Sequence record: NZ_CP137560.1
DNA from: a plasmid
Direction: 5' to 3' (one strand)
DNA: 64,000 nt
In this document: piece by piece, positions 1 to 64,000 of the stretch
Layout: each line of letters begins with the position of its first letter
How positions within the stretch are numbered: the stretch's first letter is position 1
The notes under the pieces: generated by a model
What the model was told of the DNA's origin: nothing
Database searches by the model: none
The model's input: the letters and a program-made list of their open reading frames with translations, nothing else
Program-made: the position numbers and the translations under genes

Positions 1-919
1 TGACCCGTTGCTTGCCAAAGCCACTCATTTGAGCATATAGATAGGTTCCTTTCTTGACCGTAAGGTTACCTATTTCAATGTCATCCAACAGGCGAAGACG
101 GACGCGACTTCCATCCACGGCTTTCACATCTTCATCAATAATGGCGGAAATGAGCTTGGTTTTTCCCTTTTCCATACCCAAGGTATTGAAATACTCAGAT
201 ACCTCCTTGGTCTTCTTTGCAACTTTTTGAGGTTTCTCCTCATCTGTTTCCTTGCTCTTTGGATATGGTGTATTTGTATCCATGCTTTTTCCCGATTGAT
301 ACGTCTGTTCTCGTTTGAAAGTCCCTCTATCATATTTGTCTGCCACATGGCTTGGATAGTTCTGTTCATCCAGTTCAGAATTGGTATATCCGGCTAGGTT
401 CCGATTCATTTCCTCCCATTCTCTGTTCCTGCGTTGTCGCTGAAGCCTTGCGATTTCAGAGTCACTTACAGGAGCTACAAACTCATTAGAGGATGACGAA
501 TTTCGGCTTGCATTTTGACGAACCTTATTCTGCATGGCACGAAGTTTCTTCAGTTCTTCCTGTTCTGCCTGCTGTTGCTGGATAAGTTCAGCCTCCTTCT
601 CGTTATATTGACTCTCATAGTTTTCCTTCTTATTGACGGAATCACGGTCGTTTTCAACACTCTCAATACCGGAGAGGTCTGTTATCTTACCATACTGTCG
701 CTCCGTGTTATCCATCTTGCTACCAAGCAGTGAGTCTGTCTTGGCATCTGGAAGCGCACTGGATAGGTAGTCCGTGGTCTTGAGATTGGCATTGCCTGTA
801 TCCTTAATATCCAAGTTGAAGGTATCGATTACGAAATATCCCACGAAGAGAGAAAGTACGTAAACAAGAAGGGGCATCCAATACTTTCCTTCCTTAAAGT
901 TTATATTCTTAACTTTCAT
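1..919 (-). CDS. traM: Conjugative transposon TraM-like protein, C-terminus cut by window start
   Basis: Reverse-strand ORF starts at ATG 917-919 (MKVKNINFKEGKYWMPLLVYVLSLF... with an N-terminal TM). It runs off the window and lies downstream of traK/traL in a CTnDOT-like order. Confidence 0.65.
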   Translation of the reverse strand, partial: MKVKNINFKEGKYWMPLLVYVLSLFVGYFVIDTFNLDIKDTGNANLKTTDYLSSALPDAKTDSLLGSKMDNTERQYGKITDLSGIESVENDRDSVNKKENYESQYNEKEAELIQQQQAEQEELKKLRAMQNKVRQNASRNSSSSNEFVAPVSDSEIARLQRQRRNREWEEMNRNLAGYTNSELDEQNYPSHVADKYDRGTFKREQTYQSGKSMDTNTPYPKSKETDEEKPQKVAKKTKEVSEYFNTLGMEKGKTKLISAIIDEDVKAVDGSRVRLRLLDDIEIGNLTVKKGTYLYAQMSGFGKQRV

Positions 920-933
920 CATTGCAATGCGTA

Positions 934-1254
934 TTAATTGTTATGCTGTGGCTTATGCAAGGCTGAATCTACCTTTTCTACGGCCGTTATTCGTTCATGA
1001 CTTCGTTGCTTGTAAGACTTGACCAGATTCACCACATTGATGGTAAAACATCCAATGACTATGGTAAATACGGTAGCAAGAAATCCAATGCGATGTTTAT
1101 TAGCCGTCATCTGTAGGCGAGCTGCCAAGAAATTGATTCCGGATTTCTCAGCGAATTTCATACCTGCTCGTTTTTCCTTTTCGTAACGTTCCTTATATTT
1201 TGGATCGTCCTTGCTGGGCATTTGCTCGCCCAAGACCATTCTCTTTAAGCTCAT
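934..1254 (-). CDS. traL: Small membrane protein in the TraL position of the tra operon
   Basis: 106-aa ORF with a C-terminal TM helix, tightly packed between traK and traM. Confidence 0.5.
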   Translation of the reverse strand: MSLKRMVLGEQMPSKDDPKYKERYEKEKRAGMKFAEKSGINFLAARLQMTANKHRIGFLATVFTIVIGCFTINVVNLVKSYKQRSHERITAVEKVDSALHKPQHNN

Positions 1255-1272
1255 ATATTTTTCATTTATATG

Positions 1273-1914
1273 TTAGTATTCCGTTTTCTTTTTCTCTTCC
1301 AAGTCCTTGTTCAGAAGCGTTCTCCAGTTGGTAATCAAAATGCCATGAGGATTATTCTCCGTTCGGGGAACTTTCTTCAAGCTGCCAGCAGTCACAATCT
1401 GGCGCATCAGGATATTGGTTCTTCGCTCTATTCTCTGCCTGCCATAGTAGGTGAATGAAAGTGAGTCCTTGTTGAGTTTGATGCTGTCACAGAAAATACT
1501 GCAGATGGTGGAAGTACCAATGAGATTATTGTAGAATCCCTTTTCCTTGAGCGCATTATATTGTGCCAAGCCTGTTTCGTCAATGAGATACATGGCTTTC
1601 TCCATAGTGTATCGAATGTACTTATCGTCAGGAGCGAGCGTAAAGAATAAATGATGGAACATCTCAATATCACTCTTGGCTTCCACTTCAAAGGTCTCTT
1701 CCATGGATGTTTGTCTAACCAACACTGGTACATTTCCATCCAGCACATATACTTTTTTATGGGCATCGCTGACCATGCCTCTGGCTATGATGATGCTGCC
1801 CAAGCTGATGACGATACAGCCCATGAGAAAAAGGCTGCTGATGATCATCACCATCTTAATTTTGTTTTCTACGTTTTTTAATACTGCCATAATAGTATTT
1901 TCGTTATTAATCAA
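1273..1914 (-). CDS. traK: Conjugative transposon TraK-like protein
   Basis: 213-aa ORF with an N-terminal TM, 3 bp downstream of the traJ C-terminal fragment. Size and position match TraK of CTnDOT-family elements. Confidence 0.65.
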   Translation of the reverse strand: MINNENTIMAVLKNVENKIKMVMIISSLFLMGCIVISLGSIIIARGMVSDAHKKVYVLDGNVPVLVRQTSMEETFEVEAKSDIEMFHHLFFTLAPDDKYIRYTMEKAMYLIDETGLAQYNALKEKGFYNNLIGTSTICSIFCDSIKLNKDSLSFTYYGRQRIERRTNILMRQIVTAGSLKKVPRTENNPHGILITNWRTLLNKDLEEKKKTEY

Positions 1915-1916
1915 AT

Positions 1917-2223
1917 TTATCCCTTTGGTAATAGGCTCATGGCACTTTGCTTGGCCGACGCAGCCACACCCTCACCGAAATTTCTGGTACTGAAGGCTGT
2001 GTCACTTTCAGGAATCATCCAAGCTGCCAGGTCTGGAACCAGGTTCAAGCACTTCAGCGAGACAATTGATGCCACAAGTAAATAGCCGCAAGTCATAAAG
2101 GCATTATGAATGTAGCCTGTCATCTCACCCTTACCAGCTGTTATCACGGTTAAGTTTTCCACCTGAACGCTGATGACAATGTCAAAAAGCAGAAGGACAT
2201 AAAAACCTACGAAGTAGAGGATA
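1917..2223 (-). pseudogene. traJ: traJ C-terminal fragment, left junction of the IME-A insertion
   Basis: Encodes ...LYFVGFYVLLLFDIV...GEGVAASAKQSAMSLLPKG*. The shared LYFVG peptide continues the traJ N-fragment at 20118-20861. Sequence upstream of 2224 is element DNA. Confidence 0.65.
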
Positions 2224-2348
2224 TTATGGCATAAAACAAAGTCGTAATAAATCAAAAGAAACACACGTTATCCAATTGATACACAGATACTTCTTTGATT
2301 TGATTTCTTTTATTTCCTTGACTGTTAAAAATCTATTTTTGGTGCATT

Positions 2349-2370
2349 TTTGTTGCACGTTTGTTACGCG
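2349..2370 (+). repeat. 21-bp direct repeat TTTTGTTGCACGTTTGTTACG, copy 1 near the IME-A left end
   Basis: Identical 21-mer at 20064-20085. Copy 1 overlaps the -33 region of a TAACTTTG (-7) promoter upstream of int at 2454. Confidence 0.6.
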
Positions 2371-2453
2371 AAATAAAATAATCTTTATAACTTTGACCTC
2401 AGAGAAACCCGAATGGGGGCATAAAATAGAAACAAATAAAAGCATATAACAGC

Positions 2454-3620
2454 ATGGGAAGACAAAAGAAAGTATCAAAACCAAAAGAGCCTGTTCGCAT
2501 TCGTCAGCGCAAGTTGAAGAATGGAAATATCAGCCTCTATCTCGACATTTATTCAGATGGTATCAGAAAATACGAGTCGCTGTCGCTCTACCTCGTTCCT
2601 GAGAAAGACCCGATTTCAAAAGACCAGAACAGACACGCTATGCAGGTGGCAAACAAGGTGAAGTCAGAAAGAATATTGGGGCTGCAGAACCGTGGCATCA
2701 AACAATGGGAGAAAATCAAGCAGGAGAATATGCCACTGCTGACTTGGCTCTGCAAATATGAGCAGTCGGACGGCAACTTTGCCAAATCCACATTGAAAGG
2801 CAGAAAGGAGATGCGCCACAAGATAGAACAGTACCTTGCCACGACTGGCGACATCAATATCTGTTTGTCAGAAATAGATGTGGATTTCTGCCGTGGCTTC
2901 GTGAAGTTTTTGAAAACGGCACATCATGGAGTGAAGAAAGACGCTACAGCTGTAATCAGTCAAGGTTGCGCCCATCATCATCAGGCGGTATTCAATGGAG
3001 CGTTGAACAAGGCGGTGCGTGAGGGTATCATAGCAAGCAATCCAATGAAACTGTTGGATGCTAAGGAGAAGCATCAGCCAGCCGAAAGCGTAAGAGAATA
3101 TCTGACCATTGACGAGTTGAAAGCCATTATGAAAGCGGACTGCGCCAACACGGAAGTAAAAAAGGCTTTTATCTTCTCTTGCTTTGCAGGATTGCGCTTG
3201 GGAGATGTACGTGCGCTCACATGGAACAAGGTGTTTCTCGCATCTGACGGAAAGACAAAATTTGTCCGCACGATCATGGAGAAGACAAACAAGCTCGTTA
3301 ATGTTCCACTATCAAAAGAGGCTCTGAACTGCCTTAATGAAAAGGAAGACCCGAACGAGCCGATATTCACTTTGCCAGGCACTCCAACGGTATGTCACGA
3401 CATCCGTAAATGGATGCAAAATGCTGATATTAAAAAGCACATCTCGTTTCACTGCTCACGGCACACCTTCGCCACGATGATGCTGACACTTGGAGTTGAC
3501 ATCTATACAACAAGCAAATTATTGGGGCATAGCAATGTCTCTACAACACAGATATACAGCAAGATAGTGGACGAGAAAAAAGTGGAGGCAGTCAACAAGG
3601 TTGATAATCTATTTGATTAG
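2454..3620 (+). CDS. Tyrosine site-specific recombinase/integrase, first of a tandem pair
   Basis: 388 aa. N-terminus MGRQKKVSKPKEPVRIRQRK..ISLYLDIY is conserved with 21086 and 53830(-). C-terminal HxxR...Y catalytic region (HCSRHTFAT...LGHSNVSTTQIYSK). Confidence 0.9.
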   Translation: MGRQKKVSKPKEPVRIRQRKLKNGNISLYLDIYSDGIRKYESLSLYLVPEKDPISKDQNRHAMQVANKVKSERILGLQNRGIKQWEKIKQENMPLLTWLCKYEQSDGNFAKSTLKGRKEMRHKIEQYLATTGDINICLSEIDVDFCRGFVKFLKTAHHGVKKDATAVISQGCAHHHQAVFNGALNKAVREGIIASNPMKLLDAKEKHQPAESVREYLTIDELKAIMKADCANTEVKKAFIFSCFAGLRLGDVRALTWNKVFLASDGKTKFVRTIMEKTNKLVNVPLSKEALNCLNEKEDPNEPIFTLPGTPTVCHDIRKWMQNADIKKHISFHCSRHTFATMMLTLGVDIYTTSKLLGHSNVSTTQIYSKIVDEKKVEAVNKVDNLFD

Positions 3621-3644
3621 CACTAATAAAAAAGGTAACTGAAA

Positions 3645-4799
3645 ATGAGTATAGAGATAAGAACAAGAGTGTTAAAAAATGGTAGTCAGTCGCTATACCT
3701 TGACTGCTATGAGAATGGTAAAAGGGAATATGAGGCATTGCATTTGTACCTTATTCCAGAGGTGAACGAAGACGCAAAGCGAGAGAACAAGAACGCCATG
3801 AAAAAGGCGGTCGCTATAAAGGCTGAAAGACTCCTTGGTATTCGTAAGGAGGCAAAGTCTCCAGATGAAACGGCATTAAGAAAGGCATCGCCTGTTTTCT
3901 ATGAATGGCTGCTTGATTATCACAAGGGATTGATTGACAGCCAAGCGTATTCTCAGAACTACATCAAGAATGTATGGAAGCTGATAGCCATCATGCACCA
4001 ATATATGAAATACAGCCATAAAAGTGGCATACGATTGATAGACTTCAATAAAAACGTATATATGGGCTTCTTGAACTACATGAGGGACATCTATGTTTCG
4101 CCAAAGTCTCCAAGCAACCCTCAGAAGTTGGCACAGTCCACCATGCACCAAATGCAGACCACACTCAACACCATATTGAACAAGGCGGTCAGAAACGGTC
4201 TGATAAGTGCAAATCCTTTTGCTTCATTGGATATAAGGGAAAGGGTCAGCAAGGCAGAAAGTAATATCGTTGCATTGACAAAAGAAGAGGTCATGTCATT
4301 GGCTTCCGTAGAAACAGGCAGTCCTGCAACTAAACAATGTTATATGTTCTGTTGCTTTACAGGTTTAAGACATAGTGACATATCCAACTTAAGATGGAAG
4401 GATATTCGCCAAACTGATGCGGGATTGGCTATCTATCTGCCTCGTATGCAGAAAACCAAGCACCCCATTCTGATACCATTAGGCAAAAAGGCATTGGAAT
4501 GGTTGCCCGACAGGGAAGATAAAAGTGAAGATAGCCTTGTGTTTAACACACCGCAAATCTGCAACTGTGACAGAGCCCTGAAACACATGGCAAAACGAGC
4601 TGGCATTACAAAGGTTCTCGGATTTCACACAAGTCGGCACACTTTTGGAACATTGGCTATCCTCGCAGGATGTGACATCTTGACTGTGAGCAAACTATTG
4701 GGTCATAAAAGTGTTAAGACAACACAGATATATGCTTCCGTAGCCATGCAGATGAGAGCGGATGCCGTTAAGCGAGTGGAAAAAGTATTTGGAAATTAG
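3645..4799 (+). CDS. Tyrosine site-specific recombinase/integrase, second of a tandem pair
   Basis: 384 aa with SLYLDCY..LHLYLIP N-domain and C-terminal HTSRHTFGT...LGHKSVKTTQIYAS. Confidence 0.9.
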   Translation: MSIEIRTRVLKNGSQSLYLDCYENGKREYEALHLYLIPEVNEDAKRENKNAMKKAVAIKAERLLGIRKEAKSPDETALRKASPVFYEWLLDYHKGLIDSQAYSQNYIKNVWKLIAIMHQYMKYSHKSGIRLIDFNKNVYMGFLNYMRDIYVSPKSPSNPQKLAQSTMHQMQTTLNTILNKAVRNGLISANPFASLDIRERVSKAESNIVALTKEEVMSLASVETGSPATKQCYMFCCFTGLRHSDISNLRWKDIRQTDAGLAIYLPRMQKTKHPILIPLGKKALEWLPDREDKSEDSLVFNTPQICNCDRALKHMAKRAGITKVLGFHTSRHTFGTLAILAGCDILTVSKLLGHKSVKTTQIYASVAMQMRADAVKRVEKVFGN

Positions 4800-4965
4800 G
4801 GAAGAAAAGAAAGGGAGTAAGGAGGATAAAATCTCTTTATTCCCTTATTTCGTATCAAATGGGTGTAAAAGTGTGAAATATCGTTATATTTTTGCCTATT
4901 AGAGCCACATAACGAATTATTATCGCAAAATTTAATGTATATTTGCAGTAAAATTCGGTGAAAAT

Positions 4966-5172
4966 ATGAAACTGAACAGAATAAAAGATACGTTGGAAGA
5001 AAAAGGCATCTCTCAGACATGGCTTGCAAAACAGCTTGGGAAGAGCTTTAGTACAGTAAACTGCTACGCCAGGAATAAATACCAGCCAGATTTGGAAACA
5101 TTGCTTGAAATATCCAAAATTCTACAAGTCGATTTGAAGGACTTGATAACAGACGAGGACGAGCGAGAGTAA
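4966..5172 (+). CDS. XRE-family HTH transcriptional regulator, candidate controller of the R-M operon
   Basis: 68 aa with ISQTWLAKQLGKSFSTVNCYARNKYQPDLETLLEISKILQV, a Cro/C1-type HTH. It ends 60 bp upstream of hsdR. Confidence 0.7.
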   Translation: MKLNRIKDTLEEKGISQTWLAKQLGKSFSTVNCYARNKYQPDLETLLEISKILQVDLKDLITDEDERE

Positions 5173-5232
5173 AAACGCCAAATGCTGGATTTTTAGAACT
5201 GGACAAAATAACTTCCGATAATAAAACGTTAT

Positions 5233-7635
5233 TTGAACATGGGCATAAGCAAAGAACTTACAGAAGAGGACATCAAGTTCCGCTATATCAACGAAGCCAT
5301 CACAAGCAAGGGATGGTCAAAGGATAGTATATTCATGGAACAGAAGGTTAAATTTACTGACGGTAAAATTAGCCTTCATGGTAATCTTGTGCATAGAGAG
5401 AAACCGAAGTTTGCCGACTATGTACTTTATGCAAATAAGGCAACACCCATTGCTATTGTAGAAGCAAAGGATGCCAATCATTCTGTTTCTCATGGATTGC
5501 AACAAGCCATGACCTATGCCCAAATGCTTGATGTGAAGTTTGCATACAGTTCAAATGGTGAAGGTTTTGCCGAACATGACTTCTTGACAGGCAGGGAACG
5601 CACTTTTGCTATGAACGAATTTCCAACAAAAGAAGAACTTGTCGAAAGATATAAAAATGAGGCTAACGATGGAAACGGACTTAACGAACAAGAGCTGGCT
5701 ATTATAGAGCAGCCTTTTTGCACTGGTCAGAATATATTTCCGCCACGATATTATCAGCGCAATGCAGTAAACCGCACAGTTGGTGCCATTGCCAAAGGAC
5801 AAAACCGTGTGCTCCTTGTCATGGCAACTGGCACAGGCAAGACATATACTGCATTTCAGATTGTATGGCGTTTGCTTAAAAGTGGTTTGAAGAAGAAAGT
5901 GTTGTATCTTGCAGACCGAAACATATTGGTTGACCAATCCATACAGCAGGATTTCAAGCCATTAGAAAAGGTGACACACAAGATTGACTACTCAAAAGAT
6001 AAGAACCACTTGGAAGAACTTGGCTCTTATCAAGTGTTCTTTGCACTCTATCAACAGTTGATTGGACAGAATGATGCCAAAAACTATAAGGAGCTGTTTC
6101 CTAATCCAGACTATTTTGACCTTGTTATCGTTGATGAGTGTCATAGAGGTAGCGCAAAGGATGATAGCAACTGGCGAAACATCTTGGAATACTTTTCTTC
6201 GGCTACTCATATAGGTATGACTGCCACACCTAAAGAAACAAAATATCAGTCAAGTATTGGCTACTTTGGTGAACCAGTCTATACTTACAGTCTTAAAAAC
6301 GGAATTGAGGACGGTTTCCTTGCTCCTTTCAAGGTTATCAACATCACAACGAACATCGGTGACGAGTGGAGACCGACAAAGGGACAAAAGGATATATACG
6401 GCAACGAGATAGAAGACCGCATTTATAATAACAGCGACTATGATTATAACATTGTCATAGAAGATCGTATAAGGGAAGTTGCGAAAGAGATAACCAACTA
6501 TCTGAAAAGTACAGATCGCATGGCTAAGACCATAGTGTTCTGTGCTGATGAAACTCATGCGGAACGTATGCGTATGGCTTTGGCTAATGCCAATGCTGAC
6601 ATGTGCAAGAAAAATCCCGACTATGTGGTTCGTATAACTGGTAGTGACGAATACGGAAAAGGCAAGTTGGATTATTTCATTTCTGTTGCCGAGAAATATC
6701 CTGTCATAGCAACTACAAGTAAGTTGCTTTCAACAGGTGTTGATTGCAAAATGACAAAACTGATTGTGCTTGACCAACAAATCGGCTCTATGACAGAGTT
6801 CAAACAAATAATTGGTCGTGGCACTCGTCTTCGTGAGAAAGAAGGAAAGACATACTTCACAGTAATGGACTTCCGCAACGTAACACGATTGTTTGCTGAC
6901 CCTGATTGGGATGGACCGATTGAGATAGACCCGAATTATCCGCCTAAACCACATATTTGTCCTGTATGTGGACAGAATCCATGCGTGTGTCCCAAACCGA
7001 CACCAGAACCCTGCCCAGTATGTGGTCAGATACCATGTATTTGCCAACAACCGCCCAAACTGCCTAAGCCAATAGTCAACTCGGACGGTTGTACAGTAAA
7101 GGTCATTAACAAGGTCGTTTCTGTCTATGACACAAATGGTAAGTTGCTTCGCACGGAAAGCATTACCGACTATACAAAGAAAAGTATCATAGACACATAC
7201 GCTACGATTGATACATTCACTTCCAAGTGGCAAGAAACCAAGAAAAAGTCAGATATTGCTGAAATGCTTAAAGACAGTGGTATTGATCTTGCAGCATTGA
7301 AGCACGACCAAGACATGGACGATGTGGATGATTTCGATTTCATCTGCCATATAGCCTACGGCAAGAAAACACTTACACGACATGAGCGTGCCGAACAAGT
7401 GAAGAAACGAGACATATTCAGCAAGTATGGTGAACAGGCACGACTTGTGCTTGAAGCCCTGTTGGATAAGTACACCAAGGAAGGTGTGTCTGAATTGGAA
7501 AGCCTTACTGTGCTTGAAAATGACCCATTCCGCAAATTGGGCTCAAAGGCAAACATCGTGAAGTTCTTTGGTGGCAAGCAAGGCTATCTTGATGCCGTAA
7601 AGGAACTGGAACAATACATATATAATATAGCATAA
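5233..7635 (+). CDS. hsdR: Type I restriction enzyme R subunit
   Basis: 800 aa. N-terminal PD-(D/E)xK (ADYVLYANKATPIAIVEAKD). Helicase motifs LLVMATGTGKTYTAFQ (Walker A) and DLVIVDECHRG (DEAH). Unusual Cys-rich CPVCGQxPCxC x2 insert near the C-terminus. Confidence 0.93.
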   Translation: MNMGISKELTEEDIKFRYINEAITSKGWSKDSIFMEQKVKFTDGKISLHGNLVHREKPKFADYVLYANKATPIAIVEAKDANHSVSHGLQQAMTYAQMLDVKFAYSSNGEGFAEHDFLTGRERTFAMNEFPTKEELVERYKNEANDGNGLNEQELAIIEQPFCTGQNIFPPRYYQRNAVNRTVGAIAKGQNRVLLVMATGTGKTYTAFQIVWRLLKSGLKKKVLYLADRNILVDQSIQQDFKPLEKVTHKIDYSKDKNHLEELGSYQVFFALYQQLIGQNDAKNYKELFPNPDYFDLVIVDECHRGSAKDDSNWRNILEYFSSATHIGMTATPKETKYQSSIGYFGEPVYTYSLKNGIEDGFLAPFKVINITTNIGDEWRPTKGQKDIYGNEIEDRIYNNSDYDYNIVIEDRIREVAKEITNYLKSTDRMAKTIVFCADETHAERMRMALANANADMCKKNPDYVVRITGSDEYGKGKLDYFISVAEKYPVIATTSKLLSTGVDCKMTKLIVLDQQIGSMTEFKQIIGRGTRLREKEGKTYFTVMDFRNVTRLFADPDWDGPIEIDPNYPPKPHICPVCGQNPCVCPKPTPEPCPVCGQIPCICQQPPKLPKPIVNSDGCTVKVINKVVSVYDTNGKLLRTESITDYTKKSIIDTYATIDTFTSKWQETKKKSDIAEMLKDSGIDLAALKHDQDMDDVDDFDFICHIAYGKKTLTRHERAEQVKKRDIFSKYGEQARLVLEALLDKYTKEGVSELESLTVLENDPFRKLGSKANIVKFFGGKQGYLDAVKELEQYIYNIA

Positions 7636-7649
7636 AATAGAAACAAAAT

Positions 7650-9161
7650 ATGAGTTTATCAAATTTCGTAAAACGAGTACGCAATATAATGCGCAATGAT
7701 GCCGGTATCAACGGTGATGCGCAACGCATAGAACAAATGGCGTGGATGCTGTTTTTGAAAGTCTATGACGAGAAAGAGAATGACTGGGAGTTGGACGATG
7801 ATGATTACAAGTCTATTATTCCAGAAGAATGCCGTTGGCGCAACTGGGCGCATGACGATGGAAGCGGTAAAGCCTTGACTGGTGATGAGCTACTTTCGTT
7901 TGTCAACAACACATTGTTTGTGGAACTCAAAAACATAGAGATAACACCAACTACCCCTATCCGTCAGGCGATTGTAAAGACCACATTTGAGGATGCCAAC
8001 CAATATATGAAAGACGGAGTTCAACTTCGTCAAGTGCTGAATGTGATTGACGGTTTGAACCTTGGTGACTATGAGGAAAGTCATGCTTTCGGTGAGATAT
8101 ACGAGACTATTCTCAAAGAAATGCAGTCGGCTGGTTCTTCTGGTGAGTTCTACACCCCAAGAGCCTTAACCGAATTTATGGCAGAGATAGTCAATCCGCA
8201 GATTGGTGAGAAAATGGCAGACTTCGCTTGTGGTACAGGAGGTTTCATCACAAGTTGGTTGGGTGAATTGGACAAGAAGGTAAAGACTGCAGAAGACCGC
8301 AAAGAGTACAATCAGTCTGTATTTGGCATAGAAAAGAAACAGTTCCCATATATGTTATGTGTAACAAACCTGTTGCTGCATGGCATTGATACACCATTGG
8401 TATATCACGACAACTCGCTTACAAAAGATGTACTCAACTATACAGACGGAGACAAGTTTGATGTTGTGTTGATGAACCCACCATACGGTGGTAACGAGAA
8501 ATCGGATGTCAAGTCACACTTCCCTTCAGATATGCGCAGTAGCGAGACTGCCGACCTCTTCATGGTGCTTATCATGTATCGCTTGAAGAAGAATGGTCGT
8601 GCAGCGGTCATTGTCCCAGACGGTTTCCTGTTTGGAGCAGACAACACAAAGATAGCCATCAAGACCAAGCTGCTTAGAGATTTCAACTTGCATACCATTA
8701 TCCGTTTGCCAGGCAGCATCTTTGCGCCCTACACTTCCATTGCCACGAACATTCTATTCTTCGACAATACCAGTGCGGAGGGTGCTCCAGAGGGCTATTC
8801 TACAAAGGAAACGTGGTTCTATCGTTTGGATATGCCAGAGGGTTACAAGCATTTCTCCAAGACAAAGTCCATGAAGTCGGAACATTGCGACCCAATCCGT
8901 GAGTGGTGGAACGACCGTAAGGAGATTATTATTGCTGATGGTGACGAGAAATCTCGTTGCTATTCAGTTGAAGACCTTATCGCCACCGATTGCAACTTCG
9001 ACTTGTGCAAGTTCCCGAAAGAGGATGAAGAAATCTTGCCTCCTGCCGAACTGCTTGCCGACTATTTCAAGAAGCGCAAAGCTCTTGATCATGAAATTGA
9101 TAAGACATTGGCGGAGATACAGCGTATCTTGGGAATAAATGTAAATGTGGACGAATTGTAA
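7650..9161 (+). CDS. hsdM: Type I R-M N6-adenine DNA methyltransferase M subunit
   Basis: 503 aa with an HsdM N-domain and the catalytic motif VLMNPPYGG. It lies 15 bp after hsdR. Confidence 0.93.
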   Translation: MSLSNFVKRVRNIMRNDAGINGDAQRIEQMAWMLFLKVYDEKENDWELDDDDYKSIIPEECRWRNWAHDDGSGKALTGDELLSFVNNTLFVELKNIEITPTTPIRQAIVKTTFEDANQYMKDGVQLRQVLNVIDGLNLGDYEESHAFGEIYETILKEMQSAGSSGEFYTPRALTEFMAEIVNPQIGEKMADFACGTGGFITSWLGELDKKVKTAEDRKEYNQSVFGIEKKQFPYMLCVTNLLLHGIDTPLVYHDNSLTKDVLNYTDGDKFDVVLMNPPYGGNEKSDVKSHFPSDMRSSETADLFMVLIMYRLKKNGRAAVIVPDGFLFGADNTKIAIKTKLLRDFNLHTIIRLPGSIFAPYTSIATNILFFDNTSAEGAPEGYSTKETWFYRLDMPEGYKHFSKTKSMKSEHCDPIREWWNDRKEIIIADGDEKSRCYSVEDLIATDCNFDLCKFPKEDEEILPPAELLADYFKKRKALDHEIDKTLAEIQRILGINVNVDEL

Positions 9162-9198
9162 AATGTGGAACGGTGTTCCACAAATCTAAAAGATTGGC

Positions 9199-10224
9199 AT
9201 GGAGAATAAAGGTTTGACAAACATAAATGATGCTGCCTATCAGAAGTTGATAGACAACATAACCACGCTATGGGGTGAGGCGAAGTCAAAAGCCATTGCT
9301 GCGGTCAATACGGAATTGCTTGATGCCAACTGGCAAACAGGAAAGTATATTGTTGAATTTGAACAGGGTGGTAAACAAAGAGCAGAATATGGCAAAAGGT
9401 TACTTGTAAACCTTGCAAAGGATTTGACAGCAAGAAACGGAAAAGGTTTTAACCGAACAAACCTTACCTATATGCGCAAGTTGTACTTGGCTTTCCCAAA
9501 ATGTGGGACACTGTCCCACAAATTGACATGGAGCCATTATTATGAACTGTTGAAGTGTGATAATGCGCTTGAAATGCAGTTCTATTATAAGGAATCCATC
9601 AAGGAATGTTGGAAAGTTAGGGAACTAAAAAGACAGATGAAAAGTTGTCTGTTTCAGCGACTTGCACTAAGCACAGACAAGGCTGGAGTTCTTTCTTTGG
9701 CAAACGAGGGGCATCAAGTACAAACACCGCAAGACATCATCCGTGACCCTTTCGTGCTTGAATTTGCAGGACTTCCCAAACAGAAACGCTATAAGGAGAG
9801 TGACTTAGAAAAGGCTCTTAAAGACCACATGGAGCAGTTCCTTTTGGAAATGGGACGTGGTTTTGCATTTGTGGGCAGACAATACTCCATGCAGATAGGA
9901 AGCCGACAGTTCAAGGTGGATTTGGTGTTCTACCACTGTATCTTGAAGTGCTATGTGTTGATTGATTTGAAGCGAGCAGAGATAAAGCATGGTGATATTG
10001 GGCAGATGAACCTCTACTTGAACTACTTCAAAACAGAAGTGTGTCAACCTGACGATAATCCACCCATTGGCATAGTTTTGGGAGCAAGAAAAGACGAACT
10101 TCTGATGGAGTATGCCTTGGAAGGCATAACCAATCAATTGTTTGTAGCACGTTACCAACTCTATTTGCCAAAGCGTGAAGAACTGCAAGCGCAACTTGAC
10201 AAATTATTGGACGAAGCAGAGTAA
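9199..10224 (+). CDS. YhcG-like DUF1016 / PD-(D/E)xK nuclease-family protein embedded in the hsd operon
   Basis: 341 aa with the C-terminal pattern ...FKVDLVFYHCILKCYVLIDLKRAEIKHGDIGQMNLYLNYF, typical of DUF1016 proteins often found between hsdM and hsdS. Confidence 0.65.
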   Translation: MENKGLTNINDAAYQKLIDNITTLWGEAKSKAIAAVNTELLDANWQTGKYIVEFEQGGKQRAEYGKRLLVNLAKDLTARNGKGFNRTNLTYMRKLYLAFPKCGTLSHKLTWSHYYELLKCDNALEMQFYYKESIKECWKVRELKRQMKSCLFQRLALSTDKAGVLSLANEGHQVQTPQDIIRDPFVLEFAGLPKQKRYKESDLEKALKDHMEQFLLEMGRGFAFVGRQYSMQIGSRQFKVDLVFYHCILKCYVLIDLKRAEIKHGDIGQMNLYLNYFKTEVCQPDDNPPIGIVLGARKDELLMEYALEGITNQLFVARYQLYLPKREELQAQLDKLLDEAE

Positions 10225-10264
10225 CAACAATAAAATAAGGACATTTCGATTTTATAGAATAATT

Positions 10265-10771
10265 ATGAAAAGTAACATTGGAATACTAATCATTTTGTCT
10301 ATTGTACTGACTATGTGCAGTATCAATATAAATGCACAAACGGTTGGATATACATATCGACCTTTGGCTGCCGAGGGATGCAATATGAAATATAGCGTTG
10401 CAAAGCAAGATACGGCATATTACATTATCGCAACCGTAAAGTCAGACAGACTGAATTTCCTGAAAGAATCAACCATGTTGTTGAAAACATTCGATGGTGA
10501 AGTTATTAAACTTTATGGTTCTCAGATTGGTAGCGGTTCCGAAACGGCAGGTATTGTTTCTGGCAATATAGTCCTTCCAGTGACAGAAATCAGTTCTACA
10601 GCTCAATTCAAGATAAGTCCACAACAATTTGAGTTGTTGAAAAAAGGCGTGGCTAAGATAAGGTTATCTACCATACCTATTGAGCATGAGCGGACATTTG
10701 CCAAAGATAAAATAGGCAAGAAACTTTATCAGTTCTTCTTGAAGCAGAAGAATAAGGACAATGATTTCTAA
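10265..10771 (+). CDS. Small secreted protein/lipoprotein of unknown function inside the R-M operon
   Basis: Internal start MKSNIGILIILSIVLTMCSININAQ gives a signal peptide with a lipobox-like LTMC. It sits between the DUF1016 gene and hsdS. Confidence 0.45.
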   Translation: MKSNIGILIILSIVLTMCSININAQTVGYTYRPLAAEGCNMKYSVAKQDTAYYIIATVKSDRLNFLKESTMLLKTFDGEVIKLYGSQIGSGSETAGIVSGNIVLPVTEISSTAQFKISPQQFELLKKGVAKIRLSTIPIEHERTFAKDKIGKKLYQFFLKQKNKDNDF

Positions 10772-10786
10772 CGATAGAAAATTACA

Positions 10787-12343
10787 ATGAACGGAAAGCA
10801 ATTAAAGAATAGCATATTACAATGGGCGATACAGGGAAAACTTGTGCCGCAAGACCCTAATGACGAACCAGCAAGCGTTTTGCTTGATAAGATTCGCCAA
10901 GAGAAAGAACGCTTGATCAAGGAGAAGAAAATCAAGCGTGACAAGAACGCATCCATTATCTACCGTGGTGAGGACAATTCCTATTATGAGAAGATGCTCG
11001 CCACAGGGGAGGTGAAGTGCATAGATGAGGAAGTGGCGTTTGATATACCACAGGGGTGGGAATGGACTCGTATAGGCAATATATTCAACCATACAAGCGG
11101 AAAGCAACAGAGTAGTAGCAATAAAGGTGGTGGAACCCCACAAAAGTTCATAACGACCTCTAATCTATATTGGGGACACTTTATCCTTGATAATGTAAAG
11201 GTTATGAATTTTACTGACGAAGAGATTAAGACTTGTTCGGCTACAAAAGGAGATTTGCTTGTTTGTGAAGGTGGTGCTGGTTATGGACGTTCAGCAATAT
11301 GGAATGAAGATTATGATATTTGTCTTCAAAATCATGTTCATAGATTGCGTCCGTGTGTTAGCGGCATATGTGAATATGTATATCATTTCATTTACCTATT
11401 GAAAGAAAGCAACAATTTGGCATCTGTTGGAACTGCCATGCCTGGACTGTCTGCAAATCGTTTGAAAGGATTACTTTTGCCTTTTCCACCTCTATCAGAA
11501 CAAAGAAGAATTGTGGCAAAGTTAGCTGAACTATTACCACAAATAGAGAAATATAATAATGTTCAGAACAAATTGGACGAACTGAACACTACTATAAAGG
11601 ATTGTCTTAAAAAGAGCATCTTACAAGAGGCAATACAAGGTAAGCTCGTTCCGCAACTTGCAGAAGAAGGCACAGCGCAAGAACTGCTTGAACAAATAAA
11701 GACAGAGAAGCAGAAACTCGTTAAAGAGGGCAAACTAAAGAAGTCTGCCCTCAAAGATTCCGTTATCTTCAAAGGTGACGATAACAAGTATTGGGAGAAG
11801 TCAACTGAATGTATGGAGTGTATTGACGATAAAATTCCATTTGAAATACCTTCAACATGGTGTTGGGTTAGGCACAATCAATTGTTTGAAATATCAGGCG
11901 GTTCACAGCCTCCTAAATCTCAGTTTGTTGATAGTCCTAAATCAGGATATATAAGACTGTATCAAATCAGAGATTATGGTTCAAATCCTATGCCTGTTTA
12001 TATACCACAAGAAAAAGCAAATAAAATAACAAAAGAAGGTGATATTATATTAGCAAGGTATGGCGGTTCTTTAGGTAAAGTCTTTTGGGCTAAAGATGGA
12101 GCATATAATGTAGCGATGGCAAAGGTAATTCCTCTTTTTGACTCTGAGTTCGTGAACAAACAGTATTTATTCTTGTTTTATCAGTCAAGCATATACCAAT
12201 ATTTAGTAAAAGATCATTCTAGAAGTGCCCAAGCAGGATTTAACAAAGACGATTTGAAGGATTTGTTTTTTCCATTGCCTCCTTTAGAGGAACAATCTCG
12301 AATTGTTGAAATATACAAGTCTGTAACAAGTATTATGAGTTGA
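10787..12343 (+). CDS. hsdS: Type I R-M specificity subunit, expressed copy with two target-recognition domains
   Basis: 518 aa with two TRDs separated by the conserved coiled-coil LVPQLAEEGTAQELLEQIKTEKQKLVKEGKLKK and the C-terminal LPPLEEQSRIVE motif. Confidence 0.9.
   Translation: MNGKQLKNSILQWAIQGKLVPQDPNDEPASVLLDKIRQEKERLIKEKKIKRDKNASIIYRGEDNSYYEKMLATGEVKCIDEEVAFDIPQGWEWTRIGNIFNHTSGKQQSSSNKGGGTPQKFITTSNLYWGHFILDNVKVMNFTDEEIKTCSATKGDLLVCEGGAGYGRSAIWNEDYDICLQNHVHRLRPCVSGICEYVYHFIYLLKESNNLASVGTAMPGLSANRLKGLLLPFPPLSEQRRIVAKLAELLPQIEKYNNVQNKLDELNTTIKDCLKKSILQEAIQGKLVPQLAEEGTAQELLEQIKTEKQKLVKEGKLKKSALKDSVIFKGDDNKYWEKSTECMECIDDKIPFEIPSTWCWVRHNQLFEISGGSQPPKSQFVDSPKSGYIRLYQIRDYGSNPMPVYIPQEKANKITKEGDIILARYGGSLGKVFWAKDGAYNVAMAKVIPLFDSEFVNKQYLFLFYQSSIYQYLVKDHSRSAQAGFNKDDLKDLFFPLPPLEEQSRIVEIYKSVTSIMS
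11731..11770 (+). repeat. 40-bp perfect inverted repeat in the hsdS central conserved region, plus-strand arm
   Basis: CAAACTAAAGAAGTCTGCCCTCAAAGATTCCGTTATCTTC. Its reverse complement is found exactly at 13971-14010 and extends to about 60 bp with 3 mismatches. Confidence 0.85.
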
Positions 12344-12930
12344 TAGACAACAGCCCTGTTTGTATAGACGAGTTTTTGCCGTTCCAAATACCCGAAACAT
12401 GGGCTTGGTGCAAGGTCAAAGACCTGTTGGAAATACAAACAGGGGCTTCGTTCAAAAAAGAACAAGTAAACGCAAATAAAAAAGGCATTAGAATATTGCG
12501 TGGGGAAAATATTTTGCCCAATAAGTATATATTCAAAAATAATGATGTATTTGTGTCAGATGAGTTTGTCAATACGAATACCCTTCTGAAGAAGAATTGC
12601 ATCATTACTCCTGCTGTAACCAGTTTGGAGAATATTGGTAAAATGGCTGTGATAGAAAAAGACTACAATAATGTTAGTGCTGGCGGTTTTGTATTCATCT
12701 TTAGCCCATACATTCAAGACTTTAATCACTCCTTGTTACTTGCGTATTTTCTTCAAAGTCCATTTCTGATAGAGGCTATGCGAGGAATAACCAAGAAGTC
12801 TGGTGCTGCTTTTTATAATCTTGGGAAAGAACGACTGAAAGAGCTGTATCTACCATTGCCTCCAATGGCAGAACAAAGTAGAGTAGTAGCCAAAATAAAA
12901 GAGGTTTTATCAAGTATTATGAGCAGATAG
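12340..12930 (+). pseudogene. Silent half-hsdS cassette with a single TRD and no proper start codon
   Basis: Opens with TTG immediately at the hsdS stop and ends LPLPPMAEQSRVVAKIKEVLSSIMSR. The 13-bp direct repeat CAAGTATTATGAG occurs at both the hsdS and cassette ends. Confidence 0.65.
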
Positions 12931-13022
12931 GGAGCGAAATAACTGAGATTGACCTTCCTTTTGAGTTTCCAAGTTCTTGGTCTATTGCTCGATTAAATGC
13001 AGTTTGCCAACTTACAGACGGC

Positions 13023-13415
13023 TTGAAAACCACAGGCAAGCAGTGCTTGTTAGATGCTAAATACTTACGTGGTAAAAGTTCTGAAACTATTCTAGAACAT
13101 GGTAAATTTGTATATAAAGGTGACAATATAATGCTTGTGGACGGTGAAAACTCTGGTGAAGTTTTCATCGTTCCACAAGACGGTTATATGGGTAGTACTT
13201 TCAAGCAATTATGGATAAGTTCCTCTATGTACGAACCTTATATTTTGGCTTTCATACAGTTCTACAAAGAAACTTTGCGCAATTCTAAGAAAGGTGCAGC
13301 TATACCACACCTCAACAAGGAATTGTTTTATGGGCTTATTATTGGTATTCCGCCACTACAAGAGCAGAAAAGAATCTTCCAAAAGATAGAGGATTCATCA
13401 CAATTGCTCAAATAG
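13023..13415 (+). pseudogene. Partial hsdS TRD cassette
   Basis: 130-aa fragment ending GIPPLQEQKRIFQKIED (HsdS conserved end). It converges on and overlaps the minus-strand hsdS by 18 bp. Confidence 0.55.
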
Positions 13416-14762
13416 AGTTTCAATTCTTTCGACAATGCGTTTCTGCTCATTTAAAGGAGGTAAAGGTATCAAGTGCTCAACTAATTTGACACGTGATATG
13501 TTTGGTTGGGCACCACCTTCACCTTTCTTGATAAATGTATCTCGACTTGCCATTAAGAAATAAAACAAGAACCAATTATAAACAATATAGGGAGTACAGC
13601 CACAACACGCTTGATTGGTAGTTAATTCCTTGCCTACAATAGCCAACTTTCCTATTGTAGCTCCATACATAGCAATAAGAACGTCACCTATTTTATTCAT
13701 ACGTAGAGAGCATTCTTGAAAAGCTCTCTGCGTTATTCTTTCTTCAGTATCACATATGACACCATTGTTCAACTCCCCTGTTTTAAGCCACAAAATATTG
13801 CCTCCATAATAATCTTGGTTGCTGCGCTGAGGTGTAGAACCTGCGCCCCAATCTCCAATCTGTCCCATTCTTGTCCAAGTCCAACTATTAGGGATTTCAA
13901 AGGGAATTAGCTCTGTTATATCCAAGCATTTTTTGCCTATCTGCTCATAATACTTGTTATCGTCACCACGGAAGATAACGGAATCTTTGAGGGCAGACTT
14001 CTTTAGTTTGCCCCCTTTTACGAGTTTCAGCTTTTCTTCTTTTATCTGTTTGAGCAGATCTTGGGCTGTACCTTCTTCGGCAATTTGCGGAACGAGTTTG
14101 CCTTGGATGGCTTCTTGCAGAATAGCCTTCTTCAAGCGTTGGTACATATTAGAATTTAACTTATTAAGTTCTTCTTGCTTATTGCTGTAAATACCAAGAA
14201 AATGTGTTAACTCTGTAATGTTCGCAACAATTCTTTCCTGTTCATTTATTGGTGGTAAAGGGAACAACAAAGTTTCCCAATTACCCCTATTGATTATAGG
14301 GGTTGCTGTTCCTGTAGCCTTATCCATTATTGCCAACCTAAAGTATTCTGAATGCAAAACTATATGGACAAACTCCACATTACACAAATAGGGCGTTATA
14401 GAATTTATCTGCTGATTAAAAGTAACAGGCTTGTCTGTTATGGCGCATTTACCAATAGAACCTCCAATGCAGACTTGCAAAATAGTATTCTTTGGTACAA
14501 TACGCCCATAATCAACTCCAATATCTGACAATCCCTGTGTTACACTTACAATTTTGGAATTTAGTATGTTTGCAGGACCTAAAAATGGAATATAATCACC
14601 AAAGTATTCAGGATGAGATTTGGATGGTGTTGTACCTGTTTCTGTTTTTCCAACCTCAACTAATCTACACCATTCCCACCCCTGGGGTACCTCAAACGGT
14701 ATCTCCTCATCAATACATTTCACCTTCCCCGTAGCAAGCCACTTCTCATAATAGGAACTCAT
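13398..14762 (-). CDS. hsdS: Inverted second hsdS copy with two TRDs, partner for shufflon inversion
   Basis: 454 aa. N-terminus SSYYEKWLATGKVKCIDEE and central AILQEAIQGKLVPQIAEEGTAQDLLKQIKEEKLKLVKGGKLKKSALKDSVIF are near-identical to the plus-strand hsdS but on the opposite strand. Confidence 0.85.
   Translation of the reverse strand: MSSYYEKWLATGKVKCIDEEIPFEVPQGWEWCRLVEVGKTETGTTPSKSHPEYFGDYIPFLGPANILNSKIVSVTQGLSDIGVDYGRIVPKNTILQVCIGGSIGKCAITDKPVTFNQQINSITPYLCNVEFVHIVLHSEYFRLAIMDKATGTATPIINRGNWETLLFPLPPINEQERIVANITELTHFLGIYSNKQEELNKLNSNMYQRLKKAILQEAIQGKLVPQIAEEGTAQDLLKQIKEEKLKLVKGGKLKKSALKDSVIFRGDDNKYYEQIGKKCLDITELIPFEIPNSWTWTRMGQIGDWGAGSTPQRSNQDYYGGNILWLKTGELNNGVICDTEERITQRAFQECSLRMNKIGDVLIAMYGATIGKLAIVGKELTTNQACCGCTPYIVYNWFLFYFLMASRDTFIKKGEGGAQPNISRVKLVEHLIPLPPLNEQKRIVERIETLFEQL
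13971..14010 (-). repeat. 40-bp inverted repeat arm inside the minus-strand hsdS
   Basis: Exact reverse complement of 11731-11770. Confidence 0.85.
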
Positions 14763-14822
14763 AGAACAAATCCATGCCTATTTATTAGGACAACTTAATG
14801 TTTCACTAATAAACGAATAGAA

Positions 14823-15629
14823 ATGGAATTAGACAAATTTGAAGAGTTCCTAAGCCAAGGCAATATGGCTAAGAACACGATTTCGGCATATCTGTATGCT
14901 GTGAAGGAGTTTGGCTCTCGACACAAAGAGTTGAACAAGAGAAACCTGTTGATTTACAAGACCTACTTGATTGAGACTTACAAGCCCAAGACGGTGAACC
15001 TCCGTATTCAGGCGATGAACAAGTACCTTGTATTTGTAGGCAAGACGAAACTCCGCTTGAAGTCGGTCAAGGTGCAGCAACGTTCTTATTTGGAGAATGT
15101 CATCAGCAATGCCGACTACACCTTCCTGAAGAACAAGTTGAAGAAGGAAGACAACTTGGAGTGGTACTTTGTGGTGCGTTTCTTGGCTGCGACTGGTGCC
15201 AGAGTGAGCGAACTTGTGCAAATCAAAATTGAGCATGTGCAAGTAGGCTATTATGACATCTACACCAAGGGTGGCAAGATACGGCGTATCTATATCCCCA
15301 AGACATTGCGCACGGAAACAGAAAAGTGGTTGCAGACACTCAACCGTACAAGTGGCTATCTCTTTCTCAATCGCTTTGGCGAGCGCATCACGACAAGAGG
15401 CATATCACAGCAGTTGAAGAACTATGCGGTGAAGTATGGCTTGAATGAGAAAGTGGTTTACCCTCACTCATTCCGCCATCGTTATGCCAAAAATTTCTTG
15501 GAGAAGTTCAACGACATTGCCCTGCTTGCAGACCTTATGGGGCATGAAAGCATCGAAACGACACGTATCTATCTACGAAGAAGCAGCATTGAGCAACAAG
15601 AGATAGTTGACAAAGTGATAACCTGGTAA
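14823..15629 (+). CDS. Tyrosine recombinase (XerC/D-like) adjacent to the hsdS cassettes, likely hsdS invertase
   Basis: 268 aa with ATGARVSELVQIKIEHV..., HSFRHRYAKNF..LMGHESIETTRIYL and the catalytic R..H..R..Y pattern. It lies immediately downstream of the inverted hsdS. Confidence 0.88.
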   Translation: MELDKFEEFLSQGNMAKNTISAYLYAVKEFGSRHKELNKRNLLIYKTYLIETYKPKTVNLRIQAMNKYLVFVGKTKLRLKSVKVQQRSYLENVISNADYTFLKNKLKKEDNLEWYFVVRFLAATGARVSELVQIKIEHVQVGYYDIYTKGGKIRRIYIPKTLRTETEKWLQTLNRTSGYLFLNRFGERITTRGISQQLKNYAVKYGLNEKVVYPHSFRHRYAKNFLEKFNDIALLADLMGHESIETTRIYLRRSSIEQQEIVDKVITW

Positions 15630-15761
15630 TCGGAGCATATTCTATATCTTTTGATATGTTATCCATGCTATTAAACTATGCAAACGAGTATATGCTTTTT
15701 ACAACAAGTAGAATTGATTATCAGCGTTTTGCATTACCTTTGCACTCAAAAGGAAATACGC

Positions 15762-16709
15762 ATGGGACTATTCAAGAAGATAAAAGACATATTCAGCAAC
15801 GACAAAGGCAAGGAGACAAACACGCAAGAGAAAGTTTCCTTGCCTTCTTCTATAAATGTACCTCAACAGTCCATCAAGCAGCCTTTGGTAATGCCTGGTG
15901 TTACAGAGGTTATAAAGGCAAGGTCATATCTGAAAGCAAATGACACAGAACAGACTAAATGCCAATACGAGAGTGCGGTTCAAAAAGGATATTCATTGAA
16001 CCTTGAACCCTATAATTGGCTACTTCGCCATTATACAAGCAAAGAACAATGGAGCGATGCCAAGCGTGTTCTATTGCTTGTCCCTGCAAAATTCAGCCAA
16101 GATGCGCTTGTTGTCGAATTTAGGGAAGTAATAAGGCAACGAGAAGACAAACTACCCAAACAAGCCAATCTCCACAGAAACATTACCACCAAAGATACAT
16201 TGGCAAACCGATACAAAAGTTTGATTGCTCAACTGCCCGAATTTGATTTCTATACAAATGGAAACGACACATTGTTTTCAGAAGACGTTCCAGTGTGCCA
16301 TCAGATAGAAGATATAATCAGCCATATAGAGAATGAACTACGCAAGGCAAAGGTTGCCGAAAAAAGCAAGGATTACATCACTGCAACCAATATCTATGAA
16401 GAGCTGATTGCCAATGGCTATTGGAAGCCAGAGCCTTACAACCGTCTGCTTTATATCTATGATAAGGCAGGGCTTACAAATGGTATAAAGGAGTTGCTTA
16501 TTCTTGCAATAAGTTTCTTTGAAAATCAGCAAAAGAAACAGAAACAGGAATTGTTACGCCTTGCCGACAAGTACAAAAGCAGAGCCTATGCAGAGGCGAA
16601 AATAAATCAAGGAAAGACAGTGGCATATTTCGATGGTTTCTTTGAAATATACATGCCTTTCCCTGATATTGATGTCTGGAAGCGAATACTCGCTGATACT
16701 ACCGCTTAA
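15762..16709 (+). CDS. Hypothetical protein, possibly TPR-like
   Basis: Internal start MGLFKKIKDIFS within ORF 15678-16709. No recognisable catalytic motif. It converges on the MobV gene. Confidence 0.4.
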   Translation: MGLFKKIKDIFSNDKGKETNTQEKVSLPSSINVPQQSIKQPLVMPGVTEVIKARSYLKANDTEQTKCQYESAVQKGYSLNLEPYNWLLRHYTSKEQWSDAKRVLLLVPAKFSQDALVVEFREVIRQREDKLPKQANLHRNITTKDTLANRYKSLIAQLPEFDFYTNGNDTLFSEDVPVCHQIEDIISHIENELRKAKVAEKSKDYITATNIYEELIANGYWKPEPYNRLLYIYDKAGLTNGIKELLILAISFFENQQKKQKQELLRLADKYKSRAYAEAKINQGKTVAYFDGFFEIYMPFPDIDVWKRILADTTA

Positions 16710-18135
16710 TGCCCGAACTCTTTTTGGGATAGTGTTTGCTGTGGGCGAATCTCATGCAGCGTCTGGCAAAGCTGAAAATATCCTCGTCCTTATCCCTCCA
16801 AGGCAATTCCGAATTGGAGCCACCGCCACCTCCCGACTGCGTGATGCTTGTTGCCCCATTGATGCCCTCAATGAACATCTTGACGGCTGTGCCAAGTACA
16901 TCTTTGAAACGCATATCGCACATATCTTCAATAATGGTGTTCTCTGCCATTTTCTTGGCTTCGGGTACATTGGCGCAAATTCTACTGCTCATCGTCAGCA
17001 GTTCTTGAAAACTGCCTGCAAGGATAGAGGCTTGGGCGTATGTTTGCAATGTCCGTGAAGTCTGCTCCTGCACGACACGCAAAGTTTCAGCCTCAGACTT
17101 CTGCGCCCTTGTCATGGCTCTGAACTCGGCAAGGGCTTCATCGGCTGCACTCAGTTTTTCTCGTTTGTCCGTCAGTTTGAACTCCAAGGTGGACAACTGA
17201 CTTTTGAGCCGTTCCAGTTCTTTTGACAACTCGGAATGTTCGCCATTCTGTTGTTCCAACAATTTCTCAACCTCATGAATTTTATTCTCCACCTCGGACT
17301 TCTGGTGAGTGAGGTTTTCTATCATCGTTTTCAGACCTTTAACGGCATTCTCCTTTCTGCGAATGTCAAGTTCCAGTTTGCCATTTGCGATTTCCAACTC
17401 ACGGCTTTCGGCTTGGAGTTGTCTATACCATTCGTCACGAGGGACATGCTGGGCATTGGTAGCCGAAACTGATTCGCCACGTACCAAGCCCCACTTTTTG
17501 TTGACCTCTGCCAAGTAGTCGTGGATAGCATCCAGTTTGTTTGCGTCACCACCAAAAGTATCTCGGTATTTGATACGCATCTTCTGTTTCTTTTCATCGT
17601 ACATAATTGGCGTGACAAGGCAATGGATATGCGGTGAAGACTCGTCAAGATGAACGGAAAAGTCTATGATGTTGTCTTCGCCCCATGCATCGGCAACAGC
17701 CTTGTAGATGTCCTTTGCCCACAATTCTATCTCCGCTTTGCGCTTGACATGACTGTTGTCTGCGCCTTTCGCTCGCTCCACATTTTGGTCTCCGAAAGCC
17801 ATTTCTCGCATTCTGTCGGCATCGCCCGAAAATATCATGTTGCAGGCAATGCGATATTTGGGCGTTTCAAGCCCTTTGTTAGGGTCTTCCGCACCAGTGA
17901 CTTCCAAACGGTCTTGAAACCGCTCCAAAATGGGCTTAGAAGAGCCGAGAGGTACAATCTTACCGCCCTTGACTATCTCAAAGTTGAGATGCGCACGGCT
18001 CTTGTCGTAGTTAAACTTCTTGTTGGAGGCTTTTGCTTCCCATTGGGATTCCGTCCAACGCCTCTGATGTTCGTTATCTTCACCTGCCGAAAACGACTTG
18101 ACGGCTTGTTGGTGAAACACTTGGTATTCTGGCAT
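16699..18135 (-). CDS. MobV/Mob_Pre-family relaxase (plasmid recombination enzyme) with a poly-Gly/WRDKDED C-terminal tail
   Basis: 478 aa. Motif III HLDESSPHIHCLV (HxDExxPHxH), a long coiled-coil middle, and the C-terminal SGGGGGSNSELPWRDKDEDIFSFARRCMRFAH shared with the MobB-type relaxases of IME-B and IME-C. Confidence 0.8.
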   Translation of the reverse strand: MPEYQVFHQQAVKSFSAGEDNEHQRRWTESQWEAKASNKKFNYDKSRAHLNFEIVKGGKIVPLGSSKPILERFQDRLEVTGAEDPNKGLETPKYRIACNMIFSGDADRMREMAFGDQNVERAKGADNSHVKRKAEIELWAKDIYKAVADAWGEDNIIDFSVHLDESSPHIHCLVTPIMYDEKKQKMRIKYRDTFGGDANKLDAIHDYLAEVNKKWGLVRGESVSATNAQHVPRDEWYRQLQAESRELEIANGKLELDIRRKENAVKGLKTMIENLTHQKSEVENKIHEVEKLLEQQNGEHSELSKELERLKSQLSTLEFKLTDKREKLSAADEALAEFRAMTRAQKSEAETLRVVQEQTSRTLQTYAQASILAGSFQELLTMSSRICANVPEAKKMAENTIIEDMCDMRFKDVLGTAVKMFIEGINGATSITQSGGGGGSNSELPWRDKDEDIFSFARRCMRFAHSKHYPKKSSGIKR

Positions 18136-18409
18136 AATGTTATTTCTAAGATGGGGTAATGAAATTTATAAAACGAGCTTGCTCTGGTGTCCTCCTAAGG
18201 GCTTGCCCGATGGAGCATAATTCGGTTGGTGATAACCATACCGAGGATTATGTTCCCCATCTACATTATGCGTACATATAGGCAAGCCTCTTCTGTTGTG
18301 TACCATCACTGCTCTAAAACGGTTTTGATGAAGTCTTGGCATTGCGTTCTTACTGGCAAACTGACATCATGAAGGCAAATGCCAAGACTAAAAATGAATG
18401 AACGGTAGG

Positions 18410-19066
18410 TTACATTTCACGTTGCTCGTGGAATTGCTCCATATCTTCCGCCAACAACTGCTCTCTCACATCATCAGGGATTTCTTCCAAGGAATGGATT
18501 TGCTCCATTTCCGAAGGAGTGATTTCTGATGAATCGGAAGAAGGCAAAGGCAAAGTTGAAGAAGTCGGATCTGAAACAGACTTGTTCGGGTTCTGTTCCG
18601 ACTTCGCTTTGCCGTTGTCTCGCTTATAAAGGGCATTGGCTGTATAAACCGTTTCACCCTCATGCTTCCACGCTGCTATGCACCTCATATCCATAATGGT
18701 GGTAAGGCAATCAGTTTTTATTGTTACGATACCCAACTGTTCCAACTGTTTCAAGAAGCGGATAACTGTCTTTCGGTTGCAGTTCCATTCCTTTGAAAGT
18801 TCAAGGGCAGATACACAAGTTTGTCCTTGCATTAGTGGTTTGGATATGCCACGCTTGGTATAGGTGGTATCGGCAGTTGCCGTGTGGTGAAGCAGTCTGC
18901 GGAAACATTGTATTCTGTTGATGCCTCCCTCGTTGCTACTGAGAAAATTCAGTTGTTCGTCCGTCAATGACAAATAGTAAGTGACAGGGCGAGTTTTGTC
19001 TATCTCTTTTCTTTCCATGTCCGAATGGTTTATAAATGGTGAATGACTGAAAGGACAACAAATCAT
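18410..19066 (-). CDS. IME HTH-domain protein paralogous to 32552-33202 and 49695-50519
   Basis: Contains ELSKEWNCNRKTVIRFLKQLEQLGIV (HTH) and an acidic/Ser-rich C-terminus. The probable start is MERKEIDK at about 19020. Confidence 0.5.
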   Translation of the reverse strand: MICCPFSHSPFINHSDMERKEIDKTRPVTYYLSLTDEQLNFLSSNEGGINRIQCFRRLLHHTATADTTYTKRGISKPLMQGQTCVSALELSKEWNCNRKTVIRFLKQLEQLGIVTIKTDCLTTIMDMRCIAAWKHEGETVYTANALYKRDNGKAKSEQNPNKSVSDPTSSTLPLPSSDSSEITPSEMEQIHSLEEIPDDVREQLLAEDMEQFHEQREM

Positions 19067-19371
19067 CGGTGAAGACCATGCTGTTGCCGTGGCATATCCT
19101 CACTGACAATCTTCATGAGTTTTCTATCCAAGCGTTGAAGTTCATCTTTGTTAAGACTGTTTATTGCCTCTATGCTTACTCGTAATGCAACGGCACGTCT
19201 TCCATACAAAATGGCTTGTTCGTCATTGTCTATGGCATGGTTTGCACCAGTTGCTTCAATGTAATCATTGACGGCATCCCTCATGGATAGTTCACGAAGT
19301 CCTGTCTTAGCCCAGAGGACAGACAGTTTGACTGCCTGTTCCTTCTTGGCTTCAAATTCTGTTGTCCTCAT
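19063..19371 (-). CDS. Small conserved IME protein of unknown function
   Basis: Probable start MRTTEFEAKK overlaps the upstream stop (ATGA coupling). Positional homologs at 33274-33621 and 50584-50901. Confidence 0.45.
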   Translation of the reverse strand: MRTTEFEAKKEQAVKLSVLWAKTGLRELSMRDAVNDYIEATGANHAIDNDEQAILYGRRAVALRVSIEAINSLNKDELQRLDRKLMKIVSEDMPRQQHGLHR

Positions 19372-19373
19372 GA

Positions 19374-19784
19374 CTACTTGACACTTAAATTTTTCAAGAT
19401 ACGGTTGGCTTCTTCTGAAACCTGCGCCTTTGACGCAATCGCATTTCTGCGAATCCATGTCAAGAGTTCCGCTTTCTCGAAATACACCATCTTGCCATTC
19501 GGCTTGTAATAAGGAATGGTCTGCTCATGGGTCATCTTGTAGAGCGAACTTTTTGTCACTCCCATAAATCGGGCAGCTTCTTCCAAAGTCAGCACTTCCT
19601 TACCTGCTGACAGGGTATTTTCAAGCACTTCTACTCGCTTGGCGAGTTTTAGGTTCTCCAGCATGAGCGCTTGAACATCTGGAGTTACACTTTGATTGGT
19701 TCGTGATTCCATAATCTGTTGATGTTTTAATTTGACTATTTCATCATGACCATTGTTTGTGATTGCAAGTTGAAAGTGGTGCAA
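19374..19784 (-). CDS. Excisionase-family HTH DNA-binding protein (xis-like)
   Basis: LTLEEAARFMGVTKSSLYKMTHEQTIPYYKPNGKMVYFEKAELLTWI. The same motif recurs in 33626-33958 and 50904-51221. The true start is probably internal (MESRTNQS). Confidence 0.75.
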   Translation of the reverse strand: MHHFQLAITNNGHDEIVKLKHQQIMESRTNQSVTPDVQALMLENLKLAKRVEVLENTLSAGKEVLTLEEAARFMGVTKSSLYKMTHEQTIPYYKPNGKMVYFEKAELLTWIRRNAIASKAQVSEEANRILKNLSVK

Positions 19785-20063
19785 AGGTATGTAAGATATT
19801 TCTCATTCTGTTAGAAATGCTTGGTCAATGACGAAATCTTAAGCTATATTATAATAATGAAGTTATTTCATACTCTAAATCATACTTGGATGAAATAAAG
19901 TGAGGACAAAATCAAACTTAGAAACGATAGTAAGAATACAAGAGAAACGCTGTTTTTGGAACTTGGTTGTCAAATCCTCAAAACAGCCATAAAATGCAGA
20001 AATGGTGCTTGGGCTGTAATTTTATAGTTGCAAATACGCAATTATCTCTTTTTATTTGGAAAT

Positions 20064-20085
20064 TTTTGTTGCACGTTTGTTACGT
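20064..20085 (+). repeat. 21-bp direct repeat, copy 2, near the IME-A right end
   Basis: Identical to 2349-2370. Confidence 0.6.
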
Positions 20086-20141
20086 GGAGGTGTTTTGTGA
20101 AATAGCAACACTGATAATCAGCGAGTTACATAGCGAAATAA

Positions 20142-20986
20142 TCCCACGAAGTAAAGCATTGCACCATAGAAATGAACCGTCAAATACCTAGTAAGCCACT
20201 TAGCCCAGGCTCCCTCCCATTTTGGAAGGACAGAAAAAGCCCATTGGATAGGGCCAAAGATAGTGAGCATACCCAACAATATCTGCTGACAGAAGATGGT
20301 ACTCCACCATCCTACACGATAAATGACGAGAGCAAAGAACATCACTATCTTATCCAGTCCTATGATAAGACCTGCAAAAACGGAACGGTCAGCGGCCTCC
20401 TGCACCATGGCTTCTCCTTCTTGCTTACTCTCGATGTCTTCCACTTGCATGGAGGCATCTTGAACGATTTCACTTAGAATCAATTCCTTGGCAACCTCTT
20501 GCTTGGGTGCTATTTTTCGATAGAGTGAGTCACGTTTCTGTACCAGCGGCATCAACTCATTATATTTCTCACTCACCTGTATGGCCTCCGCCTCATATAG
20601 GTCATGTGTATAGGAACCTATGCAGTTAGGTATAAATGCGAGGGCATCCAAGATGCTTCCATTATTGTTGGTAGAAGAAGGATACCAGAAGCACATAACC
20701 AGTGCGATACCCATCACTTTCATGATTTTGATCACGTCAATGGGTTCCCCTTTGACAAGCATCTTGTAACACATGCCACCAGCCACAAGAATGGAGAAAA
20801 GTGCTCCAAGAGCCATGCACATCTGCAAAATCCACCAATTATCCCAAGCGGGTCTAACCATCGGAAATGAAAGGATAGTAAAGTGATGTAATATCGCTGA
20901 TTTACAGTCTATTAGGAATGAAAGCCGGTTTTGGATTGGTTCGTTATTCTTTCCTAAATTAGCGGATTGTTTACCCACTTTTGTCT
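20142..20986 (-). pseudogene. traJ: traJ middle fragment between IME-A and IME-B
   Basis: Multi-TM protein ...MVRPAWDNWWILQMCMALGALFSILVAGG...HFYGAMLYFVG. It stops prematurely at 20118 inside IME-A DNA and is in frame with the 34493-34778 N-part once IME-B is removed in silico. Confidence 0.6.
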
Positions 20987-21001
20987 CGTTTTTGTCCCTC
21001 G
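20987..21001 (+). repeat. 15-bp perfect direct repeat CGTTTTTGTCCCTCG, left flank of IME-B
   Basis: Identical 15-mer at 34478-34492. GCTGATTTACAG motifs also occur on both outer flanks (20889 and 34530). Confidence 0.7.
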
Positions 21002-21085
21002 TTGTATTATCTTTGTATCGCAAGTTAAATGCTTGATAATCAGTGATAAAAGAATATATTAACATCAGAAAAGAAAGGAAATAAA

Positions 21086-22267
21086 ATGGGACGAAAGAAG
21101 AAGGAAATCCGTTTGAAGGAGCCAGTGCGCATCCGAGAAAAGAAGATAGCTGGTGGCAACATCAGCCTCTATCTTGACATTTACCAAAAGGGATTGAGAA
21201 AGAAAGAGACGTTGAAACTCTATCTTGTGCCAGAAATCAACGCTGCTACCAAGTTGCAAAACGCCAATACAAGAAAGTTGGCAGAGCAAATCAAGGCGCA
21301 GCGCATTCTTGACATCCAGAGAGAGGGTCTTGTGGATTGGGACAAGGTGAAGAAGTCACGCATGACACTTACCAAGTGGATGGATGACTTTGTGAAGTAC
21401 AATGCCGAGTTGTCTGAGTCTTCCATGAAGACAAAGCGCAACACTCATGCTCGCATTGACCAATACCTATTACATATAGGCAAGCCAGAGTTTCTGTTGA
21501 AAGACGTGGACAAGGAGTTTTGCAAAGGCTTCATTACTTTTTTGAAGACTTGCACCTACAATGATGGAAAGAAACAACTCAGCACCACCACTTGCCGTAT
21601 GTTCGTCAACTATTTCGGCTCGTCATTGGCAAAGGCAGTAAGGGACGGACTGATTGAGCAAAATCCATTCTTGCTGTTGGAGGCAAAGGAGAAGCCACAG
21701 AAGCGAGTGGCTGAGCGTGAGTTTCTGACGATAGAGGAAATAAAGAAGGTGATGAACACACCATGCCGTTATGAACTGGTGAAGAAAGCCTTTCTATTCT
21801 CCTGTTTCACCGGTCTGCGATATAGCGACATGAAAGCCTTGAACTGGAGTGAAATCCACAAGGCTGCTGACGGCAAGACAGAATACATTGACCATATCCA
21901 AGTCAAGACCAAGGATAGAGTAACCATCCCCTTGTCGGAAGAAACAAAGAAGTGGATGCCTAAAAGAGAAGAAGGCATAGACAACATCTTCCACAACTTG
22001 ACAATCACATCTACAACTGTAGAAGTGGTGCTGAAAGAATGGATGGAGGCAGCAGGAATAACCAAGCATATAACCTACCATTGCTCACGACATACAGCGG
22101 CTACGATGCTCCTGACTCTTGGTGCAAGTATCTATGTAGTAAGCAAGATACTTGGACACAAGAGCATCAAGATGACGGAGATTTACGCGAAGATAGTTGA
22201 CAAGAAGAAGTTGGAAACCGTGAACCTCGTGAACGGAATGTTTGACCAAATACCAGTAATACAATGA
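21086..22267 (+). CDS. Tyrosine integrase, first of a tandem pair
   Basis: 393 aa, MGRKKKEIRLKEPVRIREKKIAGGNISLYLDIY..., C-terminal HCSRHTAAT..LGHKSIKMTEIYAK. Confidence 0.9.
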   Translation: MGRKKKEIRLKEPVRIREKKIAGGNISLYLDIYQKGLRKKETLKLYLVPEINAATKLQNANTRKLAEQIKAQRILDIQREGLVDWDKVKKSRMTLTKWMDDFVKYNAELSESSMKTKRNTHARIDQYLLHIGKPEFLLKDVDKEFCKGFITFLKTCTYNDGKKQLSTTTCRMFVNYFGSSLAKAVRDGLIEQNPFLLLEAKEKPQKRVAEREFLTIEEIKKVMNTPCRYELVKKAFLFSCFTGLRYSDMKALNWSEIHKAADGKTEYIDHIQVKTKDRVTIPLSEETKKWMPKREEGIDNIFHNLTITSTTVEVVLKEWMEAAGITKHITYHCSRHTAATMLLTLGASIYVVSKILGHKSIKMTEIYAKIVDKKKLETVNLVNGMFDQIPVIQ

Positions 22268-23424
22268 AGATAGAAATCAAGGAACGTAAGCTGACGGAAG
22301 GCAAAAGAGCCTTATATCTGGAATACTACGAGACTGGCTTCCGCAAGAGAGAAAACCTGCACCTCTATCTCTTGCCCGATGATGCCGTTGGTGCTGCAAA
22401 GCACAATCGGCTTACATACAACAAGGCTATGGAGATACGAGCAGAGCGCATCCTCACCCCTCCTGTATTGGAGAAAGAGAATGCCAAAAGCGAAGAACAA
22501 GGCAACGGCTTGACTTGGCTGCAATGGTGCGATGACTATATCAAATGGTCTGTTGATTGTGGCAACTGCAAGAAGATGATAGGTCATAAGAATGTTGTCC
22601 GTAAGCGTATAGCCACTTATCTGCGAAGAGTAGATAAGAAAGAAATCCTGCTGAAAGATGTCAGTAAAGATGAAATTTGCGGTCTTTTTGATTATATGCG
22701 CAACAAGTATCGCAACAAACGCCAAATCAAGACCAACGGAGGACGGTTGGCTGATTACACATTACTGTTGTTTGAGGAAACTGTCAAAGCGATATTTAAT
22801 AAGGCTATGCGTGAAGGACTTGTAAAATTCAATCCTGTACACAGTCTAAACAAGTTGGAACGCTTCCATGCTCCTGACAAACACAGAGAGTATCTTACGC
22901 CCGAAGAACTCACACGTTTCCTGGCGGTGGAAGCTGAATGCGAGAATGAACGAACCGTACAACTCGCATTTGGCTTATCATCCATGACAGCCCTTCGCCT
23001 TGGCGATATGCAGCATCTGAGGTGGTGTGATATTAAAATGATAGATGGCGTACCGACAATCAGCATCATACAGCGAAAGACAAAGCGTCCTGCCATTATT
23101 CCGCTCAATGAAATGGCGCAATCGTTGTTGCCACCTCGGGCGGATGACAATCCGGAAAGTCTTGTGTTTCACCTTGTCAAGAAGTCAGACAACGTATCTA
23201 AATACGTAAGAAGACTTAAAGAAAAGGCTGGCATAGAAAAGGATTTGACCTACCATTGCTCACGGCATACGACAGCATCGTTGGCTATCTCAGCAGGAGC
23301 AGACATATCAGCAGTGAAGGATGTTTTGGGACATGGAAGCATCACTTCAACCGAAGTTTATGCAAAAGTGGCTCTTGAAAAGAAGATAGGGGCGGTCAAT
23401 CTGTTTAATGGCGTGTTTGATTGA
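22264..23424 (+). CDS. Tyrosine integrase, second of a tandem pair (ATGA overlap with the first)
   Basis: 386 aa, RALYLEYYETGFRKRENLHLYLLP..., C-terminal HCSRHTTAS..LGHGSITSTEVYAK. Confidence 0.9.
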   Translation: MKIEIKERKLTEGKRALYLEYYETGFRKRENLHLYLLPDDAVGAAKHNRLTYNKAMEIRAERILTPPVLEKENAKSEEQGNGLTWLQWCDDYIKWSVDCGNCKKMIGHKNVVRKRIATYLRRVDKKEILLKDVSKDEICGLFDYMRNKYRNKRQIKTNGGRLADYTLLLFEETVKAIFNKAMREGLVKFNPVHSLNKLERFHAPDKHREYLTPEELTRFLAVEAECENERTVQLAFGLSSMTALRLGDMQHLRWCDIKMIDGVPTISIIQRKTKRPAIIPLNEMAQSLLPPRADDNPESLVFHLVKKSDNVSKYVRRLKEKAGIEKDLTYHCSRHTTASLAISAGADISAVKDVLGHGSITSTEVYAKVALEKKIGAVNLFNGVFD

Positions 23425-23444
23425 GACATACAGCAGGGAGCGAA

Positions 23445-23482
23445 CAATGGGGAAGTCTTACTTCTTCCCTTTTGTTGGTAAA
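23445..23482 (+). terminator. Intrinsic terminator-like hairpin after the integrase pair
   Basis: GGGGAAG-tcttactt-CTTCCC followed by TTTTGTTGG, about 20 bp after the int stop. Confidence 0.5.
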
Positions 23483-23582
23483 TTGCCGTCAGGCTGTATT
23501 CAAAAAACGCTTGTGTTCAAATAAATCTGCAAGACTTATCTGGGCACAGGCTTTTTCATGTTCTATTTAATCTTTGATAAAG

Positions 23583-24227
23583 ATGACAACAGGGGTAATA
23601 TACGCTCGTGTCTCCAGTATTGGTGACAGACAGAGCACGGAAAGACAGATCAAGGACTTGTCGGAGTATGCAAAATATAAGGGTATAGAAGTCCGCAAGG
23701 TCTTTGAGGAACACATTTCTGGCGCAAAGAAGAATGATGAGCGTCCAGTGTTGTGTGAAGCAATGGAATACTGCAAGGCAAACCGCATTGGAATCCTACT
23801 TGTCAGTGAACTGTCAAGATTGGGGCGTAATGCGTTTGAGGTGCTTGCCTCTGTCAAGGAACTCATAGACTGTGGCATTAACCTCTACATACAAAAGGAA
23901 CAGCTTACATTATTGGACGAAGAAGGACATCCGTCCCTCTTTGCCCCGATAATGATAGCCACGCTTTCGACCTGTGCGCAATTGGAACGTGACAATATCT
24001 CATTCCGATTGCAGTCAGGAAGGAAGCAGTATATAGAGAAAGGTGGAAAACTCGGACGCAAGATAGGCTCTGTAAAAACGGAAGAACAGATGAAAGCCGA
24101 ATATAGGGAAGTAATAAGTCTGCTTCGCAAGGGATATTCAATTCGGGATGTGGCGAAGTTGAGTGGTAAAGGGGTAAGTACCGTACAACGAGTTAAGCGA
24201 TTAATAAAAGTACAATCATCGCAATAA
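23583..24227 (+). CDS. Small serine recombinase (resolvase/invertase family)
   Basis: MTTGVIYARVSSIGDRQSTERQ... with the catalytic Ser in the YARVSS context and a C-terminal HTH (GYSIRDVAKLSGKGVSTVQRV). Confidence 0.85.
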   Translation: MTTGVIYARVSSIGDRQSTERQIKDLSEYAKYKGIEVRKVFEEHISGAKKNDERPVLCEAMEYCKANRIGILLVSELSRLGRNAFEVLASVKELIDCGINLYIQKEQLTLLDEEGHPSLFAPIMIATLSTCAQLERDNISFRLQSGRKQYIEKGGKLGRKIGSVKTEEQMKAEYREVISLLRKGYSIRDVAKLSGKGVSTVQRVKRLIKVQSSQ

Positions 24228-24368
24228 TACTATTGATTTTACGTTCTTTTCAAAGAAAGGGGTTGTGCAATAGTGGCTTAAAGGCTAAAAGCACTACCTT
24301 TGTATACAATAATAAGTAACAACACGTTTAAGGTCACAAATTGTGATCTCAAAAATAAAGATAGAAAT

Positions 24369-25325
24369 ATGGCAGATAATATAGAACATCAAGATAAAGG
24401 AGAACTGGTCGCAAATTGTGACCAGTTACAAAATGATGAAGTCGTAGTTACCACTCCTGTAGAAAGTCGAATAATGTCTATTCGTGGAAAGCAGATTATG
24501 ATAGACAGAGACTTGGCTGAACTTTATGGAGTGGAAACTAAAAGATTAAACGAGGCTGTAAAACGTAATATAGAACGTTTCCCTGAGCGTTTCCGTTTTC
24601 AACTGATTAAGGAGGAAATGGCTGAACTGGTCGCAAATTGCGACCGGTTCAATAGTTTGAAGCACTCAACAGTTCGTTCATATGCTTTCACGGAGCAGGG
24701 AGTGGCTATGCTCTCCACTGTTCTTAGAAGTGAAACCGCAATTCGTGTAAGCATACGAATTATGGATGCATTTGTTGCAATGAGACGCTTCATGGTGACA
24801 AATGCAGAAGTTTTCCAACGTCTTTCAACAATGGAGTACCATCAACTGGAAATGCAGCAACATCAGCAAGAAACAGACAAACGCATAGACGAGGTGTTTC
24901 GCAGATTGGACGAGGGCAACGCAAAGCCGAAGCAGGGTGTGTTCTACAATGGGCAAGTTTATGATGCCTATACTTTCGTGTCCGACTTGATTAAGAGTGC
25001 GAAGAAACGTATTGTCCTTATCGACAACTATGTTGACGAGACTGTACTGACATTGCTCGATAAAAGAGATAATAACGTGTCTGCAATCATCTACACTCAG
25101 CAGATAAGCCGTCAGTTACAACTTGACATAGACCGTCATAATGCTCAATATGCACCGATTGATGTTGAAACATTCCGTTTATCACATGACCGCTTCCTTT
25201 GTATAGACGATGATGTGTATCATATAGGAGCATCCATAAAGGACTTGGGCAAAAAGTGGTTTGGCTTCTCAAAGATGGAGATTCTTACACCAGATGAATT
25301 GGTGGAACGAATCAACAAAGAGTAA
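24369..25325 (+). CDS. ORF6N (KilA-N-like) domain protein with an uncharacterised C-terminal domain
   Basis: SIRGKQIMIDRDLAELYGVETKRLNEAVKRNIERFPERFRFQL matches ORF6N. Two copies of the ELVANCD peptide, encoded by a palindromic 21-mer, flank the domain. Confidence 0.7.
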   Translation: MADNIEHQDKGELVANCDQLQNDEVVVTTPVESRIMSIRGKQIMIDRDLAELYGVETKRLNEAVKRNIERFPERFRFQLIKEEMAELVANCDRFNSLKHSTVRSYAFTEQGVAMLSTVLRSETAIRVSIRIMDAFVAMRRFMVTNAEVFQRLSTMEYHQLEMQQHQQETDKRIDEVFRRLDEGNAKPKQGVFYNGQVYDAYTFVSDLIKSAKKRIVLIDNYVDETVLTLLDKRDNNVSAIIYTQQISRQLQLDIDRHNAQYAPIDVETFRLSHDRFLCIDDDVYHIGASIKDLGKKWFGFSKMEILTPDELVERINKE

Positions 25326-25371
25326 TCAATACGCAATATTTCAAGAATATAAACATTAAAAATTACGAATT

Positions 25372-26751
25372 ATGAAAAGCAATTTAGATATACTATTAAT
25401 GAAACGGATAGTATTTTTATTTTCCATTGTTCTCATGCTTTGCTCATGCAAATCATTTGAAGACCACAGCAACGAAAAGGCAGTGGGTACTTACAAGAAT
25501 GGGTATATCCTCAATCTAAACAAGGAGATTGTTGCGACATATAGAAATGGATATGTCTTTAGTGAAAAGGCGTTAGGAACTCCTAATGATTATGGTTTGG
25601 GGTTGGAACAAGACATATATACAACAGGAAAAATAGATACCCTAATGCTGAAATCAAAATATTTTGATTTCAAGCGTAAAGTGTTTGTATATTTGCCTCC
25701 TTTCTATCCTTATTTTGATGCAAATGACTTTGATGTGGTTTATACAACTGATGCACAAACAATGGAACAGTTTTTCATGACTTGTGCATGGCCTTTGTTT
25801 CAGAATAAGTATAAGTGGTTTATTGTTGTTGGTATATGCAGTCCACAGACAGAAACGTATAGTCGCCAAGATGATTTCTTGCCAAACGATAGCGCTACCA
25901 TCAAGAGCTACGATGGACATGGAGGACATTCTGAGAAATTGATGAATTTTGTTAAGTATGAGTTGATACCTTATATCCATAGTCATTATAGGACTACAGA
26001 ACGAAGCTTAGGTGTTGGGCATTCTTTGGGGGCTTCTTTTATGATGCAATGTCTCATGAATGGTAATCCATTTACAGATTATTTTTTTCTTTCTCCAAAT
26101 TTGACTTTTGGCAATGATAAGTTGATGCTTGCCTCGCAATTTTGCAATTATAAATTTGATGTAAACAAGCGATGCTATCTCTTTTTCAGCGATGCGGGAG
26201 AAGAAAGACTGTCTCATGGGTGGAGAGCATGGAAACCTGCACGAGAAATGGTTTATCATTATCTTGACACCCAACAACTACCGAGCAACATTGTATGGAA
26301 AAGGAAATCATATTTGAATTATAACCATCTCACCTCATTCCCTATGGCTCTTCATGATGCCTATCAAGGGTATTTTGATTATATTGACTCTATCAAATCT
26401 TTGGCTCCAAACGATACGACTACGCTTTCAAAACAAGTATATCGTAAGCATATTGAGATTGTGGTAAAAGATGCCAAGCAAGAAGTTTATATCACAGGAA
26501 ACCAAAAGTCCTTAGGTATGTGGAATCCAGGCTTGATTAAGCTAAAACATATTAATGACTCTATCCGCGCCATAGATGTTGATTTGCATTTGCCAGCATT
26601 ATTTAAGTTTACTCTTGGAAGTTGGAAATACGAAGCAGGCTTTGAAAATTCCTATTATGGAGATAATCTTGAAATAAATAATACTGAGCGGAAGAACTAT
26701 CGTTATATATTGACTGAGTGGATGAACATAGAAGATGATGAAAATCAATAA
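25372..26751 (+). CDS. Lipoprotein with an esterase-D/enterochelin-esterase-like alpha/beta hydrolase domain and a C-terminal CBM20-like beta-sandwich
   Basis: Signal peptide plus Cys (LMLCSC). GxSxG nucleophile elbow GHSLGASF. C-terminal VYITGNQKSLGMWNPGLIKLK...LGSWKYEAGF resembles a starch-binding-type CBM. Confidence 0.55.
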   Translation: MKSNLDILLMKRIVFLFSIVLMLCSCKSFEDHSNEKAVGTYKNGYILNLNKEIVATYRNGYVFSEKALGTPNDYGLGLEQDIYTTGKIDTLMLKSKYFDFKRKVFVYLPPFYPYFDANDFDVVYTTDAQTMEQFFMTCAWPLFQNKYKWFIVVGICSPQTETYSRQDDFLPNDSATIKSYDGHGGHSEKLMNFVKYELIPYIHSHYRTTERSLGVGHSLGASFMMQCLMNGNPFTDYFFLSPNLTFGNDKLMLASQFCNYKFDVNKRCYLFFSDAGEERLSHGWRAWKPAREMVYHYLDTQQLPSNIVWKRKSYLNYNHLTSFPMALHDAYQGYFDYIDSIKSLAPNDTTTLSKQVYRKHIEIVVKDAKQEVYITGNQKSLGMWNPGLIKLKHINDSIRAIDVDLHLPALFKFTLGSWKYEAGFENSYYGDNLEINNTERKNYRYILTEWMNIEDDENQ

Positions 26752-26856
26752 TTATTAGTTTACTTCACCTATAGATTTGGTAGAACGAATCAATAGAGGA
26801 TAATACTTACGAAAATTTCAAGAAAAAGAACTTAATACATAAATATAAAGTAAGCA

Positions 26857-28305
26857 ATGAAAAGGATTTGGATTTTTCTGATGGCGATGCTCTGCATCGT
26901 TTCTTTTACAGGTTGTGATAAGACTGAGGAACCTAACGGACCGGTTATTGACTATGACAATCTGTTCGATAGAACTTATTCTATTAACGACGATGGCTGC
27001 TGTGTGCTCGAAAGTTGCGAGCCCACAAGAGCTACAGTTATTGAGGATGAGGTAAAGGGATATGGATGGAAAGTCATTGGCATATATGAAGTTCAGAATG
27101 ACGGCAGGCTTTCACAGAAAGATTATCGCGAAACAGTTTGTGGTGGAGGATATGAAGATTACTGGTTTGAGTCAGACAGTCGGCTTGTCGTTTTCCACCA
27201 TAGTGACATCCCAGGCAAATTCTATAATAAGACAACGTGGCGCTACGATGCTACAAAGGGTTTCATCATGCGTGGCACAGAAAGCGAAAGTTTGCAAAAC
27301 CGCTATATGCAAGTGCTGGCTTTGACCACTCTCCAAGGAAAGAAATTCTATATGTACACCATGCAAAATATTGGTGTCAAATTCGACGAACACGGTAATC
27401 AGAAACCTTTTTATTGCATGGTTGTCTATCAACGCATGACCGACAATGAACTTGCCAAAATGAAGAAAGCATACGATTATGATGCAAACTTTGATTTTAC
27501 CGGTGCCGTTCCTGACGACTGCAAGTTCCGTGTAAGTGCAAGATACTACAATCCCGACGATTTTGAAGAAGGTACCAACGGAAGTGTCATCGTCGCTTTT
27601 GGAAATGTAGAATTCTCACTGACCGACCATCTCGGCACGGCAATGCTTCCAAACCCAGCATTGGAATATTTCGACTCCATCGTTTGGAGAGCCAACGACA
27701 GAATTGTTCCAGACAGATATGTCATACACCGCAACAATCAGAGCAAGGCGCAGACTGTCCTGACATGGACTACCCGTTTCTTCTATACGAACCCAAACCT
27801 GACCACATACTTTGAGGGTTACAAGAAAGGTCGCATCGTCTATACATACACGATGCACCACGACATCTACTTCGACAAATTCTTGTGCTTCGATTGGGGA
27901 AAGTTTTCGATGAGCAAGCCAAGAGAGTTTACTGCTACATGTTTGCTTGACAAAAGCCGGAGTTTCACCGTTTACGAACCAAGGACATACAACAATGATA
28001 TGAACAAGGTGTATGCCGAACTGCGCTACAATTCCGAAGAAAAAGGCAAGGGCAACGATATTGCCATCCTGGAAAAGGAAATCAGTGAACTGACGGAACT
28101 TATGATTAACCATTATGGCAAGGGAACCGAAGTGGGTAAGCAGGTAGAGCATTACCGCACCTTATTCAAGGCTCTTCCTGAAAAAGCGCATATTATTACA
28201 TACTGGGCAACTGCTGATACAAGAATTGCACTTGTTTTCAATCGCGACGATGCTGACTCCAAGAATGATTACTATTACGTTCATGCAGAACCAGTTCAAC
28301 AATAA
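26857..28305 (+). CDS. Lipoprotein of unknown function
   Basis: MKRIWIFLMAMLCIVSFTGC lipobox. 482 aa with no recognisable motif. Confidence 0.5.
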   Translation: MKRIWIFLMAMLCIVSFTGCDKTEEPNGPVIDYDNLFDRTYSINDDGCCVLESCEPTRATVIEDEVKGYGWKVIGIYEVQNDGRLSQKDYRETVCGGGYEDYWFESDSRLVVFHHSDIPGKFYNKTTWRYDATKGFIMRGTESESLQNRYMQVLALTTLQGKKFYMYTMQNIGVKFDEHGNQKPFYCMVVYQRMTDNELAKMKKAYDYDANFDFTGAVPDDCKFRVSARYYNPDDFEEGTNGSVIVAFGNVEFSLTDHLGTAMLPNPALEYFDSIVWRANDRIVPDRYVIHRNNQSKAQTVLTWTTRFFYTNPNLTTYFEGYKKGRIVYTYTMHHDIYFDKFLCFDWGKFSMSKPREFTATCLLDKSRSFTVYEPRTYNNDMNKVYAELRYNSEEKGKGNDIAILEKEISELTELMINHYGKGTEVGKQVEHYRTLFKALPEKAHIITYWATADTRIALVFNRDDADSKNDYYYVHAEPVQQ

Positions 28306-28418
28306 CAAAGCAATCCATTCACAACTGGAGGTTTAATCCGCAAAATAGTTGATGGAACGAATCGCTATAGTATAGTGGTGAATTACATTATTAATACGGA
28401 ACTATAAATCAAAATAAT

Positions 28419-29585
28419 ATGAGAATAAAAAAAATATTGCCTTTTATACTATTGGTATTCTTATTTATTTCATGTGAAAAAGAAGACTTTGAAATAGAAA
28501 CCAATAATCAAAGAACAGTTTTTATGTATCTCCCATGGTCAACAAATCTGACAAGTTATTTTTATAATAACATTTCTGATATGGAAGAAGCTATACAAGA
28601 AAAAGGATTAGAGAATGAAAGAATTATAGTGTTTTTATCTACAAGCCCTTCTGAATCGGAGATGTTTGAAATAACTTTAAATAACGGTTCGTGTAAAAGG
28701 ACTATCTTAAAAGAATATGTAAATCCTTCTTTTACCACAGAAGCTGGTTTGACAGAGATTCTCGGAGATATGAAAACATTTGCTCCTGCTGAAAGTTATT
28801 CAATGATTATCGGTTGTCACGGCATGGGCTGGCTTCCTGTTGTACAAAGCCGTAGCAAAGCGAAGGAAGATTTTGTTTATCATTGGGATTTTGAGAATGT
28901 TCCTATGACACGTTTTTTTGGCGGATTAACAGCAGAATACCAAACAAACATAAGCACTCTTGCTCAAAGCTTATCTAATAACGGATTGTCAATGGAGTAT
29001 ATTCTATTTGATGATTGCTATATGTCATCGTTGGAAGTTGCCTATGAGTTACGCCATGTAACCAACTATATGATTGCCTGTCCAACAGAAGTGATGGTCT
29101 TTGGTATGCCATATTCCACAATAGGCAAATATCTCTTATCAGAAAAACCAGATTACAAAGCTATATGTGAGTCATTTTATCAGTTTTATTCTAACTATCA
29201 ATATCCTTATGGAACGTTGGCTGTAACAGACTGCTCTTACTTGGATGAGTTGGCAGAACTAATGAAATATATTCACTCTAATTATTCTTTTGATAGTACA
29301 CAAGCTATAAATATTCAACGTATGGATGGCTACTCCCCTGTGATATTCTATGATTTCGGAGATTATGTACAGACTTTATGTGGTACAGACACAGAAATAT
29401 ATAATAATTTTAAAACACTATTGGAGAAAGTTATCCCTTACAAAACTCATACCAAAGAATTCTACACGGCATCAAGAGGTCCTATTACAGTTGAAAGATA
29501 TTCAGGAATAACAACCTCTGAACCAAGTACAAATAGCAAGATGGTAGATTACCCAAAAACATCATGGTGCATTGACACACATTAA
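28419..29585 (+). CDS. Lipoprotein, clostripain-like (peptidase C11) cysteine peptidase
   Basis: Signal peptide plus FISC. A His-Gly dyad context (IIGCHGMGW) and the catalytic-Cys context (ILFDDCYMSS) are typical of C11 proteins. Confidence 0.5.
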   Translation: MRIKKILPFILLVFLFISCEKEDFEIETNNQRTVFMYLPWSTNLTSYFYNNISDMEEAIQEKGLENERIIVFLSTSPSESEMFEITLNNGSCKRTILKEYVNPSFTTEAGLTEILGDMKTFAPAESYSMIIGCHGMGWLPVVQSRSKAKEDFVYHWDFENVPMTRFFGGLTAEYQTNISTLAQSLSNNGLSMEYILFDDCYMSSLEVAYELRHVTNYMIACPTEVMVFGMPYSTIGKYLLSEKPDYKAICESFYQFYSNYQYPYGTLAVTDCSYLDELAELMKYIHSNYSFDSTQAINIQRMDGYSPVIFYDFGDYVQTLCGTDTEIYNNFKTLLEKVIPYKTHTKEFYTASRGPITVERYSGITTSEPSTNSKMVDYPKTSWCIDTH

Positions 29586-30156
29586 ATTATCACTCTGAAC
29601 CAAGTTGTGATATAGTCCAAAATCTCCAACGAAGTAACTATCCGTGGGGGGCTTGACCCTTGCACATATAAAAAGCAAAAAGAAAGCGTTATCGGAGTAT
29701 TACACAAAAAACAGCTGGCTATTACATAATGAAACAACATACTTGACTGATTGGTACGCTTCTCCTACCATGCGGACAAATCCCGGTAACAAAATGACAA
29801 AGCGGACAATGTTCTTAACATGCCAACTTGTAAATGGGATGAATGATTTTCGTTTTTCGCAAGTTGATTTTATAAAATTGCTGCCAACAGTTCGTACTTT
29901 CGGAAAAAGATGTTATATTTGCAAATGAAAGAGTTATTTGACAGCATAGCAACGCAAAACGCTGAAATTCGCACAGTTGCCAAATCGTTACCTCTATTTC
30001 TCAAATAATTCGCTAATAGTTTATTTCTCAATCGGTTAAGTCAAACCGATAAAAATCTAAAATAAACTGTGTCAGGCTATAAAAGTTATAGTTAGACACG
30101 GTTTATTTACATTTCTATCCTTTCCTTTGCAGAGTATAATTCTTCCCATCCTCAGC

Positions 30157-30777
30157 TTACTTGTCTATGTATGATGCAACAAAATATACAATCGAAATGA
30201 CCGTATAAAGGAAACACGGCAAGAATATCCAAAGCAAAGTCTTTACCCAACCGTTTGACAACCACACACCTTCATTCCTTGACATCATATTAGACATATC
30301 ATAGAAATGGCGAGTGAGGATTTCTTTGTTTTTCTTTCGGTGGTCTTCAAGAAGTTTGGACTCGTTTTCAATGAGTTTCTTCCTGTTGTTGATTGCCTGT
30401 TCCATATCGGCATCATCAATCTTTGCTTTGACAGTTATGTCTTTTACTTTGCCGATGTAGGCTTCAATAGCTTTGGTGACAGTATTCGCTTTATCTGAGG
30501 CTTCACTCAATTTGTCTTTTGCTTCATGCATGGAAGCAGTAGCCATTTCAACGCCACTTTTTGCCAAAGTCAAACTATTGCCAGCATCCTTGTAGGCTTG
30601 AAGTTGTTGGTCAAACTTGTCCGAGGTCTTGTCCGTTTCGATATTCTTGTCTATCGTGTTCTCGAAAGATCCGAAATCCATATCTGAGATTTTACTTTTA
30701 CCTATTGGCATAATATCAGTGCTGTTGGTTGAACATTCGGTTATCTGCCATACCCTTGCTTCTTGCGAGGTCTGCAC
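30157..30777 (-). CDS. mobC: MobC-like mobilization protein with a C-terminal TM
   Basis: 206 aa, coiled-coil then a C-terminal hydrophobic segment. Positional and sequence homolog at 47170-47772. Confidence 0.6.
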   Translation of the reverse strand: MQTSQEARVWQITECSTNSTDIMPIGKSKISDMDFGSFENTIDKNIETDKTSDKFDQQLQAYKDAGNSLTLAKSGVEMATASMHEAKDKLSEASDKANTVTKAIEAYIGKVKDITVKAKIDDADMEQAINNRKKLIENESKLLEDHRKKNKEILTRHFYDMSNMMSRNEGVWLSNGWVKTLLWIFLPCFLYTVISIVYFVASYIDK

Positions 30778-31964
30778 AGTCGATTAGCCATCATAGCGCA
30801 ACGATACGCCCAAGACAGTTCATCCTCGTCCTTGTCACGTCCCCAACCTGAGGTAGCACCACCTCCGCCACCGCCAGACTGGGCGGCAATGGTTGTGGCA
30901 GCATCAATGTATTCAGCAAAGAGAAGAATGGCGGTCTTCTGCACATCACCTATCTTGGCAAATACATTGTCGGCATCCAAAGCTATATTCTTATCGATGA
31001 TATCCAGACAATTCTGAGGAATATCAACAGGGTAATGATGAAACTCGTCCGTATAGAAGTCGAAGTGACGTATCTTTGGAGAGTTGTCCGCAGTAGGCAT
31101 GGGTTTGGGTACAGTCATAATCTTTGGCTGTTGGGTATTCTTTGTTGGAGTTGAAACTGGTTTCTCCAATTCTTGATGATGCAGTTTTGCCCAAGTACCT
31201 TCAATCTTTGAGGGCATCAGACAACGACCTTTGCCAAGTTCCGAGGACTTATAAATGGAGTTACCACGCTTGATGGCATAGCCACGCATTTGTCCTTTAT
31301 TGTCAGATTGTAGTTTGACATCATATCCCATTTGCGTGAGGCATTTTGTGTATAGTCCCCAATCAAAGTACGACATCTTAGCCAAAACGGAAAGGCAATC
31401 ATTGGTTATCGCTTCCTTATTTTGGCGGCTCACCTCTTGTGCATCTTTCCATCCACGCTGTTGCCCAACCTTGGCGGCAGCAGCCATCGCTCGCTCATAG
31501 ATATAATGGGCATCATTCACGTTGCCCCTTATGTCTATGCGGTTCGCATCAATGTGAAGGTGCATAATGCCACTCTTGCTGTCACGATGAAGCGCAACAA
31601 CATATTGGCTGTCTTTGAGGTTGGTTGTCTTTGCACTCTTGCGCTTCGACTTGGCTGAAAGGTCAACAGCATCAAACTCACGGATAAAGTCATCCGCCAA
31701 CCTCTGCCAGTCCTCCATTGTCCAACCTTGCGTTTCCTCCGAGGTTGGGGAAACCTCGATACGTATCATGTTCCGTTTGAGCGGATGATAACGGTTCAAC
31801 TTGTCCTCAAACTTCTTCTGCAAGGCAAGCATTCTCGCCCACATTGCCGTTGGGGAAATATCATCGGGCAAGAGATTGGTCTTTACAATCTCTGCCTTGT
31901 CCTTATCTACTGAGTAACGTATGGCATTTGCGCCATGACTTATTACCTTTGCTTTTGCTATCAT
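30741..31964 (-). CDS. mobB: Relaxase/mobilization nuclease (Bacteroides MobB type) with a poly-Gly/RDKDEDE tail
   Basis: MIAKAKVISHGANAIRYSVDKDKAE... matches the relaxase/mobilisation nuclease N-terminus. HxH context (IMHLHIDANRID). C-terminal SGGGGGGATSGWGRDKDEDELSWAYRCAMMANR. Confidence 0.85.
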   Translation of the reverse strand: MIAKAKVISHGANAIRYSVDKDKAEIVKTNLLPDDISPTAMWARMLALQKKFEDKLNRYHPLKRNMIRIEVSPTSEETQGWTMEDWQRLADDFIREFDAVDLSAKSKRKSAKTTNLKDSQYVVALHRDSKSGIMHLHIDANRIDIRGNVNDAHYIYERAMAAAAKVGQQRGWKDAQEVSRQNKEAITNDCLSVLAKMSYFDWGLYTKCLTQMGYDVKLQSDNKGQMRGYAIKRGNSIYKSSELGKGRCLMPSKIEGTWAKLHHQELEKPVSTPTKNTQQPKIMTVPKPMPTADNSPKIRHFDFYTDEFHHYPVDIPQNCLDIIDKNIALDADNVFAKIGDVQKTAILLFAEYIDAATTIAAQSGGGGGGATSGWGRDKDEDELSWAYRCAMMANRLCRPRKKQGYGR

Positions 31965-31978
31965 ATATGTCGTATGTT

Positions 31979-32380
31979 CTATTGTGTTAAGTATTTCTCT
32001 ATCTCAATCATGCGGTTCAAGATAACCTCTGCGCTTGTTCTCCATCGTTTCATGAAGATTTCGCTGCGGAGAATGTTCTCACGTTCCGTAAGCGGACGAC
32101 CTTTGAGGAAACCGAACAATTTCTGTATATCGCCCCTGGCATCCGATAGGCTGTTCAAAGCCTCCATTTCTTTGTCTGTCAAGCGTTGTTTGGGGTATTT
32201 GCCCTCCAACCGCTTGCGTGCGTATGCGCTTGTGGTTAGTCCGCAAAGAGCAGCATATTCCGCTATCTCCTTATGGAGTTGCGGTGTCAGCCTTACTATC
32301 AGGCGGCTCGTGTATTTCGGAGCCTCCTTATCTATAATTCTCTTATTCATACCAAGTATTGCTTCTATAAAAGTGTGCAA
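31979..32380 (-). CDS. mobA: MobA/MobC-type relaxosome accessory protein (RHH)
   Basis: 133 aa, ...LTPQLHKEIAEYAALCGLTTSAYARKRL..., typical of a mobilization protein upstream of a relaxase. Homolog at 49014-49424. Confidence 0.65.
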   Translation of the reverse strand: MHTFIEAILGMNKRIIDKEAPKYTSRLIVRLTPQLHKEIAEYAALCGLTTSAYARKRLEGKYPKQRLTDKEMEALNSLSDARGDIQKLFGFLKGRPLTERENILRSEIFMKRWRTSAEVILNRMIEIEKYLTQ

Positions 32381-32425
32381 CCCAATGCGAGCTTGCGAGC
32401 GTTCAAGAAGTCCATTGGCATACGG

Positions 32426-32444
32426 ACAAACGAAGTGCGTTTGT
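32426..32444. other. Candidate oriT hairpin ACAAACG-aagtg-CGTTTGT upstream of mobA (IME-B)
   Basis: Perfect 7-bp inverted repeat. The GCGAGCTTGCGAGC motif at 32388-32400 is also conserved upstream of the IME-C mobA (49471-49483). Confidence 0.4.
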
Positions 32445-32551
32445 ATGACATTGGTATTTCTTGCATAGCACTGCCATCAGAGTTTACGCACAAGCACGCT
32501 ACGCACTGCGATTGCACCAGTTCACAGACTTGTTGTATAACGGTTCTCAAA

Positions 32552-33202
32552 TTACCCAAGCAACAGCAATTGTGGGGCATCCTCCGCTTCCATCTGTTCT
32601 TTGAAGAATTGCCTTCTGGCTTCTGCCTCCAGTTCCATGTCAGAGACGCTTGGCGGTGGAACATCTTCCTCCTCTCCATTATTGCCATTTCCTGAAGTTA
32701 GGGAAGAAAAGGAACTGTTGGCAAGTTGTGTTGGAGAAGTACCGCCATTTTTGATGGGTGGATCCTCCTTGTTAGGGAATGCGGTTGTGGAAGTCATAGT
32801 ATTAGACTTGCCGGAACAGTCTCTTTGGTTGATGGGAACATAGTGAGGATTGACATATTTCTTGCCGTCAACAATCCATGCAGAAATGCAGAGCAATGTG
32901 TGAACACTTCCTCGTCTTGTCTGTACAGAAGAAAGGATGCCCAATTTGTTCATGTGGTCAAGCATCTTGGAGACGGTTTTTCGGTCACACTTCCATAGTT
33001 TGGATAGAGCCACCTCTGACATGTTCACCTCCCATAATGCGGTTGTGGATTCCCCAACCTCATTTGATGTTTCAATCTGTCGTGTCACAATCTGAATGAG
33101 TTGATAAAGGCATGAAAGGCGATTGATGCCAGCCGTGCCACCCATCAGATAGTTTACTTGTTCATTACTCAGGATAATGCTGTTGAAAATATTACTGTTC
33201 AT
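32552..33202 (-). CDS. IME HTH-domain protein (paralog family)
   Basis: ALSKLWKCDRKTVSKMLDHMNKLGIL HTH with an acidic tail. Homolog of 18410-19066. Confidence 0.5.
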   Translation of the reverse strand: MNSNIFNSIILSNEQVNYLMGGTAGINRLSCLYQLIQIVTRQIETSNEVGESTTALWEVNMSEVALSKLWKCDRKTVSKMLDHMNKLGILSSVQTRRGSVHTLLCISAWIVDGKKYVNPHYVPINQRDCSGKSNTMTSTTAFPNKEDPPIKNGGTSPTQLANSSFSSLTSGNGNNGEEEDVPPPSVSDMELEAEARRQFFKEQMEAEDAPQLLLLG

Positions 33203-33273
33203 CGTTGTTTATTTTTGTTGTGTGAATTTTTTCTTGCTGTTATGCGGAAAACTCTCTGCCGTCAAAAGAGAAG

Positions 33274-33621
33274 CTATCGCCTCATGCCGAAGCCTCTCTC
33301 TGGCATATAATACTCCTTGTCGTATGCGATATGGTCAAGCACACGTTGCAGTCGGTCAAGTTGAAGACTGTCAAGCACTTGTATGGCATTGATGGTAATT
33401 TTCTGTGATGCAATTCTTCGATGCTCACAGTTTCTTTCAGACATGGTTCCGTCACCGTCAGCATAGACCGAATGAAGATAGGTATTGACTGCTTCCGTCT
33501 GTTCCTTGCTTGGGTAAGCAGCAGGAAAGCGGTCGGAAATGTAGTCTACCATATTGCTGACCGCATTAGCCAACAGAGGGTCACGTTTTTGCAGACTGTT
33601 TACAAGTTCATCTTTCGTCAT
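33274..33621 (-). CDS. Small conserved IME protein of unknown function
   Basis: 115 aa, positional homolog of 19063-19371 and 50584-50901. Confidence 0.45.
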   Translation of the reverse strand: MTKDELVNSLQKRDPLLANAVSNMVDYISDRFPAAYPSKEQTEAVNTYLHSVYADGDGTMSERNCEHRRIASQKITINAIQVLDSLQLDRLQRVLDHIAYDKEYYMPERGFGMRR

Positions 33622-33625
33622 GATG

Positions 33626-33958
33626 CTATGGTCTATTGTTCATTTCATTCAGACGGTTTGCAGCCTCCAGTCTTATCTCCTCCTCCGACATGGCTCTTGC
33701 TCCTCGTACCCAGTCAAGCAAGGCTTTCTTCTCAAAGAAGATGAGCTTGCCAGCAGGCTTGAAGTACGGCAACTGGTTAAGATGCGTCATCTTGTAGAGC
33801 GTGCTCTTGGCAATGCCGAGAAAGGCGGAAGCCTCTTCAAGGTTCAACACTTCCTTTGTCATATAGCAAAGGTTCTCCAACTTGTTCACTCTCGACTGAA
33901 GCTCCACTATCTTGCGCTCATGGTCGAGGTTCATCTTTAATGCGTTTTTTTCTGTCAT
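33626..33958 (-). CDS. Excisionase-family HTH protein (xis-like)
   Basis: LNLEEASAFLGIAKSTLYKMTHLNQLPYFKPAGKLIFFEKKALLDWV. Confidence 0.75.
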   Translation of the reverse strand: MTEKNALKMNLDHERKIVELQSRVNKLENLCYMTKEVLNLEEASAFLGIAKSTLYKMTHLNQLPYFKPAGKLIFFEKKALLDWVRGARAMSEEEIRLEAANRLNEMNNRP

Positions 33959-34477
33959 AAATCTGATATTTTGTTTATTTTGTTATCGATTTCGGCTGCA
34001 AAGGTATATTGTTGCCAATGATATTCAAGCAGCCGTTATGGTTTATTAAAAGTGCTGATTTTCAATTCTTTGGTTCTATTTTACCATGCTGCAATGTGGT
34101 AGATTGGTCGGACACTCACTTGAAATTCAGCATCTTCAAATGTCTATCGTTCAAACATTCACAAAACCAAGGATTGGACAATAAGGGTGGCAAATCTTTG
34201 GTTCTATTGCCAGTTCTCGTTTTTGAAAATGTCCAACAGAGTGAAAAACAAAATTTAACACCCGATATTTGCAAGTCATACTGTTTGAGGTCAAAATCGC
34301 TTGCAATAACCACATTTGGGGTACAATGGTAGGAAAATGAGTTGTGAATGAGAGAAATAGGGATTTCCCCTCGTTTTTCAAGGGACAAATTTGTACCTTT
34401 GCAAACGAAACAGAGGTATTCCACAAGGGATATTTCGGGCAAAGTGTTCTTGACTTTATTTTTCCGTGGTTTTGTCC

Positions 34478-34492
34478 CGTTTTTGTCCCTCG
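34478..34492 (+). repeat. 15-bp direct repeat CGTTTTTGTCCCTCG, right flank of IME-B
   Basis: Identical to 20987-21001. Confidence 0.7.
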
Positions 34493-34778
34493 CTGATTTT
34501 GTATCACGAGACAAAAAATTATAAATAGCTGATTTACAGCGATAAAAGTCGTGTTTTGAAGAATTGGTAACGGCAACCACCAGTAACCACCAAAACGGAC
34601 CTTGGGAACCAATGAAATCAGCGTTACAAAGGAACTCGTTGGTCTGAAATACAACGTTGTCTATATCTTCCTCGAATAAATCCACGCCTATGGTTTTTGA
34701 AAGGTCCGAGATATAATCGCCCATTCCCGTCATAGTGCTACCTACAGAAGTATCTAAGAATAATGATGTAAATGCCAT
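34493..34778 (-). pseudogene. traJ: N-terminal 95 codons of a tra protein (most likely traJ N-part), separated from its continuation by IME-B
   Basis: Removing 21002-34492 in silico joins this ORF in frame to the traJ middle fragment (...AIYNFLSRDTKSARDKN|ETKVGKQS...MVRPAWDNWW...). Its start lies 27 bp after the upstream gene stop. Confidence 0.5.
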
Positions 34779-34805
34779 AATGATATTTTTCTATTTTTTA
34801 AAGTT

Positions 34806-35546
34806 CTAGGGTTTTTCCTTAGCAAAGCCATCCACCGCCATGGCCGCTTGCCAGCGTTTATAAGCATCCTTGGCGATGACAACATTGGAAGAAAGTCGCT
34901 CCGGGGTGACGGCTTGCTCTGATATTTTTTTACTCTTTTTCAAGGAATTCCAATAAAGCAATTGTTTGACGAGAGTCAGATTTCTTTTGACCACATCCTG
35001 ATAGATGGCCAGGTACTCCTTCTTCCTCTTACCCAAGTCCTGATAGGACTCATGGGTAATCTTGATGGCGGTCTCAAAGCAATTGTAGAGATTTCTCCAA
35101 GATTGGTAGTCATTGGGGGAACCACCATAAGATACAATATTGTTGATGTTCTTGTTAAAGATCTCCATCTTACCATCGAGTTTGCTTTTCTCCAGTACCC
35201 ATGAAAGGTCACTGGCACTTGACCTTGAAACAATGTTGATAGCTTCCACCTTCGCTCGCTTGGTGTAATCAGAATCCACTTTCTCTGCCAAGTCTTGCTC
35301 CAGGGTTGTGTAGCCCATGACCTCCGTGCGGTAGAGCAATTTGTTTCTTGCATTGGCATCTTTTTGGTATTTCTTATGAAATGTGTTATAATACCAGGCA
35401 GGGGATAGGCTTCCAGCACCTGTCTCCATGGTAGTGAACTGGTTCATGATGTCACGTTCATGGACATAGGTCACTTCCTGAGCACCGGCATGTAGGCTCA
35501 TTGCGCACAGCAAACCTAAAATCAACTGTTTGAATTTACGTTTCAT
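34806..35546 (-). CDS. Secreted protein of unknown function within the tra operon
   Basis: 246 aa with signal peptide MKRKFKQLILGLLCAMSLHAGAQ. The C-terminal ...AYKRWQAAMAVDG resembles ...DSYTRWLAAGDEAH of the adjacent paralog. Confidence 0.55.
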   Translation of the reverse strand: MKRKFKQLILGLLCAMSLHAGAQEVTYVHERDIMNQFTTMETGAGSLSPAWYYNTFHKKYQKDANARNKLLYRTEVMGYTTLEQDLAEKVDSDYTKRAKVEAINIVSRSSASDLSWVLEKSKLDGKMEIFNKNINNIVSYGGSPNDYQSWRNLYNCFETAIKITHESYQDLGKRKKEYLAIYQDVVKRNLTLVKQLLYWNSLKKSKKISEQAVTPERLSSNVVIAKDAYKRWQAAMAVDGFAKEKP

Positions 35547-35570
35547 ATCTTTTAATTGCTTTTTTAAAGT

Positions 35571-36386
35571 TTAATCTTCTTTTCTTCCTCCAATCAAACT
35601 GCCGCCACCCAGGGGAGCATGGGTAACAGACTTCTTGTCTTGCAAGCAGTTATGAGCTTCATCACCAGCAGCCAACCATCTGGTATAGGAGTCCTTGACG
35701 ATCTCTTTGATGGTACGAGCCATGAATATCTCCTTTTTCCAGTACCCAAGCCTGATGGTCATATAGGTATGAATGTCCAAATAGGCATGATAGATGGTAT
35801 AGTCAATATGATCCATACTCTCGTTGATGGAATTAAGAATAACCATCAAGTTGGCTGTAGAACACTCTGACTCACCTGAAATAATCAAAGATAAATCCAA
35901 GTATGACTTATAGAGATTTAAAACGGACTTCTCAACCTCCTTGACGGCTCTTTTGCTGGTGTTGACAATCAGCGTATCAGATGACCAGATGGCACCATGG
36001 GAGAGGATTTTCTCATTGTATGTATCTATGAGCTTCCAATATCCAGTGATATTATGCTTGATGCTCTCATAGGTATTTACCCCATGAAAGGCCGTGGCAG
36101 TTCCCTTGAGAATCAAGTCCACAATTTCAAAGCAACGTTTATAATTATCGAGCTTTTGTTCTATCTCCCTATAGTCCGTTATTTTTTTGGAGGTTTTCTT
36201 ATGATAGGTATATGCGCCTAGTTCAGAGATGGCTCTTACTTCCAATACGGTTCTTACCGTCTTGTGGTTTTTAATCATTGCCTCCAAGCTGCCAACGTCA
36301 TCCTGTGCCCAAACATGAGAAGGCAATAAGAGTAGAAGCAAGAGTGTCAGAGGGTTGACTCTTGTTTTTATGATGGAGTATTTCAT
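35571..36386 (-). CDS. Secreted protein of unknown function, paralog of 34806-35546
   Basis: 271 aa, signal peptide ...LLLLLLLPSHVWAQ, operon-tight spacing. Confidence 0.55.
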   Translation of the reverse strand: MKYSIIKTRVNPLTLLLLLLLPSHVWAQDDVGSLEAMIKNHKTVRTVLEVRAISELGAYTYHKKTSKKITDYREIEQKLDNYKRCFEIVDLILKGTATAFHGVNTYESIKHNITGYWKLIDTYNEKILSHGAIWSSDTLIVNTSKRAVKEVEKSVLNLYKSYLDLSLIISGESECSTANLMVILNSINESMDHIDYTIYHAYLDIHTYMTIRLGYWKKEIFMARTIKEIVKDSYTRWLAAGDEAHNCLQDKKSVTHAPLGGGSLIGGRKED

Positions 36387-36395
36387 ACTTGATAC

Positions 36396-39077
36396 TTATT
36401 GTTTACTTTGTTTCAGACTGGTTGGCTTTTGTTCCGTTTCCAGGGGAGAGCACTTCTTCATGGCCTGAAGACTGGCTTCTTCCCATCTTTGAAGAGCATA
36501 GGATGCAATCGTGTTCCTCAATCTCCTGGAAACCACATCGAATATTTGTCGCTTGAGAAAATCCAGAACACATTCCCTTTGTGTCATCACCTTTTCTATG
36601 AGAACCAACTGAGCATAGATGCGGGTCAGTTCTTGCTCCACATAGCGAGCCACCTGCAAACGGTCACTGGCCAAGAGCAGATGAATCCCATCTTCATCAT
36701 CCTCATCATCTTTTGTCTGGCTTTGATAGTTGTATCTCATGGAAATGCTACAGTTCGGCATGTCATCCATCCACTTGCGCATTCTCTCGTTGACTTCATC
36801 AGTCAGTTCCTTCTCACTCTTGTTCATGTCAAGCTGCATGACCTCCAATACATTTTCAGAGCTGCTACTAGAGGTTAGCTTAAAATCCACGGACAAGATT
36901 GCTCTATGGATGCGGATGCCCAATGCATAACGAGGCTTACGAGAAAGCTTCAACGTAGCTGTGTAAGTAACTTGACTTTTGGCATCCGGACAGTAAGCGT
37001 GTCTTACGAATACATATTCATCGCTCCCCTGAATCCATTCTCCTTCATCCGCCCACTGCAAGTGGTACATGGAAGCGAGGCTTGCCATGTTGGATGGGAT
37101 GCGATAGGAACCAGAAAGATTGTCGCCCAAGTCCTTGTAATAATCATCCAAAGCCTGATTGAGCTCAGAAAGCATGCGTTCTTTCTGTTGCAAGTCCTGT
37201 TTAAGCAGGGCGTTCTCATTGGAAAGAGCATTATACTCATCATCCAACTTATTGGCCAGCGGATAATTCTTGCTAAACTTGGCCTGTTGGATCCTGGAAA
37301 GGAGATTTTTCTGCTTTGTATCATTCTCCTTGATTTCAGCTTTCAAATTCGCTATTTGCTGATTGAGCTTATTTTGTTTTTCAATGAGTGCCTTAGAGGA
37401 ATCATCCGCCAAGTTGGGCGTTGCTTCCATGGCAAAGTCCTTGGACTTTGGCCATTCCAAGGAGCCACCTTGATTACCATTTTCTTTCCAATTGAAACTT
37501 CCTTCTCCCAAGGAGGCTCCATCCTCACAGGCTGCAAGGAAACTCACAGAAGAGCAGCCTTGCATCTTCCTTTCATCGGCCATAGTATAGTAGCGTGGAT
37601 TGTCACTGCCTAGCTTGAAAGAGATAGTAGGGTGTTCGCCAAGAAACTTTTCATGCTCATCGATAACACCCTGAAGCCTTGCCTGCATTCTCTTCATGAA
37701 GGTGGTCTTGTCCATGGTCTGTGAGTCAAATATTTCCTCATAAACATCTTCCCTGATATCCCATTGGTCTCTCACCTTAACACGGTAAGAATGGAAACAA
37801 TAGCGTTCATCATAAGAATGGCTGAACAAGCCTCCTCCATAGTGGCGGTTTCTGTCCTCATGTCTCTTAACATAGGTAATGGTGCAGTCATGACCAGGGT
37901 TTTGGATATTATACTCATTACATTTAGCCTCATTCCACTCACATCTTTGGAAAAGTTTGTCCTTGAGCTCGGTATCTTCCGCTTCAGTAAGATACTTGTA
38001 GCAAGGTATTACAGAATAGTTCTGTCGTTTTTTCCCACTGGAATGGACAAACCAATCAAGATTCCATCCTGCGTCTCCCCAATTGTTATATCCGGCAGGA
38101 TTGTAGTCGCAAAGTACTCTGCTTCCAGCATCTTGCTGATAGATATACCAACGTTGGGTATAATACTGTCCTTGCATTTCTTCTATATAGGAGGAAATAT
38201 AACCAGAAATATTATAATCACTGATTTGGAATAATTTATCCACTGTGGCTTCATCTCCTTCACCAATCACGGTATAAAGAATCTCCTTGACATTAGTAGC
38301 ATTCTTGAAGGATTTGTATTTATCCCTGAAACTCTCATAGAGTCTGGCTATCTCCCTGGGCTTGGCCTTAAAGATACCTCCAATTTTGGTGACATCCTCC
38401 AGATTATGGTCAATGGCCACCTTACCTGCTTGCGCAATCACGCTGCCCAAATGCTTGAAATCATCAGCGATGTCATCCTGGGAAATTCCCTTGCCAAACT
38501 CTCCAAGCTTAGAAAAAAGACTCTTCCAGTCCACATCAGCAAGCTGCGCCAAGTCGAATAACTTTTGAAGCTTCTCATTGATTAGCAAGAATTGGATATC
38601 CTTGAAGGAGAACTTGCCATTGGTGACCACGCACTCAAACTGTTTGCAGAGGTTTTCGACATTATGGGTGGTCTTATACAGATAAGGTCCCCAATAGAGT
38701 GCATTCTCTGGCTGCTTGATCATTTTGCCAGCCACTGTGATGAACTTAGGCATGATGCCATCCTTTACCAATCTGAATATTCTATGGTAATAGTAATTTT
38801 CCTCCGTGGCAAACAAGCCTGGATTCCGGCGGGCCTCTCTCTCTTTCTTCTTGCTCAGGAAAATGCCGGCAGATGCGATACCTGCCGTTTTGTAATGCTC
38901 CAGTATTTTACTGATATGTGTAGCTGTGTTGCTCTCCTCCAAGGCTTCCGTAGCGTAGGCTGCCGACATGGCTGCCGCCGTGGTATAATCCACGTTGACT
39001 GCGTGCCAGCTCAAGGCCTGCGCCCGAGAGAACAAAAATATGGCAAAACAAACGAATGCTATGATTTTACGCATCAT
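36396..39077 (-). CDS. Large secreted coiled-coil protein of unknown function immediately downstream of traG
   Basis: About 893 aa from MMRKIIAFVCFAIFLFSRAQA (signal peptide). It has a central heptad-rich region and no recognisable enzymatic motif, and abuts the traG stop. Confidence 0.55.
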   Translation of the reverse strand: MMRKIIAFVCFAIFLFSRAQALSWHAVNVDYTTAAAMSAAYATEALEESNTATHISKILEHYKTAGIASAGIFLSKKKEREARRNPGLFATEENYYYHRIFRLVKDGIMPKFITVAGKMIKQPENALYWGPYLYKTTHNVENLCKQFECVVTNGKFSFKDIQFLLINEKLQKLFDLAQLADVDWKSLFSKLGEFGKGISQDDIADDFKHLGSVIAQAGKVAIDHNLEDVTKIGGIFKAKPREIARLYESFRDKYKSFKNATNVKEILYTVIGEGDEATVDKLFQISDYNISGYISSYIEEMQGQYYTQRWYIYQQDAGSRVLCDYNPAGYNNWGDAGWNLDWFVHSSGKKRQNYSVIPCYKYLTEAEDTELKDKLFQRCEWNEAKCNEYNIQNPGHDCTITYVKRHEDRNRHYGGGLFSHSYDERYCFHSYRVKVRDQWDIREDVYEEIFDSQTMDKTTFMKRMQARLQGVIDEHEKFLGEHPTISFKLGSDNPRYYTMADERKMQGCSSVSFLAACEDGASLGEGSFNWKENGNQGGSLEWPKSKDFAMEATPNLADDSSKALIEKQNKLNQQIANLKAEIKENDTKQKNLLSRIQQAKFSKNYPLANKLDDEYNALSNENALLKQDLQQKERMLSELNQALDDYYKDLGDNLSGSYRIPSNMASLASMYHLQWADEGEWIQGSDEYVFVRHAYCPDAKSQVTYTATLKLSRKPRYALGIRIHRAILSVDFKLTSSSSSENVLEVMQLDMNKSEKELTDEVNERMRKWMDDMPNCSISMRYNYQSQTKDDEDDEDGIHLLLASDRLQVARYVEQELTRIYAQLVLIEKVMTQRECVLDFLKRQIFDVVSRRLRNTIASYALQRWEEASLQAMKKCSPLETEQKPTSLKQSKQ

Positions 39078-41979
39078 GATTTTTCTTGTCTTTAAAATTG
39101 AATACCTTTTGTTCCTTGAGAACAAGTTGGGCAAACTCCAGTGGCTTCTTTATGCCACTGAGTTTCCAGTCTCTGACGTAAGTCTCAAGTGCTACCTGAT
39201 AGTTCGAACGAAGCATTTTTTTATATAGCTTTAGAGCTTCCTTCTCTTGCTTTTCAGTGGTATACGCCATGTAGCACTCCGGTGGTTCCTCCACGCCAAA
39301 GACATCACCCACCAAACCGCGCTTGATGAAAACTTCCATGAAAGGAGAGCGATTGTCCTTATTGTCCAGGGCATTGATGGTAAATATCTTCTGACAGTCA
39401 TTATCTGTCAGCGCCAAGGCAGCCTTGATCTCCGAGAACTTGTCCTTGAACCTGCTCTGGTCCAAAAGCATGAACACATCTGAATTATTCACGATTGCTT
39501 CCTTAACAATAGGAGAGGAAGTAATATCCTGGATTTCCTGGGTAACAACACCTACCATCGCCCAATGCTTTCTGGCAGTCTTATAGAGATACTTGATGTA
39601 GTTGGCCATGACTGGAGTGGCGATGGCCTTCCATGCTTCCTCGATAACTAGGCATTTTCGACCTTTTTTAATACGCATTTTCTGCGTAAAGACATCCATG
39701 ATGATGAGGACAATAATAGGAAAGAGCACAGGATCATCCTTTACCTTGTCTATTTCGAAGACTATGAACTTTTCATCGAAAAGTGTACTGTCCAAGTCAT
39801 TGTTCAAAATGTTCTCCTGCTCGCCACCCTTATAATAAGGCTTCAGAATAGCCGCAAAGTCGTGGATGGGAAACTCAATGTTCTGCTGCAAGATGAGCTG
39901 AGGGATTCTCTCCAAGGCAAACTCATAATAAGAGTTGAAGGATAACTCCGCAACCTTTAAGTTCTTTCTTTGTCGTTCGATTTTATCAATCTTACGCTCA
40001 ATCCTCTGCAAGTAGTTTCTCTCCACCAACTCCGGAGTGAGTCTTTGGAGCTGTTTTTGTGCAGCTTCCTTTTCACCCTCTGTGGCAGCACTGTCAACCA
40101 CTAGGGCTTGGAGTTTACTTTTCAAACGTTCATTGCGTTCTATTGATGAATCCTGCTCCAGAGTTTGTTCCATCTTTTCTTCAAACTCTCTTTCATACTG
40201 GTCATATTTTCCATTCTTCTTATCCTCAAGAAGGATGATTTCCTTCATTTGCTTTCTTTCAATAGCATTGAAATGCTCAAAAGGATGGAAATACTCCTCA
40301 TAATACTCCGTAATAGTCTGATTGATAATGGTATCTTCTATCTTGGTAGGATAATCTGTGCCCTTGAAGAGTTGGAAGATAAGGCTCTTGAGAAAATTCT
40401 TCTTCTCGCCAAAGTTCTCCTCATACTCTATCTTGGAAATTTTGAAAGGGTTCATGGAAATAGGTTTTTCCTTACTGTAAGAGATATAAGTTCCCTCAAA
40501 GTAATGACAGATACCCTCATAGCTATCTCCAGTATCCACAATTACGATATCTGTATCTTGTTCAAAATACTGTCTCATCACGGTGTTCATAAAGAAACTC
40601 TTGCCGCTTCCAGAGGGACCAAGGACGAAGAAATTGGCATTGTTGGTATATTTAACCTTACCTTCTTTTCCTGTGGTGTCTATAGGCAATGGCACTCCTT
40701 GTCGGTCAGTATAGTAGCATTTCAAGGGTGAATCATCTCCTTTTTGCTGGTGCTCCTTATACATCAAACATAAGGCTGGCTCGGACAAGGTGAGGAACCT
40801 GTCATAATCCGGATTCAGCTTGAAGCAATTCCCAGGAAAGCTTGCCACGAAGAGTTCTAGCTGGTTATAGGCTCTCTTGGAAATGTGTATGTTGTGCTTG
40901 GAAAAGAGATTCTCCAAGGCATTTGTAGCCTTTTGGAAATCCTTACCTCCATCCAGTTTGATGACCATGTTATAGTGGGCATATACAAGCGTCTTGCCGT
41001 TGCGGGCTATTTCAGATTGCACCTTATTGATGTCCTCAACGGCAATCTGATTGTTAGAATTAGGAATGGAAGCATGTCTGTTCTTTTTCTTGTCCAGTTT
41101 CATCATCTCCTTTTTTTGGTTAGGAAGAAAGATGACCTGATTATATACCAAGGTATCTACATCACCAAGGCTATCTATGTTAGATAGTAAGTCTTCTGAG
41201 AAAGACGCATTGCCCACTTGATTCTCAGAGAAAGGACGAATCGTGCCAGGAAGTCCAGCTTGGTCCACATCCAAAAGACTATAGACCTTGACATGCTCGT
41301 TTCCCATACCTATTTCCTCGTTGGTAACCTTAAAGTTACTCATGGCTACTGTCTCATGCTTGAAGTCCATGGCAAAAAAGCGCTCGGTAAATTCCCTGCA
41401 ATCTTCTGCGCTAAGGAAACTGCATTCCACATTGTAACCTGTTAAACGGTCCGCAACTTTCTGGAGCTTGACCAAGAAATCCTTCCATTTTGCACTATCA
41501 TAGCTATGAATACTACCATTCTTACCTTTTTGGGTAACAATGAGATAAGTGAAATGCTCCGTATAAGTGCGTCCATTGAAGAAACGGAAATAAGAATCAG
41601 AAAGGAATCTTTTCGATGGATCTCTATCCTCCAAGGATGATATTTTTTTCATATCAAAGCGCTTGCGAACAAATATATCTTGCTTATGAAGGGCATAGCC
41701 TTCACCCAATATTTGCAGGATAGAGGCAAACAAAGTTGTGAAATCATAATAGCTGCTCTTCTCGGCAGAATACTTTCTTACGGGATTCGTCATTTTCAAG
41801 ATGGCAGAATAGTCTCCTCCCTTTGTATAGACAATTCCCATATCATTTGTATCCTCCACGCTGAAATAAATGTCCTCAAATATCTTGGCTCTTTTACCTC
41901 CGGTGCCAAAGGCATAAACAGAAATGGCCATACCTATGGAGATAGCCACGAGGATTGTTATCACTGCGATTGCAACCAT
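39067..41979 (-). CDS. traG: Conjugative transposon TraG, VirB4-family T4SS ATPase
   Basis: 970 aa with N-terminal TMs, Walker A FFVLGPSGSGKSF and Walker B ...CLVIEEAW. It lies downstream of traF. Confidence 0.9.
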   Translation of the reverse strand: MVAIAVITILVAISIGMAISVYAFGTGGKRAKIFEDIYFSVEDTNDMGIVYTKGGDYSAILKMTNPVRKYSAEKSSYYDFTTLFASILQILGEGYALHKQDIFVRKRFDMKKISSLEDRDPSKRFLSDSYFRFFNGRTYTEHFTYLIVTQKGKNGSIHSYDSAKWKDFLVKLQKVADRLTGYNVECSFLSAEDCREFTERFFAMDFKHETVAMSNFKVTNEEIGMGNEHVKVYSLLDVDQAGLPGTIRPFSENQVGNASFSEDLLSNIDSLGDVDTLVYNQVIFLPNQKKEMMKLDKKKNRHASIPNSNNQIAVEDINKVQSEIARNGKTLVYAHYNMVIKLDGGKDFQKATNALENLFSKHNIHISKRAYNQLELFVASFPGNCFKLNPDYDRFLTLSEPALCLMYKEHQQKGDDSPLKCYYTDRQGVPLPIDTTGKEGKVKYTNNANFFVLGPSGSGKSFFMNTVMRQYFEQDTDIVIVDTGDSYEGICHYFEGTYISYSKEKPISMNPFKISKIEYEENFGEKKNFLKSLIFQLFKGTDYPTKIEDTIINQTITEYYEEYFHPFEHFNAIERKQMKEIILLEDKKNGKYDQYEREFEEKMEQTLEQDSSIERNERLKSKLQALVVDSAATEGEKEAAQKQLQRLTPELVERNYLQRIERKIDKIERQRKNLKVAELSFNSYYEFALERIPQLILQQNIEFPIHDFAAILKPYYKGGEQENILNNDLDSTLFDEKFIVFEIDKVKDDPVLFPIIVLIIMDVFTQKMRIKKGRKCLVIEEAWKAIATPVMANYIKYLYKTARKHWAMVGVVTQEIQDITSSPIVKEAIVNNSDVFMLLDQSRFKDKFSEIKAALALTDNDCQKIFTINALDNKDNRSPFMEVFIKRGLVGDVFGVEEPPECYMAYTTEKQEKEALKLYKKMLRSNYQVALETYVRDWKLSGIKKPLEFAQLVLKEQKVFNFKDKKNHDA

Positions 41980-42007
41980 TGTTAGTTATTTTATTTGAAA
42001 TTTAAAT

Positions 42008-42307
42008 TTAATATTTATATGAATGGGCAAAGATAAAAATGCCCTTTGGCGTCTTTTTGGTATGGAGTCCCTTATGCTGCTTGATGAAAATCATGGTTCC
42101 ACCCACACCTACCATCGTGGTAAGGAGAATGAGTCCTACCAAAAAGCCAAAAACAATATAGCCTGCAAGAAAGGATAGCAGCCCTCCTCCCACGGCTCCT
42201 GCGGCCCAATAGATGTATCTTCCCTTCAGTCCCATGAATTCAAGGGGCTTTTGAAGCCCCTTGAAAACAGGGAAATCTGGGAATTTCTCCTGTTCTGCTG
42301 TATTCAT
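42008..42307 (-). CDS. traF: Conjugative transposon TraF-like (DUF4133-type) small membrane protein
   Basis: 99 aa with two TM helices (GAVGGGLLSFLAGYIVFGFLVGLILLTTMVGVGG). Confidence 0.6.
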   Translation of the reverse strand: MNTAEQEKFPDFPVFKGLQKPLEFMGLKGRYIYWAAGAVGGGLLSFLAGYIVFGFLVGLILLTTMVGVGGTMIFIKQHKGLHTKKTPKGIFIFAHSYKY

Positions 42308-42317
42308 AAACTAATGA

Positions 42318-42402
42318 TTACAGACCAAAGAACAAAGGCAAGCTCTGAGCTGCGGCAATGAGGAAGATACAAGCACCTACTATCAGCATGATGCTCTTCT
42401 TG
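42318..42402 (-). pseudogene. traE: C-terminal remnant of a TraE-like (DUF4134-type) gene cut off by IME-C
   Basis: ...QQDFKKSIMLIVGACIFLIAAAQSLPLFFGL* matches the C-terminal TM of TraE-like 54531-54884. Its N-part is at 54167-54390. Confidence 0.55.
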
Positions 42403-42652
42403 AAATCTTGCTGATTGTTCGTAACGTACTGATAATCAACACTGATTGGAATGATAAAATGACGAAAGAAACAAATTAGGAACAACATAATTGAGAAACC
42501 CCAAAATGAAAGTATGGGAAAACAAAAATTAACATAGAAAACAACGGAATTTTTCCGATTTTGGCATTCATAAATCAACTACAAAAGAAGAATCTTATAA
42601 GTAGGTACATCTGTTTTCATTTTAACAGAATATAGTGATATGCAAGATAAAG
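42403..42652 (+). repeat. About 250-bp direct repeat, copy 1 (IME-C left terminus)
   Basis: Near-identical (about 95%) to 45433-45682 with scattered mismatches and small indels. Confidence 0.8.
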
Positions 42653-43024
42653 AGGGAAAGAGTCACTGTAAATCATACAAAAATCAATGGGATTTCCAAT
42701 TAGACAAATTATTTTCGCTTTTTATAATGATTTTCGGATTTAACAAACGATATTTGGAGAAGAATGAGTATTTTTGCAACCGAAAACAAAAATAATATAC
42801 GCAATGGCTTACGGAAAATCGTTTGTCAAGATTCCAAAATAGAATCACTCCGTCTTGGATAAAAGATATGGGGGAAAACGAGATTTTTGTGTTTGCCAGT
42901 AATGTCAACGGTTATCATGGAGGTGGACCTCATGTGAATTTTGAAACACTGAAGCCAAATCCCAACAAACCTGGAAAGATGATGGTTGATCAAAATTATC
43001 ATGTTTTCATAACCGAATAATAGA

Positions 43025-43285
43025 ATGAAAAAAGTCACATTAAATGTTCCGAATTATTCCCCTGATACCGGAGTGGCACTCAATTGGGAAGGTAATTTCA
43101 CAATTAAGGTCTCCGATATAAATGGGAGCGTCTCAATTGAGGCTAATACCGAGGGATTAGTTTCTTTAGCAAATCACTTGCTAAATTTATCCCAATCATC
43201 GGTTCCTATAGGAACTCATCTTCATCTTGATGAGTACAACTCTCTTGAAGAAGGATCTTTAGATTTAATAATCGAAAAGATTTGA
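43025..43285 (+). CDS. Small hypothetical protein, immunity-like, in the toxin/immunity island
   Basis: 86 aa, compact, follows a short possible toxin-tip ORF (42823-43020). Confidence 0.35.
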   Translation: MKKVTLNVPNYSPDTGVALNWEGNFTIKVSDINGSVSIEANTEGLVSLANHLLNLSQSSVPIGTHLHLDEYNSLEEGSLDLIIEKI

Positions 43286-43348
43286 TTCCAATAAGTCTGT
43301 TTATGGGTCTGACAATACGATCCATAAACAAATCTAATAGATTAACAG

Positions 43349-43699
43349 ATGATTGAAGATATGTTCTTTTGCGTTCTTTCAATTGTAGTGGGAGGCTATT
43401 TAGTGTCTCAAAAATTAAGAGCTATTTATAATAGACTCCCCCTTTCTCTAAAAGATAAGATTTCTTTTGGGGAAGGACTCATCCTAATTATATCTGGGTT
43501 CATTGCATTATATGTGAAATCGGCTATACCAATTAATGCTTTGCTTTTTGGGTGTTTCCTACTTCCGAAAATGTATCAACAAGAAAAGTATTGGAATGCT
43601 CGTCGTTTTACAACCGCATACATAATGCATTGTAGCGGTTGGATTTTAAGTATAGGGCTTATTATCTATGGTATTCTCCAATTATTTCAGCCTATATAA
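43349..43699 (+). CDS. Small multi-TM membrane protein (immunity-like)
   Basis: 116 aa with 3-4 predicted TM helices. Confidence 0.35.
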   Translation: MIEDMFFCVLSIVVGGYLVSQKLRAIYNRLPLSLKDKISFGEGLILIISGFIALYVKSAIPINALLFGCFLLPKMYQQEKYWNARRFTTAYIMHCSGWILSIGLIIYGILQLFQPI

Positions 43700-43740
43700 A
43701 TTGTAAGAACATAGATTAGTTCAACAATAAAACAAATTCA

Positions 43741-44118
43741 GTGAGGCTATGTTTAAAAAAAATTGAAAATCGAATTGTTATCACACCGCCTTCAGGCATG
43801 ACTGTTGAGCAATTTGATGAGATGGTTATTAAAACAGGTAATAGCTTTGGAAATAATCCCAATATTACATACTGTTTAGAGCCATTCGAACAAACACAAG
43901 GTAATTGTAATTCAAGTTCAAGTACGTTGCTTTATAAAGCGGGGGTTCCTTTAAGTAGGATAAAGGATTTGAGGAAGCAAATATCAGGTTTTGTTTGGGG
44001 ATTTGGTGATATTAAACCGTGGACAGTAGAGGAACAGTCAAAAGCTGTTCAGAGGCAGAGGGAATTCGACCAACTCCGTAATGAAATGATGAACACAATC
44101 ATCCTTAACAAATATTAA
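43741..44118 (+). CDS. Hypothetical protein, possible orphan toxin C-terminal module
   Basis: 125 aa. Its stop abuts the start of the next membrane ORF, a toxin-immunity-like spacing. Confidence 0.3.
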   Translation: MRLCLKKIENRIVITPPSGMTVEQFDEMVIKTGNSFGNNPNITYCLEPFEQTQGNCNSSSSTLLYKAGVPLSRIKDLRKQISGFVWGFGDIKPWTVEEQSKAVQRQREFDQLRNEMMNTIILNKY

Positions 44119-44595
44119 ATGAGAAAATTGAGTTTTAAAATGGTCATAAGAGCATATTTAATATGTGCTCTTATGACATCAATATTAGGAATTATATCAT
44201 GCAGTGTTCATGACATAATAAATTGGTTTCCAATCGTATTACTTTATGCTTGGATAATATTGTCTCCAATATCTATTTTAGCATTGATAACTGTATATTT
44301 ATTGGGAGTTCAAAGAGATTGGATTTGTAAGATACCGTTAATTTGCTTATGCGCATTTATAGTATATTTTATAAACCTAAACTCATCAGAATCTTATTTG
44401 ATTAATTTTTTTGCAACCCAAACCGTACCATATGACCTTCTATATTACAATAATGGAATAGAGATAAGGGTCAATGACACTATTTTTTCTATTTTCACAT
44501 GGGTATTATCGTATTTTATATTAGTATTGCTTATTGTTATATCTACAATTATGTATAGATTTTTTAAAAAGCATAGCAAAATAAAATTATTCTAA
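44119..44595 (+). CDS. Multi-TM membrane protein (immunity-like)
   Basis: 158 aa with 4 hydrophobic helices, in an AT-rich context. Confidence 0.35.
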   Translation: MRKLSFKMVIRAYLICALMTSILGIISCSVHDIINWFPIVLLYAWIILSPISILALITVYLLGVQRDWICKIPLICLCAFIVYFINLNSSESYLINFFATQTVPYDLLYYNNGIEIRVNDTIFSIFTWVLSYFILVLLIVISTIMYRFFKKHSKIKLF

Positions 44596-44639
44596 AATAA
44601 AGTGTTCTCATTAGTGATGATACTAAATCATTCTGTACA

Positions 44640-45434
44640 ATGCTCACCATCCAGCACAGCGGCCCAGACGGTGAGATTACCACCACCTTCGAGTACGACG
44701 GCATACAGCGCCTTGTTCGTGTCACCGACATGGAGGGCAATGTAACGACCTCTACTTACGACATGGGTGACCGCCGTACTGAGGTGAACCATCCTGCAAG
44801 CGGCATCACAAGTTTCACTTATGATGCGCTCGGCAATGTGCAGACTAAGCAGACTGCCAACCTTGCCAAGGAAGGAAAGTTCATTACTTACGATTACGAC
44901 TATCAGCGTCTGACGGGTATCAACTACCCAGACCATCCGGAGAACAACGTGAAGTATTACTATGGTGGTCGCAACGCCTCTCAGAACCGTATCGGTAGAT
45001 TGATGCTCCGCGAGGACGGAACAGGTGCCATTGAGTATTTCTATGGCAAGATTGGCGAGGTGACGAAGACCCGCCGCACGATGATTGTGCCTAACCAGGC
45101 GATAGCAACCTACGTGACGCAATGGACTTACGACAGCCACAACCGTCTGTTGGAGATGATTTATCCTGATGAGGAGAAAATCACTTACTCTTACAATCTC
45201 GGTGGTCAGCTTGAAAAGGTCCATGGCTACAAGTCATACGGCTATGACTATGTGAGCAAGATTGGCTATGACAAGTTCGAGCAGCGCAGCTACCTGAAGT
45301 ATTGCAACGGCGCGGAGACATTCTACACCTTCGACAACCGCCGCCGTCTCAGCAATCTCGCGGTCAACAGCGGCAACACGTCCATCATGGACAATGACTA
45401 TACGTTTGACGCGGTGAGCAATGTCCTCTCTTGA
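44640..45434 (+). pseudogene. Internal fragment of an Rhs/YD-repeat protein, truncated at both ends
   Basis: YD repeats (TSTYDMGDRRTE, FTYDALGNV, TYDYDYQRLTGINYPD, TYSYNLGGQLEKV). It is GC-rich relative to its surroundings, has no start context, and ends exactly at the second copy of the direct repeat. Confidence 0.8.
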
Positions 45435-45682
45435 ATCTTGCTGATTGTTCGTAACGTACTGATAATCAACACTGATTGGAATGATAAAATGACGAAAGAA
45501 ACAAATTAGGAACAACATAATTGAGAAAACCCCCAAAAAAAGTATGGGAAAACAAAAATTAACATGGAAAACAACGAAATTTTTCCGATTTTGGCATTCA
45601 TAAATCAACTACAAAAGAAGAATCTTATAAGTAGGCACATCTGTTTTCATTTTAACAGAATATAGTGATATGCAAGATAAAG
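45433..45682 (+). repeat. About 250-bp direct repeat, copy 2 (internal to IME-C)
   Basis: See 42403-42652. Confidence 0.8.
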
Positions 45683-45818
45683 GTAACTATTCAGTTCACC
45701 ACTACACAGAATGATAAGATTGCTTAATAAATACGAAATAGTATAAACTTGTTTAATAAAAATAACAACATGTTTGTTTTTGGACTATATTTACAACAAA
45801 TTTTAAAATTTATCAATT

Positions 45819-46178
45819 ATGTATATGGCTAATACTGCTACGGATACGTTGTCAACGGAAACCATGAATCCTCCAAAAGGTTCTTATGTCAATATGGTTG
45901 GTCAAGCGACAGGGAAAAGAGTAAGTGGAACTATCTCCAATGTTTCATATGATGTTCTTAATGCAAGTAAGAAAGTGTTGCTTCAAGATGTTTATCTTGC
46001 GACATATACTTCAAAAAGCGGTGATAGTGGGGGTATTGTATATGCTCTACGTTCAGCACACAATCAACGTCTAACTGTAGGTATAAATATAGGTTCTGCA
46101 AAAATTAACCGTACTACTTATGGCATGTGTGTAAAAGCATCGAATATAAATAGAATTTTTGGACTTACAAGATACTAA
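45819..46178 (+). CDS. Trypsin-like serine protease C-terminal fragment, possible orphan toxin domain
   Basis: Active-site Ser context TSKSGDSGGIVYAL (GDSGG). 119 aa, missing the His/Asp half of the fold. Confidence 0.5.
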   Translation: MYMANTATDTLSTETMNPPKGSYVNMVGQATGKRVSGTISNVSYDVLNASKKVLLQDVYLATYTSKSGDSGGIVYALRSAHNQRLTVGINIGSAKINRTTYGMCVKASNINRIFGLTRY

Positions 46179-46187
46179 AGGGCTGTC

Positions 46188-46697
46188 ATGAATTTCTTAT
46201 TTAAGACATTTTGCATTATGGTCATATTCACGATGTTCGTGGATATGACCGCTCTAAGTAATAACATAACGAATAGAGATGGTTTATGGCGTGTTGATTC
46301 AGACTCCGTCACAATTACCACAAGCTATAGTGAGAAACAGCCAGAAAAATTAAATGTATGCATTTATAATCACAGCAATTCGACGATATATATAGGGCGA
46401 ACTTATGGATTGTTGATGCAAGTAGATGGGGAATGGAAATACATTGCCAAAGGTAGAAATCAAAAGTGCATAACTATATGGCCAGCGTCAAAACGTAACT
46501 TTCAAGTCAGTCTATGCGCTAAGAAAATAAAAAGCTCCTCTGGATGGGCATATAGAACAGATTCACTTTACAAAGTAAGATTTGACATGTATGACAGCGA
46601 TGGCGTTTTTATTGACAAAATGGACTCTGATTTCAAAGTTTCTGGTAATATTGTTTGGCATCTGACTGACGGATTAGTGATTATACATTTAGATTGA
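46188..46697 (+). CDS. Secreted small protein (immunity-like)
   Basis: 169 aa with an N-terminal signal/TM, 10 bp after the protease fragment. Confidence 0.4.
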   Translation: MNFLFKTFCIMVIFTMFVDMTALSNNITNRDGLWRVDSDSVTITTSYSEKQPEKLNVCIYNHSNSTIYIGRTYGLLMQVDGEWKYIAKGRNQKCITIWPASKRNFQVSLCAKKIKSSSGWAYRTDSLYKVRFDMYDSDGVFIDKMDSDFKVSGNIVWHLTDGLVIIHLD

Positions 46698-46706
46698 ATA
46701 TTCCAA

Positions 46707-47111
46707 ATGCGACATCTCAATTCTTCAATATACGTAGATTGGTTGGATCCATCAATGCCCGCTCGTACATGTGGAAGAACAGCAGAAAATATAAAAGAGA
46801 AAATAAAAAAATATGATAAGTTTATACTTGTTGCTACAGAAGGTGCTATTGCGTCAAAATGGTGCAATTGGGAATTAGGCTTTGGTGATGCTCAAAAGTA
46901 TGCTTACGGTAAAATAGCCTTATTTCCTATCCGTTATGACGAAAAGGATTGGTCAGAAAGTGAATACTTAGAACTATATCCTGTTATAGGATATATTGAT
47001 AGTTGTCAATATTCGGATGAGTTTAATCAATCCCTTTTTACAGGTTATTATGTTTTTTGTCATTATGGCACGAAGAAGGCAATAAAATTGGTTGATTGGT
47101 TATCGAGATAA
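46707..47111 (+). CDS. TIR-like domain fragment
   Basis: DKFILVATEGAIASKWCNWELGFG resembles the TIR beta-C/alpha-C region (S.WC..EL). The N-terminal part of the domain is absent. Confidence 0.35.
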   Translation: MRHLNSSIYVDWLDPSMPARTCGRTAENIKEKIKKYDKFILVATEGAIASKWCNWELGFGDAQKYAYGKIALFPIRYDEKDWSESEYLELYPVIGYIDSCQYSDEFNQSLFTGYYVFCHYGTKKAIKLVDWLSR

Positions 47112-47169
47112 TAATAGAAATCGCCTAACTTTAAGTGCAAACTTAATGTTAGGCAGTAACTCGTCTATC

Positions 47170-47772
47170 TCATATATAGTTCTGTGCAATTATCATTCCA
47201 ACACCTCCTGCAACAACAAAGATACCAATCGTGAAGAAAAAACAAAAGAACCATTGTGCATAGTGACCGAGATAGCAACCATCATATTCCTTGTAGCGTT
47301 CACGGACTTTCTTCCGTTCATCGGCAAACATGGAATTGACCTCACGGATATGCATCTGCATCTGTGCGGTCATCCATTGGCGTTCTTTGGCAAACAGTTC
47401 TTGGATTTTCTGCCAGTCAGCATCATTGACATTTACAGACACCTTTAATTTAGTGGAAGCATTCTCCAAGACCTTGTCTATGTGCTGATTGATGGTATCT
47501 ACCTTTTTGCCGATGGTAGTCACAGCACCACCCAATTGAACTTCCGAACGCTGATACTGCTGAATGGCAGACTCCAGTTCAAGTGTGGCATTGATGAAGG
47601 TGTCGGTTGCCTTATCAATGTCCTTACTCAACTGCTTCAACTCAGGAACACGGTTTACAAGTCCGTCTTCGGCTTGCTGTTCCTCGACCTCGTTTTCGAC
47701 ATCATTCATCATGTTGTCGAAGTCGGATCTTTCTTCTGTGTCTATGTTTATCTTGCTTTTTCTGATTGCCAT
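47170..47772 (-). CDS. mobC: MobC-like mobilization protein with a C-terminal TM
   Basis: 200 aa, homolog of 30157-30777. Confidence 0.6.
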   Translation of the reverse strand: MAIRKSKINIDTEERSDFDNMMNDVENEVEEQQAEDGLVNRVPELKQLSKDIDKATDTFINATLELESAIQQYQRSEVQLGGAVTTIGKKVDTINQHIDKVLENASTKLKVSVNVNDADWQKIQELFAKERQWMTAQMQMHIREVNSMFADERKKVRERYKEYDGCYLGHYAQWFFCFFFTIGIFVVAGGVGMIIAQNYI

Positions 47773-47784
47773 ATTGTTATTGAT

Positions 47785-49017
47785 TTATCGGTGGAAACTT
47801 CTACTGCGTGGTTTAGGCTTGCACATGGAATGAGCCATCTGTGCGCAACGGTGGGCAAACTTCCAGTCATCTTCATCGTCTTTCTTTCCCCAACCAGATT
47901 CAGGAGAAGAACCGCCACCGCCACATGACTCAGACATGGAAGTGGCTGCATCAATGTACCCTGCAAACAACAGCATTGCTACATGAGCGACATTCTCCGT
48001 TGTCGCTATATCATTATCCTCTGGAATCTGAGCCTCATTAGTAAAGACATCTTTGACAGAGTTCGGAATCCACACCTTCTTGACTCCATCGCCAATGTTA
48101 ATTTGGAATGCTGTTTTTGAAGGTTGAACTTGTGCCTTTGGTTGTGATGCTGTTGAAGTCTGAGCGACAGGACGAACTGGGCGAGGCGTTGAAGCAACGG
48201 ATGGTGAAACAGGCTTTTCCTTGACCTGTGTAGGTTGTGGGTGCAGTTTCTTCCATGTGTCTTCAATCTTTGACACCATGTACTTTCTGCCAATCTCAGA
48301 AGCCTTGAACACGGAAGCGTTCTTGCCGACTGTATAGCCGACAAGTTTCCGCTGCTTGTCGTAACGAGGTTTAACCTCATAGCCTTTCATGCGCAACAGA
48401 TTGAAATATCTGTCAATGTTGAACTGCTGCATATCTTTGAGGATATGTTCGCAATCCTCCGCAAGTTCAGCCTTTCGCATATTCCGAATCTCCTGCGGTT
48501 GTTCCCATCCATGGCGCTTATTGATGATTTCCGCAGCCTTCATTGCCCGAAGGTGAATATCGTGTACATCATTGGTCTTACCCTCCATATCCACACGACA
48601 ACAATCAATGTGAAGGTGCAGCATTCCAGACTTGGAATCAGAGTGCAGTCCGCCCACATTCATAGAATTGGTGAAGTTGGTCTTTATTTCATTGGAGAAA
48701 CCGTTGGGCGAAAGTCCAACAGAATCCAAAACTCCCAATGCTTCGTCTTGGAGGTTTGCCCAATCTGCCATCGTGAAGTTTGCAGACTCTTCCTTTGATG
48801 GGGAAAGTACAAAAGTGGTCATGAACCTTTCCAACTTTCTGCCAACCGTCCTTTCCGCCTGATGATACTGGCAATGATGCTTCATCATGTACCAGATGGC
48901 GGTAGGGTCAAGACCATCGGGCATGTTGTTCACCTTGACCGTCTTTGCCTTCTCCTTTTCCAATGCGTACCTTACGGAATTGCCTCCATACGATACGACC
49001 TTTGCGAGCATAATCAT
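47785..49017 (-). CDS. mobB: Relaxase/mobilization nuclease (MobB type) with a poly-Gly/KKDDEDD tail
   Basis: MIMLAKVVSYGGNSVRYALEKEKAK..., HxH (MLHLHIDCCRVD), C-terminal SESCGGGGSSPESGWGKKDDEDDWKFAHRCAQMAH. Confidence 0.85.
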   Translation of the reverse strand: MIMLAKVVSYGGNSVRYALEKEKAKTVKVNNMPDGLDPTAIWYMMKHHCQYHQAERTVGRKLERFMTTFVLSPSKEESANFTMADWANLQDEALGVLDSVGLSPNGFSNEIKTNFTNSMNVGGLHSDSKSGMLHLHIDCCRVDMEGKTNDVHDIHLRAMKAAEIINKRHGWEQPQEIRNMRKAELAEDCEHILKDMQQFNIDRYFNLLRMKGYEVKPRYDKQRKLVGYTVGKNASVFKASEIGRKYMVSKIEDTWKKLHPQPTQVKEKPVSPSVASTPRPVRPVAQTSTASQPKAQVQPSKTAFQINIGDGVKKVWIPNSVKDVFTNEAQIPEDNDIATTENVAHVAMLLFAGYIDAATSMSESCGGGGSSPESGWGKKDDEDDWKFAHRCAQMAHSMCKPKPRSRSFHR

Positions 49018-49424
49018 GATTGTTCCTTTGATTTTGTCTGTACGTTTGTTGCGATATTCTCTTCAATGCTATACCAATGTTGGATAAGTCCTGCAACGGC
49101 ATCAATCCACCAACGCATGAACTTCTCATTCTTGAAGAACCGAGCCTTTTCCTCAGCCGTTTTCTTGGATAGCACGTTGCTGATTTTTATCAAATCCGTC
49201 CTTGCGATGGCGAGAGAGTTGAGAGCGTCCACCTCTTCCTTGGTGAGCCTCATGCGTGGACGGTGCTTTAAGCCAGTCTCAACGACATAGCGGCTCAGGC
49301 TTAACCCACACTCCTTGGCATGTGTCTGGAGACGTTTCAATTCCTCTTCCGTGCATCGGTAGGTATGGACTTCCGTAGGCGGTTTTCTTATGATGTTCTT
49401 CTTTCTCATTTGTTCTTGTCTCAA
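49014..49424 (-). CDS. mobA: MobA/MobC-type relaxosome accessory protein
   Basis: 136 aa, homolog of 31979-32380. Confidence 0.65.
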   Translation of the reverse strand: MRQEQMRKKNIIRKPPTEVHTYRCTEEELKRLQTHAKECGLSLSRYVVETGLKHRPRMRLTKEEVDALNSLAIARTDLIKISNVLSKKTAEEKARFFKNEKFMRWWIDAVAGLIQHWYSIEENIATNVQTKSKEQS

Positions 49425-49503
49425 ATTAAAATGGGATGATTACAAGCATCTTACAAAGGTGGTCACGACTGCGAGCCTGCGAGTAGTCCGAGAAACTTTT
49501 AGG

Positions 49504-49534
49504 AATACAGAAAGACGGACACGGCTTCTGTATT
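49504..49534. other. Candidate oriT hairpin AATACAGAA-(13 nt)-TTCTGTATT upstream of mobA (IME-C)
   Basis: 9-bp perfect inverted repeat. The conserved GCGAGCCTGCGAG is at 49471-49483. Confidence 0.4.
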
Positions 49535-49694
49535 ACAAAAGGATTTCTCGAAAAGTACCTATAAAATGACGGCACTTTTAACAGCCTCCGTCCCCAAGGC
49601 TGCTTAAACGTATAACAGTTGGGCGGTAGCCTATGGCGGTTAATCGTCCTTTGGGATGATTTTTATGTATAGTGGCTTATTTGCCTCTGTATGC

Positions 49695-50519
49695 CTATTG
49701 ATTGCCGTTATGGTATTCGTTAGGTTTGTAGCCATTGGCATTAGAACCGTTCGACTGTTGTGTTTGACCTCCAAACTGATGCTGTGGATATGTGTTGTGC
49801 TCTCCCTCATTCTGTTTGGCATCTGCTTCTTGCAGGGAAGAAGGATTGCCAACAGACTGTCTGGAGTAGTTTTGCTGTGGAGAAATTCCACCAGTAATAG
49901 CATCGGAAAGATTGCCATTAGTTCCGATCTTACCCACGCTTCCATTATCATTAGATGAAGCCGAATTTAGGGAAGAAGAAATATCTGCCGTAGAAGAATT
50001 GCCCTTTTTGTCTGTATCGGATATTCCATTGGAAAAATGCCCATCTTCCTTGTCCGACTTTGTATCAACCCCCGTTGTCGTAACAATTACTCTTACTTGT
50101 GGAACTTCCGTGTGGATGATTGCAGAGCCATCAGTATTGCGCTTCAATGAAAATCCGTTCTTGAAAAATCTTCCGTCCACATACCAACCAGAGAGGGAAT
50201 GCAGGGTAATGATGCGGTTGTCTCCAACTTTTTGTGAAGAGGAAATCCCCACAGCCTCCATAGCCTGTAAAAGTTTGGGTACGGTCTTGCGGTCTTTATC
50301 CCAGAGTTTGGCAAGTTGGGTATTGTCAACCATACATTGCCCACACAAGATTTCCACTTGTTGGGTCTTGCTGATAGGTACAAGTGTTGTTTCACGTTCG
50401 GCAAGAGAGGCAAGAGACATGAAGCATTCCATGCGGTCAATCTTGTACTTCTTGCAGCGAAGATACTCCATCTGTACATCGGACAGCGTGAAGTAGTAAT
50501 GTATCTTTTGTTTATCCAT
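49695..50519 (-). CDS. IME HTH-domain protein (paralog family) with a long Ser/Asn/Gly-rich tail
   Basis: LAKLWDKDRKTVPKLLQAMEAVGIS HTH. Homolog of 18410-19066 and 32552-33202. Confidence 0.5.
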   Translation of the reverse strand: MDKQKIHYYFTLSDVQMEYLRCKKYKIDRMECFMSLASLAERETTLVPISKTQQVEILCGQCMVDNTQLAKLWDKDRKTVPKLLQAMEAVGISSSQKVGDNRIITLHSLSGWYVDGRFFKNGFSLKRNTDGSAIIHTEVPQVRVIVTTTGVDTKSDKEDGHFSNGISDTDKKGNSSTADISSSLNSASSNDNGSVGKIGTNGNLSDAITGGISPQQNYSRQSVGNPSSLQEADAKQNEGEHNTYPQHQFGGQTQQSNGSNANGYKPNEYHNGNQ

Positions 50520-50583
50520 CTTCTGTAAATTTTGAATATTATAACCATAAATGGCAAGACTGTTTTTCTCAGTAAAGAGAAAA

Positions 50584-50901
50584 TCATCTGTGCCGTCCTC
50601 TCCTTGGGGAAATGTCCTCTGCTATAACATAGAGCTCGCCTTGCAACCTGTCATTAGAATGGCTGCTTAATCGTGAAATGCACTCAATGCAGACAGACTG
50701 GGCAAGAAGTTTTCTTCTTCCGACAGTTGCTTCATCATTGATGCCCTTGTTGGCTCCGCATTGTTCGGCAAGCTGATTGAAAGCATCACGCATCCGAAAG
50801 TAGCCGTTGCCAGTATTGATGTAGCTCACGGCAAGGTCAGCGACATTCGCCAACTTGCTTCTGTACTCCTCATGGGAAATATCGTCCTTCATCATCGCCA
50901 T
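50584..50901 (-). CDS. Small conserved IME protein of unknown function
   Basis: 105 aa, positional homolog. Confidence 0.45.
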   Translation of the reverse strand: MAMMKDDISHEEYRSKLANVADLAVSYINTGNGYFRMRDAFNQLAEQCGANKGINDEATVGRRKLLAQSVCIECISRLSSHSNDRLQGELYVIAEDISPRRGRHR

Positions 50902-50903
50902 GT

Positions 50904-51221
50904 CTATTTACAAAGTTCACTCATGTGCTTGGTCGCTGCAGCCTTGGTCTCAGCCTCGGACATACTGCGGTTCTGGCGCATCCAGTTCAAAAGTTCGGAC
51001 TTCTCAAAGTAGATAATCTTGCCGTTGGGACGGAAGAACGGAAGTTCATGCTTGTGTGTCATCTTGTAGAGACTACTCTTTGATATACCCATGAATAAGG
51101 CTGCTTCCTCCAGTGTCAATACTTGCTTGGCATCACGGAGTAGGTTCTCCATTATCCCAATGCGGTGCTCATGTGACTCTACCTTCAAGAGAAGAGTCTC
51201 GGTGTCGATAGTTTTGTTCAT
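50904..51221 (-). CDS. Excisionase-family HTH protein (xis-like)
   Basis: LTLEEAALFMGISKSSLYKMTHKHELPFFRPNGKIIYFEKSELLNWM. Confidence 0.75.
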   Translation of the reverse strand: MNKTIDTETLLLKVESHEHRIGIMENLLRDAKQVLTLEEAALFMGISKSSLYKMTHKHELPFFRPNGKIIYFEKSELLNWMRQNRSMSEAETKAAATKHMSELCK

Positions 51222-51360
51222 TATCCTGTAATTTATTGTTTGTAATTCGTTGTACTGCTTGTTTTGAAAGTGTAGTCCCCCAAGACAGAGAGAATTCCCT
51301 GCCCGAAAAATGGGGACTACAAAAGTGAAATTTACTGGTTGTTATCCTGAAAAGTTCCGT

Positions 51361-52626
51361 TTACTTGTTATCCTGTAAAAAAGTTATTCTGCGTGGATGG
51401 GTGTTGGTGGCTGCTGTCCGCTTTGTCCTCGGTATTTGCTTGTTCTCCTCACGCTGTTTGCGACCTCGAAAGGCTTTCTTCGTGTTGTCAACAGCCTTGA
51501 CCTTTTCATTCGTCAGCACATCTGCATAGATGGCGGTGGATTTGAGCGACTTGTGTCCCATCAGTTTCTTGGTAGTCTCAATGTTGCCGGTAACCGCCTG
51601 CACCAAAATTCCGAATGTATGTCGGGAACAGTGAAAAGAGATATTCTTCTCAATGCCCACCTTTTTGGCTATCCTTTTAAGGGCAGCATCCACATTAGCC
51701 TTAGCAGGAAGGTGGAACACAAAATCATCATCACCTTTGGGTGGCATCCATGACAAGGCGGTATTGCCGATTGGTACGGCATTGAGAGCCTTTGTTTTCT
51801 TTTGGACGATTACAAGCGTGTTCGTTTCCTTGTTTCTCTTGATGTCACTCCACCGCAGAGCCTTGATGTCGCTTATACGAAGTCCTGTCAGACAGGCGAA
51901 ACCGAAAGCCTTTTGTGTCTCTGCAACTCCTGGACTTCTCTCATCTGAAGCCATGAACCTTTTCAGTTCATCGGGAGTGAGATACTGCTTATGTGATGAC
52001 TTTGGCTTGGGAAAGATGTCAGACTTCTCCAACAGGTAGAAAGGGTTAGCCTTCAATTTACCGAACTTGACAGCCTTGTTGAATACCGCCACTGTGCGCT
52101 GTTGAACATTGTGAAGCGAGCCTTCACACAAAGGCTTGGCTTCAACTCGTACATACTTCTGTGGTACATAGTCGTTCTTCAGCCAAAGGAAGAAAGCCTT
52201 GAACCATTCCTTGTCGAACTTCCTCAGAGTGATGTGAGGTCTGCGCTTGTTGGCAAGGAACTCGCTCATTAGGTATTTCAAATACTTTGACTGGTCAACA
52301 ATAGCCTTGGAGTAGTCTGTATTGTCGCTCATCCAGTCGATGTAAGTCTGGATCCAGTCCATGACTTCGGGAGACTCGTCATTGGGGATTTCCTTCACAA
52401 TCATCAAGTGACCTACCTCTGGGATGGTCTCTGGATGAAGAATACGCTCTGCCCTTATCTGGTGAGCACGTTGCAATGTTTCTTCGTTTCTTGCTTTGGT
52501 CTCTGCATCAACCTCTGGCAACAAATAGAGAGAAAGAAATTCAAACTTGCGCTTGCCACCATCGTAGATGTCAAGATACAAGCTTATGTTGTCGTTGGCA
52601 AGTGCCTTTTGTCTGATAGTTATTGT
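51361..52626 (-). CDS. Tyrosine integrase, second of a tandem pair
   Basis: Start taken at MTITIRQKALANDNISLYLDIYDGG. C-terminal HCSRHTFGIL...LMGHKSLKSTAIYAD. Confidence 0.85.
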   Translation of the reverse strand, partial: TITIRQKALANDNISLYLDIYDGGKRKFEFLSLYLLPEVDAETKARNEETLQRAHQIRAERILHPETIPEVGHLMIVKEIPNDESPEVMDWIQTYIDWMSDNTDYSKAIVDQSKYLKYLMSEFLANKRRPHITLRKFDKEWFKAFFLWLKNDYVPQKYVRVEAKPLCEGSLHNVQQRTVAVFNKAVKFGKLKANPFYLLEKSDIFPKPKSSHKQYLTPDELKRFMASDERSPGVAETQKAFGFACLTGLRISDIKALRWSDIKRNKETNTLVIVQKKTKALNAVPIGNTALSWMPPKGDDDFVFHLPAKANVDAALKRIAKKVGIEKNISFHCSRHTFGILVQAVTGNIETTKKLMGHKSLKSTAIYADVLTNEKVKAVDNTKKAFRGRKQREENKQIPRTKRTAATNTHPRRITFLQDNK

Positions 52627-52657
52627 CATGTCTATATATATATTCGTTGTCAATGAT

Positions 52658-53830
52658 TTATGTGAACATACCGTCAATGAGGTTTATGGCTTCCTCCTTC
52701 TTCTTATCCACGATTTTAGCATAGATTTCCGTGGTCTGAATGTTGGAATGTCCCATCAGCTTGCTTGTGGTAAAAAGGTCTGCACCGAGAGTGAGCATCA
52801 TCGTTCCGAACGTGTGCCGTGAGCTATGGAATGAGATATGCTTCTCTATCCCTGCCGCTTCCGCCCATTTGCGGAGAGCCCTGCCTATAACGGTCTGTGT
52901 GGTCGGTATGTCAAAGAAAGGAATATCATTTCCTCTTGGCTTTGGCAACCACCGCTTAGCCTCTTCCGAGAGAGGTATTATAACTGGCTTCTCCGTCTTT
53001 TGCATTTCCATGTCTATGTATTCGCCCTTTCCGTCAGCGGTCTTGAAGATGTGCATCGGAGCAAGATGGTACATGTCACTTAATCGCAATCCAGTAAAAC
53101 AGGCGAAGATGAAAGCCTCCTTGACCTCTGGGCGGTAACTGTCCGTAGCCATGAGGGTACGAAGTTCCTCAATGGTCAGATACTCTTTCTTGCCGTCCTT
53201 GGGCTGAATGCGCTCACGTGCATCAAGTTCTTTCATAGGGTTGTTGCGAATAATGCCTTGTCGCACAGCGTTATTGAGAGCAGTGGAGAACATTCCGAGG
53301 TATCGGCTTGCCGTATTCTCGCTGATTGGTCTTGGCTCGCCATACTTGATATGGGAGTTTGGGAAGTTACGCAAGAACTTCACATATCCACGGCAGAACT
53401 CCGCATTGACCTCTTCAAGCGAAATGAAGCCTTTGTTGGTCTCGTCAAGATACTTCTCCACGGTGTGCAGCATTTCCACACGGCAATGGAGCGTTGACTT
53501 CTTGATGCCGACACCACCTTCACAATACTTCTTTATCCATGTGGTAAGAAGCATCGAGCCTTGTTTTACTGTCTCCCAGTCCTGTATGCCGTGACCATGC
53601 AGGGCTTTGATGCGCTCTGCCTTGATGCGTTCTGCAACTGCCATAGTCTGCTTGTTCTGTTCCTTGCAAATGGGATTGATTTCGGGAACGAGGTAGAGTT
53701 TGAGGTATTCATACTTCCTCACTCCCTTGTAGTAGATGTCAAGATAGATACTCTTGTTGCCATCTGCGAGCGACTTCAACCGAATTTTAATCGGTTCTTT
53801 CAGCTTTACTTGTTTCTTTGGTCTTGCCAT
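52658..53830 (-). CDS. Tyrosine integrase, first of a tandem pair
   Basis: MARPKKQVKLKEPIKIRLKSLADGNKSIYLDIYYKG... C-terminal HSSRHTFGTMML..LMGHSNIQTTEIYAK. Confidence 0.9.
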   Translation of the reverse strand: MARPKKQVKLKEPIKIRLKSLADGNKSIYLDIYYKGVRKYEYLKLYLVPEINPICKEQNKQTMAVAERIKAERIKALHGHGIQDWETVKQGSMLLTTWIKKYCEGGVGIKKSTLHCRVEMLHTVEKYLDETNKGFISLEEVNAEFCRGYVKFLRNFPNSHIKYGEPRPISENTASRYLGMFSTALNNAVRQGIIRNNPMKELDARERIQPKDGKKEYLTIEELRTLMATDSYRPEVKEAFIFACFTGLRLSDMYHLAPMHIFKTADGKGEYIDMEMQKTEKPVIIPLSEEAKRWLPKPRGNDIPFFDIPTTQTVIGRALRKWAEAAGIEKHISFHSSRHTFGTMMLTLGADLFTTSKLMGHSNIQTTEIYAKIVDKKKEEAINLIDGMFT

Positions 53831-53982
53831 GATGTATGAAGTGTTATTTTGTTTTTGTATTCTGCTACATTGGAGGGTCTTTCTCCCTCTTGTTGAAAGT
53901 TCATGTCAGATATGGTTTCCTATGCTGACATTTGCTTTTCTTTCTCTTCCCTTACTTCGGAAAACTGATGTAAAGATAAGAA

Positions 53983-54023
53983 AACAAACCGAGAAACGAG
54001 AAACAAAACGGAAACAAGAAACA
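53983..54023 (+). repeat. Direct GAAAC(A/G)A repeats near the IME-C right end, candidate arm-type sites
   Basis: AAACAAACCGAGAAACGAGAAACAAAACGGAAACAAGAAACAG, about 150 bp inside the junction. Confidence 0.35.
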
Positions 54024-54028
54024 GTCTT

Positions 54029-54469
54029 TTATGTCTTTTTAAGAGTGAGTTTAGCAAACATCGGAAAATTCAAATTGTCGCTTAAAGCATTGATACTTAG
54101 CGCATTTACTTTCATTTGCTTTCTTGTCTTTTCAAACGCATTTTGTAGGACTAAGATATTCTTGACATCCTGCTCCTCGTTGTTCATCTTCACATACACG
54201 GAGATAGCACCGATGATAGCTACGATACCTGCAATGGCATAGCAGAGGTTGGTGACCACAGGCACATACTTCTTCAAGCTATCTGTAGAGGTCTCGATGG
54301 CTGCAAGACCGGCATCCACATTCTGTGCGAAAGTGGAAATAGACACCACCAAGAGCATCATGGTCAACATACCCATGCGTGGGTTAGAAACGAAAGACTT
54401 GGCTTTCTTCACAGTGGCTGTGGCGCAACGTTTTGCGCCGCAAGCCAAATTACTGATTACTTTGTTCAT
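54029..54469 (-). pseudogene. traE: TraE-like (DUF4134-type) paralog whose native C-terminus is at 42318-42402
   Basis: Signal peptide plus ...NLCYAIAGIVAIIGAISVYVKMNNEEQD, then non-homologous read-through into IME-C DNA. The native continuation FKKSIMLIVGACIFL... is found 11.8 kb away. Confidence 0.55.
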
Positions 54470-54530
54470 TGCTAATTGTTTCTTAGATAAAATTAAATGA
54501 TTAATATTGTTTTTAAATGAAAATTGATTC

Positions 54531-54884
54531 TTACCACAAATGATCGGTTACACCATAATGGAAACCGAAGAATGATGGGAAGACCACCGTGGAAACACAT
54601 AGGAAAATCAAACTTCCTATCAGAATAATCACGCTCTTGGTGAATCCTTCCTCTCCAGTTTGCATCTTAATGTAGATGTTGGTAGCACTATAGAGCGACA
54701 GCAAGGTGGCAATAGCGTACATGAGCTGAGCCACGTAGGAGCACATGGTCAGCACATAGGTGACCATATCATATAGCCTTCCGGTATTGCCGCTATAATC
54801 TGTTGTACCACAGTTGGCCATCGCAACCTGAGAGCATAGAAGCATGAGCAGGGCTAATGCCAATAGTCTAAAGTTATCCTTCAT
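54531..54884 (-). CDS. traE: TraE-like (DUF4134-type) small membrane protein
   Basis: 117 aa with a signal peptide and AQLMYAIATLLSLYSATNIYIKM...IILIGSLIFLCVST C-terminal TM. Confidence 0.55.
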   Translation of the reverse strand: MKDNFRLLALALLMLLCSQVAMANCGTTDYSGNTGRLYDMVTYVLTMCSYVAQLMYAIATLLSLYSATNIYIKMQTGEEGFTKSVIILIGSLIFLCVSTVVFPSFFGFHYGVTDHLW

Positions 54885-54888
54885 ACTT

Positions 54889-55362
54889 TTAACCCTCGTT
54901 TATTTGACTGAGTGAACCCAAGATTTCAGAAGAAGTTTCATCAAATTGCTGATGACCAATTTGAAAATCCTCAATAGAGTACTCTTTCTCAGCATCTGCC
55001 TTATATGTTATCATTTCCTCTTTTGCCTTCTCTATCTTTTCATGAAGTTCTGAGGCTTTGAGATTGTTGATTTCTTCTACCGAAGCTTGCGCAAAGGTGT
55101 CCTCTGAATGAGAATCGTTTTCTTGACTTGGAGATTGTTCATCCAAAGTGTTTGTTCCATGCATGAAACTATCCTCATCAACATCCACAGGCTTTTCTTC
55201 TTCCAAAGCTTCCGGAGCTTCCTGCTCCGTAGTATGGATGATTTCCACATCTTCTTTCTTTTCTTTTCGGGATTCCTTATGACAATCAAGAGTAATGATC
55301 ACCACGTAATATCCCAATAAAATGATTGTTGCTACGATAGCAAATATGCCAAATGTTCCCAT
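54889..55362 (-). CDS. Membrane-anchored acidic protein in the TraD position
   Basis: 157 aa with an N-terminal TM (GIFAIVATIILLGYYVVIITL) followed by a D/E-rich region. It is the first gene of the visible tra cluster. Confidence 0.4.
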   Translation of the reverse strand: MGTFGIFAIVATIILLGYYVVIITLDCHKESRKEKKEDVEIIHTTEQEAPEALEEEKPVDVDEDSFMHGTNTLDEQSPSQENDSHSEDTFAQASVEEINNLKASELHEKIEKAKEEMITYKADAEKEYSIEDFQIGHQQFDETSSEILGSLSQINEG

Positions 55363-55847
55363 TGTAATTTAAATTGTTAAATTCCTGAATACGGCTGCAA
55401 AGGAATAGCTTTTTTCCCTCATAGCGAGCAAAAACATAATAAAACTCAATTTTTAACTAAAATCGGACGTTTTGGGGCAAAAAACGTCTGACAAGTGTTA
55501 AAATTATCAAGATACCATTATGAGATTTTTATCACCTCCAAGAACGTAATGGGAGAAAAACTGTCAGATTTGATAGATTTTATCCTATCTAGTTCTTCGT
55601 TTTGTTCTTGGATGGTTCACCTCAATCTTCTTTTCTTGTTATCCGGGTCGCATACCCATTTACTACCTGCTTTTTTCTTTGCAAAGGTACGGATGCCTTG
55701 ACAGACACCAAACACCATCCCCAAAGGGGATTATGGCATAAAAAACTATTTGGAAGCCTTCCCGATTGCCTTGCAATAGGGTATTCCAAAAGTTTTTAAT
55801 GGCATTGCTTGGTTTTCTGTCATCATTTGGCAACCGTATTTTAAAGC

Positions 55848-55965
55848 ACGAAAAAAGGCATAGTGGTAAAGGATACGCCGGAATGTATCTTTTAAAAAAA
55901 AGCTCGGATTCTCCAAGAACAAAAGTCTTAAAAAGGCAGTGGTTGCAGGAAATCCAGAATATATT
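55848..55965 (+). repeat. About 118-bp conserved intergenic element, copy 1
   Basis: About 80% identical to 61338-61455 (AGCACGaAAAAAGGCaTAGTGGT...CCGGAATgTATC...GAAATCCAGAAT). Confidence 0.6.
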
Positions 55966-55994
55966 TTATTGTTGAACTTTTAAATTTTATAGAA

Positions 55995-56309
55995 ATGGAA
56001 AGATTAATTTCTGAAAATGACCAAGAGTTTGCGGACGTGTTCTCACGATTTGTCAATGGGAAGATGGGCAGTGCTCAGCGAGTAGGGGAAAAGTTGGCTG
56101 ATGACCACAGATTTCTCGTGAATGAGAAATTCAAGGTAGTCATGGCGTTTATTGACAAACTATCCTTCTGTTATGGCAAGGGTCACTATGACCTTAGAGA
56201 CGAGTGGGCTTGTAAGTTGGCGGCATCCATCATGGAGCATTTGGAAGAGCATGAATTGTATTATTCACAAATAGATAATCAGGAAGAATATGACATATTG
56301 GGCAAGTAA
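55995..56309 (+). CDS. Hypothetical protein
   Basis: 104 aa, first of three co-directional small ORFs divergent from the tra operon. Confidence 0.45.
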   Translation: MERLISENDQEFADVFSRFVNGKMGSAQRVGEKLADDHRFLVNEKFKVVMAFIDKLSFCYGKGHYDLRDEWACKLAASIMEHLEEHELYYSQIDNQEEYDILGK

Positions 56310-56859
56310 CAGCTATCGAATCGAGGGTAAGCAAGAGGACCTTCAGCAGATTTATGACCTTTTCGTTAAGTTTGACAAGGGAAGAAGAAAGCCGTTTGAT
56401 GAGCAGACATCCAAAGACTGGGAAGGTAACATCGTTTGGGCTTTGGGAGGTGAAACAAAGGATTATTATCTCCGTGGTTTCATCCAGACTTGTGAGATTT
56501 CAGAGGGACTTTTATGCATCGAGGCAGAAGAGGCATGGGGAGCCACAGACTTCCGCCATTTCCTTGAAAAGCATTATCAAGACATGAGCGTCTATTTCTG
56601 TGTGGAAGAAGAAGGTGAAGAGATTTATGCCACCAATGACATTGAGGGCAAATACTTCAAATTTCGCTATATGGTTAATTCTTGCATTGATGGAGTGGAT
56701 GAATGGGAATATTTCAATACTTCAGAAGAGGCACTTCAATATATTGCCAATCGTTTGGAAATAGACTCCTTAACCATTTCTCAGTTAGAAACATGGCAAG
56801 AGAACCATGTGAATGAGGATGATTACATCTGCTTCAATGAATATAAAATAGTAGCATAA
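56290..56859 (+). CDS. Hypothetical acidic protein
   Basis: 189 aa, visibly D/E-rich (EEEGEEIYATNDIEG..., ENHVNEDDY). Confidence 0.5.
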   Translation: MTYWASNSYRIEGKQEDLQQIYDLFVKFDKGRRKPFDEQTSKDWEGNIVWALGGETKDYYLRGFIQTCEISEGLLCIEAEEAWGATDFRHFLEKHYQDMSVYFCVEEEGEEIYATNDIEGKYFKFRYMVNSCIDGVDEWEYFNTSEEALQYIANRLEIDSLTISQLETWQENHVNEDDYICFNEYKIVA

Positions 56860-56911
56860 ACATTAAAGGTAACGGAGAGGCTAACCACCTCTCCACAAAA
56901 TAACTCATGAT

Positions 56912-57247
56912 ATGAAATACGTAGATTTTACCAAGAAGAGAATGGAACTTCACAAGGAAATTGAGAATGCCATCAAGGACTTGATGAAAGAAAAGGAAGT
57001 GAAGGAGATAGATTTAACCACAGACGAGGATACCTATGATACTGGATGGATAGTAAGGTGCTTTTACGGTGAAAGCACAGTGGAAGAGGTTCAGGTTGCA
57101 GCTATCAAGTTAGATGGTAACACATTATTATATAAGGGGAAGAATACCTGGATAACAGATTCCGATTGGCTTCCATTTGATGTATCAGACAATGTCATTG
57201 CAGGTACAATAGATACAGTTTATGATGCGGTTTTCCAGCGTATCTAA
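56912..57247 (+). CDS. Hypothetical acidic protein
   Basis: 111 aa, D/E-rich (EIDLTTDEDTYDTGW). Confidence 0.5.
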   Translation: MKYVDFTKKRMELHKEIENAIKDLMKEKEVKEIDLTTDEDTYDTGWIVRCFYGESTVEEVQVAAIKLDGNTLLYKGKNTWITDSDWLPFDVSDNVIAGTIDTVYDAVFQRI

Positions 57248-57293
57248 GAATTTGATTATGGGTGGAGGGTGGGGAAGATGGGGGTGGTTAATA

Positions 57294-57345
57294 CGGCGGC
57301 GCAGGCTCATTTCTTTGGATGGAAGAAATGAGCCTGCGCGCAGTT
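57294..57345 (+). terminator. GC-rich hairpin terminator candidate
   Basis: GCGCAGGCTCATTTCTTT-ggatgg-AAGAAATGAGCCTGCGC, a perfect 14-18-bp stem about 50 bp after the 56912 gene stop. Confidence 0.5.
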
Positions 57346-57807
57346 TATATCTAAGATGTATTCTTTGCTGTTGTTTTCGTGTCCTCATGGCTACCTATAG
57401 TATGATACAATCTGATATTTGATTTAATTTAGTTTACTCTGAAAAAAGTAGTACTATATCAAAAGAGTTAGTTACTTTTATAATGTAATGAACCTATGAG
57501 ACCAATGGATATAACTCTCCTATAAGGAAATATCCAAATAATTAATGGCAATGATATAGCAGTTGGTATAGAACAATATTTTATACGTATAACGGAAAAT
57601 CGCAAATGCTTTGCTTTTCGTAAATTTGCAATATCGTTTAAGAAAAGTTCAGCGTTATGATTAATTTCAAGAAGTTCAACAACATCATCTCACTTACAGC
57701 ATACTTCAAAACGCAGTTACATTCCCAAAATTAACTTTTTTGAAACTTTTTTTGTGCTACGAAAAAAGACTTCACTCTCCCTTTATACCTTTGCATCGTC
57801 AAAACAA

Positions 57808-57895
57808 GGAAGTATGGGTGAGCGGCTTAAACCAGCACACTGCTAACGTGCCGGACCGAAAGGTTCCGAAGGTTCGAAATCCTTCTGCTTCCGCA
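57808..57895 (+). tRNA. tRNA-Ser (anticodon GCT)
   Basis: Cloverleaf with acceptor GGAAGTA/TGCTTCC, anticodon loop CTGCTAA, long variable arm and T-loop GGTTCGAAT. Confidence 0.8.
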
Positions 57896-57899
57896 CTTT

Positions 57900-57974
57900 G
57901 GCTCGTTAGCTCAGTTGGATTAGAGCACGACGCTACGAACGTCGGTGTCGGGAGTTCGAGTCTCTCACGAGTCA
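57900..57974 (+). tRNA. tRNA-Arg (anticodon ACG)
   Basis: GGCTCGTTAGCTCAGTTGG... with anticodon loop CTACGAA and T-arm GGGAGTTCGAGTCTC. Confidence 0.8.
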
Positions 57975-57981
57975 CAACATT

Positions 57982-58069
57982 GGAGGTTTGGCAGAGTTGG
58001 TCTATTGCACCGGTCTTGAAAACCGGCAGGCGGCAACGTCTCAAAGGTTCGAATCCTTTAGCCTCCGCA
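57982..58069 (+). tRNA. tRNA-Ser (anticodon TGA)
   Basis: GGAGGTT...CCGGTCTTGAAAACCGG... with a long variable arm and T-loop GGTTCGAAT. Confidence 0.8.
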
Positions 58070-58077
58070 AACTTGCC

Positions 58078-58146
58078 CTATGGTATATGGTAGCACAACG
58101 GGTTTTGGTCCTGTTAGCGAAGGTTCGATTCCATCTGGAGTTTATA
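58078..58146 (+). other. Degenerate tRNA-like element with a TTG (Gln-type) anticodon stem-loop but no pairing acceptor stem
   Basis: Anticodon arm ACGGG-TTTTGGT-CCTGT and T-arm GAAGGTTCGATTCCATC are recognisable. The 5' half and acceptor do not fold, and the 3' end runs into GGAGTTT, which duplicates the tRNA-His 5' end. Confidence 0.35.
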
Positions 58147-58147
58147 T

Positions 58148-58223
58148 GGAGTTTGTAGCTCAGTTGGTAGAGTGCCAGATTGTGGCTCTGGTGGTCGTGG
58201 GTTCGATTCCCATCAAACTCCCA
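58148..58223 (+). tRNA. tRNA-His (anticodon GTG) with an encoded G-1
   Basis: 8-bp acceptor with G-1:C73, anticodon loop TTGTGGC, T-loop GGGTTCGATTCCC. Confidence 0.8.
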
Positions 58224-58226
58224 AAT

Positions 58227-58301
58227 GCTTCAATAGCACAGTGGTAGTGCAGCTCACTTGTAATGAGCAGGTCGTAGGTCCGAATCCTACTTGAAGCTCC
58301 A
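58227..58301 (+). tRNA. tRNA-Thr (anticodon TGT), CCA encoded
   Basis: GCTTCAATAGCACAGTGGTAG... with anticodon loop CTTGTAA, T-arm GGTCCGAATCC and 3' CCA. Confidence 0.8.
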
Positions 58302-58407
58302 TATAAGAAAGGCTTCTCTTCAGGCAGTTTTGCTTGAAAAGAAGCCTTTTAGCTTTTTTGTAAGACGATGTTTTGTTGATATTCGTTCATAATTTCCTCC
58401 TTTATCC

Positions 58408-58821
58408 TTACACGAAGTTCAGAATAGATTTGAGTCTGTCCTGTGCCTTGTTGAGCACCTGAATGGTGTCTTCGTTATTCTTATCCTTCTTGTTTTCAAG
58501 AAGAATGATAGCCTTCTTTATCAACTTGCAGTCCTCTATGGATAAAGGCATTTCAGTGATAGAATAGTCAGGATCAGCGTATCTGTAGTATATTCTATCA
58601 TAAACCTCGATAGGAGCATTGTAGCCCAGTTTGTCAGATCTCATAATCTGTATATCCATCTGAACAGTTCTGGCGCATACTCCTTTGATGATTCCCTCCA
58701 TGTCGTAGAGAGCGTCGCTACATGCCTCCACGAGATCTTCGAGAGTCCATCTTCTGTATCTGTTTCTCAAACAGTTGTCTATAGTTTTGTACCTTATTAA
58801 GGCATTCTTATTTGCTGGCAT
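58408..58821 (-). CDS. YafY/WYL-family-like HTH transcriptional regulator (N-terminal HTH domain)
   Basis: ALIRYKTIDNCLRNRYRRWTLEDLVEACSDALYDMEGIIKGVCARTVQMDIQIMRSDKLGYNAPIE resembles the HTH_11/DeoR-type N-domain of WYL regulators. Confidence 0.45.
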   Translation of the reverse strand: MPANKNALIRYKTIDNCLRNRYRRWTLEDLVEACSDALYDMEGIIKGVCARTVQMDIQIMRSDKLGYNAPIEVYDRIYYRYADPDYSITEMPLSIEDCKLIKKAIILLENKKDKNNEDTIQVLNKAQDRLKSILNFV

Positions 58822-59911
58822 AGTTCTTTCATTTTAAGCGTAAAAAATGGTTGGATTTCATCCAGCTTTTTCTCGCCATGTCAGAGCAGATGCAAGCATT
58901 TGGCTAAAATGAAAAAGTTGGATTCTCCCGGCAAGGAAACTCCAACTCTTTCGTATTATCTTTGTTCTCTGTGGGGCACGCTGTTACGATACCCGATAGA
59001 AATAACTATGCGAATAATGATGTGGGAATCCTATACCGGCTGTATCTGATGTACTTGATGTATGTACATAACTATTCCGTTCAAAGCGTCGATAGCTCTG
59101 AACGAATGATTGTGATGTTATGTGCATATTTAAATTCATTTCCGTATAGGATTTTTATTGTATTTTACTTCTAAATTCTTTTAATGGGTGCAAAGATACA
59201 AAAATAGTGCGAAATCTTTTTGCGTAGCAACAAAAAAATGGTATAAACATGCGGATTTTAAGCAAAAAGAGCAGTTCTGATAGTGATAATCGGCTGATTT
59301 TCCCTGATAATGCTTCGCCCCTCGCCATGAAGGAAGCTACTGGAGTTCCACCTGATAGACTTTGCATTTATGTCAGCAGAGCATGACGTAAGTGCAAAGT
59401 CCCTCAGTCGGAAGGTGCCCACGAAACGACATCCGGTAGCTTACAAACTGAGTAGGTGGGACGCAAGCGATTCCCACTTAATCAGTTTGCCACTACTGCA
59501 TGTCCATTCGTCGAGAAGGGCACTGGCTCACAGCATCCTCCTTCATTTTCCCTCCCTTCCACCTTAATTATAATATACTGGTCTTCCTCTTTATAAGCAT
59601 TCTGTCTTTCCTTCTTACTGAAACCAAAATCTTTGATTCCGTATCGTCTTTGGGATTTCGGGATTCTTTTTCTTCAAAGTTATCGCATATTTGGCAAAAT
59701 CCTTTTGGAGTTGTTAATTAACGCAAATATGTAAAAATACTGGACTTATTTTTCTTTCTTTTCTCTTTCTTTTATTATAATTTTCTTTATCTATTTCTTT
59801 CTTTCAGAAAGTTTTTTTTTTACCGTATAGGGTAATGTTAATGGACTTTAATGGGATTTGGTGCGTAAATAGAAATGCCCTAAATTTGCTGCCAAGAAAA
59901 TTTTTGGAGTT

Positions 59912-60748
59912 ATGAAGACAAACAGAAACAGAAATGCAGAACTCATGCTTAGAATATATGAGTCTGTCATCTTTCCTGGCAAATGCCAGCACCTATCAAG
60001 AAACGAGCGAGAAGTATTTCGCTCAGTGTGGTCATACGACATCACCTATCTATATCCGTCGGTATACAAAAAGAATGATACGGATTGGATGGAGTTCGGC
60101 TTATTCGATTCCAAGAAAGTGGGACGGATGGTGCCGTTCTATAATATACAGCAAGAAAGGTTCTTGCAGCTTTCAGAAGAATGTGTTTGGATAGAGAACT
60201 TTGTGGAGTGTCCAATGGAAATTATATATCAGGATGACTTCACCTTGACATTTACCCCAGATTATCTTCTGAAGTTAGCGGACGGGAGCATCGTCATACT
60301 CATGCTGCAGTCTTACAAGTTGTTCTCCACGCAAGATGTGCAAAAGAAATGGCATAGTCTGATGGAATATTGCAAGAAACATGGCTACGGATGCGTCATG
60401 TTTGACCTAATTAAAGGCATCAGTCTCAAATGGCTTCTTGGAATCTGGCGAAACAAGGACATGAGCAGGTTTGAAAATGAGGTATTATCTATGCTGGACA
60501 GCAAGAATAGTCATTGGATGGATGGGATTACCCTATCTAAAATCATGGATAAGCATCATGCCAACTTGTTCGACTTTCAAGTACTAGTGCTTAAGAACAA
60601 TCTCTTGTTCCTCCCACAAAATGGAAAAAGAAAAGTAGATCTAATAAAGAGCCACGAACAAAACCTCTTTGATTCACAACTAATGATAGACAGTTATGCA
60701 GAAAATAATACAGCACAAAGACGAAACCATATACGAGTTAGGATGTAG
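59912..60748 (+). CDS. Hypothetical protein
   Basis: 278 aa. TFTPDYLLKLADGSIVILMLQSYK is a nuclease-fold-like strand pattern without clear catalytic residues. A T10 tract lies about 90 bp upstream. Confidence 0.4.
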   Translation: MKTNRNRNAELMLRIYESVIFPGKCQHLSRNEREVFRSVWSYDITYLYPSVYKKNDTDWMEFGLFDSKKVGRMVPFYNIQQERFLQLSEECVWIENFVECPMEIIYQDDFTLTFTPDYLLKLADGSIVILMLQSYKLFSTQDVQKKWHSLMEYCKKHGYGCVMFDLIKGISLKWLLGIWRNKDMSRFENEVLSMLDSKNSHWMDGITLSKIMDKHHANLFDFQVLVLKNNLLFLPQNGKRKVDLIKSHEQNLFDSQLMIDSYAENNTAQRRNHIRVRM

Positions 60749-61337
60749 TTCTGAAGACTTGGCTTTTTGGTCATCTTTTGGTTTTAAGCCATACCTATAT
60801 GACAAGTTTAAGGACAGTTATTCAATAAGGAAAGTCTGTCCCTTTAGAATTCATAGGAAGGTTAGCAGCTTATCCGTAGTCTCAAATGGCAGCAAGGAAG
60901 GTCTTGCCGATAGATGGGGAAATATCATTTTGGCCTGTAAGTACGAAAGGATAGAATTATGTATCAACGATGAAGCATCAGGTATTCATGTTTTACACTT
61001 TATGGCATATACCTCTCAAAGGGTAGAAATATTTAGATATATTGGTGGAAATCCGAAGAAAGTGCTTCAATTAGAAAAACTTTGAGATGACATCTAAGTT
61101 GTCATTCTTTCTCCAGTGGGCAATCCTCACCTTTTTATGCTCTTTAAAAGCAAGTCTTTACCTCTTTAGCTTTTTACGTAGCAAAGGTAAGGCAGCTAGC
61201 TTAGATGCCAAGTACCACCGTAAGTTAGATAACAGAAATCCTGCGGCAGCCTTCCACAATCAAAGATTGGGTATTCCGCAGGATTTATGTCATCTTCCTT
61301 GGCTTTCTAAGGCATTAGCCGCCTTGTGATAGAGCAC

Positions 61338-61455
61338 GTAAAAAGGCTATGGTGTAAACGGACATGCCGGAATATCATAAAAAAAAGTTCGGATTTACTG
61401 GAAAAAGAAGCATATAAAAAGGGCTGATGTACCAGAAATCCAGAATCTTTTTTTG
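61338..61455 (+). repeat. About 118-bp conserved intergenic element, copy 2
   Basis: See 55848-55965. Confidence 0.6.
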
Positions 61456-61632
61456 AGGAGTTTGAGAGTGTGTGGATGATTGCATTCCCTTTCACTTACT
61501 TCTAAACTGAAAATGGATAGATATACGCTTTAGAGGATTATTCTTGCATATATGCAGCATATAACCTCCAAGAGTGTTAAACTGGAGCTTTAATTCTGCA
61601 GAATGAGGATACCCGGATGAAATCCATTAACT

Positions 61633-61977
61633 TTGTACAGATATTTAGAGTGGAAAAATATGAAAGCAACGGAGATTATATGGAAGGAAGAGAGCATCTT
61701 GCCACATAGTGCAAATGCCTATCCTAAGGGGAAACCCTATATGGTACAGATGGTGCAGGGCAATGTATTTCCTATTTCCAAGGCTCAAGCCATCAGTTTT
61801 GTCAAAATGGGATGCTGCTTGGGCGTATTGAACAGCGAAGATGTAAGAGTTGTTGAACTTTTGCTGAAGAGACATCAACTTGAAGTCTGTTATAGATATA
61901 CCAAAGGAAAAGACTTTGTCAAGCTCATCAACCAGCGTGATTTAGACAAGGCCCTTCAGGCTGAGTATGGGTTTTAA
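61633..61977 (+). CDS. Hypothetical protein
   Basis: 114-aa ORF about 180 bp downstream of conserved element copy 2. Confidence 0.35.
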   Translation: MYRYLEWKNMKATEIIWKEESILPHSANAYPKGKPYMVQMVQGNVFPISKAQAISFVKMGCCLGVLNSEDVRVVELLLKRHQLEVCYRYTKGKDFVKLINQRDLDKALQAEYGF

Positions 61978-62159
61978 AGAAATGCCCTCCGAACTCATGT
62001 GAGAACAGAGGGCTGCCAAAGGAATTATATTTCCAGAAGCAATGGAATTTCCATCGCTGCTAAAATAGATGCAAAAGTACAAAAATAATTTCCTCAGCAC
62101 AAGATTTTAAGTGACATTTTAATAATTAAATAATAGAATTAGAGTATTAATAGACAAAA

Positions 62160-62720
62160 ATGAAAAAGATTATGAAGAAAACAATGGTAGCAATGATGAT
62201 GTTCATCATCTCCAGCAGTGCTTCTGCACAGAACGTGAAGGAGCCAGAGTACAATGGGCAAGTGGCAATTCTCCAAGCGGACAGTTCTTTGGTGGTGCTA
62301 CAAAAAGAAGTGGCCCAAATGAAGACCAAAACCACAGGTTTTGGATACATTCCCATACCAGGCAGCAGCTTGCTTGACAAGGGTAAGTCATTTTTGCAGG
62401 TCAAAGGCAATGCCTCACCTAATAAAGTGACCCAAGGAAAGGTAACCTTGGTCATTAGAGTCAAGGACAATAATGAAGACCCGAAGAACGCAATTGGGGT
62501 GTTTCAATTCGAGGCCAAGAAGAAGGAACGCAGATATCAACTGGCTGAAGTGGGTGTGCTATCCGGCATGAAGGCTACAACATCCTTCAACACCGTTGAC
62601 TATGAAGTCAAAAAGTGGGGAACAAGTTCTTATCTTATAGCCATCAAGCATCTGCAACCAGGAGAATATGGGGTGACTGCAGCCGATTTGGGCAATATCA
62701 CAACATTATCAGTTAAGTAA
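62160..62720 (+). CDS. Secreted protein of unknown function
   Basis: Signal peptide MKKIMKKTMVAMMMFIISSSASAQ, 186 aa. Confidence 0.5.
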   Translation: MKKIMKKTMVAMMMFIISSSASAQNVKEPEYNGQVAILQADSSLVVLQKEVAQMKTKTTGFGYIPIPGSSLLDKGKSFLQVKGNASPNKVTQGKVTLVIRVKDNNEDPKNAIGVFQFEAKKKERRYQLAEVGVLSGMKATTSFNTVDYEVKKWGTSSYLIAIKHLQPGEYGVTAADLGNITTLSVK

Positions 62721-62922
62721 AAATACCAATCATTTAAAATTCAAAAGTATGGGAGCAATATTTTTAGTTCTGTTTTTCGCATGGCTCTTCAAGGGATTTG
62801 GCAAAGCCATGAAGCATAGCGGCGATACCTTCAGACCAGACAAATAATCATAGGTAAAGTTCAACATTTATCATAACTCCAGCCCACCAAGCCATCGTGA
62901 GAAGGCAGGTGGGCATTTTCAT

Positions 62923-63468
62923 TTAGTCACACTCAAAACATATTTTTTTCTTAAGCTCATAGACTTTTTCTTCGGACAGAGGTCCACATAGCCTTTCTAA
63001 CAGTGGTACCATCTTGCTGGACTGAGGAACATATCTTTCATAAATTTCCACTGGGATAGTACATCGCTTCAAGAAGGTCATCAGCAAATCCTTCATTAGT
63101 TGTCCGTTTACAGTTGAATGATCATCATGATACAGGGGAATGGCCAATGAAGTAATTCCCTTGTCCTCATAGGTAGCCAGTAACTTATCAAAGCTTTGAC
63201 GAATGACATCCAAATCAATGAGTTCATTGGAGTTACAAAAAGGCATCGTCATAATGAGATGCTCCGTACTCCGATATATCCATAGCAACCCAGGTCTCAG
63301 AAGCTCTCGCTCGCAGAGGCTTTGATATTTCCTAACCATTTCTGGATACTTACGAATATAGCGCAAACCGGCCTCGCCCAATATAATGCCGTGGCAAGAA
63401 ACAGGGACAACAAGGGTCTGGCAATGACTGAACAGTATGTCTCCATACAGGATTTTCACATTTCCCAT
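62923..63468 (-). CDS. Macro-domain-like protein (ADP-ribose binding/hydrolase fold)
   Basis: Internal start MGNVKILYGDILFSHCQTLVVPVSCHGIILGEAGLRYIRKYPE aligns with the macro G-D-I-T...VNAAN..GGG..AI region. GITSLAIPLYHDDHSTV matches the GI.SIAFPAISTG segment. Confidence 0.45.
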   Translation of the reverse strand: MGNVKILYGDILFSHCQTLVVPVSCHGIILGEAGLRYIRKYPEMVRKYQSLCERELLRPGLLWIYRSTEHLIMTMPFCNSNELIDLDVIRQSFDKLLATYEDKGITSLAIPLYHDDHSTVNGQLMKDLLMTFLKRCTIPVEIYERYVPQSSKMVPLLERLCGPLSEEKVYELKKKICFECD

Positions 63469-63475
63469 AAACACA

Positions 63476-64000
63476 CTATTTGACCAATCCCTCACACATA
63501 GCTTCCACATACAAAAGAATATCATCAAAGAGTACTTTCTCATCTGAATGAAGATCAGCTTTTTGTAACTTATCAGACAATCTTTGGAATACCTCAGGTT
63601 CATACTCAAAATGGTCTATCAGGAAATACCGAAGAAACTGCTTATCCTTGGGATGTGGCAACTGAAGGAAGCGATAGACAAAAGCCATAAGCTTTTTTTG
63701 TCGAAAGCGATCCATCGTGAAACTTCTGCCTGTATCCCAGTCGAACCATACGGTCAATAAGACAGCTTCACTCTTTAATCTGTCCAACTGGATTTGAATG
63801 ACTTCTATCTTAAATTTCTCTGCCAGTACGGATTGCAAGGCTATGACATCCTCCAATTTCACATTCGGTGAAATTGGAAACCGAATTTCTCGAAAGAGTA
63901 CCATATTGGCAAAACCGAGATTGTTATTAAACTGTCTGGCTCTTAAGAGGAGCTCGCGATGCTTATCTTCTACACTTACCCCCATCCAGAATTCATCCGA
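63476..64000 (-). CDS. Hypothetical protein, N-terminus beyond the window, translationally coupled to the macro-domain gene
   Basis: ORF runs to the window edge. Its stop at 63476 overlaps the macro gene start at 63468. Confidence 0.4.
   Translation of the reverse strand, partial: SDEFWMGVSVEDKHRELLLRARQFNNNLGFANMVLFREIRFPISPNVKLEDVIALQSVLAEKFKIEVIQIQLDRLKSEAVLLTVWFDWDTGRSFTMDRFRQKKLMAFVYRFLQLPHPKDKQFLRYFLIDHFEYEPEVFQRLSDKLQKADLHSDEKVLFDDILLYVEAMCEGLVK

Follow-up and report, generated by a model that had tools for sequence, protein, structure and literature searches.

Rhs orphan toxin-tip/immunity arrays are located downstream of full-length rhs genes in Enterobacteria and in many other groups, and have reportedly been described by Jackson (2009), Poole (2011) and Koskiniemi (2014). 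Tyrosine integrases of the CTnDOT/NBU type in Bacteroides possess arm-binding domains and are relaxed in their choice of target. Acquired interbacterial defence clusters (AID-1, AID-2 and rAID-1) have been characterized in the Bacteroidales, the defining features of rAID-1 being a XerD-like recombinase at the 5′ end and, after it, genes that all run in the same direction with short repeated motifs between them (Ross et al., bioRxiv 10.1101/471110). The mobilizable transposons MTnPi1, MTnPi2 and MTnPi3 of Prevotella intermedia bear two tandem tyrosine integrases and a relaxase, together with accessory genes that vary; their insertions lie within coding sequences at a short, loosely conserved att site (TTAC/TTGC-N5-AA), and their excision is constitutive (Naito et al., 2016, PMC4755523). 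Nested or accreted integrative mobilizable elements (IMEs) and CIMEs display duplicated att-type sequences and include remnants that are devoid of recombination genes (Guedon et al., 2017, PMC5704250).

The locus described here is part of a 64,000-nt stretch of plasmid DNA, the window (record NZ_CP137560.1). As in Rhs orphan arrays, GC-rich core fragments alternate with AT-rich modules in which the immunity gene directly follows the toxin tip, and related loci have the same modules downstream of full-length Rhs genes. Unlike these arrays, the locus is carried by a mobilizable element, a full-length rhs gene is absent from the window, and neither tip retains its 5′ half or the core-end motif, which makes re-arming by recombination impossible. 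The integrases resemble those of CTnDOT/NBU in combining Arm-DNA-bind_5, SAM_5 and catalytic domains and in using many targets in which a short common motif adjoins a variable crossover region, but they form a tandem pair whose favoured target appears to be a tra gene of another element. In common with AID clusters, low-GC orphan immunity genes reside on mobile DNA of gut Bacteroidales where they putatively protect against contact-dependent toxins of neighbours, and Imm32 belongs to the Zhang-type immunity families by which such clusters are defined. However, in contrast to rAID-1, the recombinases are at the far end and on the other strand and the repeat is an att arm; furthermore, only two to four candidate immunity genes are present and the toxins are Rhs proteins instead of the T6SS GA1-3 effectors associated with AID. 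The MTnPi transposons, putative genus-level relatives, similarly possess two tandem tyrosine integrases, a relaxase and variable cargo. Their att sequence differs from the core here (TTCTTGA-M-ATCYTGCT), and neither a preference for traE nor Rhs/immunity cargo was reported for them (PMC4755523). As with nested IMEs and CIMEs, one integrative element is inside or beside another, but the inner site is seemingly a secondary target in Rhs cargo and the left arm alone is duplicated. The element brings together already known kinds of system.

The IME spans positions ~42404-54165 and interrupts the conjugation pilin gene traE (DUF4134, VirB2-like) of a host conjugative element, an ICE (Table 1), a target that the original description did not name. 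When the two parts of traE are rejoined, a single full-length DUF4134 match is obtained (positions 2-93 of 93; 106.8 bits), whereas the separate halves score 71 and 36 bits. The backbone is 93-95% identical in isolates of Segatella copri, Leyella stercorea and Prevotella merdae, and restriction-modification or other cargo is present on the same backbone in isolate genomes; therefore, the slot serves as a cargo bay for genes of various kinds. The favoured reading is that the segment 42404-47111 is the variable bay of an 11.8-kb IME of gut Prevotellaceae that targets traE, that the bay holds two stacked sets of cargo following insertion of a sister IME into Rhs DNA, and that the element persists through its immunity genes. 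We place the probability of this reading, taken as a whole, at about 0.72. The original prediction that the region is IME cargo is borne out.

Table 1. Features assigned to the element and its flanks (window positions).
Position	Strand	Feature	Basis
42318..42403	-	traE/DUF4134 3′ end, last 28 codons and stop	Pfam DUF4134 profile positions 58-93
42394..42412	.	attL core region, TTCTTGA/AATCTTGCT	junction between 42403 and 42404
42404..42652	.	left (attL) arm, copy 1	repeat comparison and isolate genomes
42653..42909	+	leader after arm in 'type i' elements	common to L009, L017, L020, L026-L030, L041, L043 and others
42910..43020	+	C-terminal toxin-tip remnant of giant Rhs, ~last 32 codons	nucleotide and protein comparison
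43025..43285	+	intact Imm32 immunity gene, 86 aa	Pfam Imm32, E = 3e-16
43349..43699	+	multi-pass membrane ORF, 116 aa, candidate orphan immunity gene	exact protein seen only inside composite
43741..44118	+	Rhs toxin tip, 3′ half only (117 final codons; homology begins at 43766)	L001 alignment
44119..44595	+	intact membrane protein, 158 aa (140 aa from internal start), putative immunity gene	L001 position
44640..45433	+	GC-rich Rhs/YD core fragment, 264 codons, 3′-truncated	5 RHS_repeat matches
45434..45682	.	left arm, copy 2; apparent attL of inner 'type ii' element, secondary Rhs site	97% identical to copy 1
45819..46178	+	dead S1 (alpha-lytic-protease-like) lipoprotein protease, internally deleted	carries GDSGG
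46188..46697	+	intact 169-aa protein, probable protease partner gene	start 9 nt after protease ORF
46707..47111	+	5′-truncated TIR-domain gene, residues 57-190 of 190-aa family	TIR_2 positions 27-118 of 122
47170..49424	-	mobilization module: 200-aa protein, relaxase (410 aa), NikA-like MobA	Pfam
50904..53830	-	HTH_17 excisionase-like gene and two tandem tyrosine integrases with Arm-DNA-bind_5 domains	Pfam
53831..54175	.	right arm and attR core (TTCTTGACATCCTGCT at 54159-54175)	constant end, variable right flanks
54166-54469	-	traE/DUF4134 5′ part	DUF4134 positions 2-70

Direct repeats of 250 bp had been proposed to bracket the block. The repeat is 249 nt, its copies are 97% identical and 3030 nt apart, and they enclose a 3-kb block; there are just two copies in the 64-kb window. 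The family-wide conserved portion is 42404-42568, and the first ~165 nt of the arm show 83-85% identity in isolate genomes. The left-arm boundary is fixed across ~100 related loci while the DNA to its left differs, which agrees with the expectation that the repeat is the conserved left terminus of related IMEs. The left flanks are >15 traE alleles from at least four ICE lineages, about a dozen other genes that include ppx, an IS982-like transposase gene and a mobA gene, or either of two Rhs positions, and one non-traE site is occupied by two different family members (L045 vs L050). The right-arm sequence occurs once in the window, its end is constant in loci whose right flanks differ (L009, L069, L070, L073, L074, L076 and L096), and its core is an imperfect direct repeat of the attL core. 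The repeated 249-nt sequence is the IME's own attL arm. Its outer edge marks a site-specific recombination junction that is found again and again, both in traE alleles and in secondary sites resembling them (approximate consensus, CATGATnTTCTTCTTGA). The Rhs secondary site has only about 7-9 of 16 bases in common with the traE site. An exact 28-mer from the arm was not found in 185,579 representative genomes and, therefore, the composite is known here only from metagenomes and the window.

The outer cargo set (42653-45433) is recognizable from related loci as the remains of an Rhs polymorphic-toxin locus, a decayed orphan array of two 5′-truncated toxin tips that each precede an intact immunity gene, one orphan membrane ORF and an Rhs core fragment. 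The leader includes a candidate Bacteroidetes -7 box (TATTTTTG at 42769; motif scan) as well as the opening 29 codons of a gene that has a 203-aa form in L043. The first tip remnant is 98.8-99.5% identical to the 3′ ends of Rhs genes encoding 3019 aa (L001) and 3314 aa (L007). The search for full-length Rhs genes that had been suggested was productive as the identical Imm32 protein, which is listed in 10,703 index blocks, is encoded 4 nt behind both of these genes. The second tip matches L001 12467-12819 at 97.7% identity; this segment closes an orphan Rhs of 812 aa in which the toxin tip begins after YYGARYY at residue 575. The counterpart of the 158-aa membrane protein gene occupies the same position behind this orphan (L001 12874-13296), and window positions 43766-44809 correspond overall to L001 12467-13510, a stretch that runs from the end of a toxin tip through an immunity gene into the beginning of the following Rhs fragment. 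The proposal that the small ORFs are toxin-tip/immunity pairs thus holds for two immunity genes behind tip remnants, the 125-aa ORF being itself a tip remnant, but not for the 116-aa membrane ORF which stands alone and for which neither a family match nor a toxin partner was found. Family and structure searches produced no assignment for the 116-aa, 158-aa or 169-aa candidate immunity proteins.

The Rhs core fragment has a GC content of 0.52 compared to 0.29-0.35 in its neighbours and aligns inside the 3019-aa Rhs gene at approximately residue 2112 (L001 7273-8058, 88.7%). It was described originally as having no start: the fragment is indeed an internal, GC-rich core piece, but it opens with ATG and is called by gene callers, so that the description is not literally right. 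Its last base abuts the first base of arm copy 2 exactly (45433/45434), as had been noted, and uninterrupted Rhs copies continue past this junction as DAVSNVLSV(V/I/T)N. The parental Rhs giants of Prevotellaceae are of the SpvB/TcdB_mid/FG-GAP kind and not PAAR/VgrG-linked T6SS effectors.

The inner cargo set (45683-47111) consists of an internally deleted secreted S1 protease, an intact small partner and a 5′-truncated TIR gene. The protease ORF, viewed previously as a trypsin-like C-terminal fragment with a GDSGG motif, is an S1 remnant, but one that was produced by an in-frame internal deletion of 836 bp between two AATTATGTATA copies in a 401-aa gene. The deletion removed the lipoprotein signal and the catalytic His and Asp residues; the full 401-aa form is present in L010-12, L016, L022, L031, L034 and L046. 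The family has the motifs TAGH, DAAF and GDSGG, a match to PDB 2oua (E = 0.016) and a weak match to NCBIfam Rv1815. A small protein is indeed encoded closely behind the protease: in the 169-aa ORF a hydrophobic helix at the N-terminus precedes a beta-sandwich (AF2 pLDDT ~80 in the core), and its gene is always directly 3′ of the protease gene in related loci. Its family is tiny (10 representatives) with structure matches to generic Ig-like folds only and a weak Pfam match to Big_14. The TIR-like fragment also was identified correctly, as a TIR_2 domain (PDB 8btn_B, E = 4.6e-8) that is missing the 56 N-terminal residues and is 92% identical to P0001 over residues 57-190 of the latter. In sister IMEs the full-length TIR gene adjoins the same mob gene, along with genes for a methylase, RE_HpaII and a ThsB_TIR-like protein, and the gene in the window is a leftover of this phage-defence-type cargo. 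The idea that the protease and TIR genes are polymorphic-toxin cargo was accordingly rejected for both: the former is a stand-alone lipoprotein protease, not a toxin tip, and the latter is of the phage-defence type. Across the two cargo sets, broken toxin and defence genes are intermixed with intact immunity genes.

The composite now moves as a single unit via the outer arm, the 3028-3031-nt arm spacing being retained at at least six sites (the window; L052/L056; L054; L035/L020/L053/L055; L050/51/57; L059; L009). At one chromosomal site, L060 is equivalent to L059 minus exactly one arm and cargo A, which is as expected for recombination between two direct arms and could be a gain instead of a loss, both sequences being metagenome assemblies and 250-bp repeats being capable of misleading assemblers. 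This precise presence or absence also would suit a scheme in which the arm is a recombination site where the IME integrases insert and excise small circles of arm plus cargo, with integron-like stacking and exchange of cargo between sister elements instead of a single past event. L061 starts with an Rhs end joined to the arm and then cargo A, the junction predicted for a 3.03-kb circle or tandem copy, IME arms entered Rhs DNA at two independent positions, and the repeated GAAA(A)CAA motifs of the left and right arms could bind the arm-binding domain of the integrase. Nevertheless, we regard the scheme as unlikely. RecA-dependent recombination between 97-99% identical 249-nt repeats accounts equally well for L060, the sole informative SNP of which near the core is the copy-1 allele, so that the exchange was not at the core if L059 was the parent. 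L061 perhaps reflects a route taken by the assembler across a repeat that exceeds k in length. Moreover, the full 249-nt arm has two types of right flank only where an active system should show many, and the integrases are 4-6 kb distant at the opposite end and on the opposite strand, unlike those of integrons or rAID-1.

The favoured reading instead attributes the two left arms to sister elements: the second arm would have arrived with a sister element that inserted into the Rhs toxin fragment of the cargo. A 'type ii' IME with cargo B would have used its usual attP core to enter a weak secondary site in an Rhs fragment that a 'type i' IME, already in place, had as cargo. The mobilization/integrase backbones of the two elements are near-identical, and homologous recombination between them would then have deleted the intervening DNA, leaving arm, cargo A and Rhs stump followed by arm, cargo B and one backbone. 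Forms akin to both partners exist: L023 has the simple type ii organization (traE, arm and cargo B), L027 and L041 have simple type i organizations (arm, Imm32 and orphan Rhs up to the mob genes), and the Rhs site is uninterrupted in L041. The same Rhs/arm junction is shared by numerous loci (L009, L011-13, L016, L018, L019, L022, L031, L034, L035, L040, L046, L047 and L050-L059), and a second, independent IME insertion in Rhs DNA is at the core end GLYYYGERYYF (L010 and L025). The Rhs/repeat junction is of the integrase type, as in the capture of Rhs DNA that was one of two routes suggested originally. No contig contained a nested intermediate (right arm joined to the remaining Rhs fragment), so we infer both the sequence of events and the deletion by homologous recombination. 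The element may have been kept since the immunity genes that it retains would shield the host from the Rhs toxins of other Prevotellaceae nearby, its own toxin genes having decayed.

The other suggested route, tandem accretion of two related elements at the same att site in traE with loss of recombination and mobilization genes from the left one to yield a CIME-like remnant, is very improbable. It would explain two direct attL arms in one orientation and a left block without integrase and mob genes, and IME accretion is well documented in other phyla (PMC5704250). However, the left neighbour of the inner arm is Rhs coding DNA, neither the traE core nor an element right arm, of which the window has one copy only, and the same junction has a full Rhs locus upstream in L011, L012 and L016.

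The notion that the repeat is generic, either a dispersed intergenic repeat or a duplicated 5′ piece of traE with its promoter, with no relation to element ends and with genuine minus-strand genes (86 and 124 aa), is barely credible. The copy-1 minus-strand ORF does continue without a frame change into the traE 3′ end, and ~12 residues at its C-terminus are TraE-like (YVTNNQQD vs YVKMNNEEQD), but this stretch reads as the usual attP/attB similarity because the intact 5′ half of traE stands at the other end of the element. The ORF also is broken by in-frame stop codons in diverged arms, the window contains only the two copies, and in every locus the arm has the same distance and orientation relative to the mob genes and a fixed outer boundary. 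The multi-copy nature of Rhs and IME sequences, near whose junctions many related contigs break, could suggest that mis-assembly joined the second arm copy to the Rhs fragment, but the chance of this is negligible as the 3028-3031-nt composite recurs in >12 independent assemblies from differing studies, with different assemblers and outer flanks.

Two separated parts of a DUF4134 traE gene of the host ICE flank the mobilizable element (IME) at ~42404-54165. When the parts were joined in silico between QD and FKK, a single DUF4134 match was obtained (positions 2-93 of 93, 106.8 bits), and the rebuilt TraE showed weak similarity to TrbC/VirB2 pilins. The DNA between the halves carries, besides cargo, genes for a 200-aa mob protein, a relaxase, a NikA-like MobA and an HTH_17 protein, as well as two tandem integrase genes, and no tra or mating-pair (T4SS) genes were found between 42404 and 54165. 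A 16-nt imperfect direct repeat, TTCTTGA(A/C)ATC(T/C)TGCT, is present at both ends. The split traE, the mobilization and integrase genes, the lack of transfer genes and the terminal repeat together identify the element, on sequence grounds, as an IME inside the pilin-like traE gene of the host ICE, with the first copy of the long repeat as its left (attL) arm. The element possesses its own integrases and att-flanked ends, its removal in silico restores the target, and it occupies multiple genomic sites. The NikA-like MobA is accompanied by a relaxase of the MobA/VirD2 type; oriT was not located. Exact-protein look-ups with the relaxase and the 200-aa mob protein returned no record, and no Rfam RNA families were detected in 41500-55000. 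The host ICE has tandem DUF4134 genes, of which the IME splits the downstream one; the upstream gene is intact and might leave the ICE transfer-proficient.

Coordinates of the IME arms, cargo remnants, recombinases and neighboring host genes
Feature	Coordinates	Strand	Remarks
VirB4-type TraG	39067-41979	-	host conjugation gene left of IME
DUF4133 traF	42008-42307	-	host conjugation gene left of IME
DUF4134 traE, last 28 codons	42318-42403	-	left of IME
Left arm, copy 1 (outer)	42404-42652		
Rhs tip remnant 5' of Imm32 gene	42910-43020		
Second Rhs tip remnant	43766-44118		
Rhs core fragment	44640-45433		GC 0.52
Left arm, copy 2 (inner)	45434-45682		
Tyrosine recombinase	51361-52677		Arm-DNA-bind_5, SAM_5, Phage_integrase domains
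Tyrosine recombinase	52658-53830		Arm-DNA-bind_5, SAM_5, Phage_integrase domains
DUF4134 traE, first ~100 codons	54166-54469		11.8 kb right of 3' part
DUF4134 gene, intact	54531-54884		upstream of split gene

The 250-bp direct repeats that the original prediction reported are real: two copies of 249 nt, 97% identical, lie 3030 nt apart, and no third copy is present within the 64-kb window. As proposed, the YD-repeat fragment ends precisely where the second copy starts, its last base (45433) abutting base 1 of that copy. Related DNA was collected by look-ups of exact proteins, by scanning metagenomes for an invariant 28-mer from the repeat (33 loci) and by a relaxase search of species-representative genomes (54 loci, in Segatella copri, Leyella stercorea, Prevotella merdae and rumen Prevotellaceae). 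In all related loci the arm starts at the identical nucleotide, reading AATCTTGCTG, and the DNA to its left differs, which bears out the suggestion that the repeat is a conserved element end. More than 25 distinct types of left flank were found, approximately sharing the motif CATGATnTTCTTCTTGA. They include >15 alleles of the traE 3' end, from ICEs whose traF and traG are only 65-85% identical to those of the window. The flanks outside traE comprise a ppx gene, an IS982-like transposase gene and several other genes, and Rhs genes are entered at two different positions. The right-arm end is equally fixed, with variable right flanks. Conservation across the family (83-85%) is confined to the initial ~165 nt of the arm. 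The exact 28-mer gave 0 matches in 185,579 representative genomes; thus, the composite, in which two arms and two cargo sets are stacked on one backbone, is absent from the species representatives, where only diverged arms occur. The IME family prefers the pilin-like traE gene of conjugative elements, and its integrases accept many look-alike secondary sites.

Clusters of GAAA(A)CAA are found in both arms, three on the left (42467-42545) and about five on the right (53979-54024), and may be arm-type sites for the integrase N-terminal domains. Minus-strand ORFs of 86 and 124 aa in the arms were rejected as genes, as was a hybrid TraE made by such an ORF, because diverged arms carry in-frame stops. 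In one metagenome contig (L009, 1-330) an IME end is inserted at approximately codon 8 of the NikA-like mobA of another IME copy, so that one family member disrupts another. Elsewhere, one non-traE chromosomal site (position 5783 in locus L045; 7055 in L050, L051 and L057) has been entered at exactly the same point by two family members that differ in cargo and whose mob genes are about 80% identical; it therefore is a recurrent secondary attB.

All of the features originally listed between the left terminus and the mob genes are present: the repeat, the Rhs block, the GDSGG and TIR ORFs and the small or membrane ORFs. Their reading as IME cargo next to a conserved arm, with remnants of Rhs toxin/immunity loci, was sustained; accretion, and the protease and TIR ORFs as toxins, were not. 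The ORFs between and behind the arms are on the plus strand and AT-rich (GC 0.29-0.35), with the exception of the Rhs core fragment, which yields five RHS_repeat matches and whose alignment places it within the core of a 3019-aa Rhs protein. A search of the small ORFs for toxin and immunity domains was productive in part: one product belongs to the Imm32 immunity family (E = 3e-16), and the ORFs of 116, 125 and 158 aa match no Pfam or NCBIfam family. The Imm32 protein is identical to the product of a gene located 4 nt 3' of giant Rhs genes (3019 and 3314 aa, related loci L001 and L007) whose proteins contain SpvB, TcdB_mid, FG-GAP and YD-shell domains. In the window only the last ~32 codons of the tip 5' of Imm32 are left, joined to the opening codons of a gene unrelated to it. 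The adjoining stretch 43766-44809 is 97.7% identical to L001 12467-13510, where an 812-aa orphan Rhs with a tip of ~220 aa contributes its final 117 codons, followed by a membrane-protein gene and the start of the next Rhs core. Thus, the 125-aa ORF represents half of a toxin tip, for which the 158-aa membrane protein is the predicted immunity protein. Both tip stumps hence match Rhs ends in related loci. Gene position agrees, as Imm32 lies 4 nt past the tip stop and the 158-aa ORF abuts the second tip, the same as in L001 and L007. No known partner was found for the 116-aa membrane ORF. The core-end motif, YYGARYY in L001, is absent from both tip remnants, which begin well past it and are predicted to be stumps unusable as orphans. 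No other Rhs sequence and no full-length rhs gene is present within the window; such genes are present in L001, L007 and L010-12. Judged from these reading frames, the outer cargo (42653-45433) is a decayed Rhs array in which both toxins are dead and neither of the predicted immunity genes is damaged.

In L027 and L041, larger relatives of the outer element, complete orphan Rhs genes are part of the cargo. In two loci, L017 (891-11036) and L030, an arm and leader of the outer type precede an AraC-like regulator, four fimbrial-type lipoprotein genes and a gene of 747+ aa whose end matches sequence upstream of Rhs genes; this suggests that an entire Rhs delivery locus travels on the largest versions of the element. 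The larger cargo in L027, L041 and L017 indicates that the version in the window is a deletion derivative. As Bacteroidetes promoters differ from those of sigma-70, promoters were scanned with a simple TAnnTTTG motif; a single plausible site at 42769 provides weak evidence.

The inner cargo (45683-47111) is of a different kind. It contains a 119-aa GDSGG ORF, a 169-aa ORF that starts after a further 9 nt, and a TIR_2-like ORF of 134 aa. The trypsin-like and TIR fragments had been grouped with the toxin graveyard, an assignment that was abandoned in favor of a lipoprotein protease and defence-type cargo. The 119-aa ORF, tried as a polymorphic-toxin tip, is an internally deleted lipoprotein protease: it retains the start codon of a 401-aa gene that is intact in many relatives and whose product has an LASC lipobox, a pro-region and an alpha-lytic-protease-like S1 domain with TAGH, DAAF and GDSGG motifs (PDB 2oua, E = 0.016; weak NCBIfam Rv1815 match). 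An 836-bp in-frame deletion between two copies of AATTATGTATA removed the signal peptide and the His and Asp residues. The same slot in P. merdae holds a protease of 31% identity followed by a small lipoprotein gene, and thus the two-gene module is conserved. An exhaustive HMMER search gave only 10 representatives of the 169-aa family. The AF2 model of this protein was poor from a single sequence (pLDDT 50), and an 8-sequence model (pLDDT 69) produced only generic beta-sandwich matches (TM 0.3-0.4); the partner is accordingly modeled as a predicted beta-sandwich protein, and its gene position suggests a protease inhibitor. The TIR ORF, also tried as a toxin tip, corresponds to residues 57-190 of a 190-aa TIR family whose full-length gene adjoins the same mob gene in sister IMEs. 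There it lies beside an HTH gene, a DNA methylase gene, RE_HpaII, a ThsB_TIR-like gene and a 147-aa gene, a cargo of predicted defence type. In other isolates the same slot holds Dcm-type restriction-modification genes, and the slot is a general cargo bay with layered leftovers.

The inner arm is flanked on its left by Rhs coding sequence that runs up to the junction (...DAVSNVLS), where uninterrupted copies continue ...SV(V/I/T)N. With regard to the arm, the breakpoint falls at the nucleotide that all other insertions use, which makes the junction the product of an integrase acting at a weak secondary site. The identical Rhs/arm junction occurs in many loci, including L011, L012 and L016 with a full Rhs locus upstream, and a second, independent arm insertion is found at the Rhs core end in L010 and L025. 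The simple forms from which the composite could be built also exist: L023 reads traE, arm, inner cargo (type ii), and L027 and L041 read arm, Imm32 and Rhs orphans up to the mob genes (type i). The most economical history that we infer from these arrangements is that a type-ii IME would have integrated into the Rhs fragment of a type-i IME, after which homologous recombination between the two IME backbones would have deleted the intervening DNA. The nested intermediate, which would read GGACTAAGATATTCTTGA and then the remaining Rhs fragment (...GTGGTAAACGGTGCGTCAG), was not seen, and the history is an inference on that account. Insertion of one IME into the cargo of another thereby would yield stacked cargo with recombinogenic direct repeats. 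Integrase-mediated capture of Rhs DNA, which the original prediction offered as an alternative, fits the integrase-type junction; here a sister IME would have entered the Rhs fragment.

The composite, arm - outer cargo - Rhs stump - arm - inner cargo - mob genes, has an arm spacing of 3028-3031 nt and was found in three traE lineages and at four or more non-traE sites; the sites number six or more in all. The non-traE locations are that of L035, L020, L053 and L055 (beside mnmE in the latter two), that of L050, L051 and L057 (beside a Mem_trans gene), that of L059 (beside MatE/PS_pyruv_trans genes) and that of L009 (inside a mobA gene). As the same composite is present at many sites, it moves in one piece, with the outer arm as its end. 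L060 and L059 share one site, and L060 lacks exactly one arm and the outer cargo relative to L059, as expected on sequence grounds from recombination between direct arms. A bolder reading holds that the attL arm is an active cassette site at which the tandem integrases excise and insert arm-plus-cargo units, here a 3.03-kb unit of arm, immunity array and Rhs stump. Contig L061 (1-300) opens with the final 20 nt of the Rhs fragment, which lead into an arm and then the outer cargo, a junction that fits a 3.03-kb circle or a tandem of arm and outer cargo and that could be a repeat-induced assembly path. An active cassette site is improbable in our estimation. If true, sister IMEs meeting in one cell, driven by their shared ICE pilin gene target and by each other's Rhs cargo, would exchange modules for immunity and defence and pile them up, and the gut would have a second, non-integron route to mobile poly-immunity islands. 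Tandem accretion at a single att site, the first of the two suggestions of the earlier analysis and the CIME arrangement of right end next to left end, is excluded because the inner junction joins Rhs coding DNA to a left arm with neither traE core nor right arm, the latter occurring once in the window.

The element and its cargo were compared with known systems. A literature search recovered no account of this element, of traE-targeting IMEs or of the duplicated arm; closest are MTnPi1-3 of P. intermedia, likewise two-integrase mobilizable transposons, whose insertions also fall within genes, at a loosely defined 11-bp site (Naito et al. 2016, PMC4755523). In the broad sense the cargo resembles an AID, with predicted immunity genes that lack a functional cognate toxin on mobile DNA. 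It also is like a Rhs orphan array in having a core fragment devoid of the N-terminal part and an immunity gene directly behind each tip, but differs in having unusable stumps for tips and in lacking a full-length rhs gene. The rAID-1 islands have a 5' XerD-like recombinase at least 44% identical to BF9343_RS08045, two or more co-directional downstream genes of GC <=41%, and short repeated motifs between the immunity genes (Ross et al., bioRxiv 10.1101/471110). Membership of this class was rejected: the recombinases are 4-6 kb away, on the opposite strand and at the other end, only the low GC, at 0.31-0.35, agrees, and no short intergenic motifs of the rAID-1 kind were found, the sole repeat being the 249-nt att arm. 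An integron is dismissed, as integrase-attI-promoter and attC cassettes are lacking, the integrases are of the phage/CTnDOT type, and an inverted-repeat scan for cassette-like structures found nothing.

Orphan immunity islands are thought to influence survival in contact-dependent warfare in the gut, and until now have been described mainly against Bacteroides T6SS toxins. The present locus would extend the same logic to the giant Rhs toxins of Prevotellaceae, including relatives of Segatella copri, with predicted immunity genes carried by a small IME that is widespread in metagenomes of the human gut and with the cognate toxin genes decayed. No single step is new in principle; the value is in a well-resolved natural example with testable toxin/immunity pairs.

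Elsewhere in the window, a second mob module (30157-33958; 206-aa mob protein, 407-aa relaxase and HTH_17) is homologous to that of the IME and abuts the tra genes at 34116, with no integrase seen beside it. Homologues of 1181-2222 and 20117-20362 are adjacent in the ICEs of L023 and L043, so that ~18 kb of the window (~2222-20117) is another insertion into the host ICE. Directly after traG, a 912-aa ORF (36396-39134) has no Pfam family and weak coiled-coil-type NCBIfam matches; counterparts of 852-872 aa occupy the same position in ICEs L052, L054 and L056. Just right of the conjugation genes, six tRNA genes spaced 4-6 nt apart (57808-58301; Ser-gct, Arg-acg, Ser-tga, Gln-ttg, His-gtg and Thr-tgt) may represent either a tRNA array carried by an MGE or the chromosomal boundary of the ICE.
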